Source: Aminithiophilus ramosus
Lineage (GTDB): Bacteria > Synergistota > Synergistia > Synergistales > Aminithiophilaceae
DNA: 64,000 bases
Reading direction: 5' to 3'
Assembly: GCF_018069705.1 (NCBI RefSeq)
Contig: NZ_CP072943.1
Coordinates: forward strand, 2,943,945-3,007,944
In this document: in pieces, positions 1 through 64,000 of the stretch
How positions within the stretch are numbered: the first letter of the stretch is position 1
Layout of the letters: each line of letters begins with the position of its first letter
The notes under the pieces: model-generated
Database searches by the model: none
What the model was told of the DNA's origin: nothing
Seen by the model: the letters and a program-made list of their open reading frames with translations, nothing else
Position numbers and translations under genes: made by a program

Positions 1-7
1 GGTCCAG

Positions 8-901
8 ATGGACGCCTCTCCTTTCGATTGGTTCGAGATCGGTGAGCGTTGCACTCTCCACGGCGTGATTGACGATGCCACAGGAGAGGTCCTCGGTCTG
101 TGGATGGCCAGGAATGAGTGCCTCTTCGGCTACTTCCGCGTGCTCCGTCAGATGCTTGATCGCCACGGCGTGCCTCGCGAGCTTTACGCCGACCGCCACA
201 CCATCTTCCTTTCTCCCAAGTCGGAAAAACTGACGATCAAGGAGGAGCTGGAGGACTCGGCGCCTGTAACCCAGTTCGGCCGCGCTCTGGAGGCTCTCGG
301 AACTCGCTATGTCCCTGCAGGGTCTCCCCAGGCGAAGGGGCGGATCGAAAGGCTCTGGGGAACTCTTCAGGATCGTCTCGTCGTCGCCTTCCGACGGGCC
401 GGAGTGAAAACGATCGAAGAGGCCAACGTCCTGCTCGCCGCCTACCCGGGAGAGGTCCATAACCCGAGGTTCGCTCGTCCTCCCGCAGAGGGGGCATCTG
501 CCTTTCTCCCTCCGCCGGACGGCCCCGCTCTCGATCTCCTCCTGACTCGCCAGACCGACCGGAAGGCCTCGGGAGACTCGACGATTTCCCTCGACGGAAA
601 ACAGTACGCCCTGATAGGCCCCCGCAGACGCCCCCTGCTTCTTGCCAGAGGACAGGCGGTCAAGGTCATCGAGAAGCTCGACGGGAAACTCCTGGCTCTT
701 GTCCATGACGGGCTCTACGATCTCGCAGCCGTCGACAAAGAGCCCCCTGCGACTCCCCCGCCTGTCATCGAGACGAAGACAGGCACTCCATGCAAAACGA
801 AGAAGCAGAGGAAGCCGGCGGCAGACCATCCCTGGCGACAGAATCCCGCTCCTCCTGCCGCGGCGGTCGGCTCCGAGCAAGGGACGGGTTCCCCTCCCTA
901 G
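8..901 (+). CDS. DDE transposase (rve/integrase-core superfamily, IS481/ISNCY-like), 5' end cut by window edge
   Basis: ORF translation contains the rve-type catalytic region including YVPAGSPQAKGRIERLWGTLQDRL (conserved K-G-x-x-E-R). The ORF runs off the window start. Confidence 0.6.
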   Translation: MDASPFDWFEIGERCTLHGVIDDATGEVLGLWMARNECLFGYFRVLRQMLDRHGVPRELYADRHTIFLSPKSEKLTIKEELEDSAPVTQFGRALEALGTRYVPAGSPQAKGRIERLWGTLQDRLVVAFRRAGVKTIEEANVLLAAYPGEVHNPRFARPPAEGASAFLPPPDGPALDLLLTRQTDRKASGDSTISLDGKQYALIGPRRRPLLLARGQAVKVIEKLDGKLLALVHDGLYDLAAVDKEPPATPPPVIETKTGTPCKTKKQRKPAADHPWRQNPAPPAAAVGSEQGTGSPP

Positions 902-1115
902 AAGGACCTCCGCCGCGGAGGAAAGCCAAGGCGGGCTGTTGACGGGGGCGATTTCAGCCCCTCGAAAGCGACACTTTCATTGTCCCTCAGACCCTCTTTT
1001 TAGATGACATTTTTAGTGTCCCTTGACAGCCCGAACAGGCGCTTGGCCTCCGAGGAGATTTGGTCTAAAATGATCAGGTCTCTCTCTCGCTTTTTCCTCG
1101 AAAGGAGGCCCTCCC

Positions 1116-2246
1116 ATGGCCGACCGAGCCCTCTCCCTTTTCTTTCTCGTCTTCTTCTCCCTCTACGGAGCGATCAACGTCTACCTCGGCTCCTGGCTTT
1201 TCAGGGCTCTGGCCTCGTCGAGGGGCCTCCGCCCCGCCGGGGCCCTCTTCGTTCTCGTCGCGGCCGCCTACCCCGCAGGGCGTCTCCTGTCGCGGAGCCT
1301 TCCCGGCCCAGCAGGGGCCCTTCTCCGCCTGGGCAATCTCTACCTGGCTTTCATGGCCACGGCCTTCGCCGTCGCCGTCGCCGCAGAGGCGGTCCTTTTC
1401 GCCGCCCGCCTCTTCGGGATCCGCCCCTCGACGGAGGCCCTCCGGCGGGCCGTCCTCTTCGCCTCCCTCCTCGTCGTCGCCGTCACGGCGGCGGGAGCCG
1501 TCGCCGCCCGTTTCCCTCAGGTGCGCGTCATCGATCTCGAACTGCCCCGTCTCGACGGGGCGGGGCGGGAGATGACCGTCGCCTTCGCCTCCGACCTTCA
1601 CGCCGGGACCGTCATCCACAACGCGAGGCTGGCCGCGATGGTGGACCTCATCGCCGGCCTCGACGCCGACCTGATCCTCCTCGGAGGCGATCTCGTCGAC
1701 CGGTCCGTCACGGAGGCCGTCGAAGAGGATCTTTCAGGCGAGCTCGCCCGCCTGAAGGCCCCGCTGGGCGTCTTCTCCGTCGCCGGCAACCACGAGTACT
1801 ACGCCGGCCTCGAGGCCGCGACGGCCCACATCGAGAAGGGAGGCGTCACGGTCCTTCTCGACGAGGCCCGCGCCGTCGCCGACACGGTCCTCGTCGTGGG
1901 ACGCCACGACGTCCAGGCGCCCCGTTTCGGCTTCGACCGCAGACCCCTGGCGGAGCTGACGGCTCCCCTGGGAGGACGCCTGCCCGTCATCGTCGTCGAC
2001 CACACCCCCCGAGACCTGGCCGAGGCCGCCTCGGCGGGCGCGGCCCTTCAGCTTTCGGGCCACACCCACAGGGGACAGCTCTGGCCCTTCAACCTGCTCA
2101 CGGAGGCCCTTTTCGAGATCGCCTACGGCCCGGGGCAAAAGGACGAGACCTGGATCTACGTCTCCAGCGGCCTCGGGACCTGGGGCCCGCCGGTGCGGAC
2201 CAGCGGCCGTCCCGAGGTGATCCTCTTCAGGCTCCGCTTCCGCTAG
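1116..2246 (+). CDS. Membrane-anchored calcineurin-like metallophosphoesterase (YkuE-like)
   Basis: N-terminal hydrophobic helices, then the phosphoesterase motifs GGDLVDR, AGNHEYY and GHTHRGQ. Confidence 0.7.
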   Translation: MADRALSLFFLVFFSLYGAINVYLGSWLFRALASSRGLRPAGALFVLVAAAYPAGRLLSRSLPGPAGALLRLGNLYLAFMATAFAVAVAAEAVLFAARLFGIRPSTEALRRAVLFASLLVVAVTAAGAVAARFPQVRVIDLELPRLDGAGREMTVAFASDLHAGTVIHNARLAAMVDLIAGLDADLILLGGDLVDRSVTEAVEEDLSGELARLKAPLGVFSVAGNHEYYAGLEAATAHIEKGGVTVLLDEARAVADTVLVVGRHDVQAPRFGFDRRPLAELTAPLGGRLPVIVVDHTPRDLAEAASAGAALQLSGHTHRGQLWPFNLLTEALFEIAYGPGQKDETWIYVSSGLGTWGPPVRTSGRPEVILFRLRFR

Positions 2247-2436
2247 AGGCCCCGTCACGGCCTCTTTTCGGTCACCATGAAACGAGCCAGACCGACCTTC
2301 CGTCGACGGGACCGTCTTTTCGCGGCGCCGGTGAACCTCCTCGGCCGCCCCGCAGGAAAGTGCCGGGGAGAATGACGCAAGTGGCCTTGCACGAGGCGAA
2401 GAGAGTGAGTAGAGTTCCCTGGGAGGTGATCCACCG

Positions 2437-4017
2437 ATGAGGGAAAAAAGGAAAACCGGCAGGGGCGAAGGCGCCCTGTGCCTGATGGTCGTGATGCTTC
2501 TCCTTCTGACGGGAAGGGCTCCGGCCGAAGAGGCGTCTCCCGCCGAGGAGGCCTTTTCCTCGGGCAACGCCGCCATGGCGGCCTTTCCCGAGGAGCCCGT
2601 CGTCACCCGCCACCGGGGCACCTTCGGCGGGCGGAGCCTGGCCTATACGGCCACGGCCGGTCTGATGCCCCTTTTCGACGGCCGCAGCGGCGACGAACGG
2701 GGACGGCTCTTCTACGTGGCCTACCAGGCCGAGGGGATCAAGCGCCTCGAGACGCGGCCTATCACCTTCGTCTACAACGGCGGCCCCGGGAGTCCCTCTC
2801 TCTGGCTCCACATGGGCCTTTTGGGACCCAAACGGAGCCCCGTGGCCGACGACGGGCTGGCCCATCCCCGCCCCCCCTACGGCGCCGTCGACAACGGGGA
2901 GAGCCTCCTCGACATCACCGATCTCGTCTTCATCGATCCCGTGGGAACGGGATTCTCCCTGACGACGCCGCCCGGCGACGACGAGGCGGGGCGGGCCTTC
3001 TGGGGCGTCTGGGAAGACGTCGAATGGGTGGCCGAGTTCATCCGCCTCTTCCTGAGCCGCAACGACCGCTGGCAGTCGCCTCTCTTCCTCGTCGGCGAGA
3101 GCTACGGCGGCATGCGCTCCTGCGGTCTCGCCTCCCAGCTTCAGGATCTGGGCATCGAACCGGCGGGCATCGTCCTCGTCGCCCCGGCCGTCAGCTACGG
3201 CGATCTGGAGAGCGACAGCGCCAACGACAGGCCCTACGTCCACGCCCTGCCGACGATGACGGCGGCGGCCTGGGTCCACGGCAGGCTCTCGCCGCCCCTT
3301 CAGGCCCTCTCCCTGGACGAGGCCGTCGAACGGGCCGAACGCTTCGCCTTCGGTCCCTACCGCAATGCCCTCTGGAAAGGCGCCGCCCTCGCCGGGGAGG
3401 AGCGGACCGCCCTCGCCCGGGAACTGGCCGAGCTGACGGGACTTCCCGACCCCTTCTGGCTGAGGTGGAATCTCCGCGTCGACATCGACCGCTTCGCAGG
3501 AGAGCTCCTGGCCGACGAGCGGCGCTTCGTCAGCCTCTACGACAGCCGTCTCTCGGGCCACGGCTCGGAGTACCGCCTCTGGGAGGATCCTCTCATGGCC
3601 CGCGTCGGAACGGCCTTCGTCACGGCCTTTCAGAGCTATCTCCAGCAGGACCTGGAGTATCTGACCGACTGGAGTTACAAGACATCGGGCGACGAGGCCT
3701 TCCACAACTGGAACTGGCTCTCGGGCATGGAAAACGGCTTCAGGGGAAGTCCCAACACGATCCGCGAGCTTGAGCTGGCCATGAGGCGCAACCCCTGGAT
3801 GAAGGTCTTCGTCGCCATGGGGCGTTACGATCTGGTCTGCCCCGTCGACTCCGTCGTCTACAGCCTGAACCGCATCGACGTTCCGGCCGAGACCTTCAGG
3901 AACGTGACCTTCAGGACCTACCCGGCGGGGCACATGATGTATATCCACGAGGAGACCCTCAAGAACCTCAAGAAAGACCTGGCCGTCTTCTACGGAGAGG
4001 CCCTGGGACGCCCTTAG
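2437..4017 (+). CDS. Secreted alpha/beta-hydrolase, serine carboxypeptidase (S10)-like
   Basis: Signal peptide. The motifs NGGPGSPS and GESYGG resemble the S10 GGPGCSS and GESYAG motifs. Confidence 0.45.
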   Translation: MREKRKTGRGEGALCLMVVMLLLLTGRAPAEEASPAEEAFSSGNAAMAAFPEEPVVTRHRGTFGGRSLAYTATAGLMPLFDGRSGDERGRLFYVAYQAEGIKRLETRPITFVYNGGPGSPSLWLHMGLLGPKRSPVADDGLAHPRPPYGAVDNGESLLDITDLVFIDPVGTGFSLTTPPGDDEAGRAFWGVWEDVEWVAEFIRLFLSRNDRWQSPLFLVGESYGGMRSCGLASQLQDLGIEPAGIVLVAPAVSYGDLESDSANDRPYVHALPTMTAAAWVHGRLSPPLQALSLDEAVERAERFAFGPYRNALWKGAALAGEERTALARELAELTGLPDPFWLRWNLRVDIDRFAGELLADERRFVSLYDSRLSGHGSEYRLWEDPLMARVGTAFVTAFQSYLQQDLEYLTDWSYKTSGDEAFHNWNWLSGMENGFRGSPNTIRELELAMRRNPWMKVFVAMGRYDLVCPVDSVVYSLNRIDVPAETFRNVTFRTYPAGHMMYIHEETLKNLKKDLAVFYGEALGRP

Positions 4018-4018
4018 C

Positions 4019-5044
4019 ATGACGCGACGGAGCCTCCTCCTTCTTCCTGTCGTCCTGGCGGCGGCCATCGCCGGGATTCTCCTCTTCCGGGCCCCCGACG
4101 CCGAGGAGCTCCGGGAGCGACGGGTCTTCCTGATGGGAACGACCGTCACGGTCCGGGGTTCCCTCTCCGAACCTCTTCTCGACGAGACGATCGCCCTCCT
4201 GGGCGCCCTCGAAAGGCGCCTCTCGGCCCATCTCGACGACTCCGAGATCGGCCGCGTCAACGCCGATCCCTCGTCGGAACACCCTCTCTCGCCGGAGACG
4301 GCCCAGGTTCTCGCCCGAGCTCTCTATTGGGCCCGACGCAGCGACGGCGCCTTCGATCCCACCGTGCGCCCCCTCACCCTGCTCTGGAACGGCGACGGGA
4401 CACGCCATCGCCCCCCCTCGCCGGAGGCCGTCGCCGAGGCCCGGCGTCACGTCGGCTGGGACCGGGTCCGCCTGGACGGCGATATCCTCCGTCTCGAGCC
4501 CTCGATGGGCCTTGACCTGGGCGGAATCGCCAAGGGGTACGGAGCCGACGAGGCGGTCCGATTCCTGCGCGACAGAGGCGTCACGCGGGCCATCGTCGAC
4601 CTGGGCGGAAACGTCGTCGTCATCGGCGACCGTCCCGGCGGCGGCCCCTGGCGCATCGGCATCCAGGACCCCCAAAAAGAACGAGGCGAGCGCCTGGGCG
4701 TTCTCGAGGGGCGCGACCTTTCCGTCGTCACGTCGGGCAACTACGAGCGCTTCTTCGACTGGGAGGGAAAACGCTGGGGGCACATCGTCGATCCCGCCAC
4801 GGGATGGCCCTCCGAGTCGGACCTCCTGAGCGTCACCGTCGTCTGCGAAGCGTCCCTCGACGGAGACGCCCTGGCGACGGCCCTCTTCGTCCTGGGCCGG
4901 GAAAGGGCCCTATCCCTGAAGGGAGAGCTGGAGAAGGAGGGTTACGCCTTCATCCTCGTCGGCGACGGCCTCGTGACGATCTCCCCCTCGCTGGAGAGCT
5001 CCTTCCGCCTCGAATCGACGGAGTATGACCTTGAAACGCGGTGA
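4019..5044 (+). CDS. apbE: FAD:protein FMN transferase ApbE
   Basis: Signal/lipoprotein-like N-terminus. DLGGIAKGYGADEAV is the hallmark of the ApbE family. Confidence 0.8.
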   Translation: MTRRSLLLLPVVLAAAIAGILLFRAPDAEELRERRVFLMGTTVTVRGSLSEPLLDETIALLGALERRLSAHLDDSEIGRVNADPSSEHPLSPETAQVLARALYWARRSDGAFDPTVRPLTLLWNGDGTRHRPPSPEAVAEARRHVGWDRVRLDGDILRLEPSMGLDLGGIAKGYGADEAVRFLRDRGVTRAIVDLGGNVVVIGDRPGGGPWRIGIQDPQKERGERLGVLEGRDLSVVTSGNYERFFDWEGKRWGHIVDPATGWPSESDLLSVTVVCEASLDGDALATALFVLGRERALSLKGELEKEGYAFILVGDGLVTISPSLESSFRLESTEYDLETR

Positions 5045-5408
5045 CCGGCGGGTCCTCCTCCTCCTGGCGGGACTCCTCCTTCTTTCCCTCCTGCCCCGCC
5101 TTTTCTCCTCCGACGGGGGACCGCGGTGGGCCGTCATCTACGTCGACGGGACGGAGCGTCACCGGCTCGACGTCGATGGCCCCCTCCGGGAGATCGCCAT
5201 CGTCACCGACGACGGACACCGCAGCGTCATCGCCGTCGGCGAAGGCGGGGCCCGATTCGTGGACAGCGACTGCCCGGACAGGCTCTGCATCGCCCGGGGA
5301 CACCTCGACAAAGCGGGCCAGTCGGCCCTCTGCCTCCCCAACAGGATCGAAGTCCGCCTCGAAGGCGCGAAAAACGGAGAGGACGATGTGGACGCCCACT
5401 CCCAGTGA
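5025..5408 (+). CDS. NusG domain II-containing membrane protein (DUF1312-like)
   Basis: N-terminal TM helix. Small beta-rich protein in the typical position between ApbE and a Gx transporter. Overlaps both neighbours, which suggests translational coupling. Confidence 0.5.
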   Translation: MTLKRGDRRVLLLLAGLLLLSLLPRLFSSDGGPRWAVIYVDGTERHRLDVDGPLREIAIVTDDGHRSVIAVGEGGARFVDSDCPDRLCIARGHLDKAGQSALCLPNRIEVRLEGAKNGEDDVDAHSQ

Positions 5409-5919
5409 GCCGTCGCCGACGCGGCGCATCCTGATCGTCGGCCTCCTCAGCGGCCTTTCCCTCGCCCTGGCCCTTCTCGAAAACGCCCTCCCCCTTCCCG
5501 CTCCGGGAGTCAAGCCGGGGCTGGCCAACGCCGTCTCCCTCCTGGCCCTCCTTCTCTACGGCCCCCGAACGGCCTGGTCCGTCCTGGCCGTTCGGCTTCT
5601 TCTTGCCGGGCTCTTCTCGGGCAACCTCTTCGCCCTGGGCTGCAGCGTCGCCGGAGGCATGGCGGCCATGACCGTCATGACGCTGCTTGTCCGAGGGGCC
5701 GCCGGAGAGGTGTCGCCGCCCGTCGTCAGCGCCGCCGGAGCCGTCACCCACAACGGCGCCCAGCTTCTTTTCGTCGTGGCCCTCCTGGGAAGCCGGGCCC
5801 TCCTGGCCTATCTTCCCCTCCTCGTCGTCTCGGGCCTCGCCTCGGGGCTGGCCGTGGGCTTCCTGGCCGAGTGGACCGCGAAGAGGCTCGACCGGATCCG
5901 CAGGGAATCGATGCCGTAA
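5386..5919 (+). CDS. Gx transporter family protein (heptaprenyl diphosphate synthase component I-like, PF07456)
   Basis: Polytopic membrane protein with glycine-rich helices (ALGCSVAGGMAAM). In-frame ATG at 5386 within the longer track ORF. Confidence 0.55.
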   Translation: MWTPTPSEPSPTRRILIVGLLSGLSLALALLENALPLPAPGVKPGLANAVSLLALLLYGPRTAWSVLAVRLLLAGLFSGNLFALGCSVAGGMAAMTVMTLLVRGAAGEVSPPVVSAAGAVTHNGAQLLFVVALLGSRALLAYLPLLVVSGLASGLAVGFLAEWTAKRLDRIRRESMP

Positions 5920-6023
5920 GGTCCTGTCGGGCGAAAGTCCGCTGCCTGGCCGCCACGGCCCCCCGGCAGGCAGCGGTTGCGTCGTCGGCCCCGCCGGGCC
6001 GACGACGGAACGGGCACGACGAC

Positions 6024-6073
6024 AGAAGGAACGCGCAGGTCCGGATTTGCCGCCGGACCTGCGCGTTCCTTCT
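6024..6073. terminator. Hairpin terminator between convergent genes
   Basis: Perfect 21-bp inverted repeat AGAAGGAACGCGCAGGTCCGG / CCGGACCTGCGCGTTCCTTCT, followed by a T-rich tract on the plus strand. Confidence 0.6.
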
Positions 6074-6102
6074 GTTCTCTCGCTTTTGGTCGCCTCCGGC
6101 CT

Positions 6103-6930
6103 CTACGATGCCTTGGGCGTGATCTTTCCGGCCCCGGCAGGCGTGATGAGGATGGCCTTGACGGGGCACTTCTCGACGCACTTGCCGCAGGCGACGCAGA
6201 GGGAACCGTCGATGACGGGGAGGTTGTCCTTCATCACGATGGCCTTGGCCTCGCAGAACTTGGCGCAGAGGCCGCAGCCGATGCACCCCTCGGGACAGAC
6301 CTCCCGCACCTGGGCGCCCCTGTCGGCGTTGTTGCAGGCCAGGCGGACGGGCTGAGAGAGGGGGATCATCTCCAGCACGCCCCGGGGACAGGCCTCGACG
6401 CACTTGCCGCAGCCGACGCAAAGGGCCCGCTCGACGACGACGATGCCGTCGCGGACGGAGAGGGCGCCGAAGGCGCAGGCCGCGATGCAGGTGCCGAAAC
6501 CGAGACAGCTGAAGCTGCAGGCGTTGGGGCCGCCTCCGGGGAGGACGGTGGCCTTGCGACAGTCCCGGATTCCCTGGTAGATGTAGGCCTCGATGCCGCG
6601 GTCGCAGCCGGTGCGGCAGCGGACGGAGGCCACTTTTCTCTCCTCCGCTCCGGCATCGCTGCCCATGAGACGTCCCAGGGCTGCGGCCAGGTCGGGGCCG
6701 CCGATGGGACAGCGGTTGGTGGCCGCCGCCCCGGAGGCGACGTTTTCGGCGTAGATGTCGCAGCCCTCGAAGCCGCAGGCGCCGCAGTTGGCGCCGGGCA
6801 GAAGGGCCCTGACGGCCTCCACCTTGGGATCGACGGGAACGGCGAACTTTTTCGAGGCGAAGGACAGGAGAAGGCCGAAGGCCAGGCCCAGCCCGCCGAG
6901 CGCGATTACCGGGTAAAGGAGGCTCTCCAT
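6103..6930 (-). CDS. rnfB: Rnf complex subunit B (4Fe-4S ferredoxin-type)
   Basis: N-terminal TM helix and CGACGFEGC cysteine cluster, followed by several CxxCxxC ferredoxin motifs. Last gene of the rnf operon. Confidence 0.85.
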   Translation of the reverse strand: MESLLYPVIALGGLGLAFGLLLSFASKKFAVPVDPKVEAVRALLPGANCGACGFEGCDIYAENVASGAAATNRCPIGGPDLAAALGRLMGSDAGAEERKVASVRCRTGCDRGIEAYIYQGIRDCRKATVLPGGGPNACSFSCLGFGTCIAACAFGALSVRDGIVVVERALCVGCGKCVEACPRGVLEMIPLSQPVRLACNNADRGAQVREVCPEGCIGCGLCAKFCEAKAIVMKDNLPVIDGSLCVACGKCVEKCPVKAILITPAGAGKITPKAS

Positions 6931-6949
6931 CGTTCACACTTCCCTTCGA

Positions 6950-7528
6950 CTAGAAGATTCCCTGGAAGCCCATGAAGGCCAGGGCCATGAGCCCCGCCGT
7001 CACCAGCGACAGGGGGAGTCCCCGCAGCGCCTCGTGGACGTCGCGGCTCGATTCGGCCATGCGCTCCCTCAGGCCGGCGAAGAGGACCAGGGCCAGCATG
7101 AAGCCCGCCGCCGTCCCCACGGAGTGGACGAGGGACTCGACGAAGCCGAAACCTTCGCGGACGTTGAGGACGGCCACGCCGAGGACGGCGCAGTTCGTCG
7201 TGATGAGGGGCAGGAAGATCCCGAGCGAGCGGTAGAGGGCGGGCCAGAGCTTCTTCATGACGATCTCGACGAACTGGACGACGGCGGCGATGACGAGGAT
7301 GAAGGCCATCGTCGAGAGGTAGGTGATCCCCAGAGGTTCGAGGATGGCGTAGTAGACGAGCCACGTCACCGACGAGGCCAGGGCGATGACGAAGATGACG
7401 GCCAGTCCCATGCCGCGGGCCGTGCCCATCCGCGACGAGACGCCCAGGAAGGGGCAGACGCCGAGGAAGCGGGCCAGGACGATGTTGTTGACGAACATGG
7501 CGCCGAAGAAGAGTTCGAACCAGTGCAT
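6950..7528 (-). CDS. rnfA: Rnf complex subunit A
   Basis: Polytopic membrane protein of the RnfA/NqrE family. N-terminus [31 protein letters not shown]. Confidence 0.85.
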
Positions 7529-8205
7529 CAGGCTTCAGCCCCCTTCCCCGCCGAGGGGCAGTTCTCGCCGCAGAGGCTGCAGCTGCCGCAGCCCGTGGGG
7601 GCCACCGATCCCTTGCGGCGAAGCTGGATGACGCGAACGAGGGCCAGGAGGACGCCGAGGGCGATGAAGGCGCCGGGAGCCATGGAGAGGACCAGGGCGG
7701 GCTGGAATCCGGCGGGCAGGAAGGACTTGCCGAAAAGGGTTCCGGCGCCGAGGATCTCGCGGACACTGCCGAGGATCGTCAGGGCGGCGGTGAAGCCCAG
7801 CCCCATGCCGACGGCGTCGCAGAGGGAGGCCAGAAGGCCGTTTTTCGAGGCGTAGGCCTCGGCCCGGCCCAGGATGATGCAGTTGACGACGATGAGGGGG
7901 ATGAAGATCCCCAGGGAGCGGTTGAGCGTCGGAGTCCAGGCCTCCGTGGCGAACTGGACGATGGTGACGAACCCGGCGATGACGACGATGAAGGAGGGGA
8001 TGCGCACCGTGGCCGGGATGAAACGCCGCAGGAGGGAGATGACGGCGTTGGAGCAGAAGAGGACGGCCAGAACGGCCAGTCCCATGCCGAGGCCGTTGGT
8101 GGCGCTCGACGTGACGGCCAGAGTGGGGCACATGCCTATGGCCTGAACGAAGATGGGGTTTTCCTTGACCAGGCCGGCCCAGAGTCTCTCCTGAAGCACC
8201 TTCAC
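7528..8205 (-). CDS. rnfE: Rnf complex subunit E
   Basis: RnfE/NqrD-like membrane protein ([16 protein letters not shown]). Position in the operon. Confidence 0.8.
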
Positions 8206-8759
8206 GAGACGCCGCCTCCCTTCACCTGACGAAAGACATCAAGAGCCCTGTTGAGGCCGTCGGCGACGGCCCGGGTCGTGATGGTCGCTCCCGAGATGGC
8301 CTCGACCTCGTTGGCCCGGGGCTGCTGTTTCGTGACCTCGACGGGACCGGTCATCCCCTTCAGAGGGTCCCGGAAGGCCTCGCCGGCGGCCTTGGCTCCC
8401 AGGCCCGGCGTCTCGGAGTGGGAGAGGATCTCCACGCCCGTGACGGCGCCGTCGCTGCCGATGCCGACGAGAAGGCGAATCTCGCCGCCGTAGCCGGCCG
8501 TGTCGAGGGTGACGCAGAGCCCCACCGAGTCGCCTCCGGCCAGGGCCTCCTCGACGGAGACGATCCCGGGGAAGTCGCCGTTCTCGACGGGGCGGAAGCT
8601 TTCCGCCGCGGGAAGGGCCCGACGCAGGGCCTCGGCCCTCTCCCTCTCTCTCGTGAGACGGATGGGCTCGGCGGTGAGGTTCTGGACGAAGCCGAGGAGA
8701 AGGCCCGTCAGAGCCGTGACGATGAAAAGAATCCAGGCGGGGCGGAGCGCGTTACCCAC
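8202..8759 (-). CDS. rnfG: Rnf complex subunit G (FMN-binding)
   Basis: N-terminal TM helix. Motif SGATITTRAV is the FMN attachment site typical of RnfG/NqrC. Confidence 0.8.
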   Translation of the reverse strand: MGNALRPAWILFIVTALTGLLLGFVQNLTAEPIRLTRERERAEALRRALPAAESFRPVENGDFPGIVSVEEALAGGDSVGLCVTLDTAGYGGEIRLLVGIGSDGAVTGVEILSHSETPGLGAKAAGEAFRDPLKGMTGPVEVTKQQPRANEVEAISGATITTRAVADGLNRALDVFRQVKGGGVS

Positions 8760-9690
8760 GGCTTGTCACCTCCCCGAAGCGACGGGGTCCGAAGCCTCTG
8801 TCGATGAGGGGCGTCACGAGGTTCATGAGAAGAATGGCGAAGGAGACGCCCTCGGGATAGCTGCCGTAGAGCCTGATGAGGGCCGTCAGAAGGCCGCAGC
8901 CGAAGGCGAAGACGGCCCGGCCCTTGACGGTCATGGGCGACGTGACGTAGTCGGTGGCCATGAAGATGGCGCCGAGGAAGAGGCCGCCGGAGAGAATCTC
9001 GTAGAGGGCGTTGCCCGTGAAGAAACCGTCGCGACCGAGAATCCAGGTGAAGAGGGCCGTCGTGGCGATGTAGACGACGGGAATCTCGGGCGTGATGACG
9101 CGGCGCCAGAGGAGCCAGGCCGCCCCGACGAGGAGGGCCAGAGTCGACGTCTCGCCCAGGCAGCCGCCGACGTGGCCGACGAAGAGGTCCATCATGGAGG
9201 GAAGGGCCTGCCCCCCCTCTTTGAGGATGCCCAGGGCTGTCGCCGACGAGAGGCCGTCGACGGTCCAGGTCGTCATCGCCCCCGGCCAGGAGGCGAGGAG
9301 GAAGGCCCGGGCCGCCAGGGCCGGGTTGACGACGTTCTTGCCCAGGCCGCCGAAGAACTGCTTGACGATGACGACGGCGAAGGCGCCGCCGATGGCGGCC
9401 ATCCAGAGGGGGAAGGTGGGCGGCACGTTGAAGGCCAGCAGGACGCCCGTCAGGGCGGCGCTGCCGTCGCCGATCGTGACGGTCCGCCCCAGCAGCCTCT
9501 GCCAGAGGTACTCCGAGGCGACGGCCGAGGCGGCCGTGACGGCCGTCAGGATCAGGGCTCGGGGGCCGAAGAAGTAGACGGCGGCGGCCAGAGCCGGGAC
9601 AAGGGCGATGAGAACGTCGCCCATGACGGTCCGCACCGACGAATTGGCGTGGACGTGGGGCGACGCGGAGACGACCAGTTTTTCACTCAC
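8752..9690 (-). CDS. rnfD: Rnf complex subunit D
   Basis: RnfD/NqrB family polytopic membrane protein. Operon position. Confidence 0.85.
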   Translation of the reverse strand: MSEKLVVSASPHVHANSSVRTVMGDVLIALVPALAAAVYFFGPRALILTAVTAASAVASEYLWQRLLGRTVTIGDGSAALTGVLLAFNVPPTFPLWMAAIGGAFAVVIVKQFFGGLGKNVVNPALAARAFLLASWPGAMTTWTVDGLSSATALGILKEGGQALPSMMDLFVGHVGGCLGETSTLALLVGAAWLLWRRVITPEIPVVYIATTALFTWILGRDGFFTGNALYEILSGGLFLGAIFMATDYVTSPMTVKGRAVFAFGCGLLTALIRLYGSYPEGVSFAILLMNLVTPLIDRGFGPRRFGEVTSRG

Positions 9691-9694
9691 GGCT

Positions 9695-11029
9695 TCACTT
9701 CCTCCTTCGGGCGCCTGCCGTCCGCTTGGCCTCGCGCAGGCTCTGGACGAGGTAGCGCATGGCCGGGCAGGTGTAGGAGCAGGAGCCGCACTCGATACAG
9801 TCCATGCCGCCTTCGTCGACGAAGGCGTCGTAGTCCTCCAGCAGGGCCAGGCGGTTGAGGCGATTGGGGGCGAGCCCCATGGGACAGACCTCGATGCAGC
9901 GGCCGCAGCGGATGCAATCCTGTTCCGGCTCCGTCAGGGTCATCGACTTGGGCTGGGCCAGGAGGCCCGACGTCCCCTTCACGACGGGAACGTCGAGGCG
10001 CGTCAGGGCGACGCCCATCATGGGACCCCCGGCGATGACCTTGCCCGGCTCCTCCTTGAATCCCCCGGCGGCCTCGACGAGCTGGCTGACGAGAGTCCCC
10101 AGAGGGACGAGGAAGTTACCCGGCGAGACGAAGGCCTCGCCCGTGACGGTGATGACGCGGTCCATGAGGGGACGCCCCTCGGCGACGGCCAGATACATGT
10201 TGCGCACCGTGGCCACGTTCTGGACGAGACAGCCCACGACGCAGGGCAGCTTGCCCGACGGGACGGACCGCCCCGTCACGGCGTAGATGAGCTGCTTTTC
10301 CGAGCCCTGGGGGTACATGACGGGGAGGGCCCGGACCTCGGCCCCGCCGCCCGAGCCCGCGAAGGCCCTGCGCAGGGCCTCGATGGCCTCGGGTTTGTTC
10401 TCCTCGAGGCCGACGACGACGGAGGCCTCGGGGAAGAGAAGCCGAAGGAGCTCCGTCCCCTGGGCGATCTCGTCGGCGTGTTCCCTCATGATGCGGTCAT
10501 CGCAGGTCAGATAGGGCTCGCACTCGGCGCCGTTGAGGATGACCGTGTCGATGGGGGAATCGGGCGGCGGGTTGAGCTTGACCGACGTGGGAAAGCAGGC
10601 CCCTCCCAGGCCGACGATGCCCGAAGATCCGACGAGGGAGAGGATCTCCTCGCGAGAGAGTTCACGCCACCGGGGCCGTTCCTCGAAGGGGACCTCCCTG
10701 GCCTGGCCGTCGCTCTCGATGACGATGGACGGCCCCCGGCCGCCGATGAGAGGACGGACCTCGACGGCTTTGACCGTGCCGGAAACGCTGGAGTGAATCG
10801 AGACGCCCATGCGCCCCTCGGGAGGAGAGGCGATCAACTGACCCCGCAGGACCTCCTGCCCCTTCTCGACGAGGGGAAGGCAGGGGGAACCGATATGCTG
10901 AGCCAGGGGGAAAACGTGAATCCCGCCCGGAGAGAAGGGGACGATCGCCTTCTCACTTGTCAGCTCCTTACCGCCCTCGGGGTGTACGCCGCCCCGAAAC
11001 AACCGGTGCTTCACAGCACCACCTCCCAT
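9695..11029 (-). CDS. rnfC: Rnf complex subunit C (NADH-binding, 4Fe-4S)
   Basis: Glycine-rich nucleotide-binding segment and C-terminal CIRCGRCIEVCP ... CIECGSCSYTCP ferredoxin motifs. Confidence 0.85.
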   Translation of the reverse strand: MGGGAVKHRLFRGGVHPEGGKELTSEKAIVPFSPGGIHVFPLAQHIGSPCLPLVEKGQEVLRGQLIASPPEGRMGVSIHSSVSGTVKAVEVRPLIGGRGPSIVIESDGQAREVPFEERPRWRELSREEILSLVGSSGIVGLGGACFPTSVKLNPPPDSPIDTVILNGAECEPYLTCDDRIMREHADEIAQGTELLRLLFPEASVVVGLEENKPEAIEALRRAFAGSGGGAEVRALPVMYPQGSEKQLIYAVTGRSVPSGKLPCVVGCLVQNVATVRNMYLAVAEGRPLMDRVITVTGEAFVSPGNFLVPLGTLVSQLVEAAGGFKEEPGKVIAGGPMMGVALTRLDVPVVKGTSGLLAQPKSMTLTEPEQDCIRCGRCIEVCPMGLAPNRLNRLALLEDYDAFVDEGGMDCIECGSCSYTCPAMRYLVQSLREAKRTAGARRRK

Positions 11030-11837
11030 TGATTATAGAAAGAAAGCACCAACCCCGAGTCCATGCAGGAACAGAGCTACGCAAGGAAGAGAGGAGGACC
11101 TTTCGCCCCGTCGACGGCGAAAGCCTCCCCTCTGCGCAATCTCACGAGGCCCGGACCCTTTTCGAGGTCATGTTGCCAGAGTACCGGGAAAAAGTCAACG
11201 TGAGACAAAGTTTACAGATGCACAAGAGACAACACAAGAGGGCAAAGACGGGGCATTGCGCACTCGACTGACAACGCCGACGAAGGACCCCGGCGCCATC
11301 GGCCGACGGGCGATCCCCGCCGCCAACGACCTCGACGCCGGAGAGACGGACAGCCGCGGCGAAGCCGACGCCTCACGAGGACGCCCCACAGCCCCGCTCC
11401 GCGAAGGGCAAGGCGCGGGGATCGGTGATCCTCCTGCCACGAACCCTCGCGACGGAGTCGATGGCGTAGCCTCACCCGCGTCCGATTCCCGGGAACGAAA
11501 AGCCCGACGGACGCCTCGACGTGGCGAGGGGACCGTCGGGCCTCTCCGAAAAAAGGTTGGTTGCGCCTGCCCCGGGGGCTGTCGGACGTCTCCGGGAAAA
11601 GGTTGATTGGGCCTGCTCTCTCGGACTAAGATCGCGACTTCAAGAACAAAAGATTTCCTCTGGATAGCACAAAAGGGCATCGATCAACGATCGTCAGGCC
11701 GAGCCCGACGGGCCCCTAGGATGAAAAGCCGGGCTTCGAGGTCAAAGAGTCTCTTCCGGACAGCACGAAGGGCTATTGGCTGGCAGGCATCGGTCCACGT
11801 CCGACGGGCTTCTCGACGAACCGACTGGCTGAAGCCG

Positions 11838-12974
11838 TCAGCCGATGACGAGGCTTTCCAGATCTTTCGGATAGGATGTGACCTGTCTGGCCCCCCCGGC
11901 CGTGACGATGACGGTGTCGGAGTGACGGAAGCCCCCCCGGCCCCGCAGATAGAAGCCGGGTTCGATGGACAGGGCCATGCCCTCCTTCAGGACAACGTCG
12001 TTGTCGAAACGAAGCGACGGCTCTTCGTGGGAGGTGACGCCGATGCCGTGGCCCGTACGGTGGTCGAAGGCCTCGCCGAATCCGGCCCCGTCGATGACGC
12101 GCCTGGCGGCTCCATCGACGTCGCCGGCCCGGACTCCCGGCCTGACGGCCGCGACGGCCGCCGCCTGGGCCTCGGCCATGACGGCAAAACACCGACGTTG
12201 GAAGGGATCGGCCGATCCGACGAAAAAGGTCCTTTCGCATTCGGCCCTGTAGCCGTTCAGGCCGACCTGGCGGCTGTGGATGACGCCATCTCCGAGCTGA
12301 AGAGCGCGCGTGCTGGAAAAGACATGCTGCATGGCGCTTCTCTCCCGTCCGGAAGGACTCATGACGAAATGATCCACCGTGGCCGAGGGGAAATCCCTGG
12401 CCACTCGAGCGAAAAGAGCCGACGTGCCGGCCAGATCCAGCTCCATTTCCGTCATGCCCGGACGGGCCCGTTCCAGAGAGGCCCTGAGGGCGTAGCTGAC
12501 GAGGTCTCCGGACAGGGTGATGGCCTCGATTTCCTTGGGCTCCTTGACCGTTCTGGCCAGGGCGATATCACGTCCCACATCGACGAGGACGAAGCCCTTT
12601 TCCTCGAGGAAACGGCCCAGCTCCAGGGGAAGGTATCCCTTCTCGACGCCCAGGCGGCACGAGGGCCTCAGGGGGGAGACAAGGGCGTCGAGAGCCGCCA
12701 GGAAGGAAGATCCTCTGTCGATTCGCTCGGGCGTCTCGTGATAGATCTGAAGACGGTCGGCACGGGCCTCCTTCCGGACGTGCTCCTCCTCCAGGGAAGG
12801 AAGGGCCATGGAGAGCCCGTCGCTTTCGACCAGATAGGCGAAGGGACGGGAATAGATGATGGCCTTGAAGCCGCTGAGATAGAAAAGATCGTCAGGCTGA
12901 AGAATCAACGAGGCCTCGACGTTCCTTTCCTCCATGACCCCTCGCAGGGCACGAAGCCGTTCTTCCGTGTTCAC
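11838..12974 (-). CDS. M24 family metallopeptidase (Xaa-Pro aminopeptidase/prolidase-like)
   Basis: Creatinase N-domain followed by a pita-bread fold with the metal ligands (HGIGHGIGVTSHEEP, ALSIEPGFY). Confidence 0.75.
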   Translation of the reverse strand: MNTEERLRALRGVMEERNVEASLILQPDDLFYLSGFKAIIYSRPFAYLVESDGLSMALPSLEEEHVRKEARADRLQIYHETPERIDRGSSFLAALDALVSPLRPSCRLGVEKGYLPLELGRFLEEKGFVLVDVGRDIALARTVKEPKEIEAITLSGDLVSYALRASLERARPGMTEMELDLAGTSALFARVARDFPSATVDHFVMSPSGRERSAMQHVFSSTRALQLGDGVIHSRQVGLNGYRAECERTFFVGSADPFQRRCFAVMAEAQAAAVAAVRPGVRAGDVDGAARRVIDGAGFGEAFDHRTGHGIGVTSHEEPSLRFDNDVVLKEGMALSIEPGFYLRGRGGFRHSDTVIVTAGGARQVTSYPKDLESLVIG

Positions 12975-12987
12975 CTGACCATCTCCT

Positions 12988-14103
12988 TCAGCTCAGTCTG
13001 TCCGGATTGAGATCCCCCAGGGCCTCGACGACGAAAAGACCGTCCTTGCGGATCAGCCTGTCGTCGAAGTAGATCTCCCCTCCCCCGTATTCCGGCCTCT
13101 GGATGCAGGTGAAATCCAGATGCACCGAGGAGCGGTTGCCGTTGTCGGCATTGGCATAGGCGTTGCCCGGCGTCAGATGGAAGCTGCCGGCGATCTTCTC
13201 GTCGAAGAGGACATCGGCCATGGGGTGGAGAATCTCGGGGTTGACGCCGAGGGCGAACTCGCCGGGGAATCGGGCTCCCTCGTCCGTGTCCAGGATGGCC
13301 TCGAGGCGCGGTCCGTCGTTGCAGGAACAGGCGACGACGCGCCCCTCCCGAAAGACCAGCTCCACATCGGAGAGGACGAAGCCCTCGTAGGGAAAGGGGA
13401 CATTGAAGCGCACCCGCCCCTCGACGGAACCCCGGACCGGCGCCGAATAGACTTCGCCGTCGGGAAGATTGCGGCGACCGGCCAGGGCGACGGCTCCTAT
13501 CCCCTTGATGGAGAAGGCCAGATCGACGCCGGGACCGACGACGCGGACCCGATCGGTCCCCTCCATCAGGTCGACGAGAGGCCTCATGGCCCGCTCCATC
13601 CGGCCGTAGTCGACGAGACAGGCCCCGAAGTAGAAGTCCTCGAAGGCCTTCGTGCTCATTTTGGCCTGTTGGGCCATGGCGTCGTTGGGGTAGCGCATGA
13701 CGCTCCACCGGGTATGGCCGCAACGGCGCTGCAGATGGAGGGGACCGAAGTAGCGGCTCCGGTAGAGGTCGAGCTTTTCCTGAGGCACGTCGCTCCAGGC
13801 GTAGAGGTTTTCCGTCCCCCTGATGTCCACGTAGGCATCCATCTTCTCCATCCGGGCCACCTCGAAGGCGGCGATCTCCTCCAGAAGAGAGGCGTCGGCT
13901 CCCCGCAGAAGGGCCCGCTCCAGACGGTAGTCGTGGCGGTGGACGAAAGGACGGGCCCCTCTGTCGAAGCTCTCCTCGACGACGGCCAAGGCCAGAGGCA
14001 GCCCCTCGCCGTGAAGTTCGACGAGCAGACGGTCCCCGCGCTGCAGTTCAAGGGCGAAATCGACGATATGCCGGGCCAGCAGGCGAACTCTCCCGTCTTC
14101 CAT
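12988..14103 (-). CDS. Aminopeptidase, M29 (AmpS/aminopeptidase T)-like
   Basis: Motifs RRNLPDGEVYSAP and VHLDF resemble the M29 family. Size is consistent. Confidence 0.5.
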   Translation of the reverse strand: MEDGRVRLLARHIVDFALELQRGDRLLVELHGEGLPLALAVVEESFDRGARPFVHRHDYRLERALLRGADASLLEEIAAFEVARMEKMDAYVDIRGTENLYAWSDVPQEKLDLYRSRYFGPLHLQRRCGHTRWSVMRYPNDAMAQQAKMSTKAFEDFYFGACLVDYGRMERAMRPLVDLMEGTDRVRVVGPGVDLAFSIKGIGAVALAGRRNLPDGEVYSAPVRGSVEGRVRFNVPFPYEGFVLSDVELVFREGRVVACSCNDGPRLEAILDTDEGARFPGEFALGVNPEILHPMADVLFDEKIAGSFHLTPGNAYANADNGNRSSVHLDFTCIQRPEYGGGEIYFDDRLIRKDGLFVVEALGDLNPDRLS

Positions 14104-14113
14104 GACGCCCGTC

Positions 14114-15517
14114 CTAGCGGGCCGCCGTCTCCGGCCGACGGCCGGTGACGAGACTGACGACGATCAGGACGAGGATGGACATAGGAGCGGCGACGAGAAT
14201 GGCGTTCCAGCCCAGGGGCCGTTTGAGGACGATCTCCCAGATCAGCACGGCGGCACCGCCCGTAACGATGGAGGCCAGCCCTCCGGCCTTGGAGACGCCC
14301 GGCCAGAGGATGGCCCCGAGAAGGGCCGGAGTGATGGCCGCTCCGTACATGGAATAGGAGTACATCTGCATCTTGAGGATGTCGGGGAAATAGGTCCCGA
14401 TGACGTAGGCCAAAAGCCCCAGGGCGACGATACAGGCCCGGGTGTAGACGATCTTCTCCCGCTCCGTCATATCGGGCTTGAAATACTTCTGGATGATGTC
14501 GTAGACGACGTTCGTGGCCGTAGAGAGGAGAAAAGAGTCGCCCGTCGTGATCATGAAAGCCACGGCCGCCGCCAGGATGACGCCTCCGATGACGAAGGGG
14601 ACGCCGCCCATGGCCATCTGGAGGATGGCCGTGTCGGGTCGGATGCCGGGGAAGAGGACGATGGCCGCCGTGGCGTAGGTGACGGCCAGACCGATGACGA
14701 GCCACTCGCCGATGAAGAAGCCGACGTTGGAGCGGGCCGCCGTCTTGGCGTCCTTGGCGCAGCCGAAGCGTTGGAACATGTTCTGGTCACCGAGGATGAG
14801 GAAAATCAGCGGGAGGATATAGCCCAGAAGCTGAACCGTCGAAAGCCCGCCCGACCAGGAAAGCTGTGCCGGCGAGAGCTGGCCGAGAATGGAGCTCCAG
14901 CTTCCCGCCTTCCCGAAGACGAAGGGCAGTCCGATCCCCATTCCGCCGACGATGAGCAGAGCGCTGAAGAAATCCGTGTAGGCGATCGTCACCATCCCTC
15001 CCGTGACGGCGAGCAGGACCATGACAAAGGCGGAAATGATGGTCCCCGTCTGAAGATCCATGCCCGTCGTCAGGTTGAGGACGTAACCGCCTCCCTTGAA
15101 CTGGTAGGAAATGATCCCCAGATAGGCCAGCATGATGCAGATCGCCGAAAGGAAACGAGCCAGAGAGCCGTAGCGCATCTCCAGAATCTGGGGCACCGTG
15201 TAACGCGCCAGGGCACGCACCTTGCCGGCGACGAAGAAGAGGATGACGATGCCCACAGGGGCTCCGATGAAAAAAAGCAGCCCGGCAAAGGGCCCGTAGG
15301 TGTAGATGAAATTGGCCGATCCGGTGACCGTGCCTCCTCCGACCCAAGTGGCCAGAAGCGTTCCGACGAGGACGAGCAGAGGCAGACGGCGTCCGGCCAC
15401 CATGAAATCATCGCTGTTGCCGACCTCCCGCTTGCCCAGGAAAAGCCCCATGAGAACCAGCAGGACCAGGTATCCTCCGACAAAAAGCAGGTACGACGAA
15501 TCGCTCACCACAGTCAC
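14114..15517 (-). CDS. Sodium:solute symporter (SSS family)
   Basis: About 13-TM protein with the SSS-type N-terminal region (GKREVGNSDDFMVAGRRLP). Confidence 0.75.
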   Translation of the reverse strand: MTVVSDSSYLLFVGGYLVLLVLMGLFLGKREVGNSDDFMVAGRRLPLLVLVGTLLATWVGGGTVTGSANFIYTYGPFAGLLFFIGAPVGIVILFFVAGKVRALARYTVPQILEMRYGSLARFLSAICIMLAYLGIISYQFKGGGYVLNLTTGMDLQTGTIISAFVMVLLAVTGGMVTIAYTDFFSALLIVGGMGIGLPFVFGKAGSWSSILGQLSPAQLSWSGGLSTVQLLGYILPLIFLILGDQNMFQRFGCAKDAKTAARSNVGFFIGEWLVIGLAVTYATAAIVLFPGIRPDTAILQMAMGGVPFVIGGVILAAAVAFMITTGDSFLLSTATNVVYDIIQKYFKPDMTEREKIVYTRACIVALGLLAYVIGTYFPDILKMQMYSYSMYGAAITPALLGAILWPGVSKAGGLASIVTGGAAVLIWEIVLKRPLGWNAILVAAPMSILVLIVVSLVTGRRPETAAR

Positions 15518-15558
15518 TCCCTTTCCTTATCGACCGGAAAAACACCTTTTCCGTCCCG

Positions 15559-16296
15559 TCAGGCACCGCGTTCTTGACGACTCGCCTCCTTCTCTTCCGG
15601 CGACGCGAAATAGAATTCCTCCACAAGCGTTTTCTGACGCTCGTAGTTCCAGTGCACTTCCGCCATGTACAGAGCCGCTCCCTGGCGATCCCCCCGAGCC
15701 AGGAAAGCCACCAGTTCACGGTGTTCCTCAAGAGAGCGGCTCGCCCAGCGCGGCGTGAACCGACGGCGCGCCGGGAAATCGTAGAGCCGCTTTCTCAGCC
15801 TGTCGGCCAACCCCAAAAGCAAATCGTTTTCCGAGACGGAAAGAAGCGTCTCGTGAAAACGACGGTTCAGCTCCCAATATCTCTCGTAGAGCCCCTCCCG
15901 AAGGACCATGGCCGTCTCGGCGTTGACGGCCTCCAGACGGGCCATGCAGTTTCCGCCGATGCGGCCGAAGTCCTGGAGGATCACCGAAGACTCCAAAGCC
16001 CCCAGCACCTGATAGGCATGCGCGATCTCGTCGGCCGTAAGGCCACGGACCTCCACGCCCCGTCGCGGATGAAAGAGGACGAAGCCCTCTCCCTGAAGCT
16101 CGAAAAGGGCATCGCGCAGCGGTGTCCGGCTGATTCCCAGGCGGGCGCTCATCTCCCGGATGTTGATCATCTGGCCGGGGCAGAGACGGCCGGCGGCCAT
16201 CTCCTCTTTCAGGAAATCATAGACCTGCTCCCGCAGAGCCTTGAAATTGAAGGAGACATCCAGAGCCACAGCCACTCCTCCTCGCTTTTCCGCCAT
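15559..16296 (-). CDS. GntR-family (FadR/FCD subfamily) transcriptional regulator
   Basis: N-terminal wHTH (MSARLGISRTPLRDALFELQGEGFV) and C-terminal FCD-like helical domain. Confidence 0.8.
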   Translation of the reverse strand: MAEKRGGVAVALDVSFNFKALREQVYDFLKEEMAAGRLCPGQMINIREMSARLGISRTPLRDALFELQGEGFVLFHPRRGVEVRGLTADEIAHAYQVLGALESSVILQDFGRIGGNCMARLEAVNAETAMVLREGLYERYWELNRRFHETLLSVSENDLLLGLADRLRKRLYDFPARRRFTPRWASRSLEEHRELVAFLARGDRQGAALYMAEVHWNYERQKTLVEEFYFASPEEKEASRQERGA

Positions 16297-16349
16297 GCCA
16301 TTCTCCTGTTGGAATCTGGAATTCCAGATTCCAACAGGAGAATGGCATG
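16294..16349. promoter_or_regulatory. 56-bp perfect palindrome spanning the start codon/RBS and upstream region of the GntR gene
   Basis: Every base 16294-16349 pairs with its mirror partner (CATGCCATTCTCCTGTTGGAATCTGGAATTCCAGATTCCAACAGGAGAATGGCATG). Verified base by base. Confidence 0.7.
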
Positions 16350-16382
16350 CTTTTCTGGTCTTGTCAACAGTTCCGATGCCTC

Positions 16383-16418
16383 AAGAAAAGAGGCGCCCTC
16401 GAGGGCGCCTCTTTTCTT
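16383..16418. terminator. Palindromic terminator-like hairpin downstream of the GGDEF gene
   Basis: AAGAAAAGAGGCGCCCTC / GAGGGCGCCTCTTTTCTT, a perfect 18-bp arm with T/A runs inside the stem. Confidence 0.5.
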
Positions 16419-16448
16419 CCATCCTTGTCTCCTTCGGCTTTGTCTCCT

Positions 16449-17669
16449 TCAGCGGATGCAGCTTCTTCCTGCGGCCTTGGCCCGATAGAGGGCCCCGTCG
16501 GCCGCAGCCAGCAGGGCCTCTCCATCGCGACCGTCTTCGGGGAAGAGGGCGACGCCGATGCTGCACGAAAGAGAGATTCCGTCTGTGGAGGAGCCGATCG
16601 TCTCGATGGCCTCCTTGAGACCTTCCGCCGCCGCCTGCGCGACGCGACGGTCGGCCATCTCTTTCATGAGAACGACGAATTCGTCTCCGCCGAGGCGGGC
16701 CACGACGTCTCCCGGTCCGGCGCTCTCGGAGAGTCTGCGGCCGATCTGACGGAGAAGAGCGTCGCCTCGGCCGTGGCCGAAGGAATCGTTGACCTCCTTG
16801 AAGTGATCCAGGTCGAGATAGGAAAGGGCGAAGGGGTCGCCTTTTTCGAGGAAGTCGCGAAGGGTGGCCATGAGGGCGCGACGGTTCATGAGATCGGTCA
16901 GGTCGTCGCGGCAGGCCTGTTCAAGGGCAGAGGCCTCCCGGTCCTTCTGATCGGTGATATCGACGGCGACGGCCAGGATTTGCGTGACGGAACCTCTCTC
17001 GTCGCGCCGGAAGGGCGTCTCTCTGACGAGGAACGTCCGATACCGGCCGTCGCGGTGACGGAAACGGAGGATGACCTCCGTCGACTGCCCCTCCGCCAGA
17101 GGAGCCAACCGTTCCGGCAGGGCCCGGACGACGGGAAGATCGTCGGGATGGAGGATCGACGCGACGGGAAGGGATCGGCTGCAGCGATACCCCAGAGGGC
17201 TGAGCCCCTCCTGGCTGAGGAGGACGGAACGCCCCTCGGAGACGAAGTAGAGGAAGGCCGCCTGGGGAACGGAGCTGTGAAGCCGCTCCAGGAAGGCCTC
17301 GCCCGCGGCGAGGGCCTCCTCCTCGCCGACGCGGACGCTGATGTCGACGGCCGTCACGTAGAGCCTGGCCCGGCGTTCCTCGCGAAAGAGAGAGAGTTCC
17401 ACCCAGAGCGCCCCCCCCTTTCGACGGCGAAGGCGGACATCGAGCGTCGCCTCTCTCTCGAGACGACGCAGAACGCCCTCGACCAGACGGGCGTCCTCCT
17501 CGTGAACGAGATGGCAGAGCGGCTCTCCCCGAATCTCCGAAAGGGCCATGGCCGTCGCCTCCAGCCAGGCCGGGTTGACGGCAATCAGGCGTGCCCTGTC
17601 GTCGCAGACGGCCATGAGATGGCGGCTGCGCGAGAAAAACTGCTTCAGGTCCTCTCCGGTGATCTCCAT
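16449..17669 (-). CDS. PAS-domain diguanylate cyclase (GGDEF)
   Basis: Two PAS-like segments and a C-terminal GGDEF domain with an intact RLGGDEF motif. Confidence 0.8.
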   Translation of the reverse strand: MEITGEDLKQFFSRSRHLMAVCDDRARLIAVNPAWLEATAMALSEIRGEPLCHLVHEEDARLVEGVLRRLEREATLDVRLRRRKGGALWVELSLFREERRARLYVTAVDISVRVGEEEALAAGEAFLERLHSSVPQAAFLYFVSEGRSVLLSQEGLSPLGYRCSRSLPVASILHPDDLPVVRALPERLAPLAEGQSTEVILRFRHRDGRYRTFLVRETPFRRDERGSVTQILAVAVDITDQKDREASALEQACRDDLTDLMNRRALMATLRDFLEKGDPFALSYLDLDHFKEVNDSFGHGRGDALLRQIGRRLSESAGPGDVVARLGGDEFVVLMKEMADRRVAQAAAEGLKEAIETIGSSTDGISLSCSIGVALFPEDGRDGEALLAAADGALYRAKAAGRSCIR

Positions 17670-17794
17670 GGCCCTTCTCCTCCTGACGGCAGGTTCTGTT
17701 CCGGCCCGGTCATTGTACGTCAGAGCCGGCCCGGACGTCGACGGGTTTCGGCGACGGGCGCGCCGCCGGAGACCGCCGACTCCGAATCCGCAGT

Positions 17795-17905
17795 CTCCTC
17801 AAGACAAACGCCCTCGGCCCCACGGATTCAAGGCCCGTTCAAATCCCTTCGCAGGTGCGGGTTCGAGGCGAGCGTCTCCGTTTTTCAGGCACCTCCTGGC
17901 CGGGC
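17795..17905. repeat. Copy A of a roughly 115-bp intergenic repeat family
   Basis: About 80 percent identical to 60373-60485, including the shared blocks GATTCAAGGC, CGTTC, TGCGGGTTCGAG and GCGTCTCCGT. Confidence 0.55.
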
Positions 17906-18157
17906 CGAAGAGGCTTCCATCCTGTTTTTGCCTGCGGATCCAGGCCGGCAACTCATCCTTGACATGAGGACAGAAAAGGAGAATACTGAGCTCCGATCCC
18001 GCAAGGGGAGTAGCCGCACGTGACGGCATCAACAGCATGGCCGGAAGGCCTGGTGCCGTCGTCGGAGAGAGACCGATCGGCGAGACCTTCGGAGACGACG
18101 CGAGTCGGATTCGAAGGTCTCGCCTTTTGTGCCCGAATCGATACAGAGGAGGAACCG

Positions 18158-19072
18158 ATGATGATCTGGATGAAAATCGTGGCGGGGCTGGCCCTGCTGT
18201 ACGGAGGCGGCGAGGTCCTCGTCGGGGGAAGCACCTCTCTGGCCCGGCGGCTGGGACTCTCTCCCCTCGTCGTGAGCCTCACCGTCGTCGCCTTCGGCAC
18301 GTCGGCACCGGAGCTGGCGGCGGCCCTTTCGGCCACCCTCAGGGGATCGGGCGACCTCGTCATGGGCAACGTCCTGGGATCGAACGTGGCCAACGTGGGG
18401 CTCATCCTGGGCCTGGCCGTTCTGCTGAGGCCCATCGCCGTCGACAGAAGGGCCTTCCGCCGCGACCTGCCCCTCCTCGTCCTGACGAGCCTCATCCTCG
18501 TCGCCCTCCTCTCTTTCGGCGAGATCACCCCCCTCATCGGCCTCCTTCTGCTGGCTCTTCTGGGCACCTACACCCTCTTCACCCTGAAGGGGACGGAACC
18601 CGTCGCCGTCGACGCAACAACCCGCCCCGGCCTCCTTCCCGCACTGGCCGCCGTCGCCGGAGCCGTGGCCCTCCTGGCCCTCGGCGCCGACCTTCTCGTC
18701 GACGGCGCCGTCACCCTCGCCCGCCACCTTGGAGTGGGCGAACACCTCATCGGCCTCACCGTCGTCGCCCTGGGGACGAGTCTCCCCGAACTGTCGAGCT
18801 GCCTCGTGGCGGCCCGGCGGGGCGATTCGGACTTCATCCTGGGCAACCTTCTGGGATCGAACATCTTCAACGTCCTGGCCATCCTGGGCGTCTCGGCCCA
18901 GCTGGGCCCTCTCAAACTCTCCTGGAACCTCTTCGGCCCCGAAGGGTTGGGCCTCGTCGCCCTCTCTCTCCTTCTGGTCCTCTTCTCCTTCACGGGGTTC
19001 CGCCTGGCCCGACGGGAGGGAGCCTGCCTCCTGGCCTGCTACGGCGGCTATCTGGCCCTCCTCGCCGCCTGA
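18158..19072 (+). CDS. Ca2+/cation antiporter (CaCA family, YrbG-like)
   Basis: Two alpha-repeat motifs (GTSAPELAAA and GTSLPELSSC) in a 10-TM protein. RBS GAGGAGG upstream of the ATG at 18158. Confidence 0.8.
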   Translation: MMIWMKIVAGLALLYGGGEVLVGGSTSLARRLGLSPLVVSLTVVAFGTSAPELAAALSATLRGSGDLVMGNVLGSNVANVGLILGLAVLLRPIAVDRRAFRRDLPLLVLTSLILVALLSFGEITPLIGLLLLALLGTYTLFTLKGTEPVAVDATTRPGLLPALAAVAGAVALLALGADLLVDGAVTLARHLGVGEHLIGLTVVALGTSLPELSSCLVAARRGDSDFILGNLLGSNIFNVLAILGVSAQLGPLKLSWNLFGPEGLGLVALSLLLVLFSFTGFRLARREGACLLACYGGYLALLAA

Positions 19073-19110
19073 CGGCCGTTTCTACCTCGACGGCGAGGGA
19101 AAACGCGGAA

Positions 19111-19158
19111 GGGAGCACAAAGGGGGCGCCGCTTTTTCGGCGCCCCCTTTGTGCTCCC
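19111..19158 (+). terminator. Intrinsic terminator hairpin
   Basis: GGGAGCACAAAGGGGGCGCC loop CTTTTTC GGCGCCCCCTTTGTGCTCCC, a perfect 20-bp stem. Confidence 0.6.
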
Positions 19159-19363
19159 TTCCGCCTCCCCTGCCGAGAGGCAGACTCCCTCTGCGGGGGG
19201 AGGACGCGACAGCCTCCGGCAAACCTTTCCGTCCCCGTTGATCTCCGATCCGCCCCTGAAAGGAATACAAATTTGACAACGGAACTTCCCTGACCTACAC
19301 TTTCGACATCACCCCCTGTTTAGGAAATATCTTTTCCAAATAGGAAACAAGGAGAGACGCCCA

Positions 19364-20116
19364 TTGAGCAGCCTCGACAAAGGGATCCGCATCCTCAAAC
19401 TTCTCGGAGAGCCACCCTACGAATACGGCCTCAAAGAGATCTCGGAAAATCTGGACATGGGGCGGAGCGGCGCCTTCAAGCTTCTCGACGCCCTCAGGGC
19501 GGAACACGTCGTCATTCAGGATCGGTCGACGAAAAAGTACCACCTGGGTCCCGTCGTCCTGCGGCTGGGGCGGGTCTACGGCCAACTCAAAGGGCTGGAG
19601 GAGCTGGCCGATCCGATCTTGGCCTACATCCATCGCTCCAGCGGGGAGACGACCTATCTCACCCTCTGGGAGGGCGACCGGGCCTTCCCGGCCTACAAGA
19701 AGAGCACCCCCGAGGGGATCTACGGCTACAACGACTTCATCGGCAAGAGCATCCCCGTCAACTCCGGTGCCTCGGCCATGGCGCTCTGCGCCTTTCAGGG
19801 CGGGGAGAAGATCGCCGCCCTCCTCGGCCAGGCCGAGCTGCCGAAGCGGACCCCCCTCACCGAGACCGACCCCGAACGACTGACGGCGCTCTACGAGACG
19901 ATCCGCCAGAAGGGCTACGCCTTCGAGGACCGGACGTTCAGCCTCGAACATGTCAGTCTCGCCGTTCCCGTCTTCGACCGCAACGGAGAGGTCTGGTCCT
20001 GCCTCTGCCTTTCGGCGGCGACGGAGCGCGCCACAGAGGAAAGGATCACCCAATGGCTTCAACTGCTCAAGGACGGAGCGGAGGAACTTTCGCTCAAACT
20101 CCAGTTCCGTCGCTGA
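19364..20116 (+). CDS. IclR-family transcriptional regulator
   Basis: N-terminal wHTH (ILKLLGEPPYEYGLKEISENLDMGRSGAFKLL) and C-terminal IclR effector domain. TTG start with RBS AAGGAGAG. Confidence 0.75.
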   Translation: MSSLDKGIRILKLLGEPPYEYGLKEISENLDMGRSGAFKLLDALRAEHVVIQDRSTKKYHLGPVVLRLGRVYGQLKGLEELADPILAYIHRSSGETTYLTLWEGDRAFPAYKKSTPEGIYGYNDFIGKSIPVNSGASAMALCAFQGGEKIAALLGQAELPKRTPLTETDPERLTALYETIRQKGYAFEDRTFSLEHVSLAVPVFDRNGEVWSCLCLSAATERATEERITQWLQLLKDGAEELSLKLQFRR

Positions 20117-20221
20117 GCTTTCTGCCTGGCCGTCGAAAAAGGGGAGGTGGTGCGCCGTCAAGCGCTCGAATCGGGGACGGGAAGGGGAAAGGGAATACGG
20201 TGACAGAGAAAGGGGATTGCG

Positions 20222-21229
20222 ATGAAAAAGGCGAAGCGTTTTTTGCTCCTCGGAGCCGCCCTGCTTCTGGCGGTAACGGTCGGAACGGCCCCTGTGGCCT
20301 CGGCCAAGACGACGATCAAGGTGGCGGGGATATCGCCCGTCGAGTACCGCTCGACGCAGTCGCTCTACCGGATCGCCGAAAAGGTGAAGGAGCGGACCGA
20401 CGGTCGCATCGAGATGAAGGTCTTTCCCATGAACCAGCTGGGCGACTACACCCAGGTCTTTGAGGAGATCCGCCGGGGGACGATCGAGATGGGCCTCATC
20501 TTCCTCCCCAGCCAGTTCGACGTGACCCTCGAACTGGGTTCCATGCCCTTCCTGGCCGAGAACTACACCCAGATCCGGCAGGCCCTCTCACCGGGGGCCT
20601 TCGTGTGCGACACCCTTGACGCGGCCCTGGACAAGCTCGGCGTCAAGCAGCTTCGGATCTTCGGCGAAGGCTTCATCGGACTGGGATCGACGAAAAAGCC
20701 GGAAAAACCCCTGGACCCCAAGGCCGACAAGGGCCTTCTCGTGCGGGTCGCTCCCGTGGCCGTCTACAAGTACATGGCCGAGGACATGGGCTTCCGGACG
20801 ACGACGATTCCCTATGCCGACACCTACAGTGCCATTCAGACGGGCGTCTGCGACGGATGGATCGGCGGATCTTCCCAGATCAATTATCAGGTTTTCGGCG
20901 ATGTTATCAAGCACTACGTCGCCTACGACAGCCTTTTCGATCAGACGACGATGATGATCAACAAAAAGCTCTGGGAAGGCCTCTCCGAGGAGGACCGGAC
21001 GGTCCTTCAGGAGGCCGTCGACGCCGAGGCCGATCTGAGCTTCCAGCTCTGCCAGCAGGAAGACGGCGACTATCTGGCCAAGATGAGGGAACGGGGCATC
21101 GAGGTGACGACCTTCACCGACGCCGAGAAGGCCGAGATGGCCCGCTACATCCGTGCCCGGACCTGGCCCAAGCTGAAGGAGCGGCTCGGCGACGATCTCG
21201 TCGATCGCCTCATGGAGGCCTACCAGTAA
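20222..21229 (+). CDS. dctP: TRAP transporter substrate-binding protein (DctP family)
   Basis: Signal peptide and DctP-like fold. Followed by DctQ and DctM. Confidence 0.8.
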   Translation: MKKAKRFLLLGAALLLAVTVGTAPVASAKTTIKVAGISPVEYRSTQSLYRIAEKVKERTDGRIEMKVFPMNQLGDYTQVFEEIRRGTIEMGLIFLPSQFDVTLELGSMPFLAENYTQIRQALSPGAFVCDTLDAALDKLGVKQLRIFGEGFIGLGSTKKPEKPLDPKADKGLLVRVAPVAVYKYMAEDMGFRTTTIPYADTYSAIQTGVCDGWIGGSSQINYQVFGDVIKHYVAYDSLFDQTTMMINKKLWEGLSEEDRTVLQEAVDAEADLSFQLCQQEDGDYLAKMRERGIEVTTFTDAEKAEMARYIRARTWPKLKERLGDDLVDRLMEAYQ

Positions 21230-21291
21230 GACATCGGTCGGGGAGGAAGGAAACCGCTCTTCCTCCCCGACCTCAGACCGGAGGTGACTTC

Positions 21292-21834
21292 GTGAACGCC
21301 ATCGAAGCGATCAAAGGCTCCCTGTTCTGGAGGGTTCTGGGCCTCTTCCAGAAGGCGATCCTCATCCTGTCCAGCCTCTTCGTCGCCCTCATCATGTGCG
21401 CCCAGGTCCTGATGCGCTACGTCTTCAAATCCGATCTCTACGGGATGGAGGAGATCATCGTCATCGTCGCCTTCTGGCTCTATTTCATGGGCAGCTCCTA
21501 CGGCGTCTACGAAAAGAGCCACGTAAGGGCCGACATCATCCCCCAGCTTCTGTCGGAAAAACCCCGGAGGATCCTCTCTCTGGCCGTTCAGGCTACGATG
21601 ACGGCTCTCTGCCTCCTCTTTTCCTGGTGGGGGCTGGACTTCATCGGCTACAGCCTTCAGGAGATGCCCCGGACTCTCATCTGGGCGATCCCTCTCGCCG
21701 TAGGCCAGTCCTCGGTCCTCGCGGGCTACCTGATCATGAGCTTCTATTCCGTCGTCTACCTCGCCGAGGAATTCCTGGAGATCCGGGCTTTCCTGCGCAA
21801 GGATTCGACGGCTGAAGCCACCCAGGCGAGGTGA
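21292..21834 (+). CDS. dctQ: TRAP transporter small permease (DctQ)
   Basis: 4-TM protein. GTG start at 21292 preceded by GGAGGTG. Confidence 0.7.
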   Translation: MNAIEAIKGSLFWRVLGLFQKAILILSSLFVALIMCAQVLMRYVFKSDLYGMEEIIVIVAFWLYFMGSSYGVYEKSHVRADIIPQLLSEKPRRILSLAVQATMTALCLLFSWWGLDFIGYSLQEMPRTLIWAIPLAVGQSSVLAGYLIMSFYSVVYLAEEFLEIRAFLRKDSTAEATQAR

Positions 21835-21841
21835 GCCCGCG

Positions 21842-23146
21842 ATGACGATCGCCGCAGCCCTTCTGCTCATCGTGCTCACCCTCCTCGTCGGCCTGCCCGT
21901 CCCCTTCTGCTTCATGCTCTCCACGACCTTTCTCGTCCTGACTCAGGGCTACGCGCCCAGCTTCCTTCTGCCCTACAGTTTCGGCCAGATGAGTTCCGTC
22001 GTCCTCCTGGCCATTCCCCTTTTCATCATGGTCGGCGGCCTCATGGACCGGGGAGGCATCGGGTCGTCCCTCGTCAATCTCGTCGATGTCGTCGTCGGGC
22101 GCGTCAAGGGAGGCCTGGGCGTCGTCGCCGTCGTCTCCTGCGCCGTCTTCGGCTCCATCTCGGGGAGCTGTGCCGCCACCATTTCCTGCATCGGCTCCAT
22201 CATGTTCCCCCGCCTCCGAGAGAACGGCTATCCCATGGGACACAGCGCCGCCCTCGTCTCCTGCGCCGCCCCGCTGGGGCTGCTCATTCCGCCCAGCTCG
22301 CAGATGATTCTCTACGCCTGGGTGGGGCAGCAGTCCGTCCTGGCCTGTTTCCTCTCGACCGTCGGTCCGGGGATCCTTCTGACCGTTCTCCTATCGATCC
22401 TGAACGTCATCATGCTCCGCAGGGACGAAAAGATCTACGTGGCCCCTCCCATGAGCGGGACCGAAACGATGCGGACCTTGGGCAAGCGCTCCTGGGAGGC
22501 CGCTCCGGCCCTCCTCATGCCCGTCATCGTCCTCGGCGGGACCTACGGCGGCATCATGACGCCCACCGAGGCCGCCGCCGTGGCCGTCCTCTACTCCATT
22601 CCCGTCGGCTTCTGGATCTACCGGGGCCTGAACGGGAAGACCTTCGTCGACGTTCTCGTCGAGACCTCGACGACGACGGGCGTCGTCATGCTCATGATGT
22701 TCTGCATCATGATGCTGAGCCGCATCTATGTCATGGAAGATCTTCCTTCGATGATCATGAACGTCCTCCGCTCCGTCTCGACGAACCCCAAGGTCATTCT
22801 CCTCATGCTCAATATCTTCATGATCATCGTGGGCATGATCATGGATGACGTGAGCGCCATGCTTCTGTGCACCCCCATCCTCCTGCCCGTCGTCATGAAG
22901 CTCGGCGTCAGCCCCATCCACTTCGCCGCCATCATCGGCGTCAATCTCGGCATGGGAAACGTGACGCCTCCGACGGCGCCGACGCTCTACTTCGGCGGCC
23001 GGCTGGCCAAGACGCCCGTCTCTCAGATGCTCAAGCCCGCCATGATTTTCATCCTTTTCGCCTGGCTGCCCACTCTTCTGGCCGTCACCTACCTTCCCGA
23101 CCTGGCCCTATGGCTCCCGCGCCTCGTGCTGGGCAACCGATTCTGA
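21842..23146 (+). CDS. dctM: TRAP transporter large permease (DctM)
   Basis: Polytopic DctM-family protein (GGLMDRGGIGSSLVNLV). Confidence 0.85.
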   Translation: MTIAAALLLIVLTLLVGLPVPFCFMLSTTFLVLTQGYAPSFLLPYSFGQMSSVVLLAIPLFIMVGGLMDRGGIGSSLVNLVDVVVGRVKGGLGVVAVVSCAVFGSISGSCAATISCIGSIMFPRLRENGYPMGHSAALVSCAAPLGLLIPPSSQMILYAWVGQQSVLACFLSTVGPGILLTVLLSILNVIMLRRDEKIYVAPPMSGTETMRTLGKRSWEAAPALLMPVIVLGGTYGGIMTPTEAAAVAVLYSIPVGFWIYRGLNGKTFVDVLVETSTTTGVVMLMMFCIMMLSRIYVMEDLPSMIMNVLRSVSTNPKVILLMLNIFMIIVGMIMDDVSAMLLCTPILLPVVMKLGVSPIHFAAIIGVNLGMGNVTPPTAPTLYFGGRLAKTPVSQMLKPAMIFILFAWLPTLLAVTYLPDLALWLPRLVLGNRF

Positions 23147-23162
23147 ACAAGGAGGATCGATC

Positions 23163-24797
23163 GTGGAGCGACGGGAAAAGATCCTCGAACTGCTTTTTGA
23201 TCTCTGCCGCATTCCCAGCGTCTCTCCCGACGCCGAAGGAGAGCTTGCCGTCGTAAACCTTCTGCGCGACCGCCTCGCCCGGGAACCCTATTTCGCCGAT
23301 TCCGGCGGCGATCTGCGCCTTCTCGATCTCGAGAACGATCCGTTGGAACGGAAGGCCCTCTGGGCCCTCGTCCGGGCCGAACCTCCCACGGAAGCGACGA
23401 TCCTCCTCATGGGACACATCGACGTCGTCGCCCCCGAACCTCTGGCCGATCTGCAACGGCTCGCCTTCGACCCTCGGGCCTACACGGAGGCCCTCAAGGA
23501 AATCGTCCTGCCTCGAAAGATCGACGACGATCTCCGCTCGGGCCAATGGCTCTTCGGCCGAGGCGTGGCCGACATGAAAGGCGGCGTCGCCGTCGAAACC
23601 ATTCTCCTGGCCGAGGCCTCCCACCGTCCTGCGACCCTTCCCTGCAACGTGGCTCTCCTCGTCGTACCCGACGAGGAGACGAGCTCCCTGGGCATGACGG
23701 GGTCTCTCCCCCACCTGGTCCGCCTTCAAGAAGAGGGGCTCCGTTTTCTGGGCTGCATCGACGCCGAGCCCACGGTGACGACGGGAGAGGGTGAGGAGGC
23801 CTCCATCCACCTGGGGAGCATCGGCAAGATCAACCCCTTCTTCCTCTGCCTCGGCAGACGAGCCCACGTCGGAGAGTACTACGAAGGCCTTTCGGGAGCC
23901 CTCATCGGCTCTCACCTCAACACGATCCTCGACGGCAACGCCGACCTGACGGACCGCCTCGACGGCGTGGCCTACCCCGGCTACGCCTCCATCTGGCAGA
24001 GAGATCTCCGGCCCGATTACGGAGCCACCCTGGCCGACAGACAGGGACTTCTCTACAGCCGGCTCACCGTCGACGGCCTCCCCTCCGACCTCATGGAGGA
24101 GCTGACGGCGGCGGCCCTGGAGGCTCAGCGACGGGCTCTGTCCCAGATCGACGCCTCGGCGCGCTCCTTCTCTTTCCACCGCCCCCGCCCCGTGACGCCT
24201 CCCGCAGGGGAGCCCCGGGTCGTCCGCTACGAAACGCTGCTCGATCAGGCCTCGGCGGCAGGCGTCGACGTGACCTCTCTGACGGAAACCGTCCTCGAAA
24301 AGAGAAAAAGCGAGGACCCTCGCCTCGCCGCCCTGGAAATCGCCTCGGCCCTCCTCGACGCGTCGGGAGAGAGGGGCCCCCTCATCGTCGTGGGCTTTCT
24401 CTTCCCCTACTACCCGCACCGGATCAACGGGGGACGTTCCGAGGGCGACCGCCGCATGGCCGCCGTCGCCCAAGCCGTGGCCGAGGCGGCACGAAGCCGT
24501 TTCGGCCGTCATCTGGGCCTCCGCCCCCTTTTCGAGGGCGTCAGCGACCTGAGCTACTGCGGCTTTTCCGCCGACAGGGCCGAGCTGGATCTGCTGGCCC
24601 GTAACGTCCCGGGCTGGGGCAGGCTCTACCGCTTTCCCCTGGAGGCCCTGGCCTCTCTCGATATCCCCATCCTCAACGTGGGTCCTCTCGGGCGGGACGC
24701 CCACAAGAGCACCGAGCGCGTCCATCTCCCTTACCTCCTCGACGAACTTCCCTCTCTTCTGGAAGTGGCCATGGCCGAGGCAGCGGCCTTTCGCTGA
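23163..24797 (+). CDS. M20-family metallopeptidase/amidohydrolase
   Basis: GHIDVV motif and ArgE/DapE/CPG2-type fold. Co-operonic with the TRAP transporter. Confidence 0.65.
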   Translation: MERREKILELLFDLCRIPSVSPDAEGELAVVNLLRDRLAREPYFADSGGDLRLLDLENDPLERKALWALVRAEPPTEATILLMGHIDVVAPEPLADLQRLAFDPRAYTEALKEIVLPRKIDDDLRSGQWLFGRGVADMKGGVAVETILLAEASHRPATLPCNVALLVVPDEETSSLGMTGSLPHLVRLQEEGLRFLGCIDAEPTVTTGEGEEASIHLGSIGKINPFFLCLGRRAHVGEYYEGLSGALIGSHLNTILDGNADLTDRLDGVAYPGYASIWQRDLRPDYGATLADRQGLLYSRLTVDGLPSDLMEELTAAALEAQRRALSQIDASARSFSFHRPRPVTPPAGEPRVVRYETLLDQASAAGVDVTSLTETVLEKRKSEDPRLAALEIASALLDASGERGPLIVVGFLFPYYPHRINGGRSEGDRRMAAVAQAVAEAARSRFGRHLGLRPLFEGVSDLSYCGFSADRAELDLLARNVPGWGRLYRFPLEALASLDIPILNVGPLGRDAHKSTERVHLPYLLDELPSLLEVAMAEAAAFR

Positions 24798-24855
24798 AAG
24801 CCCCATGGGCGATACGTAAAACATCCAAGGACACCCAAAGACCAGCCAAAACGGC

Positions 24856-24890
24856 ACAACGGGGCTCTCAAAAACGGAGAGCCCCGTTGT
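24856..24890 (-). terminator. Rho-independent terminator at the 3' end of the gas-vesicle operon
   Basis: ACAACGGGGCTCTC loop GAGAGCCCCGTTGT, with a T-tract on the minus strand after the hairpin. Confidence 0.7.
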
Positions 24891-24929
24891 TGGATAAGCC
24901 GATATATAAATAAATTTATCGAAAATTAT

Positions 24930-25193
24930 CTATTCAATATCCGTATTACCTCTATAACGCAGGTTTTTTCGTTCAAATGAAATCAATCCTCCATTTTCGT
25001 CGAGAAAGACATCGTAACGACCCAACACATCCATCGTTTCCGGTATGGATTTACGCTCAAGCCCTTCGACAGACACAATCCATTGACCATCCATCCTAGA
25101 AACTCCCACCACTCTCTCTACAGAAAGTTGAGCTAAAAGAGAAAGATCTTCTCTGGCTTTTTTAATAGCCTCTTCAGCATTCACAATTTTCAC
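24930..25193 (-). CDS. Small hypothetical protein, last gene of the gvp operon
   Basis: 87-aa ORF, AT-rich codon usage like the rest of the island. No recognisable motif. Confidence 0.4.
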   Translation of the reverse strand: MKIVNAEEAIKKAREDLSLLAQLSVERVVGVSRMDGQWIVSVEGLERKSIPETMDVLGRYDVFLDENGGLISFERKNLRYRGNTDIE

Positions 25194-25215
25194 TTCCCAT
25201 CATTATATTTACATT

Positions 25216-25779
25216 TCAAGCTATAGAGTTAATCCTATTTTCTAAAACGGATTTGATTTTAAGCATATCACGAGAACGCAACAAGAATGAACCACCTGAC
25301 ACAAGAGAGAAATCCATGACATCCATTTCCAAACTACCTTCATCTTTCTTTTTAGTTACATTAAATATATTTACATCCGACAAAAAACATCTCAATATGA
25401 CATTTTTAGAGTTGTTTTGAGAAACAATTAGTTCGTTAGATGTAATACAAAGAAATCCTGATTTCCAATTTTCATAAGGACAATTATTTTTTAGTATAGA
25501 AACAAATGTTTTCAAAAAGACTTTTTCATTCAAATTTAAAATAAGTTTATTTTTTTCTGTTTCTTCAATGGCATATGCCCTTTGAGCTTCATCCCAATCA
25601 TTCCATATGCCATAACGAAGCATTGTCTCCATTCCAGCAATACAAGCCTTAAGACTTAATCCTAACAAAGGAATTCCAGCAACATGAATAATTATATCAG
25701 CATGAAGAACAATTCCTTTATCTAGAATTCTCTCTAACAAATCAACCAAAGTTGCATCGTAATCCCTAGTAGGCTTCAT
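25216..25779 (-). CDS. GvpJ/GvpM-family protein (GvpA-like core plus C-terminal extension)
   Basis: N-terminus LVDLLERILDKGIVLHADIIIHVAGIPLLGLSLKACIAGMETMLRYG aligns with the GvpA core. Confidence 0.7.
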   Translation of the reverse strand: MKPTRDYDATLVDLLERILDKGIVLHADIIIHVAGIPLLGLSLKACIAGMETMLRYGIWNDWDEAQRAYAIEETEKNKLILNLNEKVFLKTFVSILKNNCPYENWKSGFLCITSNELIVSQNNSKNVILRCFLSDVNIFNVTKKKDEGSLEMDVMDFSLVSGGSFLLRSRDMLKIKSVLENRINSIA

Positions 25780-25788
25780 GCTAACGCT

Positions 25789-26625
25789 TTATTCCACGTA
25801 GTTAGAGCTAATACTCCGAGAAATTCCACTTATATCACCAACAAAGCTATAAAGTGGCCAAGGCCCTGTAAATCTGACAGAAAAACTATCATATAATTTT
25901 ATTTCATCCAAAAAATTACCTAAACCGTCAATTTTATCGTTATCAACCATACAGGACAGGTTTAATATCATTTTAGACGAAGCATCAGTTTTTTTAGGCT
26001 TTTCTATTACAATTTCACTGCAGCAAGACAAAACTTTATTATAAAAATAATCAGAAAACTTATTTATTTCAATTAAAACTTCATCCTTAATGGCCTTATC
26101 TAGTTTTTGTTTATACATATAAGCAACTCCCGGAGACTTCAAATCAATATCTTGCTTTAATTTAAGTAGATATTTATTTTCAAAAGCTATTTTATTTTCC
26201 AAAACATCCGTTGCACAAAAAAGCTGGACAACATATTCATTTTTATTTTTAAATCTACGCATCATGCAGGTTAGAGATTCTTGCTCTTCTTGAAGCCATT
26301 TTAATATTACATGATCAGAAGAAAGCTCTCCCTGAGCGCAGACAATCGTATCAAAACTAACAGGGACAACACAATCAAACACCTTACTCGCTTCATCGAG
26401 CACTCGATGATGATCCATCACCCACGCTCGAACTGAATCCGCCTCTGCCGATCGATAAGGCTGCGGAAGACAATCATGAACGATAGCGCATAAATCCCCG
26501 GAGATAATCATGCGAACCGGTTTGCCACCAATCCCCAAAGAAGTGAAAGACACTCTCTCCAAAATCAAGGCAAGACCATAAACGTACCTCCCATCCTCTT
26601 CAAAAGGTGGAAAAACCTTCTCCAT
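25789..26625 (-). CDS. Gas vesicle protein GvpF/GvpL family (copy 2)
   Basis: N-terminal YVYGLALI..GIGG..V motif typical of GvpF/L. Size 278 aa. Confidence 0.65.
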   Translation of the reverse strand: MEKVFPPFEEDGRYVYGLALILERVSFTSLGIGGKPVRMIISGDLCAIVHDCLPQPYRSAEADSVRAWVMDHHRVLDEASKVFDCVVPVSFDTIVCAQGELSSDHVILKWLQEEQESLTCMMRRFKNKNEYVVQLFCATDVLENKIAFENKYLLKLKQDIDLKSPGVAYMYKQKLDKAIKDEVLIEINKFSDYFYNKVLSCCSEIVIEKPKKTDASSKMILNLSCMVDNDKIDGLGNFLDEIKLYDSFSVRFTGPWPLYSFVGDISGISRSISSNYVE

Positions 26626-26696
26626 CGCCAGCGCCCCCTCATTCAGACAAAAAAGGCCCTGTCCTCCATGGCAAACCCATGGCTAAAGCCTCATCT

Positions 26697-27011
26697 TTAT
26701 CTATCAATCTCATCACGCCAACGCTCTGGATTCACAATACGATCCAAAACGTCACCAACCACTTGATCCAATCCATCGCGCACAGCTTGAACCGACTCAA
26801 CAAGGTCATTATCCTTTTTGATTTCTTCTAGAGCAATTTCAAGCTCCATTAAAGCCTCTCCAAGACGCTCACACTCTGCCTCTCGGATAGAGCCTTCATC
26901 CATTCTTTTAACGGCTTCAATTTTAAGAGCATCGCGAATGACTTCAACAAGAGCTACGACCAACCCCAACAACCCCTGCTTCAAATTTCCTTCGTCAATA
27001 TTAAGAGACAT
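26697..27011 (-). CDS. gvpK: Gas vesicle protein GvpK
   Basis: LLGLVVALVEVIRDALKIEAVKRMDEGSIREAECERLGEALMELE matches the GvpK consensus. Confidence 0.7.
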   Translation of the reverse strand: MSLNIDEGNLKQGLLGLVVALVEVIRDALKIEAVKRMDEGSIREAECERLGEALMELEIALEEIKKDNDLVESVQAVRDGLDQVVGDVLDRIVNPERWRDEIDR

Positions 27012-27014
27012 TAA

Positions 27015-27455
27015 TTACTCCTTGTCAAGCGTTATCTTCAACACACCATTCCTATATTCAATTATATGAGACATTTCGTTTGGTATTCTAGGGACGACGT
27101 TCACGGATGCGATTAAAGTAATTTTATTCCCTTCAGAATATATATCCATACATGAAAATTCTTTATTTAATCCTATCTCATCCACAAACCACCACTGGAA
27201 AAACCATTGCTTACCGTCACACGGATCTATTTTTGATTCTTTAAAAACAATAATGGAGTATCCTAATATTTTTTCAGAATTTGTATTTATTATATGTTTT
27301 ATTCTATAAATTATCTCAAAGTCATTCCTACAGCTTAAATCCCGTCTAAGATCCACTATGCTTGCATGACGTCTCCACCAAACGTCCAGCAGCAAAATTT
27401 TGCTTATTGAATCTATGGAATCCAACAAGTCAGATAAAAAATTCCTGTTGTCCAT
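27015..27455 (-). CDS. Hsp20/alpha-crystallin-like small protein (possible GvpH-type chaperone)
   Basis: C-terminal ...EYRNGVLKITLDK resembles the Hsp20 C-terminal beta strand. Weak overall. Confidence 0.4.
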   Translation of the reverse strand: MDNRNFLSDLLDSIDSISKILLLDVWWRRHASIVDLRRDLSCRNDFEIIYRIKHIINTNSEKILGYSIIVFKESKIDPCDGKQWFFQWWFVDEIGLNKEFSCMDIYSEGNKITLIASVNVVPRIPNEMSHIIEYRNGVLKITLDKE

Positions 27456-27463
27456 ATTTAAAT

Positions 27464-27844
27464 TTAATCTACGATAGCAATGGATTCTTCGTTTTTATCC
27501 AACAAAGACTCTCTAGCCCTGGCACTGACCCATCCGCACCAAGGACAACATTTCGACAAAAGCTCTTCCGTAAAAACTCGCTTTCCGCACTGAGGACATG
27601 TTTCCTTGCCTTTTTGCGCTTCTTTCCAGGCATCTGTATTGTAATTTGTTCCACTTGGAAATTCCAATCCATAATGAGCCGCAGTTTCGAAAGAAGCTAA
27701 AGCAGCTCGTATCTTTATTCCAAGCAATTCAACACCTGCTACAGACACGCAAATATCGGCATTGATAACTAAACCCTTATCTAAAACACGGTCGATAACA
27801 TCGACCAGCGTCGAACTTGCCTCTCGTGTGGGTTGCATAGACAT
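27464..27844 (-). CDS. GvpJ/GvpA-family protein fused to a C-terminal zinc ribbon
   Basis: LVDVIDRVLDKGLVINADICVSVAGVELLGIKIRAALASFETAAHYG (GvpA-like) followed by CPQCG...CPWCG. Confidence 0.7.
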   Translation of the reverse strand: MSMQPTREASSTLVDVIDRVLDKGLVINADICVSVAGVELLGIKIRAALASFETAAHYGLEFPSGTNYNTDAWKEAQKGKETCPQCGKRVFTEELLSKCCPWCGWVSARARESLLDKNEESIAIVD

Positions 27845-27853
27845 CGACCGTTC

Positions 27854-28090
27854 TCACCTCTCAGCCTTTATTTTTTTTAATCTTTCTATTAGATCATTTT
27901 CGAGTTCATCGTATTCATTTTCACTCAAGTTTCCATCTTCCAATGATTTTTGAATTTCTTTAAGCCTAGCTCTAATGGCATCTTCTGTCATCAGGCCTTC
28001 CTTATCTATTTCTTTTTTAATGGCAAGAATAATTTCTTTCGACAAAATAACGGGGATACCTATGAAAATATCTTTTATTAAACCTAACAT
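27854..28090 (-). CDS. gvpG: Gas vesicle protein GvpG
   Basis: 78 aa. MLGLIKDIFIGIPVIL...GNLSENEYDELENDLIERL matches the GvpG family pattern. Confidence 0.7.
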   Translation of the reverse strand: MLGLIKDIFIGIPVILSKEIILAIKKEIDKEGLMTEDAIRARLKEIQKSLEDGNLSENEYDELENDLIERLKKIKAER

Positions 28091-28842
28091 GGTTTTTTAA
28101 AATAATTCATTTCCACATTCAAAAACGTATAGGGAGGCAGAGGAGCAATACACTTAAAATTAAATTTATTATTATACTTTTCATCCAATTTATGGATTGA
28201 TTTTATAAAATCGTCTTTATCGGCTTTTTTTACAAGAAATGAGGCGTTTAGCACATTTTCTATACCAGATTCAGAGTCTTTATGGCTATCAAGAGCTATA
28301 TTTTTGAAATAACCATATATATCATCAGAATAAATATTTCTTTTGTCTAGAAGCAATGATTCTACTAATTTGCCAGCATCTATTTTAATATTTTGTTTTT
28401 CTAACAAAGAAGATGTTTTATTAATTTTAGATTTAATTTTAACTATTTCCTTGTTGTTGACTTCAATTTCTTTTATTTCTGAGTTATAATCCCAATAAAC
28501 CTTGACAACCACCTCAATGACGCCTGATAACCGATTTATTTCATTGACTATGGATTCTTTGCTTTTTTGCAGTAAATCCATCATTTCATTCTTAGATGCA
28601 AGTACACCAAATCCTGCTGGGAGTAAAGTGTATTTATCCATCAAAAATTCTTGCACGGTCGCGTGTGTGGAAATATTTTTCCTGGTCGGATATATTTCAT
28701 CGTTACCAAAGTCACTGACAACAGCAGAAATTTTATCTATACTAATAGAATAAACTTTTGAACTATTAATACCAATTACATCAAAAATCTTAAAATCAGG
28801 CTCATTTATAATACCATAAAAATATTTATTTTTAATATTCAT
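28084..28842 (-). CDS. Gas vesicle protein GvpF/GvpL family (copy 1)
   Basis: KYFYGIINEP...KVYSISIDKISAVVSDF is the GvpF/L N-terminal signature. Confidence 0.65.
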   Translation of the reverse strand: MNIKNKYFYGIINEPDFKIFDVIGINSSKVYSISIDKISAVVSDFGNDEIYPTRKNISTHATVQEFLMDKYTLLPAGFGVLASKNEMMDLLQKSKESIVNEINRLSGVIEVVVKVYWDYNSEIKEIEVNNKEIVKIKSKINKTSSLLEKQNIKIDAGKLVESLLLDKRNIYSDDIYGYFKNIALDSHKDSESGIENVLNASFLVKKADKDDFIKSIHKLDEKYNNKFNFKCIAPLPPYTFLNVEMNYFKKPC

Positions 28843-28846
28843 AAAA

Positions 28847-30973
28847 TCACCTCTTGCGTTCCATTACACTATTAATGGCTAAATCAAAATGATTTTTAAG
28901 TATAACAATTTTATTTTCACCGTTTGAAGCCATATATTCTCTTAACGCCAAGCGAGCTGCTTCTTGACATAACTGCTTGAGCTCTGCTCCAGAAAAATCT
29001 TCTGTACGCATAGAAATTTCTTCAAGCGAGACATCGCCATCCAAAGGCATTTTTTTGCTATGTATCTTAAGGATTTCTATCCGATCATCTTTATCTGGAA
29101 GATTGAAATTTAAAATTAGATCAAATCTGCCCGGGCGAATGATCGCTGGATCTATCAAATCTTGCCTATTGCTTGCAGCTAAAACTAAAACATCTTTGAG
29201 CTCTTCAATTCCATCCATTTCGGAGAGGAATTGGCTGATTACTCGATCAATAACTTGAGAATCTCCAAAAGAATGTCTTAGAGGGACCAATGAATCAAAT
29301 TCATCGAAAAATAAAATACAAGGGCTTGCCTGTCTCGCTTTACGAAATACCTCTCGAACTCCTTTTTCCGACTCTCCAACATATTTAGACAAAAGCTCCG
29401 AGCCTTTTACGGATATGAAATTAATTTCACTTTCGTTGGCCATGGCCTTCACCACTAACGTTTTACCCAATCCGGGAGACCCCGAGAGCAAGATGCCCTT
29501 CGGCGGCCGAAGCCCCACGCTCGCAAGCAGCTCGCCATGCTTAAGCGGCCAAGCCACCGCCTCCGAAAGCTGCCTCTTGATCTCGCGAAGGCCACCGACA
29601 TCTTCCCAGCTCACGTCGGGCACCTCCACGAAAACCTCCCGAATGGCCGATGGTTCCACTTCTTTGAGGGCACCAAGGAAGTCGTCCATCATCACTTCCA
29701 TTTGCAAAATATCGATGTCGGCGACCTCTTCGATCCGACAGGTGTAATCGGGAACGACCCTCCGCAGGACGCTCATGGCTGCCTCCCGACACAGGGCCTC
29801 CATATCGGCACCGACAAAACCGTGAGTCACTCGCGACAACCTCTCCAAATCGACATCGGAGGCGAGCGGCATGCCTCGAACGTGGATGCTCAATATCTCC
29901 AACCTGTCCCTCTGGTCCGGTATGGCGATCTCCAGCTCCCGATCAAACCGTCCCGGGCGACGAAGCGCCGGATCCAAGGCGTTGGGTATATTCGTCGCAC
30001 CGATGACAATGACGTCACCGCGCGACTCTAGGCCATCCATCAGAGCCAACAGCTGCGCGACCACCCGCCTCTCCACCTGTTTCTCCCCGCCCATTTCCTC
30101 CCGCTTGGGGGCAATGGCATCGATCTCGTCGATAAAAAGAATCGACGGGGCATTCTTTCTGGCCTCTTCAAAAAAGCCCCTCAACCTGGCCTCGCTCTCA
30201 CCATAAAACTTGCCCATAATTTCAGGCCCCGTCACATGGACGAAATACGCTGCCGTTTCACTGGCGACAGCCCTGGCGATCAGGGTTTTTCCACAGCCCG
30301 GAGGACCATAGAGCAATACCCCCTTCGGGGGATCTATACCCAGTCGATCGAAAAGGCGGGGACATTTCAGAGGAAGTTCGATCATTTCTCGTATTTTTTT
30401 AAGCTCTCTTGACAATCCACCTATATCTTCATAGGATATTTTGGATCTTTTAGTTGAATTTTGTTGAATTTTATCTAATAAAATACGAGTTTTTTGCGAA
30501 ATAAGGACAGGTCCGCCAGGAGTGGTATTATTGACCAAAAAATCCTGATTCCTGTTTCCCATAAAGTTAACTCTTATGAAATCACCCTCTATAACGGCAA
30601 GACCTGTCAAAATGGATCCTATATAGGAAATATCCTTATCTCCAAGTGGAATACGAACGTTTGACAAAGGAGCTATGACAATCTTTTCCGCTAATTTAAA
30701 ATCTATCTTTATTACATTGACGTTATTGTTCAATGACGTTTTTGCATTGTTTCTTAGAGTCCAATCCATTTGAATTATTCTTTTTCCTCGATCTTGCGGA
30801 AAAGTAGGCATTATTTTAGCTATAGTTTGCCTTTCTCCTTCAATCTGAACCACATCGCCTACACTTACACCCATTATTTCCATATCTACAGGGTCTATGC
30901 GAACAATTCCTCTCCCGACATCTTTTAAATTAGATTCAGCTACAATAAATACTGAATTATTGATTTTTCCCAT
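28847..30973 (-). CDS. CDC48/VCP-like AAA+ ATPase (N-domain plus two AAA domains)
   Basis: CDC48-type N-domain (SNLKDVGRGIVRIDPVDMEIMGVSVGDVVQIEG) and two Walker A motifs, GPPGCGKT and GSPGLGKT. D1 is encoded by a GC-rich block. Confidence 0.8.
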   Translation of the reverse strand: MGKINNSVFIVAESNLKDVGRGIVRIDPVDMEIMGVSVGDVVQIEGERQTIAKIMPTFPQDRGKRIIQMDWTLRNNAKTSLNNNVNVIKIDFKLAEKIVIAPLSNVRIPLGDKDISYIGSILTGLAVIEGDFIRVNFMGNRNQDFLVNNTTPGGPVLISQKTRILLDKIQQNSTKRSKISYEDIGGLSRELKKIREMIELPLKCPRLFDRLGIDPPKGVLLYGPPGCGKTLIARAVASETAAYFVHVTGPEIMGKFYGESEARLRGFFEEARKNAPSILFIDEIDAIAPKREEMGGEKQVERRVVAQLLALMDGLESRGDVIVIGATNIPNALDPALRRPGRFDRELEIAIPDQRDRLEILSIHVRGMPLASDVDLERLSRVTHGFVGADMEALCREAAMSVLRRVVPDYTCRIEEVADIDILQMEVMMDDFLGALKEVEPSAIREVFVEVPDVSWEDVGGLREIKRQLSEAVAWPLKHGELLASVGLRPPKGILLSGSPGLGKTLVVKAMANESEINFISVKGSELLSKYVGESEKGVREVFRKARQASPCILFFDEFDSLVPLRHSFGDSQVIDRVISQFLSEMDGIEELKDVLVLAASNRQDLIDPAIIRPGRFDLILNFNLPDKDDRIEILKIHSKKMPLDGDVSLEEISMRTEDFSGAELKQLCQEAARLALREYMASNGENKIVILKNHFDLAINSVMERKR

Positions 30974-31502
30974 TTTTAGGAGATATTTCTATTTTAAAAA
31001 TTCCATTTAAATAAGAATGAAGGAGTGTGTTTTGGTTTACATTGAATTCAGTTTTGATTTCCTTAAAGTATTTTCTTGATTTGCTCTCTGCTTGAACAAC
31101 TATAGTTCCATCTGTTATTTCAATCATAATATCTTCTTCATTCACGCCGGGCATTTCTAGAACTATAACCATTCTATCTTTTTCGTTAAAAATATCCGTT
31201 ATAGGTTCCCTGACTTCTTGTTGGTTATTTTCCAAATCAGATATTTTTTTATTTCCAAATGTTTCAATTATCGGCTTGCCTGCTAAATTTTTTACAGTAA
31301 AACCATAAATGCCCCGAATTCCTTCGGGGCTTTCAATAGATCCCTTTTTTTCAACTACATCAAACCTATCGACCATATCCAATAAACTACCTAACCCCTT
31401 AAAAATTCCTTCAAAACTTATTTTACCTTTTTTGAAATCTATCTCTATTTTATCTTTCTCTTCATCCGGATTTTCTTTTTTTTTACTATTATCCATTGTC
31501 AT
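30957..31502 (-). CDS. Hsp20/alpha-crystallin family chaperone (GvpH-like)
   Basis: Alpha-crystallin domain: MVIVLEMPGVNEEDIMIEITDGTIVVQAE ... NGIFKIEISPK. Confidence 0.75.
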   Translation of the reverse strand: MTMDNSKKKENPDEEKDKIEIDFKKGKISFEGIFKGLGSLLDMVDRFDVVEKKGSIESPEGIRGIYGFTVKNLAGKPIIETFGNKKISDLENNQQEVREPITDIFNEKDRMVIVLEMPGVNEEDIMIEITDGTIVVQAESKSRKYFKEIKTEFNVNQNTLLHSYLNGIFKIEISPKNGKNQ

Positions 31503-31535
31503 TTACGCAACACCCCGATCTAGGCGCTAAAACAT

Positions 31536-32465
31536 CTAATAATTCTCAACATTACCATATGGTTCTCTTTCAATATTGCTGGCTGCATCAATAATAAGCC
31601 TAGAAACCGAGGCTCTTTTTTTACTTGATATAATTGGCAATATAGTATCGTTGCATATTTCAATAAATCTATCTTCAGATATGTTGCCCTTTTTATCCAA
31701 AAAATCTATATATTTCGCTATTTTAATAGAAGACCGCACAGTGGGAGTAAGTTTATCCGAATAGTTATTTCTTATGGTTCTTATTAATTTAACTATTCTA
31801 ACTATTTCGCTTTCACATAAATCCACTCTACCTCGCACAATTGCTACTTCCGTCTCTTCGTCAAAGCTGCTTAACTCCAATGTTACCAGTCTATCTTTTA
31901 ATGCATCTTGACTTTTATAAACACCGGCATATTCCTCTGGGTTGGACGTGAATATCGCCCTGAAGTCGGGATGAACCCTAACGTAAGACTCTTTACCATT
32001 TCTACCCGAAACAGGAAGTATTTTACTCTCCAGCACTGATAAAAGGACGTTATTGGCCTCTGGTCTAGATCTAGTGAATTCATCATAGACAAGCGTCAGT
32101 CCACGCTCACACGCGACAGTCAGCCTGTTATCAAACCACTGAGACGTCATTACATCTTCTGTCTTGACAACAGACCTAATAAAATTGTCTTTAGTGTAAT
32201 TATGACGATATCCGGACACATAACCGACCAGATCGGAAGTTCCAAATTCATGATCACCACAAATCAAAACGACAGGACGACCTATTTTTGCGGCCACATG
32301 CATCGCTAAAGTCGTCTTGCCCACTCCAGTAGGTCCGCTTAAATGAATAGGAAAGCCACAGGAAGAATAACTAAGGGCTTTTTCGGATATTTTTGATATG
32401 TATGGAGTTTCTACAAACTCCAAGCTTGGCCTTGAAGTAATAAGCGTCATCCTTCCTCGATCCAT
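31536..32465 (-). CDS. gvpN: Gas vesicle protein GvpN (MoxR/CbbQ-like AAA+ ATPase)
   Basis: Walker A LSGPTGVGKTTLA, Walker B LVYDEF. Size 309 aa is typical of GvpN. Confidence 0.8.
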   Translation of the reverse strand: MDRGRMTLITSRPSLEFVETPYISKISEKALSYSSCGFPIHLSGPTGVGKTTLAMHVAAKIGRPVVLICGDHEFGTSDLVGYVSGYRHNYTKDNFIRSVVKTEDVMTSQWFDNRLTVACERGLTLVYDEFTRSRPEANNVLLSVLESKILPVSGRNGKESYVRVHPDFRAIFTSNPEEYAGVYKSQDALKDRLVTLELSSFDEETEVAIVRGRVDLCESEIVRIVKLIRTIRNNYSDKLTPTVRSSIKIAKYIDFLDKKGNISEDRFIEICNDTILPIISSKKRASVSRLIIDAASNIEREPYGNVENY

Positions 32466-32492
32466 AACTTAAATACCTCCAAAATCACAGGA

Positions 32493-32873
32493 TCAGTAAT
32501 GCATTTCAAAATTCTCATCATTCACTGCGTCGCCATCGCTTGAGTCGCACATATCAGAGCTATTCTCTTTTTGCAGTTCTCTGCGCAACTCCATCAGGGC
32601 TTTATTTTTGTCAATAATAACTGCAAGCTTCTTTCTGGAATTCAAAAGGCGCGCCCTGGCTCTCTCGACCGATTGCAACCTAGAGGCGAAACGCCTCTTC
32701 TCTCGCTCGAGCATCGTTTGGAAATTGCGATCCTTTTCCAAATCCGGAGCATCGTTATTATCAAAGGCACGAAACAAAGCACCTGTCGTCCTGGCTTTTT
32801 GGCCACGGAAAACTTCAGCATTGCTTTTAATATGGCGCATTGTTCGAAGTTTAGTCAGAGCTTCACTTTTCAC
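32493..32873 (-). CDS. Hypothetical basic protein between the coiled-coil gene and gvpN (possible GvpO-like)
   Basis: 126 aa, helical and charged, with an acidic C-terminus. No firm motif. Confidence 0.4.
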   Translation of the reverse strand: MKSEALTKLRTMRHIKSNAEVFRGQKARTTGALFRAFDNNDAPDLEKDRNFQTMLEREKRRFASRLQSVERARARLLNSRKKLAVIIDKNKALMELRRELQKENSSDMCDSSDGDAVNDENFEMHY

Positions 32874-33888
32874 CGATTTCTACCTCCCCTTCTGACAAAG
32901 GGAAATAAAGCTTACCCTCCCTTCGAATCCCGCCCTCATCCAAGAGATTTCTTGACACTCGTCCCAACGCCACTGTGGCCATGCCCAACTTATCGGCCAC
33001 ATCGGTCAGGGAGATACCTTCAGGATGCGCCTTAATGACTGACAAAAACCTGGTCTTAAGATCTTCCCCCGTCACAGCAAAGTCCTCTTCCTCCGTTGCG
33101 CGTTCAAGTACGGAGCAATCCGGGTCCCTCTCATCCGCCTCGGGAGAGGCGTCATCTCTTGATTCGACGGAAGGTTCGGCTTCAACCTCATCGTCTTCGC
33201 AAGACTCTTCATTCACAAGGCATTCCGACCAAACCGCTCTCGTCTCCTCAAGCAAGTCAATAATGACCTGCCTTTCTTTGTTTAAATTATTTCTTAACAT
33301 ATCTACGCTTTGTTTCATGTTGGAAATATCCGCTAATCTTTTTTGACGTAATTCATCGAATTGATTTTTTAATGATTCACGAATGTCACTTAAAATATCT
33401 TTAACCTCTTTATGCAGGTTTTCTATCTCAATCTTACGGTTATTGATATTCAATCTAACATTTTCATTATACTGTTTTTTTAGCGATAAAATCTTTTCTC
33501 TTGATGCTTCTATTCTCTTCTTATTTTCTTCTTTGAGCTCTTCTCTTATATCTGGGGTATTTTTTTGGGATGCCAACCTTGACGCCTCAAAAAGAAGATC
33601 AAGCTCTTTTTTGAAGCCATCCAACATATCTGCCGTGGATTTTTTAATTTCCATGACTTCTTCTTCTATTTTCTTTTTATTTTGAACCAGCTTTGATTTC
33701 ATCGACTCTTTCTCATCAAATCTCTCGGTAGAAAAGGTTTTAAGTGTTTCATCTATTGTTTTTTTAAGATCTTGGAGATTTTGATATCTATCGGCATGAG
33801 AATCAGCCAACTCCTGAACCAATGACCTAGTCTCTTCCAATAAATTCACAGTCCATCCCTCCTCGGTTATTATGGTTTTAAATCTCAA
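32863..33888 (-). CDS. Coiled-coil protein with C-terminal winged-helix (MarR/ArsR-like) domain
   Basis: About 230 aa of heptad-rich, K/E-rich sequence, then ISLTDVADKLGMATVALGRVSRNLLDEGGIRREGKLYFPL. Confidence 0.5.
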   Translation of the reverse strand: MRFKTIITEEGWTVNLLEETRSLVQELADSHADRYQNLQDLKKTIDETLKTFSTERFDEKESMKSKLVQNKKKIEEEVMEIKKSTADMLDGFKKELDLLFEASRLASQKNTPDIREELKEENKKRIEASREKILSLKKQYNENVRLNINNRKIEIENLHKEVKDILSDIRESLKNQFDELRQKRLADISNMKQSVDMLRNNLNKERQVIIDLLEETRAVWSECLVNEESCEDDEVEAEPSVESRDDASPEADERDPDCSVLERATEEEDFAVTGEDLKTRFLSVIKAHPEGISLTDVADKLGMATVALGRVSRNLLDEGGIRREGKLYFPLSEGEVEIGEK

Positions 33889-33939
33889 AACCCATTATTT
33901 TGCAATTTAACATAAAAATTCATCTAAATGCATTAATAA

Positions 33940-34641
33940 TCAAATTTCATCGCGTGTTGCGATAGGTTCTATTCTATATTGCGATCTTTCATCTTTAAAT
34001 CTACCCAAAGTGGCTCTTACTTCTTCTCTTCTTAAATCCCTATCTTGTTCTCTTGTAAATCTACTTTTTATTGTTTCAAGCTGCCACATGTCTTTCATTT
34101 CTAGGGAGCTGGACCGCTCCAACAGGCGGCGCATAGAATTGTTCCATTCCAACATTATTTTTTTATAGCATTGAATTTTATACTGAAATTTACATAATTG
34201 CTGAAATACGTCGTCTCCGTTTTTTTGATAAGTCCCTTTCATTTCATCAACGAAACATTCCAGCTCTTTTTTATCTATAGTCTTTTTAATGCAATTATAA
34301 ACTTTAGTTTTAAGAGTTAGCGTCAACTCTATCTGTTCTTTTAAATATCTCCTCAGAGATAGCTCGATTTCTTGACTATCAGCTATAAGAACGTCTCTAT
34401 CTTTATCTATTCCATCAAAAAGCCTATTCATGAAGTTATCAAAATCTTTTTTTCTGAAAGAACAATTTCTCGCTGCCATCTCTCTCAAGTCTACGCGCAG
34501 GTGATCGCGCTCTTTATGAAGGATTTCCAAATCCTCCGCCAAGCTCGACGTGACCTCATGGACCGTAGAGACCATCTCTTCCACCATGAGGATCCTTGAC
34601 GAATGGGCATCGATAAGATCAAGGAGCATACATTCATCCAT
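33940..34641 (-). CDS. Hypothetical helical protein immediately downstream of the gvpA array (GvpC-position)
   Basis: ORF extends to 34689, but the compositional change suggests the start at MDECMLLD (34641). Confidence 0.4.
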   Translation of the reverse strand: MDECMLLDLIDAHSSRILMVEEMVSTVHEVTSSLAEDLEILHKERDHLRVDLREMAARNCSFRKKDFDNFMNRLFDGIDKDRDVLIADSQEIELSLRRYLKEQIELTLTLKTKVYNCIKKTIDKKELECFVDEMKGTYQKNGDDVFQQLCKFQYKIQCYKKIMLEWNNSMRRLLERSSSLEMKDMWQLETIKSRFTREQDRDLRREEVRATLGRFKDERSQYRIEPIATRDEI

Positions 34642-34732
34642 TTTCGATACTTGGCCTCCCGAGGAAGGGCATATGGCCTGGCAGGGCACGCTTGCGAAAC
34701 AAGGGAACCCTGGCAGACCTCCACAAAGGAAC

Positions 34733-34942
34733 TTACGCGGAGATCGGAGCCGTCAGGCCGACCGCTTCGGCGTACTTCAGGTAGGTCTCCACACCGGCGA
34801 CGACCACCCGTGCCTCGACGGTCAGAAGTTCCAGCCCCAACAGGGAGATCCGCACCCACGCATCGATCACGAGACCCTTGTCGAGAATCCGATCGATGAC
34901 CTCAGCCAGACCCGACGAAGCCATAGACGTCTGCACTGCCAT
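34733..34942 (-). CDS. gvpA: Major gas vesicle structural protein GvpA (copy 3 of 3)
   Basis: [69 protein letters not shown] is canonical GvpA. Confidence 0.95.
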
Positions 34943-35011
34943 TTCGTTCCGCCTCCTTACGAGTCTTTCCTTGGGCTTTCCTTGCCTCCTGCGGGAGGGC
35001 GCCGCCGATCC

Positions 35012-35221
35012 CTACGCGGAGATCGGAGCCGTCAGGCCGACCGCTTCGGCGTACTTCAGGTAGGTCTCCACACCGGCGACGACCACCCGTGCCTCGACGG
35101 TCAGAAGCTCCAGCCCCAACAGGGAGATCCGCACCCACGCATCGATCACGAGACCCTTGTCGAGAATCCGATCGATGACCTCAGCCAGACCCGACGAAGC
35201 CATAGACGTCTGCACTGCCAT
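35012..35221 (-). CDS. gvpA: Major gas vesicle structural protein GvpA (copy 2 of 3)
   Basis: Protein identical to the other copies. RBS GGAGG 8 nt upstream of the ATG. Confidence 0.95.
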
Positions 35222-35290
35222 TTCGTTCCGCCTCCTTACGAGTCTTTCCTTGGGCTTTCCTTGCCTCCTGCGGGAGGGCGCCGCCGATCC

Positions 35291-35500
35291 CTACGCGGAG
35301 ATCGGAGCCGTCAGGCCGACCGCTTCGGCGTACTTCAGGTAGGTCTCCACACCGGCGACGACCACCCGTGCCTCGACGGTCAGAAGCTCCAGCCCCAACA
35401 GGGAGATCCGCACCCACGCATCGATCACGAGACCCTTGTCGAGAATCCGATCGATGACCTCAGCCAGACCCGACGAAGCCATAGACGTCTGCACTGCCAT
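35291..35500 (-). CDS. gvpA: Major gas vesicle structural protein GvpA (copy 1 of 3, promoter-proximal)
   Basis: Identical GvpA. RBS AGGAGGTG upstream. AT-rich promoter region at 35510-35640. Confidence 0.95.
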
Positions 35501-35509
35501 TTCGTTCAC

Positions 35510-35650
35510 CTCCTTTCTTGTACGCTAAACTTGCAGAATACTACATCAGCATTCTTCAAGGAACAAGGCCTTTTTAGCATTTTTTAATAAATATTTATAC
35601 TTCTTGACATGAGTCTCCGTCAGACAGGGGCAATAATATTAGAAGATACT
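35510..35650 (-). promoter_or_regulatory. AT-rich promoter region for the gvpA-led operon
   Basis: Only AT-rich stretch upstream of gvpA. Contains TTGACA-like and TATAAA/TAATAT-like hexamers. Exact -35/-10 pairing not resolved. Confidence 0.4.
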
Positions 35651-36252
35651 GCTCTGTTCTCCGCCTTGTTTCATTTTTTTGGAAAACACGACCAACAGCA
35701 CCCCCGGCAATCGCTTCAGGGGAGACAAGACAGACCAGCACCGCAGGACCTCGGAGAGGCCCGCGTACGAGAACGAACCCACAGCCGGATTCACCTGGGG
35801 CTCAACCCCAGCACGACAACCCTGCTACGGCGACGGAACAGGCGAAAAGGGGAGAGGAGAGGTAACATAGGGAGAACAGCGGAGAGGAAGATGGGAAGGA
35901 ACGGCGTCGAACGTCGTTTTCGCTTCGCTGCACCTGTGAAGGGAAGGCCAATAGAACAAGACGAACTATTGAAAATTGCAACCTTACAAGCAGATTATAG
36001 CACCTGATTGCCTCTGTCAAGGACCGCTTTTTCTCTTTATCGTGGACGAAGAGGGCTCGTCTCCGCCCGTGGGGAAGGCTCGGAAAGCCCCTGGCGGAAG
36101 GGGACGGGCTGTCGCACCATGACGGCGTCCAGGAAGACGTCTTTCGAGGCTTTTGACCGCCCGAATCGGCTCTGGCTCGCGAAAACAGGGAGAAAACGGT
36201 CGGTCCGGGATGCCCTTCGGGCAGTCTTCACCGCTCCCGACGGGAGGCCTCC

Positions 36253-37470
36253 TTGCGGAAAGGACGACGAACCATGGGGAAAGGCCCTTCGGAGACAGGA
36301 ATTCCTTCCTCGGCTCTTTCGGATAGAATCTCTCCGCCCTTCCGCCTCATAGGGGGCGATCCCTCGTTCACGGGAACTCCGCTGAAAAAAGGCGCCGTTT
36401 TTCGCCACCCCTTCGACGGGGAAGGAGGCCAACGTCTCTGGGTCGATTCGGGGCGCTCGGCCCTGGCCGTCGCCCTGGCCGCCCTGAGGGAGAGGGGAGC
36501 TCGGCGGGCCTGGCTGCCCTTTCTCTGCTGCAGCTCCGTCGTCGAGCCCTTTCTCGAGGCCTCCTTCTCGCTCCGCTTCTACGGCCAGTCGGGCCGCACC
36601 CCTTTCTGGACCGCTCCCCCCTCGGAGCTGAGACCGACAAAAGACGACGTCCTTCTGTTCATCCACTATTTCGGCTTCCTCAACGAGGGGATGGCCGCCT
36701 TTCTCGACGGGCTCGACGAGGCCAGGCGTCCCTTCGTCGTCGAAGACGCCGTCCCGGCCTCCCTCACCGAAGGGACGGGGCGTTGGGGCGACGTCACCCT
36801 CAGGAGTTTCCGCAAATTTCTCCCCGTCGCCGACGGCGCCGTCGTCGCCTCCCGCGATGCCTTCCTGGCGGGAACGGTCTGCCTGGGGGCACCCGACATC
36901 CGACGGCTGCGGCTCAAGGGCTGGGCCGCCCTGGGGCGGTACCTCTGCCCCGACGAGGGACGGCGCTGGCTCGCCCTGGCTCGCCAGGGCGAGGAGCGCT
37001 TCGACGGAAGGCCCCGGCTCCCCTCGCCTCTGAGTCTGAAGATCCTGGCGCGCTGCGATCTGCCCTCCGTCGTCGCGGCTCGGCGACGGAACTACGAAAG
37101 GCTCCTTGAAGAGCTCGAGCGCCACCGTATCCTGGACCCTCTTCACCCTATCGCGGAGAGGCTCCCTCCCCACGTCGTCCCCCAGGGACTGCCCCTCCGC
37201 CTTTTCGGTGGCTCCCGGGACGAAGTCCTGCGCCGCCTGCGCCGTGAAGGGATCTTCTGCCCCGTCGACTGGGGCGTCAACAGCCTGGCCGAGGCTCCCG
37301 CCGAGGAGGATGCAGGCGTGGCCCGCTCCCTTCTCGTCCTTCCCGTCGATCAGGGGCTGAACGGCCAGGCTCTGTCCTTCATCGCCGACAGGGTGGGAGA
37401 CGCCCTGCGGACGGGCGGACAGCCCCCTTCACTCTCGCGCCGCCGGGGAGACCGGCCGGCGACACGTTGA
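36253..37470 (+). CDS. PLP-dependent DegT/DnrJ/EryC1/StrS-family aminotransferase-like protein
   Basis: Family pattern SGRSALAVALAAL..RAWLPFLCCSSVVEPF and SFRKFLPVADG (SF-x-x-K lysine). True start may be internal. Confidence 0.5.
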   Translation: MRKGRRTMGKGPSETGIPSSALSDRISPPFRLIGGDPSFTGTPLKKGAVFRHPFDGEGGQRLWVDSGRSALAVALAALRERGARRAWLPFLCCSSVVEPFLEASFSLRFYGQSGRTPFWTAPPSELRPTKDDVLLFIHYFGFLNEGMAAFLDGLDEARRPFVVEDAVPASLTEGTGRWGDVTLRSFRKFLPVADGAVVASRDAFLAGTVCLGAPDIRRLRLKGWAALGRYLCPDEGRRWLALARQGEERFDGRPRLPSPLSLKILARCDLPSVVAARRRNYERLLEELERHRILDPLHPIAERLPPHVVPQGLPLRLFGGSRDEVLRRLRREGIFCPVDWGVNSLAEAPAEEDAGVARSLLVLPVDQGLNGQALSFIADRVGDALRTGGQPPSLSRRRGDRPATR

Positions 37471-37622
37471 TGCGATACTTGCAATATTCACAGTCAAATA
37501 AAAAAACAACGCAACAGGAGGGGCAACGGCGCCGACGGCCGAGACCGAAGCTGATATAATACCGTCACGCTCTCCCGGAGCGGAGTCCCCTCAATACCTC
37601 TTTTAACGGATTCGGAAAGGGT

Positions 37623-39776
37623 GTGTCCTCCTTGCTTGGTCGTCTCAAAATCGGTCCGAAACTGACCCTCAGCTTCGGCGTCCTCCTTCTGCTCTTCTGC
37701 CTCGCCGGTTTCTTCGCCTGGAGAAACCTCGACGTCGTCAGAGCCGGGGCGGACGATCTCGCCCTGGCCCGCATCCCTCAGGTCTCCTCGGCCACGGGCG
37801 TGGAGCGCAACGCCTTCCTCAGCATGTATTCCATCCGGGGCTACGCCCTCTCCGAGAGGGAGGATTTCCGCCGCAAGGGGGAGGAGTATCTGGAGTGGAC
37901 CCAGGCGGCCATCTCCCAGCTCGGCGTCCTCACGGACCGTTTCGCCCAGCTGGCCGACTCCAGGGAGGCCGTGACCGAGGCCCAGCGACAGCTCGATCTC
38001 TACCGGAGCGAGTTCGAGGGCACGACGCGATCCGTCGCCGCGATGGCTGCCGCCAGGGAGGCCATCGTCGCGGCCGGAAGCCGTTTCGACGAGGAGGGCC
38101 AGGCGCTGCTCCAGAACCAGAGGGACGTCCTCGAAGAGGGCTTCACCTCCGGGGCGAGCCAGTTCTTCCTCGAGCTTTCGGCCCGACGGATCTACGAAAC
38201 GGAGGCGGCCGTCATGGCGGGAACGGGGCTCCGCCTGCGCACCTTTCAGGCCCTGGCCCAGGACCGCCCCGAGATGCTCGAGGGCATCGAGACCGATTTC
38301 GACGCCCTGGCCGCCTCGCTCCGCGATCTGGAGCGGAAGGTCACCCACGGAGAGAGCCTCCTTCAGGTTCAGGCCCTCGACAAGGCTCTCGAGGACTTCA
38401 GGGCCAACCTCCTCCAGCTGCGCCAGACCTGGAAGGATCTGAGAACCGCCGGCCTCCAGCGGGAGGCGGCCGGCGAGGCCCTTCTGACGGCCGCCCGCAC
38501 CGTCTCCCAGAGCGGCCTGAAAAGCACGCAGGCCATCGCCGCCGAAGCCCAGAGCCGAGCCGTCTCGACGGCCCGTACGCTGGGAATCACCATCGCCATC
38601 GCCCTGCTGGCCGGCGTCGTCGTCGCCTTCCTGATGACGCGGGCCCTGACGCAGCCCCTCAAGCGGGCCCTTTCCCTGGCGGAACGGGTCCAGAGGGGGG
38701 ACCTCACCGTCACGCGGGAGGATTTCTGCACGGAGAACTGCGACGAGATCGGCCTCCTCGCCGACGCCCTGGCCCGCATGGTCGCCACGCAGCGCGACGT
38801 CATCGAATCGGTCATCGCCGAGGCCGGGAGCGTCGCCGAGAAGGCCTCCTCCCTGGCGGCCTATTCGCAGGAGACCAACGCCTCCATGGAGGAGGTCAAG
38901 GCCTCCGTCGACCAGACGGCCCAGCTCTCCGAGACCAACTCGGCGGCCCTGGAAGAGGCCAACGCCGGCGTCGAGGAGGTGGCCTCCGCGGCCCAGGCCT
39001 CGGCCGAAGCGGCCTCGGGCGGAGCCGAGGCCGCAGAGAGGACGCGCCGCCACGCCGAGAAGACGACGGAGGAGATCGGAGAGGTCATCGGCGCCCTGAC
39101 GACCGTCAGCGGCAAGAGCAAGGAGACGCTGGAGGGGGCCAAACAGCTTCAGCAGTCCGTCGGCGAGATCGGCAACTTCGTCGCCACCATCGTCGGCATC
39201 GCCGACCAGACGAACCTCCTGGCCCTCAACGCCGCCATCGAGGCGGCCCGGGCCGGAGAGGCGGGACGGGGTTTCGCCGTCGTCGCCGAAGAGGTCCGCA
39301 AGCTGGCCGAGGATTCGGCCCGAGCCGCCCAGGAAGTCAACACGCTCACCGACAGGCTCCGGAAAGAGGCCCACCACTCCCAGGAACTCTCCGACGAATC
39401 GGCCCGGATCACGGCCGCCACGGCGGAGCGGGCCGGGAAGGCCAGGGAGAACCTCGGCCACCTGCTCAAGGAGATCGTCACCGTCAGCGACGCCATGGGG
39501 CACATCGCCTCGACGGCGCAGGAGCAGTCGGCCTCGAGCCAGGAAATGGCCGCCGCCATCGACGGCGCCACCCGGTCGACCCTCGACGTCGTCCGCATGG
39601 TCGAGGCCATCAAGGCGGCCGCCGAGGAAACGGCCACGACGTCCGAGGGCGTCGCCACGGAAGCCCAATCCATGGCCGAGACGGCCTCCCGCCTCCAGAA
39701 GCTCGTCGAATCCTTCACCGTCGCCCGGGCCTCCGAGCCGGGCCTGGTCCCGGCGGCCCTGCCGGAGAAGATCTGA
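37623..39776 (+). CDS. Methyl-accepting chemotaxis protein
   Basis: N-terminal TM, sensor region with second TM, HAMP, and the highly conserved MCP signalling hairpin ([36 protein letters not shown]). Confidence 0.85.
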
Positions 39777-39787
39777 GCGCACGACAC

Positions 39788-39840
39788 AGGACAAAAAAGG
39801 TTCCGGCCTCCGCGGAGGCCGGAACCTTTTTTGTCCTGTC
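39788..39840 (+). terminator. Rho-independent terminator after the MCP gene
   Basis: GGTTCCGGCCTCCG / CGGAGGCCGGAACC stem followed by TTTTTTG, inside a larger 53-bp palindrome. Confidence 0.75.
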
Positions 39841-39892
39841 GGGAGGCCGTGCGGCTTCCGGGCCTTTCCTCTCCAGAGCCTTTCCTCAGCGG

Positions 39893-40273
39893 AGAGGGAC
39901 CAGCCCCCCCTTTTCCCCGTCGACGACGAAGCGCTCCGTGAGACGGCGGAGGTCGTCGGCCGTCTCCATGACCGAAGCCGTCCTGTCGATGAGGGCGATG
40001 ACCTTCTCCGACCGGTCCACCTGCTGGGCCGTGGCGACGATGATGCGCCCTATGGCCGCCGAGGAGCCGGTTTTTCTCGAGCGCGGCCCCGGTGCTCCCG
40101 TTCAGAAGGGCCTGCTTGGCCACGAGGGCCTGGTAGAGATCGCGGTCGCCGTTGAGGACGAGGCTCTGAGCCACGAAAGCCTCCTGGTGAATCCTTTCCA
40201 TGAGATCTCTGTAGACGACGCCGGCCGAGCGGACGGAAAAGGCCGCCACGCCGACGATGCCCCGAAGCGGCAC
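39893..40273 (-). pseudogene. Remnant of an MCP gene (C-terminal end), disrupted and frameshifted
   Basis: One minus-strand frame gives ...IIVATAQQVDRSEKVIALIDRTASVMETADDLRRLTERFVVDGEKGG*, which resembles an MCP C-terminus. Another frame gives an MCP-like helical segment. No intact ORF. Confidence 0.4.
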
Positions 40274-40531
40274 ATCTCAAAAAGCGACCCCCTCACCGTT
40301 CTGCGACGGAGACGAGAACGTCTCCGTCGCTTTATCATTTTACATGACTCGCCTACCGACGAGAAGGTCGAAGGCGTTACTGATTGAGAGGGATTGAAGT
40401 TTAAAGACACGAACAAACCCGACGCCGGGAAAAGGCAGGGCTTCTATAGTGGACCCCGAAAACTGGACCACGAGCTAAGTTGCAGTTGAAGTCGGGCTGT
40501 ATCATAGGGTCCCAGAAAGAGAGGGGACATC

Positions 40532-40816
40532 ATGGCAGCCAAGCGACAGAGGCGTTCAGCGGAGTTCAAAAGCAAAGTAGCCTTCGCTGCCCTGAAAGGG
40601 GATAAGACCCTGGCTCAATTGTCGGGTGAGTTCGAGGTTTCCGCCGTCCAGATCGGTCAGTGGAAGAAGCAGCTTCTGCAAGGGGGTCCGGAGATCTTTC
40701 AACGCAAAGGCACTCCGATGGATGTCGAGACGTCGATGGCCCCCCTCTACCAGGAGATCGGTCGGCTCAAGATGGAGCTCGACTGGCTCAAAAAAAAATC
40801 AGGCGCTGACGCTTGA
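40532..40816 (+). CDS. IS3-family transposase OrfA (HTH)
   Basis: MAAKRQRRSAEFKSKVAFAALKGDKTLAQLSGEFEVSAVQIGQWKKQ is the typical IS3 OrfA. Confidence 0.8.
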   Translation: MAAKRQRRSAEFKSKVAFAALKGDKTLAQLSGEFEVSAVQIGQWKKQLLQGGPEIFQRKGTPMDVETSMAPLYQEIGRLKMELDWLKKKSGADA

Positions 40817-41663
40817 GGGAAAGCGGACCTCCATCGATCCCGAGCACCCTTCGATCAGTGTTCGTCGGCAATGTGACCTCCTTGATCTTAACCGGTCCAG
40901 CTTCTACTACGCGAGCTCTTCCGCGACGGAGACGGCGGAGAACCTTGAAATCATGGAGCTCATCGACGGCCGGTACACCTGCGCCCCCTCTTACGGGAGC
41001 CGCCGGATGACGGCCTGGCTGCGTCGACAGGGACAGGACGTGAACCGCAAACGGATCGGACGGCTGATGAGGCTTATGGGGCTCGAAGGGATTGGCCCCA
41101 AACCGGGAACCAGCAAGCCTCACCCCGAACATGAGATTTATCCCTACCTGCTCCGGAACGCCGTCATCGTCAGACCGAATCAGGTCTGGAGCACCGATGT
41201 CACCTACCTCCCGATGAGTGGCGGTTTCATGTACCTCGCGGCCGTCATCGATTGGCACAGCCGCTTCGTTCTCTCCTGGGAACTTTCCAACACCCTGGAC
41301 GCAGAGTTCTGCGTCGTCGCCCTCGACAGGGCCCTTCGGCAGGGAACGCCGGAGATCTTCAACACCGACCAGGGCTGTCAGTTCACCAGTAAGGCCTTTC
41401 TGTCTCTGCTCAAGGAAAAGGAGATCCGGATCAGCATGGACGGTCGTGGCAGGGCCCTCGACAACATCTTCGTGGAACGCTTCTGGCGGACCCTCAAGTA
41501 TGAGTGGCTCTACTTGAACGACTACGAGCGGGTCCGCGATCTCCGCTGCGGCCTGCGGGAGTATATGGACTTCTACAACGACGAAAGGCTTCACTCCTCA
41601 CTGAACTACAGGACACCGCGGGAGGTTCACTTTGCCGACCGGGAGGGACCGATGGCGGTCTGA
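40626..41663 (+). CDS. IS3-family transposase OrfB (DDE/rve). Functional part begins at the frameshift site near 40795
   Basis: rve domain: VWSTDVTYL...YLAAVIDWHSRFVLSWEL...FNTDQGCQFTS...ERFWRTLKYEWLY. Confidence 0.8.
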   Translation: MSSRFPPSRSVSGRSSFCKGVRRSFNAKALRWMSRRRWPPSTRRSVGSRWSSTGSKKNQALTLEGKRTSIDPEHPSISVRRQCDLLDLNRSSFYYASSSATETAENLEIMELIDGRYTCAPSYGSRRMTAWLRRQGQDVNRKRIGRLMRLMGLEGIGPKPGTSKPHPEHEIYPYLLRNAVIVRPNQVWSTDVTYLPMSGGFMYLAAVIDWHSRFVLSWELSNTLDAEFCVVALDRALRQGTPEIFNTDQGCQFTSKAFLSLLKEKEIRISMDGRGRALDNIFVERFWRTLKYEWLYLNDYERVRDLRCGLREYMDFYNDERLHSSLNYRTPREVHFADREGPMAV

Positions 41664-42047
41664 CTTTAACTAACTTCGGGCCTCAAATGGTCTTGACAAT
41701 GGGGTCCACCATATTCAGGGCGCGCCTCGCGCCTCCCGGAGAACCGCACGGCTAATTTCGCACAGCAGTTGTCTTCCCAAGAAAGGACAAGGACAATTCG
41801 GCCTCATCGATCCTTTCGCCGTGCGGCATTCGCCTCGCCGGCAGCCCGAATCGACGAAAAAAGAGCGAAAATTCCCATCGCCCCGGCAAAGACGCGGCCG
41901 GGGGAGCGGAAACGTTCCCTCGGACCGACACCGGCGAGGTGGTTTGAGCGAAGCTCAAGCGGCTCCGACGACGTTTATCCTGACCGAGCCTGCTCTTCGG
42001 ATTCAGGGCACGAAAAAGGCCGTTCCCCGGGAGTCCCTTTCCCGAGA

Positions 42048-42090
42048 TGCGGAGGGGAGGGTCTCGGCAGAACCTGCCGAGACCCTCCCC
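42048..42090 (-). terminator. Terminator hairpin downstream of the PocR-MCP gene
   Basis: Perfect 20-bp inverted repeat GGAGGGGAGGGTCTCGGCAG aac CTGCCGAGACCCTCCCCTCC. Confidence 0.55.
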
Positions 42091-42217
42091 TCCGGGACCG
42101 CCAAAATCGCCCCGTCGATCCTATGGCCGACTCTCTGGCGGACCAGAGTTTTTTTACCCCTCCGGATCTGCCGGTGCGGGCCTTTCTCCGGCCCGGCCCG
42201 AAAGACCCTCTGGATTT

Positions 42218-43261
42218 TTAATGGAGACGCATCTCTCCCGTGAGGTTCTTGAGCTCTTCGGAAAGGCGGAAGATGGCGTCGAGGTCGCCGAAGGAGGTTC
42301 CCAGGCGGAGCGAATGTTCCTCGACGAGGGCGCCCGTTCCCCTGATCCCCTCCTCGATGCCGTCGACGCCCTCGTTGACGCTTTTGAGGATCGTCTCGAT
42401 CTTGGCCGCCGAATCGACGCTCACATCGGCCAGCTTGCGGACCTCGTCGGCGACGACGGCGAACCCCCGGCCGTGGACGCCGGCACGGGCGGCCTCGATG
42501 GCGGCGTTGAGGCCCAGGAGCTTGGTCTGATTGGCCACGTTGCGGATGAAGGAGAGGATCTCGTCGGTCTCGTTGACCATCTTCCTCGCCTCGCCGCTTC
42601 TGAGAAGAAGCCTCTCGGAGGTGGCCGTCATCGACTCGATGCCCGTCTTGAGCTCGGCGATGCCCTCCTGGATCGTGGCGATGCGCTCGAAGAGGCGCGT
42701 GGCCAGTTCCTCGAACTGGAGGGCCTTGCGCTGGGACTGGAGACGGCGGTAGCCGATCTCGGACAGGGTGTTGGTGACGAGAAAGAGGAGTTCGGCGGCG
42801 TTGCGGATCGACTCCTCGGGGCGGATCTCGATCTTGGCCAGGGCCTGGATGTAGCGGTCGGGATCGACGCCGATGTCGGAGGCGATGCGGCGGAACTTGG
42901 CCTCGTCGGGCTTGGCGGGAAGGATCTGGCCCGCCAGGACCGACCCGAGCTGGCGGCCGTCGACGACGATGGGCGCCCCCATGTCCATGAGACCGGCGTG
43001 GCAGAAGTAGACCGAGGGCTTGCCCGTCCGGGCCGCCTCCTCGCCGCCTTTGCGGTCGCACTCCTCGCAGAGGCGGCGCCCCTTCTCGGTCTGACGCGTC
43101 AGGTTGATGCAGAAGTCGGTGAAGCGGCTCGGCTCCGTGACGGGCTTGCCCTCCTTGTCGACGGTCACGGCGGCCATTCCCATGGCCTTGGCGAAGGCGT
43201 CCTGAAACTTCTGCATGAACTTCACGTCGAGGATATCCTGCAACGCCAGCTCTTTTTCCAT
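42218..43261 (-). CDS. Cytoplasmic chemoreceptor: PocR sensory domain fused to MCP signalling domain
   Basis: Start at MEKELALQ (43261). PocR-like region with [35 protein letters not shown]-terminal MCP hairpin [33 protein letters not shown]. The upstream part of the track ORF is Arg/Pro-rich junk. Confidence 0.7.
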
Positions 43262-43389
43262 CGGCACATTCCCCCCGTCTTCAATCTCCTTTTTTAATAT
43301 TAAGACTATGTCACGGAGAAATGAAAGCAAGGGGTTTTTGTTTTTTTGTCCTTTTCCCTCTTTTTTGATCCCAACGATCGTTCCGACCG

Positions 43390-45570
43390 CTAGGATCGGG
43401 GCGATGCCTTCTCTCCCCCCCTTTCGCCCAATCCCTTCATGGAAAGGGAAATGCGCTTCCGGGCCCTGTCGACGTCGACGACGGAGACGGTGACGCGCTG
43501 GCCCGGCCTGACGACGGAGGCCGGGTCGGCGACGAAGTGATCGGCCAGGCGGCTGACGTGGACGAGGCCGTCCTGATGGACGCCGACGTCGACGAAGGCG
43601 CCGAAGGCCGTCACGTTGGTGACGACGCCGGAGAGGATCATGCCCGAGCGGAGGTCGTCGATCTCCTTCACGTCGGGATCGAAGGCGCAGCTCTCGAAGG
43701 CCTCGCGGGGATCGCGGCCGGGCTTTTCCAGCTCGGCCAGGATGTCCTTCAGCGTCGGCAGCCCCACGTCGTCGCTGACGTAACGGGTCACGTCGATGGC
43801 CCGTCGTCGTTCGGGATCTTTCAGAAGGTCCTCGACGGAACAGCCCAGGTCCCGGGCCATCTTCCGGACGAGGGGGTAGCGTTCGGGGTGAACGGCGCTG
43901 CCGTCGAGGGGGTCGTCGCCGCCCCGGACGCGCAGGAAACCGGCACACTGCTCGAAGGCCTTGGGTCCCAGACGGGGAACGGCACGCAGCTCCGATCGGC
44001 TCCGGAAGGGCCCCTGAGCCTCGCGATGGGCGACGATCTTGGCGGCAAGGGACTCGCCCAGCCCCGAGACGTGAGTCAGAAGCTGGCGGCTGGCCGTGTT
44101 GACTTCGACGCCGACGGCGTTGACGCAGGAGAGGACGACGTCGTCCAGGGAGGACTTGAGGAGTTTCTGATCGACGTCGTGCTGGTACTGGCCGACGCCG
44201 ATCGATTTGGGATCGATCTTGACGAGCTCGGCCAGGGGGTCCTGAAGACGGCGGCCGATGGAGACGGCCCCTCGGACGGTGAGGTCCTGGTCGGGAAATT
44301 CCTCGCGGGCCACGTCGGAGGCCGAGTAGATGGAGGCGCCGCTTTCGTTGACGAGGACGACGGGAATCGACGCCCCCAGGTCGAGGTCCTTCAGGAAGGC
44401 CTCGGCCTCGCGCCCTCCCGTGCCGTTGCCGACGGCGACGGCCTCGATGGAGAAGCGCTCGACGAGGGCCCGGACCTTCCGCTCCGCCTCGGATCGGTCC
44501 TTCCTCCCCACGGCGTAGACGACGTCCGTGGCGAGCAGCCTTCCCTGGCCGTCGAGGGCGACGACCTTGCAGCCCGTGCGGATGCCGGGGTCGACGGCCA
44601 GAAGGCGCTTCTGTCCCAGAGGGGAGGCCATGAGAACCTCGCGGACGTTGCGGGCGAAGACGGCCACGGCCTCGACGTCGGCCTTCTTTTTCAGCGCTCC
44701 CCTCAGCTCCGTCTCCATCGAGGGGGCAGCCAGGCGGCCATAGCCGTCGACGACGGCCCGGCGGACCTCCTCGGCGGCCGCTCCAGAGGCCGTGACGAAA
44801 AGGCGCTCCAGGACCTTGACGCCCTCGTCGGCCTCGGGCTGGAAGGAGAGGGAGAGGAACCCCTCCTTCTCGCCCCGGAAGAGGGCCAGCAGACGATGGG
44901 AGGGGGCCTGGCGGGCCTTCTCGCTCCAGTCGAAGTAGTCGCGGTACTTGGCCCCCTCCTCCTCCTTCCCCTTGGCCACGGAGGAGCGGACCTCGGCCCG
45001 GCGCACGAAGAGAAGGCGCAGGGCATGACGGGCCCGGCCGTCTTCGCTGACGGTCTCGGCGATGATGTCCCGTGCCCCGGCCAGGGCCTCGTCGACGTCG
45101 GCGACGCCCTTCTCGCCGTCGACGAAGGCCCGGGCCGCCTCGAAGGGATCGGCGAGGATCTCTCTGCCCTGAGCGGCGGCCAAGAGCCTTTCGGCCAGGG
45201 GGGCGAGCCCCTTCTCGCGGGCCATCGTGGCCCGCGTCCGTCTCTTGGGGCGGTAGGGGAGGTAGAGGTCCTCCAGCTGGGTCATGGTCCGGGCCGCCTC
45301 CAGGGCCGTCCGGAGTTCGTCGGAGAGGAGATCCCTCTCGGCCAGGGAGGCGACGATGGCCTCTCGGCGCCGGTCCAGCTCGGCGAGCTGGACGAGGCGG
45401 TCGCGGATGGAGACGAGGGCCACCTCGTCGAGGGATTCCGTCGCCTCCTTGCGATAGCGGGCGATGAAGGGGACCGTGCTTCCCTCTTCGAGAAGGCGGG
45501 CGGCGGCGCTAACCTGAGAGGGGCCCAGGGAGAGTTCGGCGGCGATCTCTTCGACGTGACGAGCGTTCAT
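43390..45570 (-). CDS. tex: Transcription accessory protein Tex (S1 and YqgF domains)
   Basis: Start at [15 protein letters not shown]. Tex-typical HTH, YqgF, HhH and C-terminal S1 domain ([31 protein letters not shown]). Confidence 0.85.
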
Positions 45571-45732
45571 GCGAAAACCTGCCTTTCCTGTCTTGGGGCC
45601 CGAGGCCCCCCGCGACGGGCGAGGCACGAGGCCCGGCCCGAACGTTCCGCAGCAAGAAGCGACAGGCCCCGAAGGACCTGTCCTTTTCGTCCGGCCCGAT
45701 TGATCGGGTAAAAGAGAGCCCTTACGGCGGAC

Positions 45733-47874
45733 TCAATCGGTGAGGAAGCGAAGGACGATGTCGACGGCCTGGCCCCGCGTGACGCTCGAAAAGGGATCGA
45801 CGGCGGCCTCGAAGCCCAGAGAGAAGAGGAGGCGCCTCTGCCTGAAATCCTCGACGATCTCGGCCAGGCCACGACGGCGTCCCGTCGAGGCGTCGAGGGC
45901 CCGGAGGAGGACGGACAGGCGGAGCCTGGGGCCCTCGTTGAGGAAGGGCCCCAGGGGATCGTCGAGGTCCAGGGCCCGCCGGAGCAGGAGCTCGCCTTCG
46001 GCGACGGTCAGGGGACGGTCGACGCCGAAAAGGCCCTTCGTCGATCCCTGGCGCGAGGCGGCAAGGACGGCATCGAGGTCGTCGATGCGCGGCGCCGGCG
46101 ACGTGGGCAGGGCGAGGGGGTCGATCCAGCCCCGGACGGTGGCGACCTGGACGGAGGGCCAGAGAGGATGGGTTTCGGCCACGTCGGAGAAGAGGCAGAG
46201 GGCGATGCGGCTTCCCCCTTCGGCGACGGCCCGCTGGACCTTGAGGGGATCGACGCGACGGGGGGGCAGCCCTTCCGCGACGGCCAGGGCCGCCAGGGCG
46301 CCTGCGGCCTGGCCCGTGGCCATCGAGATGGGCTGAAGGCGAAGGGCTCCCGCGGCGAGGCGCGTCATGGAGAGATTTTTCTCGGCGGCGACGAGGCCGT
46401 CGATCCTCTCGGGGATGAAGATCCCGATGGGAACCTGGAAGGGACCGCGGGGCTTGTGATCGACGATGGATTCATGGCTCTCTCCGAAGGCGGCCTCGAG
46501 GGCCTCCGTCTCGTCCGAGCCGTGGAGGTCCAGGATGTAGCGGCCCGTGGCGACGGAAGTCGCCTCTTCCCGTCCGGGAGAGCCCTCGAGGTAGCTGTCG
46601 CCGTTTGCGCGCAGGGCCGCCGACGTGAGGGTCTCGACGCCGACGAGACGCCGGCTCTCCCGGACGTAGGGAACGGGCGGGAAACGGCGGGCCAGGGACG
46701 CGTAGCGCGCCGGAACCCCCTCTTTCACGGCCTCCCAGGTGGCCCCGTCGTCGAACTCGTCATCGGCCACGGACCAGGGCAGACCCAGTTCGACCTGAAC
46801 GTAGTGGAGGAAGCCCAAGGTCTTGATCATGGCCAGCTCGTGGGCCCGGCGTCGGAAGGAGAGGTCCTCCAGATAGGTCACGGGAAGGCCGCTCCGTCCC
46901 TCGTACCCGCCCTCGCCCGGGTAGTCGTTTCCCCAGTTGACGCCGCTTTTCGTCAGCAGCTGGAGGCTCAGAGGCGACGAGCAGTCGGCGTCGCCCGCGA
47001 CGGACGAGTCGGGCAGGCCTCTGTAGCCGTTGTGGGTGGCCATGTTGACGGGAAGCCTGACGGGATAGCCCGAGAAGGGAAACCCGTCGAGGGCCAAGTG
47101 GTTCCTGTAGGTGGAGACCCAGTCGTCGTAGCCGGGAGGGGCCTCGTCGACGCGCAGCTCGGCCGGAACGCCGCCGGGATATTTCTTGAGGACGACGACC
47201 CAGGTGATGTCCTGGATGCGGGCGTCGTCGTCGAAGCCCTCCTGCCGGAGGCCTCCGTCGGCGACGACGTTCCGCCCCGTCCGGCAGGCCGCGCCGGCCA
47301 GGGCAAGCAGGTCGCCCCACTCGGTGGCGTCGACGACGACGGAGGCCTCGAAACGCGCCTCCCTGCCGTCGACGAGGGCGACGACGCCCTTAAGGACATC
47401 TCCGTCGCGGAGGACCTTCACGACGGAGGCCCTCAGGAAGAGGTCGACAGAGCCGCCGAAGCGGCAGGTCTCGTCGATCATCTCTCTCAGGATGGCCTCT
47501 CCGACGGCGGGCTCGAAGGCGAAGGTGAAGGTCTCCCAGTAGCAGGTCCCCACCGATTTGCCCCTCTCGCCGTAGAGGGCCCGGACGCGGTCGTAGAACT
47601 CGCCGTAGAGGCCGCTGCGGTTGCCGTACATGTCGTCCATGGTGGAGACGGCCGAAGCCGTCATCTGGCCGCCGACGACGGCCGACTCCTCCAGAAGGGC
47701 CACGGCGGCCCCCATGCGGGCCGCCTCGATGGCCGCCGCCGTCCCCCCCGGTCCGGCGCCGACGACGACGACGTCGTAGGAGGCCGCCCGGGCCGACGGG
47801 CCGACGCAGCCCATCCAGATCAGAACGAGCAGCAATGCCCTGCCGATCCTCACCGATTCATCTCCCTTCCTCAT
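45733..47874 (-). CDS. Secreted FAD-dependent oxidoreductase (PF12831-like)
   Basis: Signal peptide and Rossmann dinucleotide motif YDVVVVGAGPGGTAAAIEAARMGAAVALLE. Confidence 0.65.
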   Translation of the reverse strand: MRKGDESVRIGRALLLVLIWMGCVGPSARAASYDVVVVGAGPGGTAAAIEAARMGAAVALLEESAVVGGQMTASAVSTMDDMYGNRSGLYGEFYDRVRALYGERGKSVGTCYWETFTFAFEPAVGEAILREMIDETCRFGGSVDLFLRASVVKVLRDGDVLKGVVALVDGREARFEASVVVDATEWGDLLALAGAACRTGRNVVADGGLRQEGFDDDARIQDITWVVVLKKYPGGVPAELRVDEAPPGYDDWVSTYRNHLALDGFPFSGYPVRLPVNMATHNGYRGLPDSSVAGDADCSSPLSLQLLTKSGVNWGNDYPGEGGYEGRSGLPVTYLEDLSFRRRAHELAMIKTLGFLHYVQVELGLPWSVADDEFDDGATWEAVKEGVPARYASLARRFPPVPYVRESRRLVGVETLTSAALRANGDSYLEGSPGREEATSVATGRYILDLHGSDETEALEAAFGESHESIVDHKPRGPFQVPIGIFIPERIDGLVAAEKNLSMTRLAAGALRLQPISMATGQAAGALAALAVAEGLPPRRVDPLKVQRAVAEGGSRIALCLFSDVAETHPLWPSVQVATVRGWIDPLALPTSPAPRIDDLDAVLAASRQGSTKGLFGVDRPLTVAEGELLLRRALDLDDPLGPFLNEGPRLRLSVLLRALDASTGRRRGLAEIVEDFRQRRLLFSLGFEAAVDPFSSVTRGQAVDIVLRFLTD

Positions 47875-48084
47875 CGGGACGTCACCGGTCCCGCACGGAC
47901 GAGAGGAACCCCTTGATCTTTCTTCCCTCTCCCCTTATATTCTCCGACAGGATCGACGCTTAGGGAAGCCCTCGCCCCTCGTACCCGCCCTCGCAAAAAG
48001 AGACCCTTTCGCCGCCTGCAGGCCGGCCCGATCCGGCAGAGACCGTTTCCCCCGGGGGAAACGGCTCTTTCGTGAAGACAGGAG

Positions 48085-50052
48085 ATGAAGAAAATTTTCG
48101 CTTTCCTTGCAGCCGCCCTGCTCCTCGCGGGAACCGGTCTTGCGGCGCTTCTTCCCCGGATGCGGGAGGAGGTGGCCGTCGCCGGAGTCTTCGCCGCCGC
48201 GGCGACCGTTCTCGTCCCCGTCGTCACGGTTCTGAGAGGGGAACCGGTCTCCCCTCTTTCCCTTCCCTGGCCCCTCCCCTGGGGAAACCTCTCTCTGGGT
48301 CTGGACGGCCTTTCGGCCCTCTTCTGCCTGCCCACCGTCGTCCTGGCGCCCCTGAGCGCCCTCTACGGCCTGGGCTATCGCCGCGGCGGGGGGAAGAAGG
48401 CGTCGCCTTTCCTCTTCAACCTCCTCGTCGCCTCGCTGCTGCTCATCCCGGCCGCCCGCGACGGTCTCCTCTTCCTCCTCTGCTGGGAGACGATGGCCCT
48501 CTCGTCCTTTTTCCTCGTGGGCGAGCATCACGAGGCGGAAAAGGTCCGCCGAGCCGCCTGGATCTACCTGGTGGCGACCCATCTGGGCACGATGGCCCTT
48601 CTGGCCTTTTTCGCCTTTCTCGGCAACGAGGCCGCCTCCCTCTCCTTCGAGGCCTTCGCCGGCCTCGACCTTTCTCCCTCCGCCGCCACGACCCTCTTTC
48701 TTCTGGCCCTCGTCGGCTTCGGAGCGAAGGCCGGGTTGGTGCCCTTCCACATCTGGCTTCCCGAGGCCCATCCCGCCGCGCCGAGCCACGTCTCGGCCCT
48801 TCTCTCGGCCGTCATGCTCAAAATGGGCCTTTACGGCCTGCTGCGAACCCTGACCTTTTTCCAGCCCCGGGAGAGCTGGGGGTGGGCCCTTCTCTTTCTC
48901 GGCCTCGCCTCGGCCCTTTCGGGCCTTCTCTTCGCCCTGGGGCAGAAGGACCTGAAGCGGATGCTGGCCTATTCGAGCGTCGAGAACGTGGGCATCGCCG
49001 TTCTGGCCTTCGGCATCGCCCTCGTCGGCCGCTGCCGCGACCTGCCCTCCGTGGCCTTTCTGGCCTTCTCGGGAGGTCTGCTCCACGTCCTCAACCACGC
49101 CCTTTTCAAGGGACTCCTCTTCCTGGGATCGGGGACGGTCCTCCGCCGCTGCGGCACGGGGGAGATGGACCGCCTGGGAGGGCTCCTGAGGGTCATGCCC
49201 CGGACGGGCGGCGCCCTCTTCGTCGGGAGCTGGGCCATCGCCGCCCTTCCGCCGTTGAACGGCTTCGTCGGCGAATTTCTCCTCTACCTGGCCGGCATCG
49301 AAAGCGTCATGGCGAAAGAGACGCCCTCCATCGCGGCCGGCGCGATCGTCCTCGCCGGCCTGGCCTCCGTCGGGGCCCTGGGAGCGGCCTGTTTCGCCCG
49401 GTTCTTCGGCATCGTCTTCCTCGGCCAGGGCCGTTCCGAAAGCGCCCTTCAGGCGACGGAAGCGCCTCTTTCCATGACGCTCCCCCTTGCCCTTCTGGCC
49501 CTGCTCTGCCTCGCCGCCGGTCTCGCCGCTCCCTTCATGCTCTTTCTGGCGGCGCCGGGAGCGGCCATCCTGACGGAAAGCGCCGATGGGACGCTCCTCG
49601 CCGGGGCTTCGGCGACGCTGCACAAGCTCACCCTGTCCACAGGCCTCCTCGTCGCCGCCGTCGCCGTCGTCGCCGCCGTCCGCCGGGGCATCTCCGGCAG
49701 GGCGCCGCGGGACGAGGGCCCCACCTGGGATTGCGGCTACGGGAGGCCCACGCCGCGCATGCAGTACACGGCCACCTCCTTCAGCCGCCCTCTGACGGAC
49801 CTCTTCGCCCCCCTCCTGAGAACGGGCTTTCGGGGACACCGCCCGGAGGGCCTCTTTCCCGAGCCCGTCTTTCTCTCGACGGAGACGCCGGGAACGGGAG
49901 ACGACGGCCTTTTCCGGCCCCTTTTCCGGGCCGTCGATCGGCTCCTGGCGCCGCTGCGCCTCCTCCAGCAGGGGCGGGTCCAGCTCTATGTCCTTTACAT
50001 CGCCCTCACCCTCGTGGCGCTTCTGATCGGAAAGGCGGGATCGCTCCGATGA
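48085..50052 (+). CDS. Group-4 hydrogenase-type membrane antiporter-like subunit (HyfB/NuoL family)
   Basis: 655-aa polytopic protein with the NuoL/MrpA-like core (WLPEAHPAAPSHVSALLSAVMLKMGLYG). Confidence 0.75.
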   Translation: MKKIFAFLAAALLLAGTGLAALLPRMREEVAVAGVFAAAATVLVPVVTVLRGEPVSPLSLPWPLPWGNLSLGLDGLSALFCLPTVVLAPLSALYGLGYRRGGGKKASPFLFNLLVASLLLIPAARDGLLFLLCWETMALSSFFLVGEHHEAEKVRRAAWIYLVATHLGTMALLAFFAFLGNEAASLSFEAFAGLDLSPSAATTLFLLALVGFGAKAGLVPFHIWLPEAHPAAPSHVSALLSAVMLKMGLYGLLRTLTFFQPRESWGWALLFLGLASALSGLLFALGQKDLKRMLAYSSVENVGIAVLAFGIALVGRCRDLPSVAFLAFSGGLLHVLNHALFKGLLFLGSGTVLRRCGTGEMDRLGGLLRVMPRTGGALFVGSWAIAALPPLNGFVGEFLLYLAGIESVMAKETPSIAAGAIVLAGLASVGALGAACFARFFGIVFLGQGRSESALQATEAPLSMTLPLALLALLCLAAGLAAPFMLFLAAPGAAILTESADGTLLAGASATLHKLTLSTGLLVAAVAVVAAVRRGISGRAPRDEGPTWDCGYGRPTPRMQYTATSFSRPLTDLFAPLLRTGFRGHRPEGLFPEPVFLSTETPGTGDDGLFRPLFRAVDRLLAPLRLLQQGRVQLYVLYIALTLVALLIGKAGSLR

Positions 50053-50948
50053 CCTCCTGGCTCTTCCCCCTGGCGGCCTGGCTCGCCGCCCCCCTCCTGC
50101 CGGGCCTGATCTATCGCGTCAAGGCCCGCTTCGCCGGAAGGCGGGGCACATCGGCCGTCCAGCTCTACCGCGACATGGCCAAGCTCTTCCGCAAGGGCGT
50201 CGTCGTCAGCGACGTCTCCTGCGGCCTCGTCCGTCTGGCCCCCCTCTGTTCTCTGGGCGCCCTCCTGACGGCCTCTCTCTTCCTCCCCTGGGGGGGGATG
50301 GCCGGCCCCCTCTCCTTCCGGGGCGATTGGGTCTTTCTGGCCTATCTTCTGGGCCTGTCCCGCTTCGTCACCGTCCTGGGCGCCCTCGACACGGGGTCGA
50401 GCTTCGAGGGCATGGGAGCCTCCCGGGAGGTCCTCCTCGCCCTTTTCGTCGAGCCGTCCCTCTTTCTGGGAATGGCGGCCCTTCTCCCCTCCTCGGGAGA
50501 GGGGACCTTGGCCTCCCTCTTCGCCCCCGGCCAGGGCGCGGCCCTGGGGCTCCTCGTCGCCTCCTCCTGGTTCGTCGCCCTTCTGGCCGAGAACGCCCGC
50601 ATCCCCGTCGACGATCCCAAGACCCATCTGGAGCTGACCATGATTCACGAGGTCATGATCCTCGACTCGAGCGGCCCCGATCTGGCCCTCATTCACTACG
50701 CCGGAGCCCTCAAGCTCTGGCTCTTCTCCGCCCTCGTGGCCGACCTTCTTCTGGCCTCGCTGCCCGTCGACGGAGCCCTGCGCCTCGGTCTCTTTCCCCT
50801 CCTCGTGGCGGCGACGGTCCTTGCCGTAGGCCTCGTCGAGTCGACGATGGCCCGGCTTCGCCTCAACCAGGTGCCCAAGCTGCTCCTCGGCGCGGGAGCC
50901 CTGGCGGTCGTGGCCCTTCTGCTCAAGCTGACGGGAGAGCGGCTGTGA
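50049..50948 (+). CDS. HyfC/HycD/NuoH-like membrane subunit
   Basis: Start overlaps the stop of the upstream gene. NuoH-like N-terminus (LYRDMAKLFRKG). Confidence 0.7.
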   Translation: MTSWLFPLAAWLAAPLLPGLIYRVKARFAGRRGTSAVQLYRDMAKLFRKGVVVSDVSCGLVRLAPLCSLGALLTASLFLPWGGMAGPLSFRGDWVFLAYLLGLSRFVTVLGALDTGSSFEGMGASREVLLALFVEPSLFLGMAALLPSSGEGTLASLFAPGQGAALGLLVASSWFVALLAENARIPVDDPKTHLELTMIHEVMILDSSGPDLALIHYAGALKLWLFSALVADLLLASLPVDGALRLGLFPLLVAATVLAVGLVESTMARLRLNQVPKLLLGAGALAVVALLLKLTGERL

Positions 50949-51601
50949 ACGCCCTCGCGGCCCTGCTCATCCTCTCGGGACTCCTCCAGCTCGGGTCGAG
51001 CCGCCTGGGCCTCTCGATCCGGATGATGGCCTTTCAGGGCATCGTCCTCGCCCTCGTCCCCCTCCTCACCGAAGGCGGTCATGGGGGATTCGGGGTCTGG
51101 CTCCTGGCGTCGGGGACGCTCCTCCTCAAGGGCATCGCGCTCCCCTTCCTGCTCGATCACGTCCTCCACCGCGTGTCGATCCGCCGGGAGATCGAGCCCT
51201 TCGTGAGCTATCCCCTCTCCATCCTGGCCGGGATCGCCCTGCTGGGCCTCTCCTTCTGGGTCACGGCCGGCCTTCTGCGCGTGGGAAGCCCCTTCCCCCT
51301 TCTTCAGGCGACGGCCTTCTTTCTCGTCCTCGTCGGCCTCTTCCTCATCGTCAGCCGGCGGAAGGCCATCACCCAGGTCCTGGGTTACCTCGTCCTGGAG
51401 AACGGCATCTACGCCGTCAGCCTCGCCCTGGGCAGCTCGCTCAACGCCTTCGTCGAGCTGGGCGTCCTCCTCGACGTCTTCGTCGGCGTCTTCCTCATGG
51501 GAATCCTGATCTTCCACATCAACCGCGAGTTCGACCACATCGACGCCGACCTCTTCAACGAACTCAGCGATCTTCCCTCGGGAAGGGAGACAGTGCGATG
51601 A
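50945..51601 (+). CDS. HyfE-like membrane subunit
   Basis: GTG start. 218 aa, LENGIY motif typical of hydrogenase-4 component E. Confidence 0.65.
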   Translation: MNALAALLILSGLLQLGSSRLGLSIRMMAFQGIVLALVPLLTEGGHGGFGVWLLASGTLLLKGIALPFLLDHVLHRVSIRREIEPFVSYPLSILAGIALLGLSFWVTAGLLRVGSPFPLLQATAFFLVLVGLFLIVSRRKAITQVLGYLVLENGIYAVSLALGSSLNAFVELGVLLDVFVGVFLMGILIFHINREFDHIDADLFNELSDLPSGRETVR

Positions 51602-53058
51602 CTCTCCTCTGGTCTTTGATCCTCCTGCCCGCCTGCGCCGGAATCGCGGCCTTCCTCGTCGGCCGCGACGACGCGCGACGCCTGCTCTGGGGCGTTTCGG
51701 CCCTGGTCGAAGGCCTTCTGACCCTCCTGGCCGTCAAGGCCGGTCCCGTTCGGGGACCCTGGATCGGCCTCGACGAGATCTCCCTCCTCTTCCTGGCCCT
51801 GACGGTCCTCCTCTTCCTGGCCGTGACGGCCTACAGCCTGGGCGAGGTCCGGAACCGTCCCGCCCCTCTCCGCCGTCAGGGAGAGGGCCTCCCCTACGCC
51901 GTCGACGCTCCGGAGGCCGTCTTCACGGGAGGCATGCTGCTCTTTCTGGCCAGCATGGTCTTCGTCGTCGTCAGCCGTCGCCTGGCCCTCCAGTGGGTCG
52001 CCATCGAGGCCACCACCCTGACCAGCGCCCCGCTGATCTACTACCACCGTCACCGCCGTTCCCTCGAGGCGGCCTGGAAGTACCTCCTCGTCTGTTCCGT
52101 CGGCATCGCCCTCTCCCTCATCGGCGTCTTTTTCATCGCCGCCGCCTGTCCGCCCGACGTGACGACCCTCTCCTTCGACGGTCTCATCGCCGCCGCAGGC
52201 CGCCTCGACAGGCCGCGTCTCCAGATGGCCTTTCTTTTCATCCTCGTCGGCTACGGGACCAAGATGGGGCTGGCCCCTCTGCACACCTGGCTGCCCGACG
52301 CCCACAGCGAGGCCCCTTCGCCCGTCTCGGCCCTCCTCTCGGGGGCGCTGCTGAACTGCGCCTTCCTGGGCCTTCTCCGCGTCCAGCAGATCGCCGTCGC
52401 CGCCGGAACGGGGCGCTTCGGCGGCGACCTGCTTATCCTTTTCGGACTCCTCTCCCTGGCCCTGGCCGGCGTCTTCATCCTGCGACAGCCCGACTACAAA
52501 CGCCTCCTGGCCTACTCGAGCGTCGAACACATGGGACTCATCGCCCTGGGCGTCGGCCTCGGCGGAGGCGGCGTGGCGGCCGCCCTCTTCCACGCCGTCA
52601 ACCATTCTCTCGTCAAAGGGGCCCTCTTCCTCGCCTCGGGAAACATCCTCTCGACCTTCAAAAGCAAAGGAGTCGGCGACGTGACGGGGCTGGGCCGAAG
52701 GCTGCCCCTCTCGGGAGCCCTCTGGTTCGGCGGTTTCCTGGCCCTCGTCGGCTCGCCCCCCTTCGGACTCTTCCTGAGCGAATGGGGACTTCTCAAGACG
52801 GCCCTCCTCCAGGAACGCTGGCTCGTGACGGCCCTCTACCTGCTTTTCCTGAGCCTGGCCTTCGTCGCCATGTCGGGCCCCTTCATCTCCATGACCTTCG
52901 GCGAGGCGACCGGCCCGATCCGGAAGGAGCCCTTATGGGCCGTCCTTCCCCCCTCGGTCCTTCTCGTCTCGGCCCTCGTGCTGGGCCTTATGCCGCCGCG
53001 ATCCCTTCTTAACCTGCTGAAGGGCGCCTCTGCCGCACTGGGAGGGACCGGACTGTGA
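51598..53058 (+). CDS. HyfF/NuoN-M-like antiporter-type subunit
   Basis: WLPDAHSEAPSPVSALLSGALLNCAFLGLLR (NuoM/N core). Overlapping start/stop. Confidence 0.75.
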   Translation: MTLLWSLILLPACAGIAAFLVGRDDARRLLWGVSALVEGLLTLLAVKAGPVRGPWIGLDEISLLFLALTVLLFLAVTAYSLGEVRNRPAPLRRQGEGLPYAVDAPEAVFTGGMLLFLASMVFVVVSRRLALQWVAIEATTLTSAPLIYYHRHRRSLEAAWKYLLVCSVGIALSLIGVFFIAAACPPDVTTLSFDGLIAAAGRLDRPRLQMAFLFILVGYGTKMGLAPLHTWLPDAHSEAPSPVSALLSGALLNCAFLGLLRVQQIAVAAGTGRFGGDLLILFGLLSLALAGVFILRQPDYKRLLAYSSVEHMGLIALGVGLGGGGVAAALFHAVNHSLVKGALFLASGNILSTFKSKGVGDVTGLGRRLPLSGALWFGGFLALVGSPPFGLFLSEWGLLKTALLQERWLVTALYLLFLSLAFVAMSGPFISMTFGEATGPIRKEPLWAVLPPSVLLVSALVLGLMPPRSLLNLLKGASAALGGTGL

Positions 53059-54545
53059 CCGTCTTCGCGCCTCTGCAACGCTCGATTCTGCCTCTGGACG
53101 CCCTGCCCCTCTCGGCTATGGCCGATTTCGGCCCCGCCCTGACCGAACGGGTCCGGGAGGGAATGCGTCTCAGCGCCCTCTTCGCCGTCCCCCGCGCCGA
53201 AGGTTTTCTCCTCCTGGCCCTTCTCTCCGGAGAGGACGCCCTCCTCCTGGCCGGGGCGACGGAGACCGACGGGAGCTACCCCTCCCTGACGCCGGCCCTT
53301 CCCCAGGCCCATGCCTTCGAGCGGGAAATGGCCGAGACCTGGGGCCTCCGCCCCGAAGGGCATCCCTGGCTCAAGCCGCTCCGCTTCTGCCCGCCCCGGA
53401 ACCTCCGGGGCGGAAAGGAAAGGCCCCTTGCGGGAGAGGCCGACTTCTACCGCGTCGAAGGGGCGGAAATCCACGAAGTGGCCGTGGGCCCCATCCACGC
53501 CGGCGTCATCGAGCCGGGCCATTTCCGGTTCCAGTGTCACGGCGAAGAGGTGCTCCATCTCGAGATCAGTCTGGGCTACCAGCACAGGGGCGTCGAAAGG
53601 GCCCTCGTCGGCGGCCCCGACCGGAGGACCATGGCCTACATGGAGACGCTGGCCGGCGACAGCACCATCGCCCACGGCACGGCCTACGCCCTCGTCGCCG
53701 AGGCCCTCTCGGACCAGGACCCCTCGCCGGGAGCCCGTCGGCTCCGCTCGGCCGCCCTCGAGCTGGAGCGTATGGCCAACCACGTCGGCGATCTGGGAGC
53801 TCTGGCCGGCGACGTGGGTTTTCTTCCCACGTCGGCCTACTGCGGCCGCCTCCGCGGCGACCTGCTCAACCTGACGGCCCTCCTCTGCGGCAACCGTTTC
53901 GGCCGAGGCCTCGTCCGGCAGGGAGGGGTGGTCCCCCTTCTTTCTTCCCAGCGGCGGGAGACGCTGCTGATGCGCCTTCGGGCCATCGTCGCCGACGTGG
54001 AGTCGGCCGTCGGCCTTCTCTGGGAGGCCCCCTCCGTCCTGGCCCGGTTCGAGGGAGTCGGAGCCCTGTCGGCCCCGACGGCCCGCGATCTCGGCCTCGT
54101 GGGACCGGCCGCACGGGCCTGCGCCGTCTCGAGCGATCTGCGAACCCGCCGCCCCTGGGACGCCTTCGTGGAATTTCCCGTCCCGGAGGCCCTCTGGACG
54201 ACGGGCGACGTCATGGGACGGGCCCGCGTCCGGGCCCTGGAGTTCAGCCGGTCGGCGGACTTCGTCGAGAGGGTTCTGGCCGAAGAGATCGAGACCGCCC
54301 CTCCAGCGTCATCGGCCCCCCTGAAGGCCGACCACCTGGGGGTCTCCCTCGTCGAGGGGTGGCGGGGCGAGGTCTGCCACGCGGCCCTCACCGACGGGCG
54401 GGGGCGCCTGGCGCAGTACAAGGTCGTCGATCCCTCCTTCCACAACTGGCAGGGCCTGGCCATGGCCATGAGAGGGCAGGCCATCTCCGACTTCCCCGTC
54501 TGCAACAAGAGCTTCGGCCTCTCCTACTGCGGCCACGATCTCTAA
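53055..54545 (+). CDS. NuoC-NuoD fusion-type large subunit (HycE/HyfG-like) that lacks the N-terminal NiFe-ligating cysteines
   Basis: VGPIHAGVIEPGHFRFQCHGEEVLHLEISLGYQHRGVE is HycE-like. The expected R-x-C-G-x-C-x-x-x-H motif reads ETLAGDSTIAH. The C-terminus has C-x8-C instead of DPCxxC. Confidence 0.7.
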   Translation: MTVFAPLQRSILPLDALPLSAMADFGPALTERVREGMRLSALFAVPRAEGFLLLALLSGEDALLLAGATETDGSYPSLTPALPQAHAFEREMAETWGLRPEGHPWLKPLRFCPPRNLRGGKERPLAGEADFYRVEGAEIHEVAVGPIHAGVIEPGHFRFQCHGEEVLHLEISLGYQHRGVERALVGGPDRRTMAYMETLAGDSTIAHGTAYALVAEALSDQDPSPGARRLRSAALELERMANHVGDLGALAGDVGFLPTSAYCGRLRGDLLNLTALLCGNRFGRGLVRQGGVVPLLSSQRRETLLMRLRAIVADVESAVGLLWEAPSVLARFEGVGALSAPTARDLGLVGPAARACAVSSDLRTRRPWDAFVEFPVPEALWTTGDVMGRARVRALEFSRSADFVERVLAEEIETAPPASSAPLKADHLGVSLVEGWRGEVCHAALTDGRGRLAQYKVVDPSFHNWQGLAMAMRGQAISDFPVCNKSFGLSYCGHDL

Positions 54546-54557
54546 GGAGGTCTTTCA

Positions 54558-55325
54558 ATGCTGGACATCATCAGGGCCCGCCTCCTTCAGGGGTACAGGA
54601 CCCACCCCTTTCCGAAAGAGCCGCCGACCCTCCCCGAGGATTTCCGGGGACTGCCCCTCCTCGAAGGCGGCTGTCCCGGGACGTGCCGAAGCTGCATCGA
54701 CGTCTGCCCGACGGGAGCCCTCTCGAAGGACGACGGAGAGTTGGTCCTCGACATGGGGCTCTGCCTCTTCTGCGGCGCCTGCGCCCGGGCCTGCGCACGA
54801 GGGAAGATCGCCTTCTCCCGCGACTATCGCCTTGCCCGCCGCCGCCGGGAGGACCTTCTCGTCCGGCCCGGCCCGGCACGCCCCCTCTTCGAGACGCAAG
54901 GTCCCTCACCCTTCCGCCACAGCCTCCACCTCCGTCAGGTCAGCGCCGGAGGCTGCAACGCCTGCGAGGCCGACTGCAACGTCCTGGGGACGCTGACGTT
55001 CGACATGGAACGCTTCGGCATCTTCTTCTCCGCCTCGCCCCGTCACGCCGACGGCCTCCTCGTCACGGGACCGGTGACGGCCAACATGGCCCTGGCCCTG
55101 AGGAAGGCCTACGACGCCCTTCCCCGGCCCCGCCTGGTCATCGCCGCCGGAAGCTGCGCCGTCTCGGGCGGACTCTACGCCGGTCACGACGAGACGCTAC
55201 GGGGAGCCCCCTCGCTCCTGCCCGTCGACTGCTACATCCCCGGCTGTCCGCCCAGCCCCTGGACCCTTCTGGACGGCCTGCTGCGCCTCATGGGAGGACC
55301 CGTCCGGAACGGCGCGGAAGGCTAG
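54558..55325 (+). CDS. Fused 2x[4Fe-4S] ferredoxin (HycF/HyfH-like) plus NuoB/HycG-like small subunit
   Basis: N-terminal CPGTCRSCIDVCP and CLFCGACARAC. C-terminal GGCNACEAD, GSCAVSGG and PGCPP cluster-ligand motifs. Confidence 0.7.
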   Translation: MLDIIRARLLQGYRTHPFPKEPPTLPEDFRGLPLLEGGCPGTCRSCIDVCPTGALSKDDGELVLDMGLCLFCGACARACARGKIAFSRDYRLARRRREDLLVRPGPARPLFETQGPSPFRHSLHLRQVSAGGCNACEADCNVLGTLTFDMERFGIFFSASPRHADGLLVTGPVTANMALALRKAYDALPRPRLVIAAGSCAVSGGLYAGHDETLRGAPSLLPVDCYIPGCPPSPWTLLDGLLRLMGGPVRNGAEG

Positions 55326-55342
55326 AAAGGGTAGAGCCACAG

Positions 55343-55381
55343 ACAGCAGGCCCTCCGGCTTCCGGCCGGAGGGCCTGCTGT
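55343..55381. terminator. Hairpin between convergent operon ends
   Basis: ACAGCAGGCCCTCCGGC ttcc GCCGGAGGGCCTGCTGT, a perfect 17-bp stem. Confidence 0.5.
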
Positions 55382-55450
55382 CGTCGCGGTGGCGGACGGG
55401 AATCCGCCGCGAGGCGGGTGCCCCTCAGGGGCGAAAAAGGAACATCCTCT

Positions 55451-56215
55451 TCAGAGACGGAAGGCCATCCACTTGTCGCGGAGACGGATCAGGACGCCCT
55501 CGGCCTTCAGGTCGGCCAGGGCCCCGTTGAGCGCCTCCAGAAGTTCCCTGTCGTCGCGCCGCAGGGCCAGGGCCTTGGCCGATCCTGCAATCTCCCAGTC
55601 CAGGGCCAGGGCGATTTTCCCCACGAAGGGCTCGCGGCCGGCCATGGAGACCGCCACGGGACGGTCGACCAGGGTGGCGTCGGCCTCGCCGGATAGAAGG
55701 GCATCGAAACAGTCGTCCGTCGTCGGACGGCTCAAGACATCCAGTCCCTCCAGGGTCGTGACGTAGACCTCCTGAACCGTGCCGGCGATGACGGCGACGC
55801 GTCGGCCCTTCAGGTCGTCGGGCGAACAGAGGGGGGGCCATCCGGCAGGGACGACGAAGGTGCTCCGCGAGATCTCGTAGGCCTCGGTGAAGGCCACCCG
55901 CCGGGCCCGCTCCTCGGTGGCGCTCATGCCCGAGGCGATCAGATCGATCTCGCCCTCGACGAGGGCGTCGATGAGGTTCGTGAAGGGCCTGTCGATCCAG
56001 ACGAGTTCCCTGCCCAGCCGGGCGGCCAGGGCCTCGACGAGGTCGACGTCGAAACCGGCCAGGCCCGAGGGGCCGCGAAGGACATAGGGAGGATAGGCGG
56101 CATCGGTACCGACGCGCAGAGGCACCTCTCCGGCCCCGAGAGGAACGGGACCGGCAAGCGCAACGGCCAGGAAAAAAAGGAAGACGTTCAGGGTACGGCG
56201 CACCGATGCTCTCAC
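55451..56215 (-). CDS. Amino-acid ABC transporter substrate-binding protein (family 3 SBP)
   Basis: Signal peptide and SBP_bac_3-like sequence (LRVGTDAAYPPYVL, DLIASGMSATEER). Confidence 0.7.
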   Translation of the reverse strand: MRASVRRTLNVFLFFLAVALAGPVPLGAGEVPLRVGTDAAYPPYVLRGPSGLAGFDVDLVEALAARLGRELVWIDRPFTNLIDALVEGEIDLIASGMSATEERARRVAFTEAYEISRSTFVVPAGWPPLCSPDDLKGRRVAVIAGTVQEVYVTTLEGLDVLSRPTTDDCFDALLSGEADATLVDRPVAVSMAGREPFVGKIALALDWEIAGSAKALALRRDDRELLEALNGALADLKAEGVLIRLRDKWMAFRL

Positions 56216-56481
56216 CTTTCGGCCTCCTTTTTCCGGCCTCTCGCGAGGACGGCAGCCAAAGGGGTTCTGAAACCTCTCTCCGATCGACGGCCTGAATATC
56301 CTATATTTTAATAATCTTACAGGTCCCTGTCAAAGGCGAACCCTGCGTCGGCGAGAGCTATATAGTTTAATGATATTTTTCTGAAAAAACCTTTCATCCC
56401 GCTCCTCTATGGCTTGATTTTTTCACGCTGCAACTCTAGACTGAAAAGAGTTCCCGTTCATTTCGATGGAGGTGACCGTCC

Positions 56482-58257
56482 ATGTGGAGCAACAGAACGT
56501 TCCGCCGCCCGAGCCTCGCTCTCCTGATCGCCCTTTCCCTCGTCTTTCTGGCCTCTCTGGCCTGGGCCGATCCCGAGGCGAGCCGCCGGGACGGCAGGGC
56601 CTACGGCCGGGCCAACGCCGAGGCCGTGGCCGAAAGCGTCGGCGAGCTCCTGGAGAAGGGGCGCGCCCAGGGAATCGACTACGGCTCCGTCCTCGCCGAG
56701 GCCCGCAGACGGGAGGCCCTCTACCGCCAGGTCCTCCCCGACAAGATGGCCTGGATCGAGGGCGTCGCCCAAGGGTCAGGCGTGGCCTACGACGATCTCC
56801 TCATCCTGAACGCGGCCGACCGCCTGATGACGGGCTTCGTCGGCGAGTGCACCACCTTCATCGCCCACGGCACGGTTCTGGCCGAAGGCAAGGGGTCCCT
56901 CATCGCCAAGAACCGCGACCTCGGCTCCCACACCCTGAGCGAGGTGGCCTTCGAGGAGGCGGCCCGCCACGATTCGAAGGACGTCTATCGAGGGGCCTAC
57001 ATCGACATTCCCCAGGTCGAGAAGACCTACCGCTTCGTCGGCTCCCGCTCGGCCGGCCGCTGGGGCTACGGCATGGGCATCAACGAACGCCAGGTCCTCG
57101 TCGCCGACAACGACGCCCCCACCCGTGACGCCCTCGCCTTCACCGAGGGACTTCACGACAACGACTACATCCGCCTCGTCCTCGAGCGGGCCGGAACGGC
57201 CCGGGAGGGCGTCGAGATCCTCACGAAGCTGACGGAGAAGTACGGCCAGGCCTGGAACTCCATCATGTTCGAGATCGCCGACCCCAAGGAGCTCTGGGTC
57301 GTCGAGATCGCCGGCTACCGCTGGGTGGCCAAGAAGTACGAGAACACCTACACGGCCCGGTCCAACCAGTTCCAGATCACCGACGACTACGACCTGGCCG
57401 CCGAGGACCTTATCTCCTTCGCCGTCTCCCAGGGCTGGATCGACAAGGACGTGAAGAAGATCAACTTCCGCGCCGTCTACGGCGGCACGACGCTCTACCC
57501 CGACGACAACGAGAACCTCAAGGACCGCCCCGCCACGGAGATCCTCTACAACACGGAGATGCGCTACCGTCGGGCCATGGAACTTCTGGGCGCCATCGAC
57601 GGCAAGATCTCGCCGGAGACGGTTCTTCCCCTCGTCCGCGACCACTACGACACCTACACCCTTCCCAGCGGTGCCGTCCTGGAGCTGAACCAGATCCCCT
57701 TCTACAGCAGCAAGTACGCCGACATGCAGGAGTGGATCACCCAGTTCCCGGAAAAGGACACCTTCGAGCGCACGATCTTCCCCCGGGCCATCTGCCACCA
57801 CGCCTTCGAGGGCATCACGGCCTCGTCGGCCATCCTCGTCGCCCGTCCCGGCATCCCCAATGAACTGGGCTACATGCTCCACTGTTTCATGCAGCCCTGC
57901 AACAGCCTCTTCATCCCCTTCTACGTCGGGGCCTCCCGCGTCGATCCCCGCTTCACGACGCCCGAGGCGGGAAGCCTCTTCATGATCATCTCCAAGATGG
58001 CCTTCGGCGCCTACGAATCCTACCACGGCGCCATCCGTAACCTCTTCGATCCCTACGAGAAGGACCTCTTCGGCGCCATGGCGACGATGGAGACGGAGTA
58101 TGCCGCACTGATCAAGGCAGGCAAGGGCGACGAGGCCCGCCACCTTCTCGACGCCTTCAGCGACGCCAAGGGAGCCGAGGGAATCGACCTGGCCCGCGAG
58201 GCCATCGAGGCCGTCTTCGCCGAGACGGCCGCCTCGTCGGCCTGGAGCCGCGACTGA
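56482..58257 (+). CDS. Secreted C69-family dipeptidase
   Basis: Signal peptide, N-terminal-nucleophile region FVGECTTFIAHGTVLAEGKGSLIAKNRD, and large size. Typical of peptidase C69. Confidence 0.7.
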   Translation: MWSNRTFRRPSLALLIALSLVFLASLAWADPEASRRDGRAYGRANAEAVAESVGELLEKGRAQGIDYGSVLAEARRREALYRQVLPDKMAWIEGVAQGSGVAYDDLLILNAADRLMTGFVGECTTFIAHGTVLAEGKGSLIAKNRDLGSHTLSEVAFEEAARHDSKDVYRGAYIDIPQVEKTYRFVGSRSAGRWGYGMGINERQVLVADNDAPTRDALAFTEGLHDNDYIRLVLERAGTAREGVEILTKLTEKYGQAWNSIMFEIADPKELWVVEIAGYRWVAKKYENTYTARSNQFQITDDYDLAAEDLISFAVSQGWIDKDVKKINFRAVYGGTTLYPDDNENLKDRPATEILYNTEMRYRRAMELLGAIDGKISPETVLPLVRDHYDTYTLPSGAVLELNQIPFYSSKYADMQEWITQFPEKDTFERTIFPRAICHHAFEGITASSAILVARPGIPNELGYMLHCFMQPCNSLFIPFYVGASRVDPRFTTPEAGSLFMIISKMAFGAYESYHGAIRNLFDPYEKDLFGAMATMETEYAALIKAGKGDEARHLLDAFSDAKGAEGIDLAREAIEAVFAETAASSAWSRD

Positions 58258-58261
58258 GGCC

Positions 58262-58741
58262 GTGAGGCGCCTCTCGGCCCCGGGGGCTCTCGTCCTTCTC
58301 TGCCTTCTGGGAACGGCTGCGGCGACGTCGGGCGGAGAGTGGACCCTCCCGCAGGAAGAGAGACTCCTCGCCCCCGTCGATGCGGGAAAAGAGGGGGACC
58401 TCCATGAGGGGACTCCCCTCCCCTGGACGACGACGCGAGGGGACGAGATCCACCTCGACGGGCGCATCTCCGGCCTTTTCTCCTCCTACCCCGGCGACGG
58501 GCAGAGGATTCTGGGACGTTACATCGCCGAGGCCTGCCCCCTGTCATCGATCAAGGGGGAGACCTTCGCCCTCACCCTCGAGCGACGAGGCGACGGCACG
58601 CCTCTTTACCGGATCGGCCTCGTCGAGGAGGGGCGCTTCGCCCTCTACCTCGTCACGGAGGAGCTCTACCGGGCCCTGGCGCCGCGGTGGAAGACCCCCC
58701 AGATCCCGGCAGGCGATCCCTCCGTCAACAACGGCGCCTGA
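58262..58741 (+). CDS. Hypothetical secreted protein
   Basis: Signal peptide (LVLLCLLGTAAATSG). No recognisable domain. Confidence 0.4.
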   Translation: MRRLSAPGALVLLCLLGTAAATSGGEWTLPQEERLLAPVDAGKEGDLHEGTPLPWTTTRGDEIHLDGRISGLFSSYPGDGQRILGRYIAEACPLSSIKGETFALTLERRGDGTPLYRIGLVEEGRFALYLVTEELYRALAPRWKTPQIPAGDPSVNNGA

Positions 58742-59033
58742 CGGTGAAAGAGGCGGGCGTGTCCCGCCTTTCGAGCGGCGCCGGAGGGGCTCGCGGAATC
58801 CATACGCAGCGGGGAGGCGACAGAGTCGCCTCCCCGCTCCATGTATCCGAAAGGCGGACCCGAGAGGCCTTCGCCGTCGGATCGGCCCTCGACCCTCTCC
58901 CGGAGCGCCTCTCCCCTGCGGGAGCCGGTCGCCTTCCCTGGAGCCGCACGGTCCCGTCGACGTCCTCCCTACCCTTCGTTGCGCGCCGATGGACGGGAGG
59001 AAGACCTCGCCCCTTCAGAAAGCCTCCGCCCGT

Positions 59034-59165
59034 TTAATCGCGCTTCTGTTCCCTGGCGCGCCGTTCCTGGCCCTGCATGGTCTTCCAGATGCACCAGGCA
59101 AAACCGCCGAAGGTGATGCCCAGAATCAGGACCATGTTGACGATCCACGTCGTTCCGCCTTCCAT
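59034..59165 (-). CDS. Putative 43-aa single-TM small protein (not in ORF track)
   Basis: GGAGGGATGGACG RBS then ATG. MEGGTTWIVNMVLILGITFGGFAWCIWKTMQGQERRAREQKRD. Resembles small accessory subunits of solute symporters. Confidence 0.3.
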   Translation of the reverse strand: MEGGTTWIVNMVLILGITFGGFAWCIWKTMQGQERRAREQKRD

Positions 59166-59439
59166 CGTCCATCCCTCCTTCTGCGCCCCGCAAACGGGGC
59201 GCGACCGAAGACGCTCGGACAGAGCGCTCTCCCGGGCGAGGGCCTGGCGCGGAGAAGGAGATCGATAAGGAAAAAGGGAGGGAAGGGAAGACGATCGAGG
59301 TCGGTCTCAAAGGGCCTCGGCGCAAAGTCCTCGCTTTCACGCAAAACCCTTCGTTTCAACCCGATCATAATACAGGAGATCGGGAAAGGCAACGCCTCCG
59401 TCCCGGGTTCCGCGAAAAGCCCGGGGCGGAGGCGCCGTC

Positions 59440-60189
59440 TCAGGCCCCGGCCCGGCCCTGGCGGGCGACGGCCTCGGCGGCGGCCTCGGCGGCCTCGGGA
59501 TCGCCGAGGTAGTAGTGTCTCTGCGGCCGCAGCTCCTCGTCGAGCTCGTAGACGAGGGGGATGCCCGTGGGGATGTTGAGGCCCACGATCGCCTCGTCGG
59601 AAATGCCGTCGAGGTATTTGACGAGAGCCCGGATGCTGTTGCCGTGGGCCACGACGAGGACGCGGCAGCCCGAGCGAAGGGCCGGGACGATCGTCTCGTG
59701 CCAGAAGGGGAGGACGCGGTGGACCGTGTCGTCGAGACACTCCGTCAGGGGCAGATCCTCCTCGGGAATCTCCCTGTAACGGCGGTCATGGCCGGGCCAG
59801 CGCTCGTCGGAGCGCTCCAGCTCGGGAGGCCGGACGGCGTAGCTGCGACGCCAGACCAGGACCTGATCGTCGCCGTAGCGGGCCGCCGTGTCGGCCTTGT
59901 TGAGTCCCTGGAGGGCCCCGTAGTGGCGCTCGTTGAGGCGCCAGCTCCGCACGACGGGAAGCCACATCAGATCCATCCTGTCGAGGGCGATCCAGAGGGT
60001 CCGGATGGCCCGCTTGAGGACGGAGGTGAAGGCGATGTCGAAGGTGTATCCCTCGTCCCTGAGAAGGTCGCCTGCGGCTCGGGCCTCGTCGAGGCCCTTT
60101 TCGGACAGGTCCACGTCGGTCCAGCCCGTGAAGCGGTTCTCCCTGTTCCAGTCGCTTTCGCCGTGTCTGAGAAGCACCAGTCTGATCAT
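59440..60189 (-). CDS. gpmA: 2,3-bisphosphoglycerate-dependent phosphoglycerate mutase
   Basis: [32 protein letters not shown] with the catalytic RHGES motif. Only the 3' 750 bp of the long track ORF is real. Confidence 0.9.
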
Positions 60190-60372
60190 GTTCTTCCCTC
60201 TCCTTTCCGGTCGACGGGAAGGCCTCTTCTCTCTCTTCCCCGTTATCGTTCTCCCATTATAGGGGTCGCACCCCCCTCCGCAATCGAAGGGCCCGTGACG
60301 ATCGGGGGAAAGGGCGACGGCAACAAGCATGGTAGAATAAAAAAATCGAGTTGTCTCCTGCCCCTTAAACCG

Positions 60373-60485
60373 AAGGCTCGTCAGGACAAACTCCGTCGGA
60401 TCCGCCGATTCAAGGCTCGTTCCAATCACCTCGCCGATGCGGGTTCGAGACAGCCGTCTCCGTCCCCCGGACGTCTCCCGGCCAG
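60373..60485. repeat. Copy B of the roughly 115-bp intergenic repeat family
   Basis: See 17795-17905. Blocks shared in order over about 115 bp. Confidence 0.55.
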
Positions 60486-60624
60486 GCCGATGGCGGTTGC
60501 CGTTCCGTCTTTGCCGGTGGATCGGGGTGCCCCTGAGCCCACGGACAAAGAAAGGCCAAAGCGTCGGACACGCCGCAAAACGCCTGTGGCGTGACGGTCG
60601 TGCCCCGAAGCGGCGGGCCCGGTC

Positions 60625-60735
60625 GAACCGGACCGACCCCGTCAGGCCCGCCGATCCGAGGTCCGTTCGAAACGCCCGGTCGGCCCGGACTCGAGGCCCG
60701 TCCCTCGATCCCGGAGACGTCTCGCGGCCCCGTCG
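60625..60735. repeat. Degenerate copy C of the same repeat family
   Basis: CGTCAGG...GATCCGAGG.CCGTTCGAA...GGACTCGAGGCCCGTCC...CCGGAGACGTCTCGCGGCC, collinear with copy B. Confidence 0.4.
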
Positions 60736-60801
60736 AAGACCCTTCCACGGCGCTTTGCCCGCGACTTCGGGCTCCATCTGTCCGAGAAAGAGAGGTCGCC
60801 C

Positions 60802-63048
60802 ATGAAAAGAGGCCTGTCCCTCCCCCTTGTCCTTCTGATTCCGGCCCTGCTCCTCCTCTCGGCCCTCCTCTCTGCCGAGGCCAGGGCCTTCGACGTGACC
60901 ACGGCCGACGTCGAGGCCCTGGAGGAGCGGGCCCGAAGTCTCGACGACGCCATCGCCGAGGCGATGCGCACCGATCTCTCCTTGGAGGCGGCCCGTCTCG
61001 GCCTGGAGCCGTCGCAGATCGCGGAGCGTCGGGAACGCCTCGAGGCCCTGCAGGCGCTCTACCGCCGGCTGTCGACGACCCTTTCCCGCGCGGAGCGGCT
61101 GCAGAAAGAGACGCAGGCCATCGAGGAGGCCGCCAGCTCCGGAGGCCGGGCGTTCCAACAGGAGCCGCCCTATCCCCTCTCTCTCCTGGACGAACAGACG
61201 GAACACCTTCAGGGCCTGCAACAGCAGCTTGACGCTCTGCGAAGGTCCAAGGCTCTGACCCAACGGGCTCTCGAACGGGCCAAGACGGGGTTGAGCGACG
61301 CCGAGGCCTTCAGGAGACGACTGGCCGACGGGGTCCGCGGCGGAGAGCCCTCTCCCGGCCTGGCCTGGCGGATCAGCCTGGCCGATCTGGCCATCGCCCA
61401 GAACCGGGCCGAAAGTTTCCTGCAGGAGAAGCTCATGGCCAATACCGCCCTGAGCGAAAAAAAGCTGGCCATCGAGATCGACTTGGCCCGTCAGAACCGC
61501 GACTGGGTCGCCAAGAACCTCGTCTACAGCGAAGAGGATCTCCAGTCCCAGCTCAAAGCTGAAGAAACCCGCAAGGCCGATCTGAGCCGCCGCGTCGAAG
61601 AGGGAATCCGCCTCCGGGAAAGGCTGGAGAAGGAGCTGACTCAGGCGCAGGCGGTCGTCCAGAAGGCACAGACGGAGGACCAGGCTCTCGTCGCCTCGGC
61701 CCAGCTGCAGACGAAGACGCTGCAACTCACCTACGCTCAGTCGGATCTGGAGTTGCTGCAAGGACGCATCGACCTGGCCTCCAAGGCCCAGCAGATCTGG
61801 AGGGCCCGGTACGCCATGCTCAAAGGAGGCCTCCCTTCGGAGGAGCTTTTCGCCTTCCAGAACAGCGCCGAGGCCTGGTCGGAGGAGCTGGACGAATCCC
61901 TGTCGGCCCTGCAGGCCTACCAGACCACTCTGTCCAGCAACAGGGAGTCGCTCAACCGCGACCTGGCCGCGGCCAACCTTCTGCCGAAAGTCGTCGAAAA
62001 CCTCAAGACAAGAGAGACGGATCTCTCGGCGGCCATCGAGAACAACCTGGCCGCCCTCTCCGACGTGCTGCGTCTTTCGGCCCTCAACGACCGGTTCGTC
62101 GAGGAGACCAAACAGACGATCGGAGCCGTTCAACTCGCGGAGAAAGTGACGTCCATGGGACGCCGTCGCGTCGTCGAGGTCTGGCAGACCGAGCTCTGGA
62201 CCAGCGGCGATCACGGCGTCACCGTCGGCAAGCTTCTGATCGCCCTCGTTCTCATGGTCATCGGCTCCGTCGCGAGCCGACGCGCCGCCCAATACGTGGG
62301 CGACAAGCTGCTGACGCGCTTCGAAATGGAGCTGGGAGCGGCCCAGGCCGCCAAGAACCTCTCCTTCTACCTGCTGATCCTTCTTTTTTTCCTCGCCGCC
62401 CTGAGGGTCGTCAACATTCCCCTCACGGCCTTCGCCTTCCTCGGCGGCGCCTTCGCCATCGGCATCGGCCTCGGCGCCCAGAAGTTCTTCTCCGACCTCA
62501 TCAGCGGCTTCGTCATCCTCATGCAGAAGCCCTTCCGCATCAACGACATGATCCAAGTCGACGGCATGTTCGCCACCGTCATCGAAGTGGGCAGCCGCTA
62601 CACCAAGATCCGCACCTTCGACAACGCCGACGTCATGATGCCCAACGGCTACCTCCTGGATAACCGGATCATCAACTGGACCTTGGGCGACCGCATCATG
62701 CGCAGCAAGGTCACCGTCGGCGCCGGCTACGACTCGGACCCCAAACGCGTCCGGGAGCTCCTTCTCCAGGCGGCATCGGAGCACCTCAAGGTGCTCCCCA
62801 AGCCGGCCCCCTTCGTCGTCTTCAGCGACTTCGGCGACAGCGCCCTCGTCTTCGACCTCTACTTCTGGGTCCATATGGATTTCGCCTCGGCCCTGGTCGT
62901 CGGCAGCGATCTCCGCTACCGCATCACCGAGCTCTTCCGCCAGGACGGGATCTCCATCGCCTTCCCCCAGAGCGACGTGCACCTCGACGTCGTCGGGCCC
63001 CTCAGGGTCCGCCTCGAAGGAGCGACCGGCCCGGACGAGAGGGACTAG
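60802..63048 (+). CDS. Mechanosensitive channel, MscK/KefA-like (MscS family) with long periplasmic coiled-coil N-domain
   Basis: Signal peptide, about 430 aa of coiled-coil, TM bundle, and MscS beta domain ([49 protein letters not shown]). Confidence 0.8.
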
Positions 63049-63467
63049 GTCGTCAGGCGCTCCATCAGGGCCGTCCCCTCGTCGACCACTTCCCTCCTGG
63101 CCCGTACGGCCTCGGCGCAGGCGGCGGCAACGTCGTCGGAGTGATTCAGGATATAGAGCAGACAGGCCAGCCTGAGATCGAGCCCCATGTCATCGACGTA
63201 GCGCCTCAGCTCTCCGTCACCCGTCGTCGGGTCGTATTTGCAGACGTATTTCCCCTTGTCGCCCAGGGCGACGGTGAACGCCATCGTCCCCCAGGAGAAG
63301 GAGACCTCCTGACCGCCGTGGGAAACCACCGTGGCCAGGGCGTTGAGGAAGCGGTTTCCCTCCAGGTATATCTGCCCCGCACCCTTGAGAAGGGCCTCCC
63401 GAGAGGCCTTCAGTTTCATCGTCTCCTCCCGAAGCCGGGAGATGGCCGCACCGTAGACAAAGGCCAT
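63045..63467 (-). CDS. Hypothetical protein
   Basis: 140-aa ORF with host-like codon usage. No motif recognised. Confidence 0.35.
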
Positions 63468-63688
63468 GGCCCCGTCCCCCCTTTCGATCGTCTCCCTTTC
63501 ATTGTAGTCGCTCCCCCTCGGAACCGCATCCGGGACCTCGTAGGGACCGTTACGGAACTCCCGAGGGCGTAACAGAGCCGTGACAGAGCCGTAAAGCCTC
63601 CGTTACGCCCTCCCCCTATACTGACGATCAAGAGGAAGGGCCATCGAGCCCCTTCCGGAAACCAACGATCGTCAAGGGGGAATGTTCT

Positions 63689-64000
63689 GTGAAGGTAACG
63701 AAGGTGCTCCTCGCCGCTTTGCTGTCTCTGACTCTCTCCATCGGCGCCGCTTTCGCCGGTGACCTGGCCATGAACGGATCGACGACGGTTCTGCCCATCG
63801 CCCAGGCGGCGGCGGAGAAGTACATGGAGGCCCACGGCGACGTCAACATCTCCGTCTCCGGCGGCGGCAGCAGCAACGGCATCAAGGCCATCATCGACGG
63901 GACGACGGACATCGCCAACGCCTCGCGCTTCATCAAGGACAAAGAGGTCGAGGCGGCCGTGGCCGGCGGGGCCTATCCCGTTCCCTTCGGCATCGCCCTC
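63689..64000 (+). CDS. pstS: Phosphate ABC transporter substrate-binding protein PstS (3' end beyond window)
   Basis: GTG start, signal peptide, GSTTVLPIAQAAAEKY...ISVSGGGSSNGIKAIIDGTTDIANASR. Confidence 0.8.
   Translation, partial: MKVTKVLLAALLSLTLSIGAAFAGDLAMNGSTTVLPIAQAAAEKYMEAHGDVNISVSGGGSSNGIKAIIDGTTDIANASRFIKDKEVEAAVAGGAYPVPFGIAL

Follow-up and report, generated by a model that had tools for sequence, protein, structure and literature searches.

What does a perfect 56-bp palindrome do when it runs into the start codon of a regulatory gene? In a 64-kb stretch of Aminithiophilus ramosus DNA (the window), two 28-nt arms with 100% complementarity and no spacer meet at the centre GGAATTCC, and the minus-strand end of the second arm is the ATG that serves as first start codon of a GntR-family regulator gene (Table 1). 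A first-pass annotation had described all 28 mirrored positions as paired and the palindrome as ending in this ATG, and both descriptions hold. The proximal arm also contains the Shine-Dalgarno (SD) motif AGGAGA, and the stem has a GC content of 46%. No longer perfect hairpin exists in the window: the longest perfect arms in simulated windows (first-order Markov, n = 30) were only 8–12 nt, and a zero-spacer palindrome with 28-bp arms has an analytic expectation of 3.9e-12 per window. When the window was searched with the 28-nt arm at up to 3 mismatches, the 2 matches were the two arms themselves (0 expected). The likeliest reading, set out below, is that the regulator binds its own gene here, at a site that grew through a quirk of DNA copying, and that no new type of switch is involved.

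Table 1. Coordinates of the features discussed, in window positions.
Feature	Position	Strand	Basis or remark
Palindrome, 28+28, no spacer	16294..16349	-	sequence, repeat search, relatives
Distal arm (5' on the gene strand): extended -10 TGC-CATTCT and anti-SD CUCCU	16322..16349	-	
Proximal arm: SD1 AGGAGA (16307..16302) and ATG (16296..16294)	16294..16321	-	
Core ATCTGGAATTCCAGAT, candidate operator	16314..16329	.	
Predicted -35 hexamer TTGACA	16362..16367	-	conserved block begins 4 nt upstream
Predicted extended -10 TGC-CATTCT, spacer 17 nt, inside distal arm	16339..16347	-	
Second SD GAGGAGGAG (16283..16275) and in-frame GTG (16275..16273, 16269..16267)	16267..16283	-	
Intrinsic terminator of the upstream PAS-GGDEF gene (16449-17669): GC-rich 18+18 hairpin and U-tract	16383..16418	-	
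GntR-family regulator, FadR subfamily (wHTH + FCD), 245 aa	15559..16296	-	Pfam, protein match
SSS symporter	14114-15517	-	Pfam
M29 aminopeptidase	12988-14103	-	Pfam
M24 (PepQ-like) peptidase	11838-12974	-	Pfam

The palindrome is real and occurs once in the window. The identical 56-mer was recovered in an NCBI MAG (L001) and in two ENA metagenome assemblies (L020, L021). Logan contigs from independent runs (n = 10) each break 2 nt off the palindrome centre, which is how de Bruijn assemblers behave on perfect palindromes. Recurrence in independent assemblies and assemblers rules out an assembly artefact. The shape of the sequence and the GAAAAG found on both sides, directly upstream and 3 nt downstream, might instead mark a small mobile or repeat element (MITE- or REP-like), and the first-pass annotation had indeed offered a tiny palindromic insertion as one reading. 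This is the least probable of the readings weighed here. The window holds one copy, the palindrome sits in the same place in every relative, and the GAAAAG on either side is offset and has not been kept in one of the versions found in relatives (variant C, below). Plasmid and phage collections gave no match, and we found no clean target-site duplication, no conserved flanking direct repeat and no presence/absence polymorphism in relatives. Scanning 596 Gb of genome contigs with the 18-mer core returned 23 matches in unrelated taxa where 17.3 were expected, the A. ramosus locus not being among them. A telomere-resolvase or recombinase target, suggested by the size, was rejected in view of conserved chromosomal synteny and the absence of a mobile-element context.

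Which genes could the palindrome control? The protein encoded directly downstream is identical to an A. ramosus protein, and its Pfam matches (PF00392, E = 4e-14; PF07729, E = 1e-17) identify a GntR wHTH and an FCD/FadR-type C-terminal domain. Pfam likewise agrees with the gene context proposed from the first inspection, in which the regulator is followed by co-directional SSS symporter, M29 and M24 peptidase genes (span 11838..15517 on the minus strand, intergenic gaps 10–41 nt). On the other side, the terminator of the GGDEF gene, 33 nt upstream of the palindrome, is the upstream boundary of the gntR control region.

Where does transcription start? The combination TTGACA-17-TGC-CATTCT scored 14.27 bits with a matrix derived from E. 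coli and here applied to a member of the Synergistota; the next candidate in the 190-nt region reached 5.3 bits. It ranks 34th among 639,650 position/spacer combinations in the window, and for the motif TTGACA-N16-18-NANNNT 6 occurrences compare with an expectation of 1.39, 4 of the 6 being upstream of genes in the right orientation. The -10 hexamer CATTCT is weak (3/6 consensus), and a default promoter scan reported no promoter. A sigma-54 promoter was rejected, the GG-N10-GC spacing around TGGCAT being absent from either strand. The predicted transcription start site (TSS) falls within the palindrome, at about 16332 (16333–16330), because the -10 of the sole strong promoter candidate sits in the distal arm. 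On this prediction the palindrome, which starts 12 bp 3' of the conserved TTGACA, extends from about -17 to +39, and its centre lies near +11.

What would bind there? Operators of the FadR subfamily are palindromic and A/T-rich, with the pattern TKGT-N2-3-ACMA and frequently with additional boxes at a distance of 7–12 nt. The core half-sites ATCTGG/CCAGAT are those of the E. coli FadR fadBA operator (here ATCTGGaATtCCAGAT; fadBA ATCTGGTACGACCAGAT), and TGGAAT/ATTCCA boxes at 16310-15, 16317-22, 16321-26 and 16328-33 are offset by 7 bp. As in FadR, the regulator combines a wHTH with an all-helical FCD ligand domain, and, to judge from the predicted promoter, the operon headed by the regulator has the site in its promoter region, where the core lies at about +1 to +22 or, by a narrower estimate, about +3 to +18. 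Four FadR contacts common throughout the family, R35, R45, T46 and R49, align with R47, R57, T58 and R61; T44 is matched by S56, and neither T47 nor H65 is conserved. In lac O1 and the symmetric lac operator, a palindromic repressor site has its centre some 11 bp 3' of the TSS and blocks the promoter. The likeness to lac is one of position, near +11, whereas the regulator belongs to another family and the TSS here is a predicted one.

The core also departs from FadR sites in several respects: (i) TGGA-AT-TCCA keeps 3 of the 4 positions of each TKGT/ACMA box, with GA/TC in place of the strict GT/AC dinucleotides; (ii) GG and CC are 4 bp apart, compared with 5 bp in the FadR site; and (iii) symmetry extends over 49–56 bp, compared with about 17 bp. 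Operators of this kind measure some 12–20 bp, which the 16-bp core alone fits and the whole palindrome exceeds. The earlier suggestion of an autoregulatory operator is plausible for the centre, with its ATCTGG half-sites, and not for the palindrome as a whole. The half-site then named, TGTTGGAATC, places GT and AC 22 bp apart, a spacing unlike that of FadR sites, and its matches in the window do not exceed chance. No second core-motif site was found in the window, and other copies of the arm or half-site there are chance-level matches only. Two weak matches near 25.6 kb lie within a coding region of an AT-rich island. We also rejected the internal symmetry of the outer arms as a source of extra operators: the window has ATTC-N8-GAAT, which variant C has lost, reading ATCC...GAAT instead. 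Paralogues whose promoter palindromes have other sequences share a near-identical recognition helix (here SRTPLRDAL); among the nearest paralogues, the palindromes in the promoter regions are short and ordinary, e.g., ATCAGATATCTGAT (L052:1611-1624).

Is the symmetry itself maintained? The first-pass annotation had regarded absence from related genomes as fatal to its proposal, and we found the palindrome at the same position in all relatives with at least 90% protein identity. It exists in three versions of 49–56 bp, each a completely paired stem, and the inner CTGGAATTCCAG is invariant in 3/3. Variant B has CC>TT at 16338/16337, two G.U-compatible changes in the anti-SD (distal) arm. Variant C combines T>C at 16341 and 16334 in the distal arm with compensating A>G at 16302 and 16309 in the proximal arm and lacks one 7-nt unit, which leaves 22-bp arms, a 5-nt non-palindromic centre and a stem that is still perfect despite the indel. 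All 4 of its substitutions fall into 2 compensated pairs (16341/16302 and 16334/16309; chance probability 2e-4 to 6e-4). The three variants together show 2 compensated pairs and 2 G.U-compatible changes, and no pair is disrupted.

Between the window and variant C (~90% identical), 5 differences fall within the 10 nt 16372–16381, just 3' of the terminator; the stretch that begins at 16371, 4 nt before TTGACA, and runs up to the -10 change at 16341 has none; the A-tract/T-tract at 16350–16356 is kept in all variants. In the same genomes the GGDEF-gene terminator has lost outer pairs without compensation, and a hairpin at 19105–19164 shows three adjacent compensated changes. Farther afield, the protein collection contains no regulator homologue between 46% and 90% identity. 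The 39–46% homologues examined (P0081, P0023) were rejected as orthologues, their TRAP-transporter/glycyl-radical-enzyme context identifying them as paralogues; the promoter palindromes at their loci are short and ordinary, and a long hairpin is absent there. Scanning metagenome contigs gave 0 matches with the flank pattern and paralogues only (39–40% identity) with the protein query.

Does the palindrome act in the leader RNA? If transcription beginning at an upstream site that has escaped recognition, or continuing from the GGDEF gene, covered both arms, a 22–28 bp stem would mask SD1 and AUG1. We regard such a leader hairpin as rather unlikely, though as a serious competitor, and hold the same doubt about its variants, in which the stem would be removed, e.g., by RNase III, or SD2/GUG would be used and the hairpin would serve as a processing or stability element. 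The folding itself is clear. As the first-pass annotation anticipated, the stem is fully paired, AGGAGA and the AUG lying within a 26–28 bp stem at -50.6 kcal/mol, and all three variants fold in this way (-50.6, -45.2 and -44.0 kcal/mol; z = -9 to -12) and pair the SD and AUG likewise. The pattern of substitutions also speaks for RNA: variant C has its two compensated pairs and keeps a perfect 22-bp stem through a 7-nt indel, the C>U changes of variant B give G.U on the sense strand and A.C on the antisense strand, and the terminator nearby lost its outer pairs in the same genomes. The stem ends exactly at the AUG, and SD2 and GUG lie 13–27 nt downstream. RNase III is known to unmask an occluded ribosome binding site (RBS) in E. 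coli adhE and lambda cIII, where, as here, SD and start codon lie within a long leader duplex, and a perfect duplex of at least 22 bp is the kind of substrate that RNase III cleaves.

Against a leader hairpin stands the predicted TSS. A main mRNA begun within the distal arm would be missing the anti-SD arm, retain only a 9-bp 5' hairpin and leave the RBS free, and in the RNA folded from the predicted TSS the SD was unpaired. Unlike in adhE and lambda cIII, the occluding strand may thus be missing from the main mRNA. No sigma-70-like -10 able to start transcription upstream of 16349 was found, and a strong terminator lies 33 nt upstream. A -50 kcal/mol stem would moreover be an off-switch without a visible on-mechanism: leader folds showed no competing structure or alternative pairing partner, and Rfam assigned no family, its sole matches being eukaryotic miRNA-precursor models below threshold, which any long hairpin would be expected to give. 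Of the translational-control hairpin first proposed, the fold and the conserved pairing therefore stand, and the presence of both arms in the main mRNA is put in doubt. A TSS downstream of the palindrome, which would have taken the hairpin out of the mRNA altogether, is nearly reached, the TSS, predicted and not mapped, lying inside the palindrome.

How could arms covary if their RNA were not paired? Template switching creates and maintains perfect hairpins in RNA genes, its direction being inferred from reconstructed ancestors (Monttinen and Loytynoja 2022, PMC8794818), and it could give the very covariation seen here, compensated changes included, without selection. As in that work, a perfect reverse-complement repeat adjoins its source, and compensated changes occur with none uncompensated at low divergence. 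That work dealt with RNA genes and used reconstructed ancestors, whereas the present hairpin extends across promoter and RBS and lacks an outgroup for comparison. The two double changes at ~10% divergence, with none uncompensated, fit a mutational process in which both arms change together, as template switching is described to do.

Taken to its limit, this process would make the palindrome a functionless by-product, an inverted copy of the -10/leader region that is symmetric by mutation alone while other determinants regulate the operon. We judge this unlikely, more so than the leader hairpin. Template switching does produce perfect stems and multibase compensatory changes in one event, persistence among relatives only ~10% diverged is weak evidence of selection, and the three adjacent compensated changes in hairpin 19105–19164 suggest that the process is active in the lineage; the lack of a second operator-like site in the window points the same way. 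Yet the element fills the interval from -17 to the start codon, where -10, TSS and SD must work and a random inverted copy would usually be harmful. Its FadR-like core adjoins the gene of a FadR-subfamily regulator, and the outer part of the GGDEF-gene terminator was not homogenised in the same genomes.

We lean, tentatively, towards a reading that combines the two, in which the core is an autoregulatory operator and the outer arms were made and kept symmetric by template switching. The palindrome would then be, with the same reserve, the promoter-proximal control region of the gntR-SSS-M29-M24 operon. Transcription would proceed from the sigma-70-type promoter TTGACA-17 nt-(TG)CATTCT, with its -10 in the distal arm and its TSS at ~16332. 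One or more FCD-type GntR dimers, encoded directly downstream, would bind the core and the TGGAAT boxes 7 bp off and block RNA polymerase. A small-molecule ligand on the FCD domain may free the repressor and so induce regulator, symporter and the two peptidases together. The outer 15–20 bp would correspond to the -10 region in one arm and to the SD/ATG region in the other, each the reverse complement of its partner; this extension was most likely born as an inverted copy by a replication template-switch, and further template switching, rather than protein contact along the outer arms, would keep it symmetric. The main mRNA from the predicted TSS would carry a 9-bp 5'-terminal hairpin with a free SD, and only read-through past the GGDEF-gene terminator would yield RNA able to form the whole 28-bp hairpin that masks the RBS.

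Several observations weigh against the operator with template-switched arms. Its TSS is predicted with an E. coli-derived matrix on a Synergistota genome, from a -10 with 3 of 6 consensus positions in a region where the default scan came back empty. The strict GT/AC of the FadR subfamily is replaced by GA/TC, a second core site is missing from the 64-kb window, and the recognition helix is shared with paralogues that have different promoter palindromes. Operators, moreover, need no 22–28 bp arms. The stem stops exactly at the ATG and holds a canonical SD with 5-nt spacing, and the two uncompensated changes of variant B, C>U opposite G, are wobble-compatible on the sense RNA only. Long arms, a stem end at ATG and SD, and sense-only wobble are what an RNA-level function would predict.

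Could the self-complementarity itself be the function? The -10 and the SD/AUG being reverse complements, one element could act as operator and as an RBS-masking 22–28 bp duplex, with RNase III or a similar enzyme licensing translation, or as a cruciform that hides the -10, and selection would keep the pairing. We hold this to be doubtful, about as much as the leader hairpin. A purely DNA-level version, in which negative supercoiling extrudes the palindrome, buries the -10 and renders the promoter supercoiling-sensitive, appears very improbable. The perfect repeat has no spacer and an A/T-rich centre (AATT), one arm contains the -10, and the single-stranded DNA hairpin is worth -31.2 kcal/mol per strand (-27.6 kcal/mol for variant C); a need for pairing in DNA would also explain the symmetric evolution, and Horwitz and Loeb, in 1988, reportedly provided an engineered precedent for cruciform-type promoter control. 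Palindromes this short, however, are generally rarely extruded in vivo, variant C has a 5-nt non-palindromic centre and 22-bp arms, and variant B would have two mismatches per hairpin.

A terminator is the remaining use of a hairpin between genes. GC-rich palindromic terminators elsewhere in the window (39786–39839, 19105–19164 and others) are likewise intergenic, with perfect arms of 21–27 bp and, in at least one, compensated evolution. Those stand at gene ends and are followed by U-tracts, whereas the palindrome has 46% GC, stands at a gene start and has no U-tract in the sense direction, its sense-strand stem being followed by GCGGAAAAG. On the plus strand the hairpin is followed by CUUUUCU, a consensus scan marks that strand as terminator-like, and the A-tract/T-tract is conserved in all variants. 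An antisense intrinsic terminator is nevertheless highly improbable: no credible plus-strand gene precedes it, the Pfam-supported genes from ~8.7 to 17.7 kb all lie on the minus strand, the plus-strand ORFs are antisense and look spurious, and the conserved T-tract coincides with the predicted promoter spacer.

If the operator with template-switched arms is the right reading, the locus is an ordinary autoregulated GntR/FadR-type operon, with its operator engulfed in a perfect palindrome of unusual length. The locus would then be a clean natural case of template switching building and maintaining a hairpin over promoter, TSS and RBS while sparing their functions, and a warning that compensatory changes in a stem do not prove RNA function. 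If, instead, the pairing is functional, the locus would be a compact switch working on two levels, with a -10 that mirrors its RBS, in the little-studied phylum Synergistota, and it would control peptide uptake and hydrolysis, the core metabolism of that phylum.

Finally, the second SD and GTG downstream of the palindrome are unchanged in sequence among relatives. Paralogues begin 5–13 residues later than the ATG, and amino-acid changes in the first ~20 codons of the regulator are scattered and not confined to codons 2–3; neither N-terminal length nor substitution pattern was decisive in choosing between ATG and GTG. The downstream SD2/GTG may serve as an alternative start, possibly the ancestral one.

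The element at 16294–16349 reads CATGCCATTCTCCTGTTGGAATCTGGAA followed directly by TTCCAGATTCCAACAGGAGAATGGCATG, two arms of 28 nt with 100% complementarity and no spacer, and is the longest perfect hairpin of the window. The longest arms in simulated sequences of matched composition measured 8–12 nt and the analytic expectation for such a palindrome is 3.9e-12 per window. Thus, the perfect 28+28 palindrome claimed in the first-pass annotation is present, far beyond chance. Even when 3 mismatches were allowed, no further copy of the arm occurs in the window. De Bruijn assemblies break at perfect palindromes longer than k, and metagenomes assembled from short reads will therefore systematically contain too few of such elements or only truncated ones. 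Ten Logan contigs (L002, L009–L014, L023, L024, and L055; at least 10 sequencing runs) have window 16323 as position 1, 2 nt off the palindrome centre, whereas assemblies of a variant with a non-palindromic centre (variant C) run through it. These contig breaks independently support, at the read level, that the perfect palindrome is real; a mobile repeat or artefact is the least probable of all explanations considered.

The regulator's 90%-identity cluster has nine members, whose contigs we fetched to align the leader. The element was present at the same position in all of these relatives, in three versions: (i) variant A, the 56-bp perfect palindrome, in the window, a MAG (L001), and two ENA assemblies (L020 and L021); (ii) variant B, in the relatives L018 and L019, whose sole difference from A is CC>TT at 16338/16337, in the arm facing the SD; and (iii) variant C, in ten ENA and Logan contigs, reading CATGCCATCCTCCTGCTGGAAT-CTGGA-ATTCCAGCAGGAGGATGGCATG, with perfect 22-bp arms and a 5-nt loop. 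Variant C departs from A in two base pairs of the stem, 16341/16302 and 16334/16309; in each, T>C at the first position is compensated by A>G at the second. Variant C also lacks one 7-nt unit of the proximal arm, and its stem is still perfect because TGGAATC is tandemly repeated. All pairs are Watson-Crick across the three variants apart from two in B, which are T.G (U.G), and RNA folding gave fully paired stems (−50.6, −45.2, and −44.0 kcal/mol for A, B, and C). Genes flanking the element are 90–92% identical between A and C, and the probability that four substitutions form two compensated pairs by chance is 2e-4 to 6e-4. The palindrome is a real feature that is conserved and specific to its lineage. 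An Aminithiophilus ramosus (Synergistota) protein matches the regulator at 100% identity, whereas the next homologues reach only 44–46%.

Is the pairing selected, or kept by mutation? Single events of replication template switching can make perfect stems and multibase compensatory changes (Monttinen and Löytynoja 2022, PMC8794818). Two double and zero single changes at ~10% divergence are more readily accounted for by a mutational process of this kind than by paired independent substitutions, and we therefore treat the covariation as maintained pairing, which does not in itself prove RNA function. At the upstream terminator, outer pairs were lost without compensation in the same genomes as the variants; palindromes are thus not homogenised indiscriminately. 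Three adjacent compensated changes in the terminator-like hairpin at 19105–19164 (relatives L004 and L015) hint that the lineage commonly undergoes template switching or strong selection on hairpins. That the palindrome is purely a template-switching by-product seems quite improbable. The window also holds further very long, perfect, GC-rich, terminator-like hairpins at gene ends, with arms of 18–27 bp.

All credible (Pfam-supported) genes between ~8.7 and 17.7 kb lie on the minus strand. Pfam matches and ORF order bore out the proposed co-directional series of GntR gene, SSS symporter, and M29 and M24 peptidases, and because their gaps are only 10–41 nt, these genes form a single operon with the regulator first. 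Between the GGDEF stop codon and the terminator, the 11-nt direct repeat GAAGGAGACAA occurs twice; variant-C relatives are 11 nt shorter in this region.

Features of the palindrome locus and of the rest of the window
Feature	Position	Strand	Remark
PAS-GGDEF gene	17669..16449	minus	1st in transcription order
Direct repeat region	16420-16448	minus
Terminator	16418..16383	minus	2nd; GC-rich hairpin and U-tract
Spacer	between terminator and palindrome	minus	3rd; 33 nt
Predicted −35, TTGACA	16367..16362
Predicted extended −10, TGC-CATTCT	16347..16339
Palindrome	16294-16349	minus	4th
Palindrome core	16314-16329
Regulator	16296..15559	minus	5th; GntR wHTH and FCD
Second SD	16267-16283	minus	13-27 nt past ATG
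SSS symporter	15517..14114	minus	6th
M29 aminopeptidase	14103..12988	minus	7th
M24/PepQ-like peptidase	12974..11838	minus	8th
Long GC-rich hairpin	39786-39839		27+27 palindrome, spacer 0, A6/T6 within stem
Long GC-rich hairpins	19105-19164; 6022-6075; 42050-42094; 55342-55382
Low-GC island	25000-35500		29-50% GC vs ~65% background
GvpA/J-like gene	25216-25779	minus	gas-vesicle cluster
GvpF/L genes, two	25789-26625, 28084-28842	minus	gas-vesicle cluster
CDC48-like double-AAA ATPase	28847-30973	minus	gas-vesicle cluster
GvpN-like AAA_5 protein	31536-32465	minus	gas-vesicle cluster

Where does transcription start? A default consensus scan found no promoter. A perfect TTGACA is followed 17 nt on by TGC-CATTCT. 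Frequencies in our sigma-70 matrix are those of E. coli promoters, and to our knowledge Synergistota promoters are uncharacterised. With this simple weight matrix (E. coli frequencies, Synergistota host) the combination scored 14.27 bits, against 5.3 bits for the runner-up in the intergenic region, and ranked 34 of 639,650 possibilities window-wide. TTGACA-N16-18-NANNNT was seen six times in the window versus 1.39 expected, four of the six upstream of correctly oriented genes. Variants A and C differ at 5 of the 10 nt directly downstream of the terminator (16372–16381); the sequence is then identical from 16371, which lies 4 nt before TTGACA, until the −10 substitution at 16341. This placement puts the predicted −10 within the distal arm, and the start site is expected from sequence at ~16333–16330. 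The palindrome centre would then lie at ~+11, with the SD at ~+26 to +31 ahead of the ATG (~+37). RNA folded from this predicted start forms a 9-bp 5′-terminal hairpin (GGAAUCUGG/CCAGAUUCC) and leaves the SD unpaired.

Alternatively, a full RNA hairpin may mask the RBS, perhaps opened by RNase III as at the masked RBS of adhE; in favour of this, the stem end coincides exactly with the AUG, the variant B changes are G.U-compatible, and pairing is conserved. However, both the predicted start site and the upstream terminator disfavour this explanation, the weight-matrix scan found no other sigma-70-like −10 able to start transcription upstream of the palindrome, and no opening mechanism was found, so that we consider it rather unlikely. 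That the arms act as a cruciform switch is very improbable, and even more so an antisense terminator, to which the hairpin followed by CUUUUCU on the plus strand would correspond.

FadR-subfamily sites are A/T-rich palindromes (TKGT-N2-3-ACMA), frequently with weaker boxes 7–12 nt off. The palindrome core, ATCTGGAATTCCAGAT, shares identical ATCTGG/CCAGAT half-sites with the fadBA site that E. coli FadR binds with high affinity, ATCTGGTACGACCAGAT, but its spacing is 1 bp shorter and it has GA/TC where the subfamily has GT/AC. TGGAAT boxes repeat 7 bp either side of the core, in variant C on the distal side only. Residues identical to the FadR contacts R35, R45, T46, and R49 align in the regulator, whereas T47 and H65 are not matched. 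In the promoter regions of the nearest paralogues, the palindromes are short and of an ordinary kind (e.g., ATCAGATATCTGAT); their motif differs from the core and there is no long hairpin. Thus, the suggested FadR-type operator, read as that of the adjacent regulator, fits in position, symmetry, and family habit, but the core departs from the strict consensus and no second site with the core motif was found in the window. An 18-mer core scan of the genome contig collection did not return the A. ramosus locus itself, nor was a 26-mer of the JGI contig L018 found in the metagenome contig collection. Both source sequences appear absent or masked there, and negatives from these collections therefore say little on this lineage.

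The closest paralogues (44% identical) head glycyl-radical-enzyme/TRAP loci in other Synergistota. Two paralogue contigs (L052:1601–1635 and L050:3948–3975) share a conserved A/T-rich element, GATATCTGATATATCT, within a TTGAYR...-10-like promoter; the L052 copy includes the perfect 14-bp palindrome ATCAGATATCTGAT, and the element is probably the operator of these paralogues.

The predicted extended −10 lies in the distal outer arm, CATGCCATTCTCCTG; in its mirror image, CAGGAGAATGGCATG, a canonical SD is followed by the ATG at a spacing of 5 nt. None of the relatives shows a change in a second strong SD, GAGGAGGAG, which is accompanied by two GTG codons in frame. The true start codon of the GntR gene may therefore be other than the annotated ATG; paralogues start 5–13 residues later than this ATG. 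Plausibly, the −10 region was copied in inverted orientation into the leader, ahead of an older GTG start, and the first SD and ATG arose from this copy by accident, though copying may instead have run in the opposite direction. As the best explanation we tentatively propose an autoregulatory FadR-type operator, in which the adjacent regulator would bind near +11, the outer arms would be the −10 and RBS of the operon itself, and symmetry would be maintained mainly through template switching. The element is a new variant of known element kinds, not a new category.

Elsewhere in the window, the low-GC island carries a gas-vesicle gene cluster that was probably acquired horizontally; such genes are unexpected for a Synergistota anaerobe.

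Follow-up and report, generated by a model that had tools for sequence, protein, structure and literature searches.

The vac region of Halobacterium salinarum comprises gvpACNO and gvpDEFGHIJKLM, and haloarchaeal gas vesicle (gvp) clusters are found on plasmids of lower GC content than the chromosome, a GC-poor context like the one described here. Work by Offner and Pfeifer reportedly established that eight Gvp families (A, F, G, J, K, L, M and O) are essential in haloarchaea. The one-directional cluster of Bacillus megaterium, gvpAPQBRNFGLSKJTU, is the model bacterial system, is sufficient for gas vesicle formation in E. coli and has been used for acoustic reporter genes. Clusters that contain hsp20 have been described in Chlorobi, Bacteroidota and Acidobacteria, in an account that stresses a homologue of ArsA (PMC2963123).

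The 64-kb window, the whole stretch of DNA from Aminithiophilus ramosus (phylum Synergistota) that was analysed, contains a gvp operon within an inserted block, with the following features (families assigned with Pfam and NCBIfam HMMs at curated cut-offs):

24798 to about 36250, unstranded: inserted block of 11.4 kb, between the stop codon of an M20 peptidase gene and a gene for a 398-aa protein
24857 to 24889, unstranded: hairpin separating gvpO from the convergent M20 gene, with a stem of 14 bp (-31.9 kcal/mol, z = -4.99)
24930 to 25193, minus strand: gvpO (84-87 aa), PF05800, 67.8 bits (cut-off 25), dN/dS 0.15
25216 to 25779, minus strand: GvpM-like protein of the GvpA family with a C-terminal extension (187 aa), PF00741, 57.6 bits; top NCBIfam match halo_gas_GvpM, under cut-off
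25789 to 26625, minus strand: gvpL/F paralogue (278 aa), PF06386, 161.7 bits
26697 to 27011, minus strand: gvpK (104 aa), PF05121, 60.9 bits, dN/dS 0.04
27015 to 27455, minus strand: 146-aa protein, Hsp20-like C-terminus by hhalign to the cluster's Hsp20 profile
27464 to 27844, minus strand: gvpJ-like gene (126 aa), its product ending in a CxxC...CxxC tail, PF00741, 60.9 bits; top NCBIfam match halo_gas_GvpJ, under cut-off
27854 to 28090, minus strand: gvpG (78 aa), PF05120, 35.7 bits (cut-off 30.6)
28084 to 28842, minus strand: gvpF/L paralogue (252 aa), PF06386, 151.7 bits
28847 to 30973, minus strand: CDC48-family double-ring AAA+ ATPase (708 aa), TIGR01243, 891 bits (cut-off 803)
29470 to 30373, minus strand: GC-rich block of the CDC48-like gene, defined by GC3, codons ~200-500, corresponding to the D1 ATPase domain
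30957 to 31502, minus strand: small heat-shock protein (181 aa), PF00011, 25.9 bits (cut-off 20.8)
31536 to 32465, minus strand: gvpN AAA+ ATPase (309 aa), TIGR02640, 331 bits (cut-off 267)
32493 to 32873, minus strand: basic 126-aa protein, no family, dN/dS 0.13
32863 to 33849, minus strand: 328-aa protein, in the AF2 model two very long helices followed by a disordered acidic linker and, at the C-terminus, a winged-helix domain
33940 to 34641, minus strand: 233-aa helical protein, paralogue of the 328-aa protein (hhalign 99.4%)
34733 to 34942, 35012 to 35221 and 35291 to 35500 (array 34733 to 35509), minus strand: three tandem gvpA, PF00741
35994 to 36020, minus strand: candidate promoter-like site TTGACA-15 nt-TGcTATAAT, ~485 nt upstream of gvpA1, read by eye, its 15-nt spacer falling beyond the spacer range of the promoter scan

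An earlier note on this DNA had described 18 overlapping or nearly abutting minus-strand genes. The strand and the packing were as described, with intergenic gaps of -17 to +71 bp, but since no gap has room for another gene the operon has 17 ORFs: three gvpA, gvpN, gvpF, gvpL, gvpG, gvpJ, a gvpM-like gene, gvpK, gvpO, one Hsp20 and one Hsp20-like gene, the CDC48-type AAA+ ATPase and three genes that belong to no family. HMMs assigned every gvp family that the note had named (gvpA three times, gvpN, two gvpF/L, gvpG, gvpK and two GvpJ/M-like genes) and the CDC48-like ATPase. The note had also overlooked GvpO (PF05800), and it had counted five unannotatable genes, where there are three, and two Hsp20 proteins. 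One of the latter passes Pfam (its score of 112 bits with the NCBIfam archaeal Hsp20 model is below the cut-off of 140); the other, the 146-aa protein, has no Pfam or NCBIfam match, but its residues 86-146 align by hhalign with the cluster Hsp20 profile (97.7%, E = 2e-12). The basic 126-aa protein has no match in Pfam or NCBIfam and has homologues in the equivalent position at 14 loci, equal to nine distinct clusters, seven of the loci coming from assemblies of A. ramosus or of its sister lineage. In the AF2 model of the 328-aa protein (mean pLDDT 70) the helices span residues 3-96 and 99-216, and an H-H-H-beta-beta arrangement at 261-315 weakly resembles MarR/ArsR winged helices (Foldseek E = 0.04-0.2). 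Homologues of the 233-aa protein occur at 38 loci; it is 94% identical in amino acids to that of the sister lineage (dN/dS 0.05), and for the gvpJ-like protein the amino-acid identity is 95%. The CDC48-type protein has CDC48_N and CDC48_2 domains, two AAA domains and two lid domains, and homologues of 51-70% identity are gvp-linked in ~48 genomes. The three gvpA genes encode identical 69-aa products in a 279-bp repeat unit (TRF: period 279, 2.8 copies, 99% match) that match the solved GvpA structure 8gbs (E = 9e-28) and the B. megaterium GvpB shell 7r1c.

All eight of the families essential in haloarchaea are present, together with N, and these nine are common to the operon and to the vac region of H. 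salinarum, whose GvpH may correspond to the sHsp-like protein. The A. ramosus operon differs in being single and co-directional, in having gvpA in triplicate and in adding a CDC48-type ATPase, Hsp20 and the two paralogous long-helix proteins, and HMMs found in it no GvpC, no GvpD/E regulators and no GvpI. With the B. megaterium cluster it shares gvpA/B, N, F, G, L, K and J, but it has CDC48, Hsp20 and GvpO instead of the GvpP, Q, R, S, T and U families, none of which was detected in the operon. It has the gvpNLFGJKM plus hsp20 architecture of the Hsp20-containing clusters, and a genome scan found clusters in Chlorobiaceae, Prolixibacteraceae and Acidobacteria with CDC48 at 57-60% identity; however, the ArsA homologue is absent from the A. 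ramosus operon, and the GC content of those clusters is that of their hosts, whereas that of the island is not. The order is of the type gvpA - helical proteins - gvpN - Hsp20 - CDC48 - gvpF - gvpG - gvpJ - ... - gvpK - gvpL - gvpM - gvpO, and the metagenome contigs L009 and L010, an Atribacterota MAG (L012) and a Chloroflexi MAG (L013) have the same order from gvpA to gvpO and homologues of the three familyless genes, but their GC content is 44-53% throughout, and none has an intragenic mosaic. L009, the only contig among the closest relatives that spans the gvpA end, has one gvpA copy as against three.

Clusters of this type (Hsp20 + CDC48 + gvpN...) were found in ~48 species genomes from many phyla. 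The earlier note had considered gas vesicles remarkable in such an organism, which is borne out only in part: this type of cluster is widespread among anaerobes from many phyla, although a literature search that did not take in the species description found no report of gas vesicles in Synergistota. The nearest relatives of CDC48, GvpK, GvpJ, GvpN and GvpA are in Atribacterota and Chloroflexota MAGs (CDC48 identity 64-65%) and metagenome contigs, while in Acetomicrobium, Aminivibrio and Fretibacterium, which are likewise Synergistota, CDC48 has 53-56% identity and is not linked to gvp genes. No donor was found among the sampled genomes, the closest outside the clade by CDC48 identity (L009, 70%; L010, 66%) being uniformly ~50% GC and not AT-rich. 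In the 47 other genomes with measurable flanks the GC content of the cluster differed from that of its flanks by -0.10 to +0.09, compared to about -0.26 in A. ramosus.

Codon usage and tetranucleotides, like GC, differ drastically between the island and its flanks. GC is 0.24-0.50 at 24.9-34.6 kb and 0.60-0.70 in the flanks; in 1-kb windows it is 0.29-0.50 across 25-35 kb and 0.59-0.70 in the rest of the window. The flanks hold rnfCDGEAB, TRAP dctPQM and group-4-hydrogenase-like genes as had been claimed, and a 200-bp profile falls at ~24.8 kb and climbs back at ~34.6 kb. The exceptions are those noted before, the gvpA array (0.58-0.65) and one stretch inside the CDC48-like gene (0.51-0.59 at 29.4-30.4 kb). 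GC3 is 0.32 in the island and 0.87 in the flanks; GC4 is ~0.35 in its AT-rich part as against 0.83-0.93 in the host; codons rare in flanking genes make up 39% of island codons but 4.8% of flank codons; and the two 5-kb segments of the island have tetranucleotide correlations with the remaining window of -0.27 and -0.14, where all other segments reach at least 0.96. Coding-strand purine content is 0.57 versus 0.47 in the host, and the FYMINK fraction of the island proteins is 0.36 versus 0.24 in homologues. In gvpA, by contrast, GC3 is 0.77-0.80 and codons are the most host-like (CAI-like value 0.43 versus 0.17). The terminator noted at the end of the island is real, and the hairpin looks like a bidirectional one; it is kept in the sister lineage L005, where the distal stem is altered on both arms with one mismatch remaining.

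Comparison with relatives fixes the extent of the insertion. In L094 the M20 stop codon is followed after 50 bp by a 385-aa homologue of the 398-aa gene, the alignment covering 19320-24798 and 36436-37388 of the window; in L092/L093 M20 is followed by an MCP gene, the alignment running up to 24799 and resuming at 37615, and the 398-aa gene was lost or was never there. The sister lineage has the operon at the identical junction with 82% nucleotide identity. The AT-rich island proposed earlier stands, but not its size (24895-35650, 10.7 kb), as the inserted block takes in the terminator region, all 17 genes of the operon and, upstream, 764 bp of non-coding DNA, so that the GC-rich gvpA array and these 764 bp belong to the insert. 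The island-bearing lineages are mutually closest (80% identity, compared to 61-69% to others, over 159 aligned columns of the M20 end and the DNA downstream). The empty sites, together with the shared junction, point to a single insertion in the ancestor of both carriers, and the horizontal acquisition suggested in the earlier note is supported by composition, by the empty sites and by nearest relatives outside Synergistota. The sharp compositional break, accessory function and empty site are those of classical AT-rich islands of xenogeneic DNA, but no integrase or tRNA was found at the block and no flanking direct or inverted repeats of at least 10 nt, target duplication or att site; a 15-nt match to gvpA within the spacer of L093 goes no further and is probably due to chance.

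The block also differs from such islands in being old, in an amelioration that is undetectable at non-synonymous changes and in a conserved internal GC mosaic. All 14 of the non-gvpA genes compared with L005/L006 are under purifying selection (dN/dS 0.03-0.21, dS 0.6-1.4), and all ORFs are intact in both lineages. The acquisition is not recent but predates a speciation event, the two lineages differing at 43% of their 4-fold sites. With L009/L010 used to polarise them, the amino-acid changes since the split number 55 for S>W and 48 for W>S, which amounts to no net gain of GC and is not what simple amelioration would predict. In the CDC48-like gene GC3 is 0.57-0.80 within the D1 block and 0.17-0.40 beyond it, with identical boundaries in L005, and both this block and the GC-rich gvpA array predate the split. 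The block and the rest of the gene have the same nearest neighbours and the relative divergence of the block is no smaller (2.45x versus 2.10x), so there is no phylogenetic evidence for a separate source. GC3 profiles of the two lineages are correlated (r = 0.72; r = 0.54 without the D1 block), and 4-fold sites have diverged ~2x faster in the AT-rich parts (0.51) than in the GC-rich block (0.33).

A metagenome contig (L002) that joins the end of the island to a truncated 23S rRNA gene, and MAG assemblies that collapse the gvpA array to one copy, might suggest a chimeric assembly or a remnant in decay and without function. This is refuted, since the junctions and three gvpA copies recur in the closed 3.2-Mb chromosome CP074691.1 ('Aminirod propionatiphilus'; = A. 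ramosus), 99.95% identical over 21.6 kb, the junctions recur in independent MAG and metagenome assemblies, and the ORFs are intact under purifying selection. It is improbable, though less so, that the operon was already present in the ancestor of this branch of Synergistota and disappeared by deletion from the empty-site lineages, its composition being a product of local evolution. The lack of mobility genes, att sites and duplications would fit, as would an age sufficient for co-divergence with the host (the last 112 nt of M20 are ~87% identical between the window and L005, counted by eye, and the island 82%) and a site that the state of the 398-aa gene in L092/L093 marks as rearrangement-prone; but in the outgroup L094 nothing lies between M20 and the 398-aa gene, two clean losses and one gain in sister carriers are equally parsimonious, none of the CDC48 loci that the genome scan retrieved from Synergistota is gvp-linked, and codon usage, tetranucleotides and purine content are all non-host. 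Gene conversion of the D1 block from a non-gvp CDC48 paralogue of the host is largely refuted. Such genes exist in Synergistota (L044, L050, L054, L055 and L089) and the sharp edges of the block match a conserved domain, but across it those paralogues are 67-70% identical as against 69-76% for gvp-linked homologues (up to 80% for P0005), and neither its CAI-like value (0.36) nor its coding-strand GC skew (+0.18) resembles those of host genes (0.58-0.82 and -0.08).

A more serious contender, although still an unlikely one, is that the AT-richness is not a fading signature of import but a steady state, maintained either by selection for rare AT-ending codons in the accessory gvp genes, which would throttle their translation relative to GvpA or tie it to rare tRNAs, or by escape of the island from whatever drives the genome to high GC (selection or GC-biased gene conversion), leaving it at an AT-biased mutational equilibrium. 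GC4 is 0.33-0.36 in both lineages despite the divergence of their 4-fold sites and the randomisation of 73% of the W/S signal, and the 55:48 ratio of amino-acid changes departs from the ~43:60 predicted from host per-site rates estimated from M20 and DctM (p ~0.01). The fine-scale GC3 profile is conserved even outside D1, the faster divergence of the AT-rich parts would follow from constraint on the GC-rich parts only, the most host-like codons are those of gvpA, whose product is needed in bulk, and no other cluster of the type has such a gap from its host. Yet a two-state model with host-like rates fits too if ancestral GC4 was ~0.13-0.16, which corresponds to a donor of ~30% GC; the strongly AT-shifted amino-acid composition is explained no less well by a long stay in an AT-rich genome; and a steady state leaves it unexplained why D1 alone should be GC-rich when GvpN, GvpJ and the D2 domain are not. 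Polarising the synonymous changes gives no information, the outgroups being too distant, and SNPs within the species, with L005 as the reference for polarity, tend towards W>S (28:12), though they come from a single recombination tract with a W-biased outgroup.

The reading preferred here, with a probability of roughly 0.8, is that of a functional gvp operon that entered once, as the 11.4-kb block, in the ancestor of A. ramosus and its sister lineage, from a source outside Synergistota, and has since been inherited vertically under purifying selection. Entry would have been between the M20 (RocB-like) peptidase gene and the 398-aa gene, and the AT-rich composition would be a foreign signature not yet erased. 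Of this reading, the analysis shows the gene content, the insertion, the selection and the mosaic; gas vesicle formation, the composition of the donor and the origin of the mosaic are inferences. The GC-rich gvpA array and D1 block most likely reflect recombination of AT- and GC-adapted alleles within one cluster lineage, with a contribution from codon selection on gvpA, which is highly expressed. If the proteins act as their families are known to, GvpA made from three tandem copies with comparatively host-like, GC-ending codons would build the ribbed shell by polymerisation, nucleation and assembly would involve GvpF/L, G, J, K, M and O, and the very hydrophobic GvpA would be kept competent for assembly by GvpN, the small heat-shock proteins and the CDC48-type unfoldase. 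Judged from its genes alone, A. ramosus would form gas vesicles, which would provide buoyancy for a non-phototrophic anaerobe. The import of such an operon is in itself ordinary; what sets this one apart is that it has stayed AT-rich through a speciation event.

The gas-vesicle operon of A. ramosus lies within a low-GC island, and the features of the island and its surroundings, in window positions, are as follows.

24798-~36250: proposed inserted block, comprising the minus-strand gvp operon and its upstream region
24857-24889: hairpin
24876-26270: tract divergent from a second strain, covering gvpO, the gvpM-like gene and the end of gvpL
24930-35509, minus strand: 17 ORFs of the gvp operon
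29415-30206, plus strand: antisense ORFs of 110, 164 and 111 aa
34732-34810: 3' end of gvpA
35510-36273: upstream region
35994-36020, minus strand: near-consensus promoter sequence
36274-37470: 398-aa gene, divergent from the gvp operon
40444-41714: 1.27-kb IS3-family element (rve integrase ORF 40626-41663)

The ORFs of the operon are separated by intergenic gaps of -17 to +71 bp, none of which has room for another gene, and the figure of 18 genes put forward in the earlier note thus becomes 17. There are three identical copies of gvpA (69 aa; PF00741, 56-57 bits, cut-off 25), the product of which matches the solved shells 8gbs (E = 9e-28) and 7r1c (E = 2e-23). A GvpF/GvpL pair (PF06386, 161.7 and 151.7 bits, cut-off 23.6), GvpG (PF05120, 35.7 bits, cut-off 30.6), GvpK (PF05121, 60.9 bits, cut-off 25) and the GvpN AAA+ ATPase (TIGR02640 equivalog, 331 bits, cut-off 267) are joined by GvpO (PF05800, 67.8 bits, cut-off 25), which was missing from the gene set as first described. 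Beyond the gvpA array two minor proteins belong to the GvpA family (PF00741, 60.9 and 57.6 bits); their best NCBIfam models, halo_gas_GvpJ (99.7 bits, cut-off 125) and halo_gas_GvpM (93.2 bits, cut-off 109), both scored below cut-off and are suggestive of a J and an M assignment. No operon ORF matched a GvpC model in Pfam or NCBIfam. Genes without a family number three and not the five previously thought to defy annotation; they include the 233-aa and 328-aa genes directly downstream of gvpA, which are paralogues (hhalign 99.4%). These two long-helix proteins sit at the position of GvpC, a likeness of position only. The 328-aa protein was predicted to consist of a pair of very long helices, a disordered acidic linker and a winged helix at the C-terminus, and its model drew weak winged-helix matches from Foldseek; the model was built on three sequences because the homologue search matched the protein's own clade alone. 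Eight gvp families are essential in haloarchaea, and all of them are present in the A. ramosus operon, together with GvpN. We infer that the operon makes gas vesicles.

The operon also encodes a CDC48-like double-ring AAA+ protein, in which an N-domain of double-psi barrel and beta-clam is followed by D1 and D2 (CDC48_N 77.9 bits, CDC48_2 36.2 bits, AAA x2 293.6 bits, AAA_lid_3 x2; TIGR01243 891 bits, cut-off 803). Of the two Hsp20 chaperones that had been proposed, the 181-aa protein is firm, with an alpha-crystallin domain (PF00011, 25.9 bits, cut-off 20.8), whereas the 146-aa ORF is without a Pfam match and its support is remote and partial (hhalign 97.7% to the cluster's Hsp20 profile, last 61 residues only). 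The CDC48 double-ring ATPase and Hsp20 are regular parts of one widespread type of gvp cluster found in many phyla. A scan of one genome per species gave at least 80 CDC48 loci, and about 48 of the 80 listed, among which the A. ramosus genome itself does not figure, are gvp clusters of this type, as are those on the contigs L009-L011; the phyla of the scanned clusters include Atribacterota, Chloroflexota, Acidobacteriota, Planctomycetota, Chlorobiota, Bacteroidota, Desulfobacterota, Pseudomonadota and others. No discussion of this cluster type was found in the literature searched, where gas vesicles and CDC48 come together only in passing, in haloarchaea. At loci L026, L047, L062, L018, L040 and L085 gvp genes appear to adjoin CDC48, mostly with Hsp20 as well, in MAGs that carry the labels Patescibacteria, Saganbacteria, Altiarchaeota (gvpF/L and Hsp20 only) and Bathyarchaeota; gas vesicles would be unexpected in lineages so labelled.

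Within its own clade the CDC48 protein is 90-100% identical, and the closest homologues outside that clade are encoded on two metagenome contigs, L009 (70% identity) and L010 (66%), where the gvp gene order is the same and homologues of the genes without a family are present. The best named relatives of the island, among the matches listed, are Atribacterota and Chloroflexota MAGs, and the five Synergistota CDC48 loci among those listed (Acetomicrobium, Aminivibrio, Fretibacterium and two MAGs) are more distant and without gvp genes nearby. Judged from identities, the nearest homologues among the matches listed would lie outside the host phylum.

The island is not an assembly artefact, because its junctions recur in a closed chromosome and the same sequence is present, with a collapsed gvpA array, in a MAG and in a Logan contig. 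Over 21.6 kb that take in both junctions and the three gvpA copies, the closed chromosome (CP074691.1, 'Aminirod propionatiphilus') and the window are 99.95% identical; the CDC48 protein matches that of A. ramosus exactly, and a single residue sets it apart from its counterpart in 'Aminirod propionatiphilus'. The sole difference from CP074691.1 is the IS3-family element, absent there; on this comparison it is an insertion specific to the strain, and it is the IS nearest to the island, some 4 kb away. A search with the M20 peptidase brought up three related lineages. In L094, a lineage without the island (81% nucleotide identity), the order IclR-dctPQM-M20 is followed 50 bp past the M20 stop by a homologue of the 398-aa gene, and gvp DNA is absent; in L092/L093, also without the island (82-84%), 575 bp separate M20 from the MCP gene. 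No Pfam or NCBIfam family was assigned to the 398-aa gene, which natively adjoins M20; its homologue in L094 is 70% identical at the nucleotide level, and it is missing from L092/L093. A sister lineage (contigs L005-L008) carries the whole island at 82% nucleotide identity, the alignment continuing without a break across the terminator and into the last part of M20, and over the 159 columns common to all four (M20 end and DNA downstream) the window and L005 are the closest pair (80% versus 61-69% for the others). The simplest history would be one insertion, in the common ancestor of A. ramosus and the L005 lineage, of a block that takes in the GC-rich gvpA array and the 764-bp upstream region and so extends beyond the limits of 24895-35650 first drawn for the island. 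The horizontal acquisition argued for in the earlier note is supported by composition, by the empty sites in L094 and L092/L093 and by relatives outside the Synergistota, and it is old, not recent. Since gvp clusters and their horizontal movement are both well established, the core finding is an ordinary one.

Mobility has left no signature: the 17 ORFs include no integrase, the ends show neither repeats of at least 10 nt nor a duplicated target or att-like repeat, and the window gave no match to a tRNA or an Rfam family. A plasmid vector was rejected, no plasmid CDC48 exceeding 52% identity. The spacer of L093 was considered as a remnant of the island and rejected, its 15-nt exact match to gvpA failing to extend. 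The hairpin that had been read as a terminator is a strong stem-loop (-31.9 kcal/mol, z = -5), and the rnf, TRAP and hydrogenase flanks are likewise borne out by the gene assignments, which comprise rnfCDGEAB, an IclR-type regulator with TRAP dctPQM and the M20 peptidase, an MCP and group-4-hydrogenase-like genes. On L002, a metagenome contig of an A. ramosus strain (ERZ27315046 k141_78507), positions 9900-14013 join the island terminator directly to a 3'-truncated 23S rRNA (model 1-2241 of 2925) and then a complete 16S; the join reflects either a chimera of assembly or a genuine rearrangement. At the other end, the AT-rich stretch 35510-35650 once taken for the promoter has weak hexamers only, and a scan for sigma-70 promoters and terminators did no better than on shuffles. 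The near-consensus sequence in the upstream region (TTGACA-15 nt-TGcTATAAT) lies about 485 nt upstream of gvpA1, a distance that points to a long leader or to a small transcript not yet annotated; the region matches no Rfam family.

The extreme, persistent and mosaic base composition is the island's unusual feature. Its GC content is 0.39 against 0.65 for the host. In 1-kb windows GC is 0.29-0.50 at 25-35 kb and 0.59-0.70 elsewhere in the window, and a 200-bp profile falls at about 24.8 kb and climbs at about 34.6 kb, with GC-rich patches inside the low-GC region at 29.4-30.4 kb (0.51-0.59) and over the gvpA array at 34.6-35.4 kb (0.58-0.65). Tetranucleotide correlations with the rest of the window are -0.27 and -0.14 for two 5-kb island segments and at least 0.96 for all others. 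Codons rare in the flanking genes make up 39% of island codons and 4.8% of flank codons, and a CAI-like index against the flanks is 0.17 for the island and 0.58-0.82 for 18 host genes. On the coding strand A+G is 0.57 and GC skew +0.24 in the island, compared with 0.47 and -0.08 in host genes. The contrast with the flanks that had been called drastic is therefore confirmed by GC, codon usage and tetranucleotides alike. In the 47 clusters with measurable flanks the difference between cluster and flank GC ranges from -0.10 to +0.09, and in A. ramosus it is about -0.26. An AT-rich donor we infer rather than observe, because the clusters of the nearest relatives are uniform and 44-53% GC.

The patch within the CDC48-like gene is sharply bounded. 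Third-position GC (GC3) of the CDC48-like gene is 0.17-0.40 over codons 1-200, 0.57-0.80 over codons ~200-500, which correspond to the D1 ATPase domain, and 0.23-0.37 thereafter, and the sister lineage has the same profile; in gvpA GC3 is 0.77-0.80. The codon index of the D1 block (0.36) and its strand skew are not host-like. The antisense ORFs within it are probably a by-product of high GC. Conversion of the block by a host CDC48 paralogue was rejected, as Synergistota paralogues are 67-70% identical there, no closer than gvp-linked homologues at 69-76%; the homologue P0005 reaches 80%. A foreign origin of the block from a sampled clade gains no support, its nearest neighbours (P0005/P0006) being those of the rest of the gene, with a relative divergence of 2.45x versus 2.10x. 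A rank-correlation test did not discriminate, the query being a long branch roughly equidistant from all 116 homologues. Nor does GC3 follow protein conservation (r = 0.05 outside the block), GvpN, GvpJ and the D2 domain being conserved yet AT-rich. The FYMINK fraction is 0.36 in the N-terminal and 0.29 in the C-terminal part, versus 0.24 in homologues, and 0.19 versus 0.23 in the D1 block, and because it shifts in opposite directions across the boundary the two gene parts look as if they had long been under opposite base-composition pressure. The best guess for the mosaic is that two alleles of one cluster lineage, one AT-adapted and the other GC-adapted, would have recombined long ago, possibly with added selection on the codons of gvpA.

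Two explanations address how the AT-rich parts have remained so. It may be that AT-richness and the intragenic mosaic are actively maintained rather than historical, giving two stable codon regimes in one 10-kb operon of a 65% GC genome, with GC-ending codons in GvpA and CDC48 D1 and host-rare AT-ending codons in the other 14 genes. The regimes might set an extreme stoichiometry of GvpA to accessory proteins or couple assembly to the supply of rare tRNAs; alternatively, the segment might escape the force that raises GC elsewhere in the chromosome. The probability of active maintenance is put at roughly one in four. The other explanation is slow amelioration from a very AT-rich donor. GC at 4-fold sites (GC4) is 0.83-0.93 in host genes and, in the AT-rich island parts, 0.36 in the window and 0.33 in L005, between which 43% of these sites differ (saturation 71%) and AT/GC mismatches amount to 0.33 of a possible 0.45. 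In the D1 block GC4 is 0.75 and 0.69 and 33% of 4-fold sites differ, and between related lineages 24-41% differ in host genes and 50% in the 398-aa gene. A two-state model with host-like rates reproduces these island values only if the ancestral GC4 was ~0.13-0.16, which is possible for a donor of ~30% GC. Amino-acid replacements at codon positions 1-2, polarised with L009/L010, comprise 55 GC-to-AT and 48 AT-to-GC changes, where host per-site rates from M20 and DctM together (59 GC-to-AT and 38 AT-to-GC changes) predict about 43:60 (p ~0.01), which suggests no net GC gain in the island since the split. Polarised synonymous changes gave ratios indistinguishable from noise. SNPs against L002, when polarised, favour AT-to-GC changes by 28:12. 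They were rejected as a record of mutation, 37 of the 40 clustering in the 1.4-kb divergent tract, where divergence is ~2.7% compared with ~0.03% in the rest of the island; the tract resembles a segment brought in by recombination with another, diverged allele of this island.

When the window is compared with L005/L006, dN/dS is 0.03-0.21 and dS 0.6-1.4 in all 14 non-gvpA genes, those without a family included, and all of these genes are maintained by selection. Intact ORFs and these ratios argue for function only. The 3' end of gvpA is 97.5% identical to L006 3-81 (79 nt only), as against 82% for the rest of the island, which means either very slow synonymous change or recent exchange.

No report linking gvp and Synergistota was found in the literature searched, the species description (IJSEM) falling outside that search, and no gvp cluster seems to have been noted in the phylum before this one. 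For studies of amelioration the island is an unusually clean case, dated by speciation and 26 GC points below its host, with no detectable GC gain at the amino-acid level and a domain-sharp mosaic kept in two lineages. If it does escape the GC-raising force, the locus would reveal in nature the AT-biased equilibrium to which mutation drives the host genome, and it would offer a place to test what holds GC-rich genomes at high GC. The compact, complete and AT-rich operon could also be of practical use as an acoustic reporter expressed in a heterologous host, and in A. ramosus itself it predicts a buoyancy phenotype in a cultured sulphur-reducing amino-acid fermenter.

Follow-up and report, generated by a model that had tools for sequence, protein, structure and literature searches.

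Fusion of GvpJ to a putative zinc ribbon points to an unstudied step in gas-vesicle seeding

Introduction

Why should a gas-vesicle protein of the GvpJ type end in two CxxC pairs arranged as in a zinc ribbon, and what would such a tail do in vesicle assembly? The question is raised by a gene of Aminithiophilus ramosus, a member of the Synergistota, that we call gvpJ-ZnR and that lies in a 64-kb stretch of the genome (64,000 nucleotides; "the window" hereafter). An initial annotation, made from the letters of the window, had described its product as a GvpA/J-like shell-protein paralog fused to a C-terminal zinc ribbon, had called this fusion unusual, and had suggested that the ribbon could mediate protein-protein or nucleic-acid contacts.

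How gas vesicles are nucleated is less well understood than any other step of their assembly (PMC9994262, PMC11445434), and among the accessory proteins GvpJ tolerates mutation least (PMC9501494). The interaction of GvpA2 with GvpL in B. megaterium requires GvpJ, GvpS, and GvpK, which have been proposed to be the vesicle seeders (PMC11445434). What is known of the essentiality of GvpJ, and of its location in the shell or at the tip, concerns the Halobacterium and B. megaterium proteins only (PMC9501494, PMC11445434, PMC10327013). No description of a fusion between GvpJ and a zinc ribbon was found in the searchable literature. The fusion is real, and its distribution covers hundreds of species of bacteria and archaea: a scan of one genome per species found relatives encoded in at least 568 genomes, and the ribbon itself was checked in the best 80 of the loci, in the best 120 of the 3781 clusters returned by a protein search, in a diverged subfamily, and in two plasmids.

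The gvpJ-ZnR Gene and Its Cluster

The window contains a complete gas-vesicle cluster, located on an island of low GC content in the genome of a Synergistota member. All of its genes lie on the minus strand, in the order gvpA (three copies), orf249, orf341, orf126, gvpN, a gene for Hsp20, a gene for a CDC48-family ATPase, gvpF, gvpG, gvpJ-ZnR, orf146, gvpK, gvpL, a gvpM-like gene, and gvpO; the three gvpA copies, gvpN, gvpF, gvpG, gvpK, gvpL, the gvpM-like gene, and gvpO all lie on this one strand between 24930 and 35500 (Table 1). The ATPase is assigned to the CDC48 family by its score against TIGR01243 (891 bits, with a cutoff of 803), and Hsp20 is encoded in the same operon. The GC content of the 14 accessory genes is 28-46%, and that of the cluster 39%, as compared to approximately 66% for the genome. 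An assembly chimera was ruled out as the source of the low-GC cluster, as independent ENA, Logan, and JGI contigs join it to its high-GC flanks; since these metagenome contigs carry an identical low-GC/high-GC arrangement, the cluster is a real acquired island.

Within the cluster, gvpJ-ZnR is a complete ORF whose translation is MSMQPTREASSTLVDVIDRVLDKGLVINADICVSVAGVELLGIKIRAALASFETAAHYGLEFPSGTNYNTDAWKEAQKGKETCPQCGKRVFTEELLSKCCPWCGWVSARARESLLDKNEESIAIVD, with the N-terminus MSMQPTRE. An AGGTGA Shine-Dalgarno-like site, read directly from the sequence, is located 9 nt 5' of the gvpJ-ZnR ATG and overlaps the gvpG stop codon, which suggests translational coupling of the two genes. The identical protein is found in A. 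ramosus and in CP074691.1 (Synergistota, with the NCBI name 'Aminirod propionatiphilus'), and in both its sole annotation is 'gas vesicle protein'.

Table 1. Location of gvpJ-ZnR, of the segments of its product, and of the genes around it; positions are those of the window, and residues are those of GvpJ-ZnR.
Feature	Position	Strand	Basis
gvpJ-ZnR, complete ORF (126 aa + stop)	27464..27844	minus	ORF list, Pfam, NCBIfam
GvpA-like shell core, residues 12-60 (predicted alpha1-beta1-beta2-alpha2)	27665..27811	minus	Pfam, AF2, Foldseek, conservation
GvpJ-specific linker, residues 61-78 (EFPSGTNYNTDAWKEAQK), with a short predicted helix at 71-77	27611..27664	minus	conservation
Cys4 ribbon module, residues 79-107 (GKETCPQCGKRVFTEELLSKCCPWCGWVS)	27524..27610	minus	AF2, conservation, tail HMM
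First knuckle, C83-P-Q-C86	27587..27598	minus	read from the sequence; invariant in alignments
Second knuckle, C100-P-W-C103, followed by invariant G104-W105	27536..27547	minus	read from the sequence
Variable C-terminal tail, residues 108-126, predicted helical	27467..27523	minus	AF2 (H108-124)
gvpA, three tandem copies	34733-35500	minus	
gvpG, immediately upstream of gvpJ-ZnR (9-nt gap)	27854..28090	minus	Pfam GvpG, E=9.8e-9
orf146, conserved, directly downstream of gvpJ-ZnR	27015..27455	minus	no Pfam/NCBIfam family match
gvpK	26697..27011	minus	Pfam GvpK, E=1.3e-16
gvpL	25789..26625	minus	Pfam GvpL_GvpF, 4.2e-47; NCBIfam GvpL, 1.5e-46
GvpM-like paralog, 187 aa, with a PH/GRAM-like domain and without a ribbon	25216..25779	minus	Pfam Gas_vesicle, 1.4e-15; NCBIfam GvpM, 5.9e-27

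Assignment to the Gas_vesicle Family

By its profile scores and motifs, GvpJ-ZnR is classified as a Gas_vesicle family member of the GvpJ type. Pfam Gas_vesicle (PF00741) matches residues 12-50 with E=1.3e-16 and 60.9 bits, against a cutoff of 25, and a family profile matches two solved structures of GvpA, namely 8GBS (E=6.7e-15, over GvpA residues 5-57) and 7R1C (E=6.5e-13); the N-terminal similarity to GvpA and GvpJ that had been claimed for this gene is thus highly significant. Among the NCBIfam models, GvpJ ranks first (7.1e-29, 99.7 bits), followed by GvpM (3e-18, 65 bits) and GvpA (1e-15, 58 bits), with all three scores below the cutoffs of these narrow models; the GvpJ model, for instance, is a haloarchaea-specific 'exception' model with a cutoff of 125 bits. 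The motifs described for GvpJ and GvpM (PMC8716928) are found at residues 46-50 (RAALA) and 57-60 (HYGL), and they are accompanied by the EFPSGT linker, which in the form EFP(S/E)GT is common to GvpJ-ZnR and to representatives of the haloarchaeal-type GvpJ. Ranking, motifs, and linker together uphold the earlier description of the protein as a GvpJ-type paralog. GvpA itself (7R1C, 8GBS) belongs to the same Pfam family but differs from GvpJ-ZnR in that it is approximately 70 aa long, ends shortly after alpha2, and lacks both the EFPSGT linker and the ribbon.

The Cysteine Ribbon

The C-terminal region with both cysteine pairs, C83/C86 and C100/C103, is KETCPQCGKRVFTEELLSKCCPWCGWVS. The initial annotation had written its motif as CPQCG-(x13)-CPWCG; a spacing of 13 residues does hold between the two CxxC motifs, but only 12 residues separate 'CPQCG' from 'CPWCG'. 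Cys99 is an extra cysteine that is not conserved, the position being occupied by Gly in 77% of relatives.

Structure prediction with AF2, also proposed at the outset, gave a mean pLDDT of 50.6 with 23 close homologs and of 64 with a 120-sequence alignment that includes the diverged subfamily. In the latter model, the core is predicted to consist of H13-23, E29-35, E38-45, and H52-58, at a pLDDT of approximately 45-65. Residues 80-110, with the ribbon, reach approximately 83, the highest value in the model; the strands E80-82 and E89-91 flank the first knuckle, a helix at residues 92-97 containing the conserved EELL precedes the second, and the next helix starts at residue 108. Overall confidence in the model is modest, and where the ribbon lies with respect to the shell core is predicted with low reliability. 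Foldseek matched the model best to GvpA, namely 7R1C (probability 0.94, E=0.017, TM 0.2-0.33) and 8GBS (0.84), the matched core being the part with a pLDDT of 45-65; these structure searches recognized the GvpA part only, and no solved structure was matched to the tail.

Of the profile searches suggested earlier, the one for Gas_vesicle came out above its threshold and those for zinc-ribbon families below theirs. On the tail, Zn_ribbon_3 scored 16.4 bits (threshold 27), Zn_Ribbon_1 15.7 (25), and DZR 14.5 (27.3), these weak Pfam matches having E=0.004-0.04, while sequence matches of the ribbon to PDB entries all had E>0.1 (0.17-0.9). No Pfam or NCBIfam model describes the GvpJ-ZnR tail. It resembles generic prokaryotic zinc ribbons (Zn_ribbon_3, Zn_Ribbon_1, and DZR; L37e/S27a; RNA polymerase subunit P) in having two CPxCG-type knuckles approximately 13 residues apart within approximately 30 aa, and it differs from them in an inter-knuckle ELL helix and a CGW(V/I)SA(K/R) continuation. 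The predicted model would fit a compact, metal-stapled mini-domain. We infer metal binding, and zinc as the metal; the four cysteines most likely bind one Zn(II).

Conservation and Distribution

Conservation of the cysteine motif in GvpJ-ZnR relatives is far beyond chance. The best 120 of the 3781 clusters encode proteins of 114-131 aa with 70-95% identity, every one of which contains CxxC-x13-CxxC, and the four cysteines are kept in all of the 80 best species-representative genome loci, one of them with a spacing of x14. The two-CxxC arrangement of a zinc ribbon, with its four putative ligands, is therefore present in 120/120 and 80/80 homologs. Cysteines are also kept in a diverged second subfamily with 35-48% identity, mostly from Bathyarchaeia and including a member from Nanoarchaeota; conservation of the pairs in orthologs, on which the first description depended, is thus borne out down to 35% identity. 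A joint alignment of 120 sequences reaching down to this identity has ten invariant columns, six of which fall in the ribbon (C83, P84, C86, C100, W102, and C103) and the others in the shell domain (K23, G24, and S51) and the linker (P63). Across the 80 loci, the invariant ribbon residues are C83, P84, C86, L95, C100, C103, G104, and W105, with K88, P101, W102, S107, and A108 of the ribbon region conserved at 98-99%, and E61, F62, P63, S64, G65, T66, and W73 of the linker at 99-100%.

Mean identity to the 80 relatives is 91% for the shell core, 70% for the ribbon, and 15% for the C-terminal tail. Residues after the ribbon are basic (AKAKKAK-like) in most homologs and acidic in the GvpJ-ZnR of the window (ESLLDKNEESIAIVD). 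As a whole, GvpJ-ZnR is conserved more strongly than any other accessory protein of this cluster type: its median identity across the 80 loci is 75%, followed by CDC48 (62%), GvpK (61%), GvpN (52%), GvpL (37%), and GvpF (33%).

The 80 best loci are distributed over more than 15 bacterial phyla as well as methanogens, ANME-1, and Thermoplasmata. Bacterial hosts among them include Nitrospirota, Chloroflexota, Atribacterota, Actinomycetota, Bacteroidota, Desulfobacterota, Firmicutes, Thermotogota, Planctomycetota, Omnitrophota, Zixibacteria, Patescibacteria, and others; archaeal hosts include Methanophagales, Methanoregula, Methanomicrobiaceae, Methanomassiliicoccaceae, and Thermoplasmata. Among the genomes scanned, the cluster type with GvpJ-ZnR appears to be the most widely distributed. 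Some archaeal matches seemed overlong (e.g., 553 nt for 124 residues); the ORFs behind them have the usual length of 121-131 aa and are directly followed by gvpM, so that these matches probably continue into the neighboring paralog. A ribbon-bearing GvpJ is also found on a Streptomyces plasmid (66% identity) and a Natrinema plasmid (61% identity), both from aerobic hosts.

Gene context is conserved to different degrees. Where at least 8 kb of flank was available on each side, gvpK, gvpL, and gvpM were present at 22 of 22 loci, and CDC48 and gvpN at 17 of 22. The Streptomyces and Natrinema plasmids carry minimal J-ZnR/K/L/M modules, with no CDC48, gvpN, or gvpA within 9 kb, and even here the order gvpJ-ZnR - (orf146) - gvpK - gvpL - gvpM is kept. 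In one Bathyarchaeia cluster, Hsp70/DnaJ replaces CDC48, and gvpG-...-gvpJ-ZnR-...-gvpK-gvpL is retained. The ribbon is kept where CDC48 is absent or replaced, and it is thus conserved independently of this ATPase. Homologs of orf146 occupy the same position at 40 of the 80 loci; a similarly positioned protein of the Natrinema plasmid shares the 'F.WWF' motif, as seen by eye.

The Ribbon Module Elsewhere in Gas-Vesicle Clusters

Within the loci examined, the ribbon is a recurring module specific to gas-vesicle clusters, with the signature (E)-x-C-P-x-C-G-x6-(E/D)-L-(L/I)-x2-3-G-C-x-x-C-G-(W/Y). In an exhaustive HMMER search, CxxC...CxxC was counted in 43 of the best 150 representatives at 50% identity, as tallied from the listed matches. 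Twenty-eight of these 43 are GvpJ-like, and the other 15 are long GvpM-like proteins of 219-387 aa, which combine a Gas_vesicle domain with one or two PH/GRAM-like domains and end in a ribbon. Among 58 related loci with a visible GvpM, this protein ends in a ribbon at 25.

An HMM built from GvpJ tails only was searched against the 4323 ORFs of the related loci (approximately 1 Mb). Apart from GvpJ itself, its convincing matches among these ORFs were confined to the C-termini of GvpM (E 1e-8 to 1e-13) and to a two-ribbon protein. The two-ribbon protein has 100-165 aa and two copies of the module without a shell domain, and it is encoded beside gvpJ, usually directly downstream, at approximately 17 loci. 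In the 64-kb window, the tail HMM finds a single copy, in GvpJ-ZnR (E=1.7e-22). Counts over the related loci thus make the GvpJ copy constant (80/80), and those of GvpM and the two-ribbon protein optional.

Comparison With Studied GvpJ Proteins

The GvpJ of Halobacterium salinarum (p-vac, 114 aa) resembles GvpJ-ZnR in its GvpA-like N-terminal half, in the motifs RAA(I/L)A and (E/H)YGL, and in a hydrophilic C-terminal extension, and its gene is likewise found with gvpG, gvpK, gvpL, and gvpM. The two proteins align over GvpJ-ZnR residues 4-67 only, with 58-61% identity (tblastn). The C-terminal half of the Halobacterium protein is essential and binds GvpG, GvpH, and GvpL, and truncation of its tail by five residues abolishes vesicles (PMC8716928); the tail is acidic, cluster-specific, and free of cysteines (PMC8716928, PMC9501494). 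In contrast, the tail of GvpJ-ZnR is a Cys4 ribbon conserved across phyla. A survey of related gvp clusters, of the kind that the initial annotation had advised, recovered the GvpJ-ribbon fusion at each of the 80 loci retrieved. The fusion is therefore unusual only in relation to the studied model systems, given the cysteine-free Halobacterium GvpJ, and is common and very widespread in sequence space.

The GvpJ and GvpS proteins of Bacillus megaterium (pNL29) are also GvpA homologs, proposed as seeds at the vesicle tips and integrated in the shell, with a surface-accessible end of GvpJ. [quoted passage not shown] In the publications consulted, no metal-binding tail is mentioned for these proteins.

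A Possible Role in Vesicle Seeding

With moderate confidence, we interpret the ribbon of GvpJ-ZnR as a metal-stabilized knob with which a seed protein embedded in the shell would dock other proteins on its cytoplasmic side, within a J-M-K-L(-G) nucleation complex. The N-terminal 60 residues would form a GvpA-like alpha-beta-beta-alpha unit inserted in the vesicle wall, and the chain past the EFPSGT linker would fold into a mini-domain held by C83, C86, C100, and C103. By analogy with tagged GvpJ in vesicles of the Bacillus megaterium type, this tail would lie on the cytoplasmic face. In haloarchaeal GvpJ the tail is acidic and has no cysteine; the ribbon would take its place there as a rigid docking surface for soluble seeding factors. 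The conserved and presumably exposed L95, W102, G104, and W105 would provide this surface, GvpL and GvpK would be the docking partners, with GvpG, GvpM, and small heat-shock-like proteins as further candidates, and the ribbon would help to assemble or shape the first bicone tip. A docking role in a seeding complex is favored by the position of the ribbon in the C-terminal half of GvpJ, by the surface topology, and by the linkage to gvpK, gvpL, and gvpM. Surface exposure and the identity of the partners are what we infer for GvpJ-ZnR, the partner assignment being drawn from gene linkage and from GvpJ tails that are non-homologous to the ribbon. GvpJ, GvpS/M, and GvpK are precisely the proteins for which a part in vesicle seeding and in the contact between GvpA and GvpL has been proposed (PMC11445434).

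Other roles for the ribbon can be envisaged. It could be a metal-stapled spacer without a partner, whose bulk on the outer face, greater than that of GvpA, sets the curvature or termination of the cone tip, or it could promote self-association of GvpJ. The strongest conservation is indeed in structural residues (Cys, Pro, Gly, and Trp), GvpJ is shell-integrated in other systems, and loss of vesicles upon removal of five residues from Halobacterium GvpJ suggests a requirement for size or shape. However, surface-type residues (K88, E94, L95, and S107) are near-invariant too, and the module is also carried by the soluble two-ribbon protein, which has no shell domain, so that an interaction module fits better than a purely steric element; we regard the spacer as unlikely. 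An interaction of another kind would be with the CDC48-family AAA+ unfoldase of the cluster, which, acting with Hsp20, would grip the exposed ribbon as a handle and keep GvpJ and GvpM soluble or feed them to the growing tip. Both the ATPase and Hsp20 are encoded in the gvpJ-ZnR operon, the ATPase is found at 17 of 22 well-covered loci with a median identity of 62%, and the module is present on two aggregation-prone paralogs, J and M. Yet CDC48 is missing from the vicinity at 5 of these 22 loci, which have flanks of 8 kb or more, the plasmid modules of Streptomyces and Natrinema have the ribbon with no CDC48 within 9 kb, and the Bathyarchaeia cluster has Hsp70/DnaJ instead. A CDC48 adaptor was demoted as the primary explanation on these grounds, and we consider it distinctly improbable.

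The cysteines could also have a function of their own. They might form a redox or iron center, either resembling that of rubredoxin or acting as a zinc switch that responds to oxidants, through which seeding would follow oxygen or redox state. In both knuckles the pattern is CPxCG, as in rubredoxin, some members of the family are called 'rubredoxin' by JGI automatic annotation, and the host lineages are mostly anaerobes. The 13-residue spacing and the size of approximately 30 aa are nonetheless a poor fit to the Pfam Rubredoxin model (PF00301, approximately 47 positions), which has no match on the tail of the window protein and matches only one relative, at E=0.93. Retention of the ribbon in aerobes, on the plasmids of Streptomyces and the haloarchaeon Natrinema, weakened the case for an anaerobe-restricted, redox-linked feature, and we judge such a center to be very unlikely. 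Least probable of all, to the point of being close to negligible, is binding of nucleic acid, for example of the protein's own mRNA or DNA, which would make GvpJ autoregulatory. Similarity of the ribbon to the zinc ribbons of ribosomal L37e/S27a/L37ae, RNA polymerase subunit P, and topoisomerase, together with basic residues after the ribbon in many homologs, could be read in this way, but these matches are far below the family thresholds and reflect the generic CxxC pattern only; moreover, GvpJ-ZnR is a hydrophobic, shell-type subunit, and the tail in the window is acidic (ESLLDKNEESIAIVD). Of the two kinds of contact suggested by the initial annotation, protein-protein contacts are thus favored by genomic context and literature, whereas nucleic-acid contacts had sub-threshold pattern matches as their sole counterpart.

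Implications for Gas-Vesicle Biology

The presence of the ribbon on GvpJ, on GvpM, and on the two-ribbon protein suggests a modular interaction code. In a broader reading, which we offer tentatively and consider possible if rather doubtful, a dedicated set of zinc ribbons (one on GvpJ, one on GvpM, and two on the two-ribbon protein as an adaptor) would, beyond the few organisms used as models, constitute a metal-dependent network of interactions for nucleating the bicone tip. If this were true, hundreds of lineages of bacteria and archaea would form vesicles in a way that depends on metal or thiol status and could be gated by it, and the vesicle surface would have in the ribbon a natural handle open to engineering. 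Gas vesicles are in use as acoustic reporter genes, for which a compact tail on a shell-integrated subunit, probably metal-stapled and surface-exposed, may be a site of functionalization.

Should the ribbon be only a fold-stabilizing variant of the usual GvpJ tail, the result would be a useful refinement of annotation and no more. An invariant four-cysteine knob, itself conserved more strongly than the other accessory proteins, offers a concrete and cheap experimental entry to vesicle seeding. The ribbon overturns nothing; it exposes a widespread and testable feature at the seeding step, and the fusion of GvpJ to this module points to a part of gas-vesicle seeding that has gone unstudied.

Chaperone-Type Genes and Associated Shell-Protein Paralogs

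Genes for a CDC48-family ATPase and an Hsp20 protein sit between gvpN and gvpF in the window gvp operon (see table). Among the 22 well-covered related loci, which have at least 8 kb of flank on each side, Hsp20 is present in 21 and CDC48 in 17; we found no discussion in the literature of a CDC48-type ATPase in gas-vesicle clusters. In a Bathyarchaeia cluster, a GvpL/F-DnaJ fusion and Hsp70 replace the CDC48/Hsp20 pair. No family match was obtained for orf146, although its place directly after gvpJ-ZnR is kept in many phyla. An F.WWF motif is common to it and the Natrinema plasmid protein at the equivalent position, and by eye its C-terminus resembles the strand pattern of small heat-shock (alpha-crystallin) proteins. 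A separate second Hsp20 comes after the orf146 homolog in other loci. On two plasmids, gvpJ-ZnR occurs with gvpK, gvpL, and gvpM, and an optional orf146-like gene, in minimal modules within 9 kb of which no gvpA, gvpN, gvpF, or gvpG is annotated; these modules may be the partner of a cluster located elsewhere, or may have another function.

The additional domain of the GvpM-like paralog looks PH/GRAM-like, and relatives match the Vps36 GLUE domain (1.5e-6) and, weakly, bPH_3. Many orthologs have two PH/GRAM-like domains together with a GvpJ-type C-terminal ribbon, while the window copy has one such domain and no ribbon.

Features of the window and of related gvp clusters (L numbers, retrieved contigs or loci of other genomes, with coordinates local to each)
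Feature	Source	Coordinates	Strand	Remarks
GvpM-like paralog, 187 aa	window	25216-25779	-	additional domain C-terminal to shell core
orf146	window	27015-27455	-	directly after gvpJ-ZnR; position kept in many phyla
CDC48-family double-AAA ATPase	window	28847-30973	-	TIGR01243, 891 bits, exceeds cutoff
Hsp20	window	30957-31502	-	within gvp operon
orf126, orf341, orf249	window	32493-34689	-	unknown genes between gvpA and gvpN
Three tandem gvpA genes	window	34733-35500	-	period 279 bp
GvpL/F-DnaJ fusion (328 aa), then Hsp70 (642 aa)	L089	10497-14320		Bathyarchaeia MAG JASEET010000006.1
Minimal gvpJ-ZnR/(orf146-like)/gvpK/gvpL/gvpM module	L087	9001-11594		Streptomyces sp. SGAir0924 plasmid
Same module	L088	9001-11561		Natrinema zhouii plasmid
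Two-ribbon protein	L015; L018; L010; L012	10388-10714; 8656-9012; 2786-3217; 11680-12072		about 13 more loci
Four-CxxC-pair protein	L018; L033; L013; L075	12787-13110; 13527-13748; 6503-6700; 7521-7688		and others
gvp cluster contig	L002			ENA contig k141_78507, 14013 nt

Small Cysteine-Rich Proteins in Related Clusters

Related clusters encode beside gvpJ a small protein of 100-165 aa with two tandem GvpJ-type ribbons (CPxCGKxVVKKELxKKGCYxCGW), which is absent from the window. Its gene lies directly downstream of gvpJ in most loci and after gvpM in L012. A second, distinct class of small Cys-rich proteins (55-107 aa) turns up repeatedly within or close to related gvp clusters; it has four CxxC pairs, in the form KCPKCG..FCxxCGE..IxCxxCG..WR(F/Y)..(F/Y)CPxCG, and has no member in the window cluster region (24-36.5 kb).

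The gvpA Array and the Composition of the Cluster

Copies 2 and 3 of gvpA are identical across all 279 nt. Synteny of orf126, orf341, and orf249 is kept in 8-10 of the 22 well-covered loci; the sole match of orf341, a weak one, is to the Rad50 coiled coil, and no gvpC was identified among the genes of the window cluster.

The single operon (window 24930-35500) is divided by composition into accessory gvp genes and gvpA. GC3 is 0.23-0.47 in the 14 accessory genes, which is consistent with a foreign origin, whereas the three gvpA copies (0.77-0.80) are at the level of the flanking genes of the host (0.80 for the M20 peptidase and 0.88 for DctM). The split reflects either recoding or replacement of the major shell gene to suit the codon usage of the host, or a mosaic make-up of the cluster.

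Near-identical gvp proteins (HCU22329/22333) have been deposited under "Candidatus Atribacteria bacterium," from a source contig of 14,013 nt, the length of L002. The DNA after the gvp cluster in L002 is 56-61% GC, like that of the Synergistota host, which suggests that the low-GC island was mis-binned or was transferred very recently.
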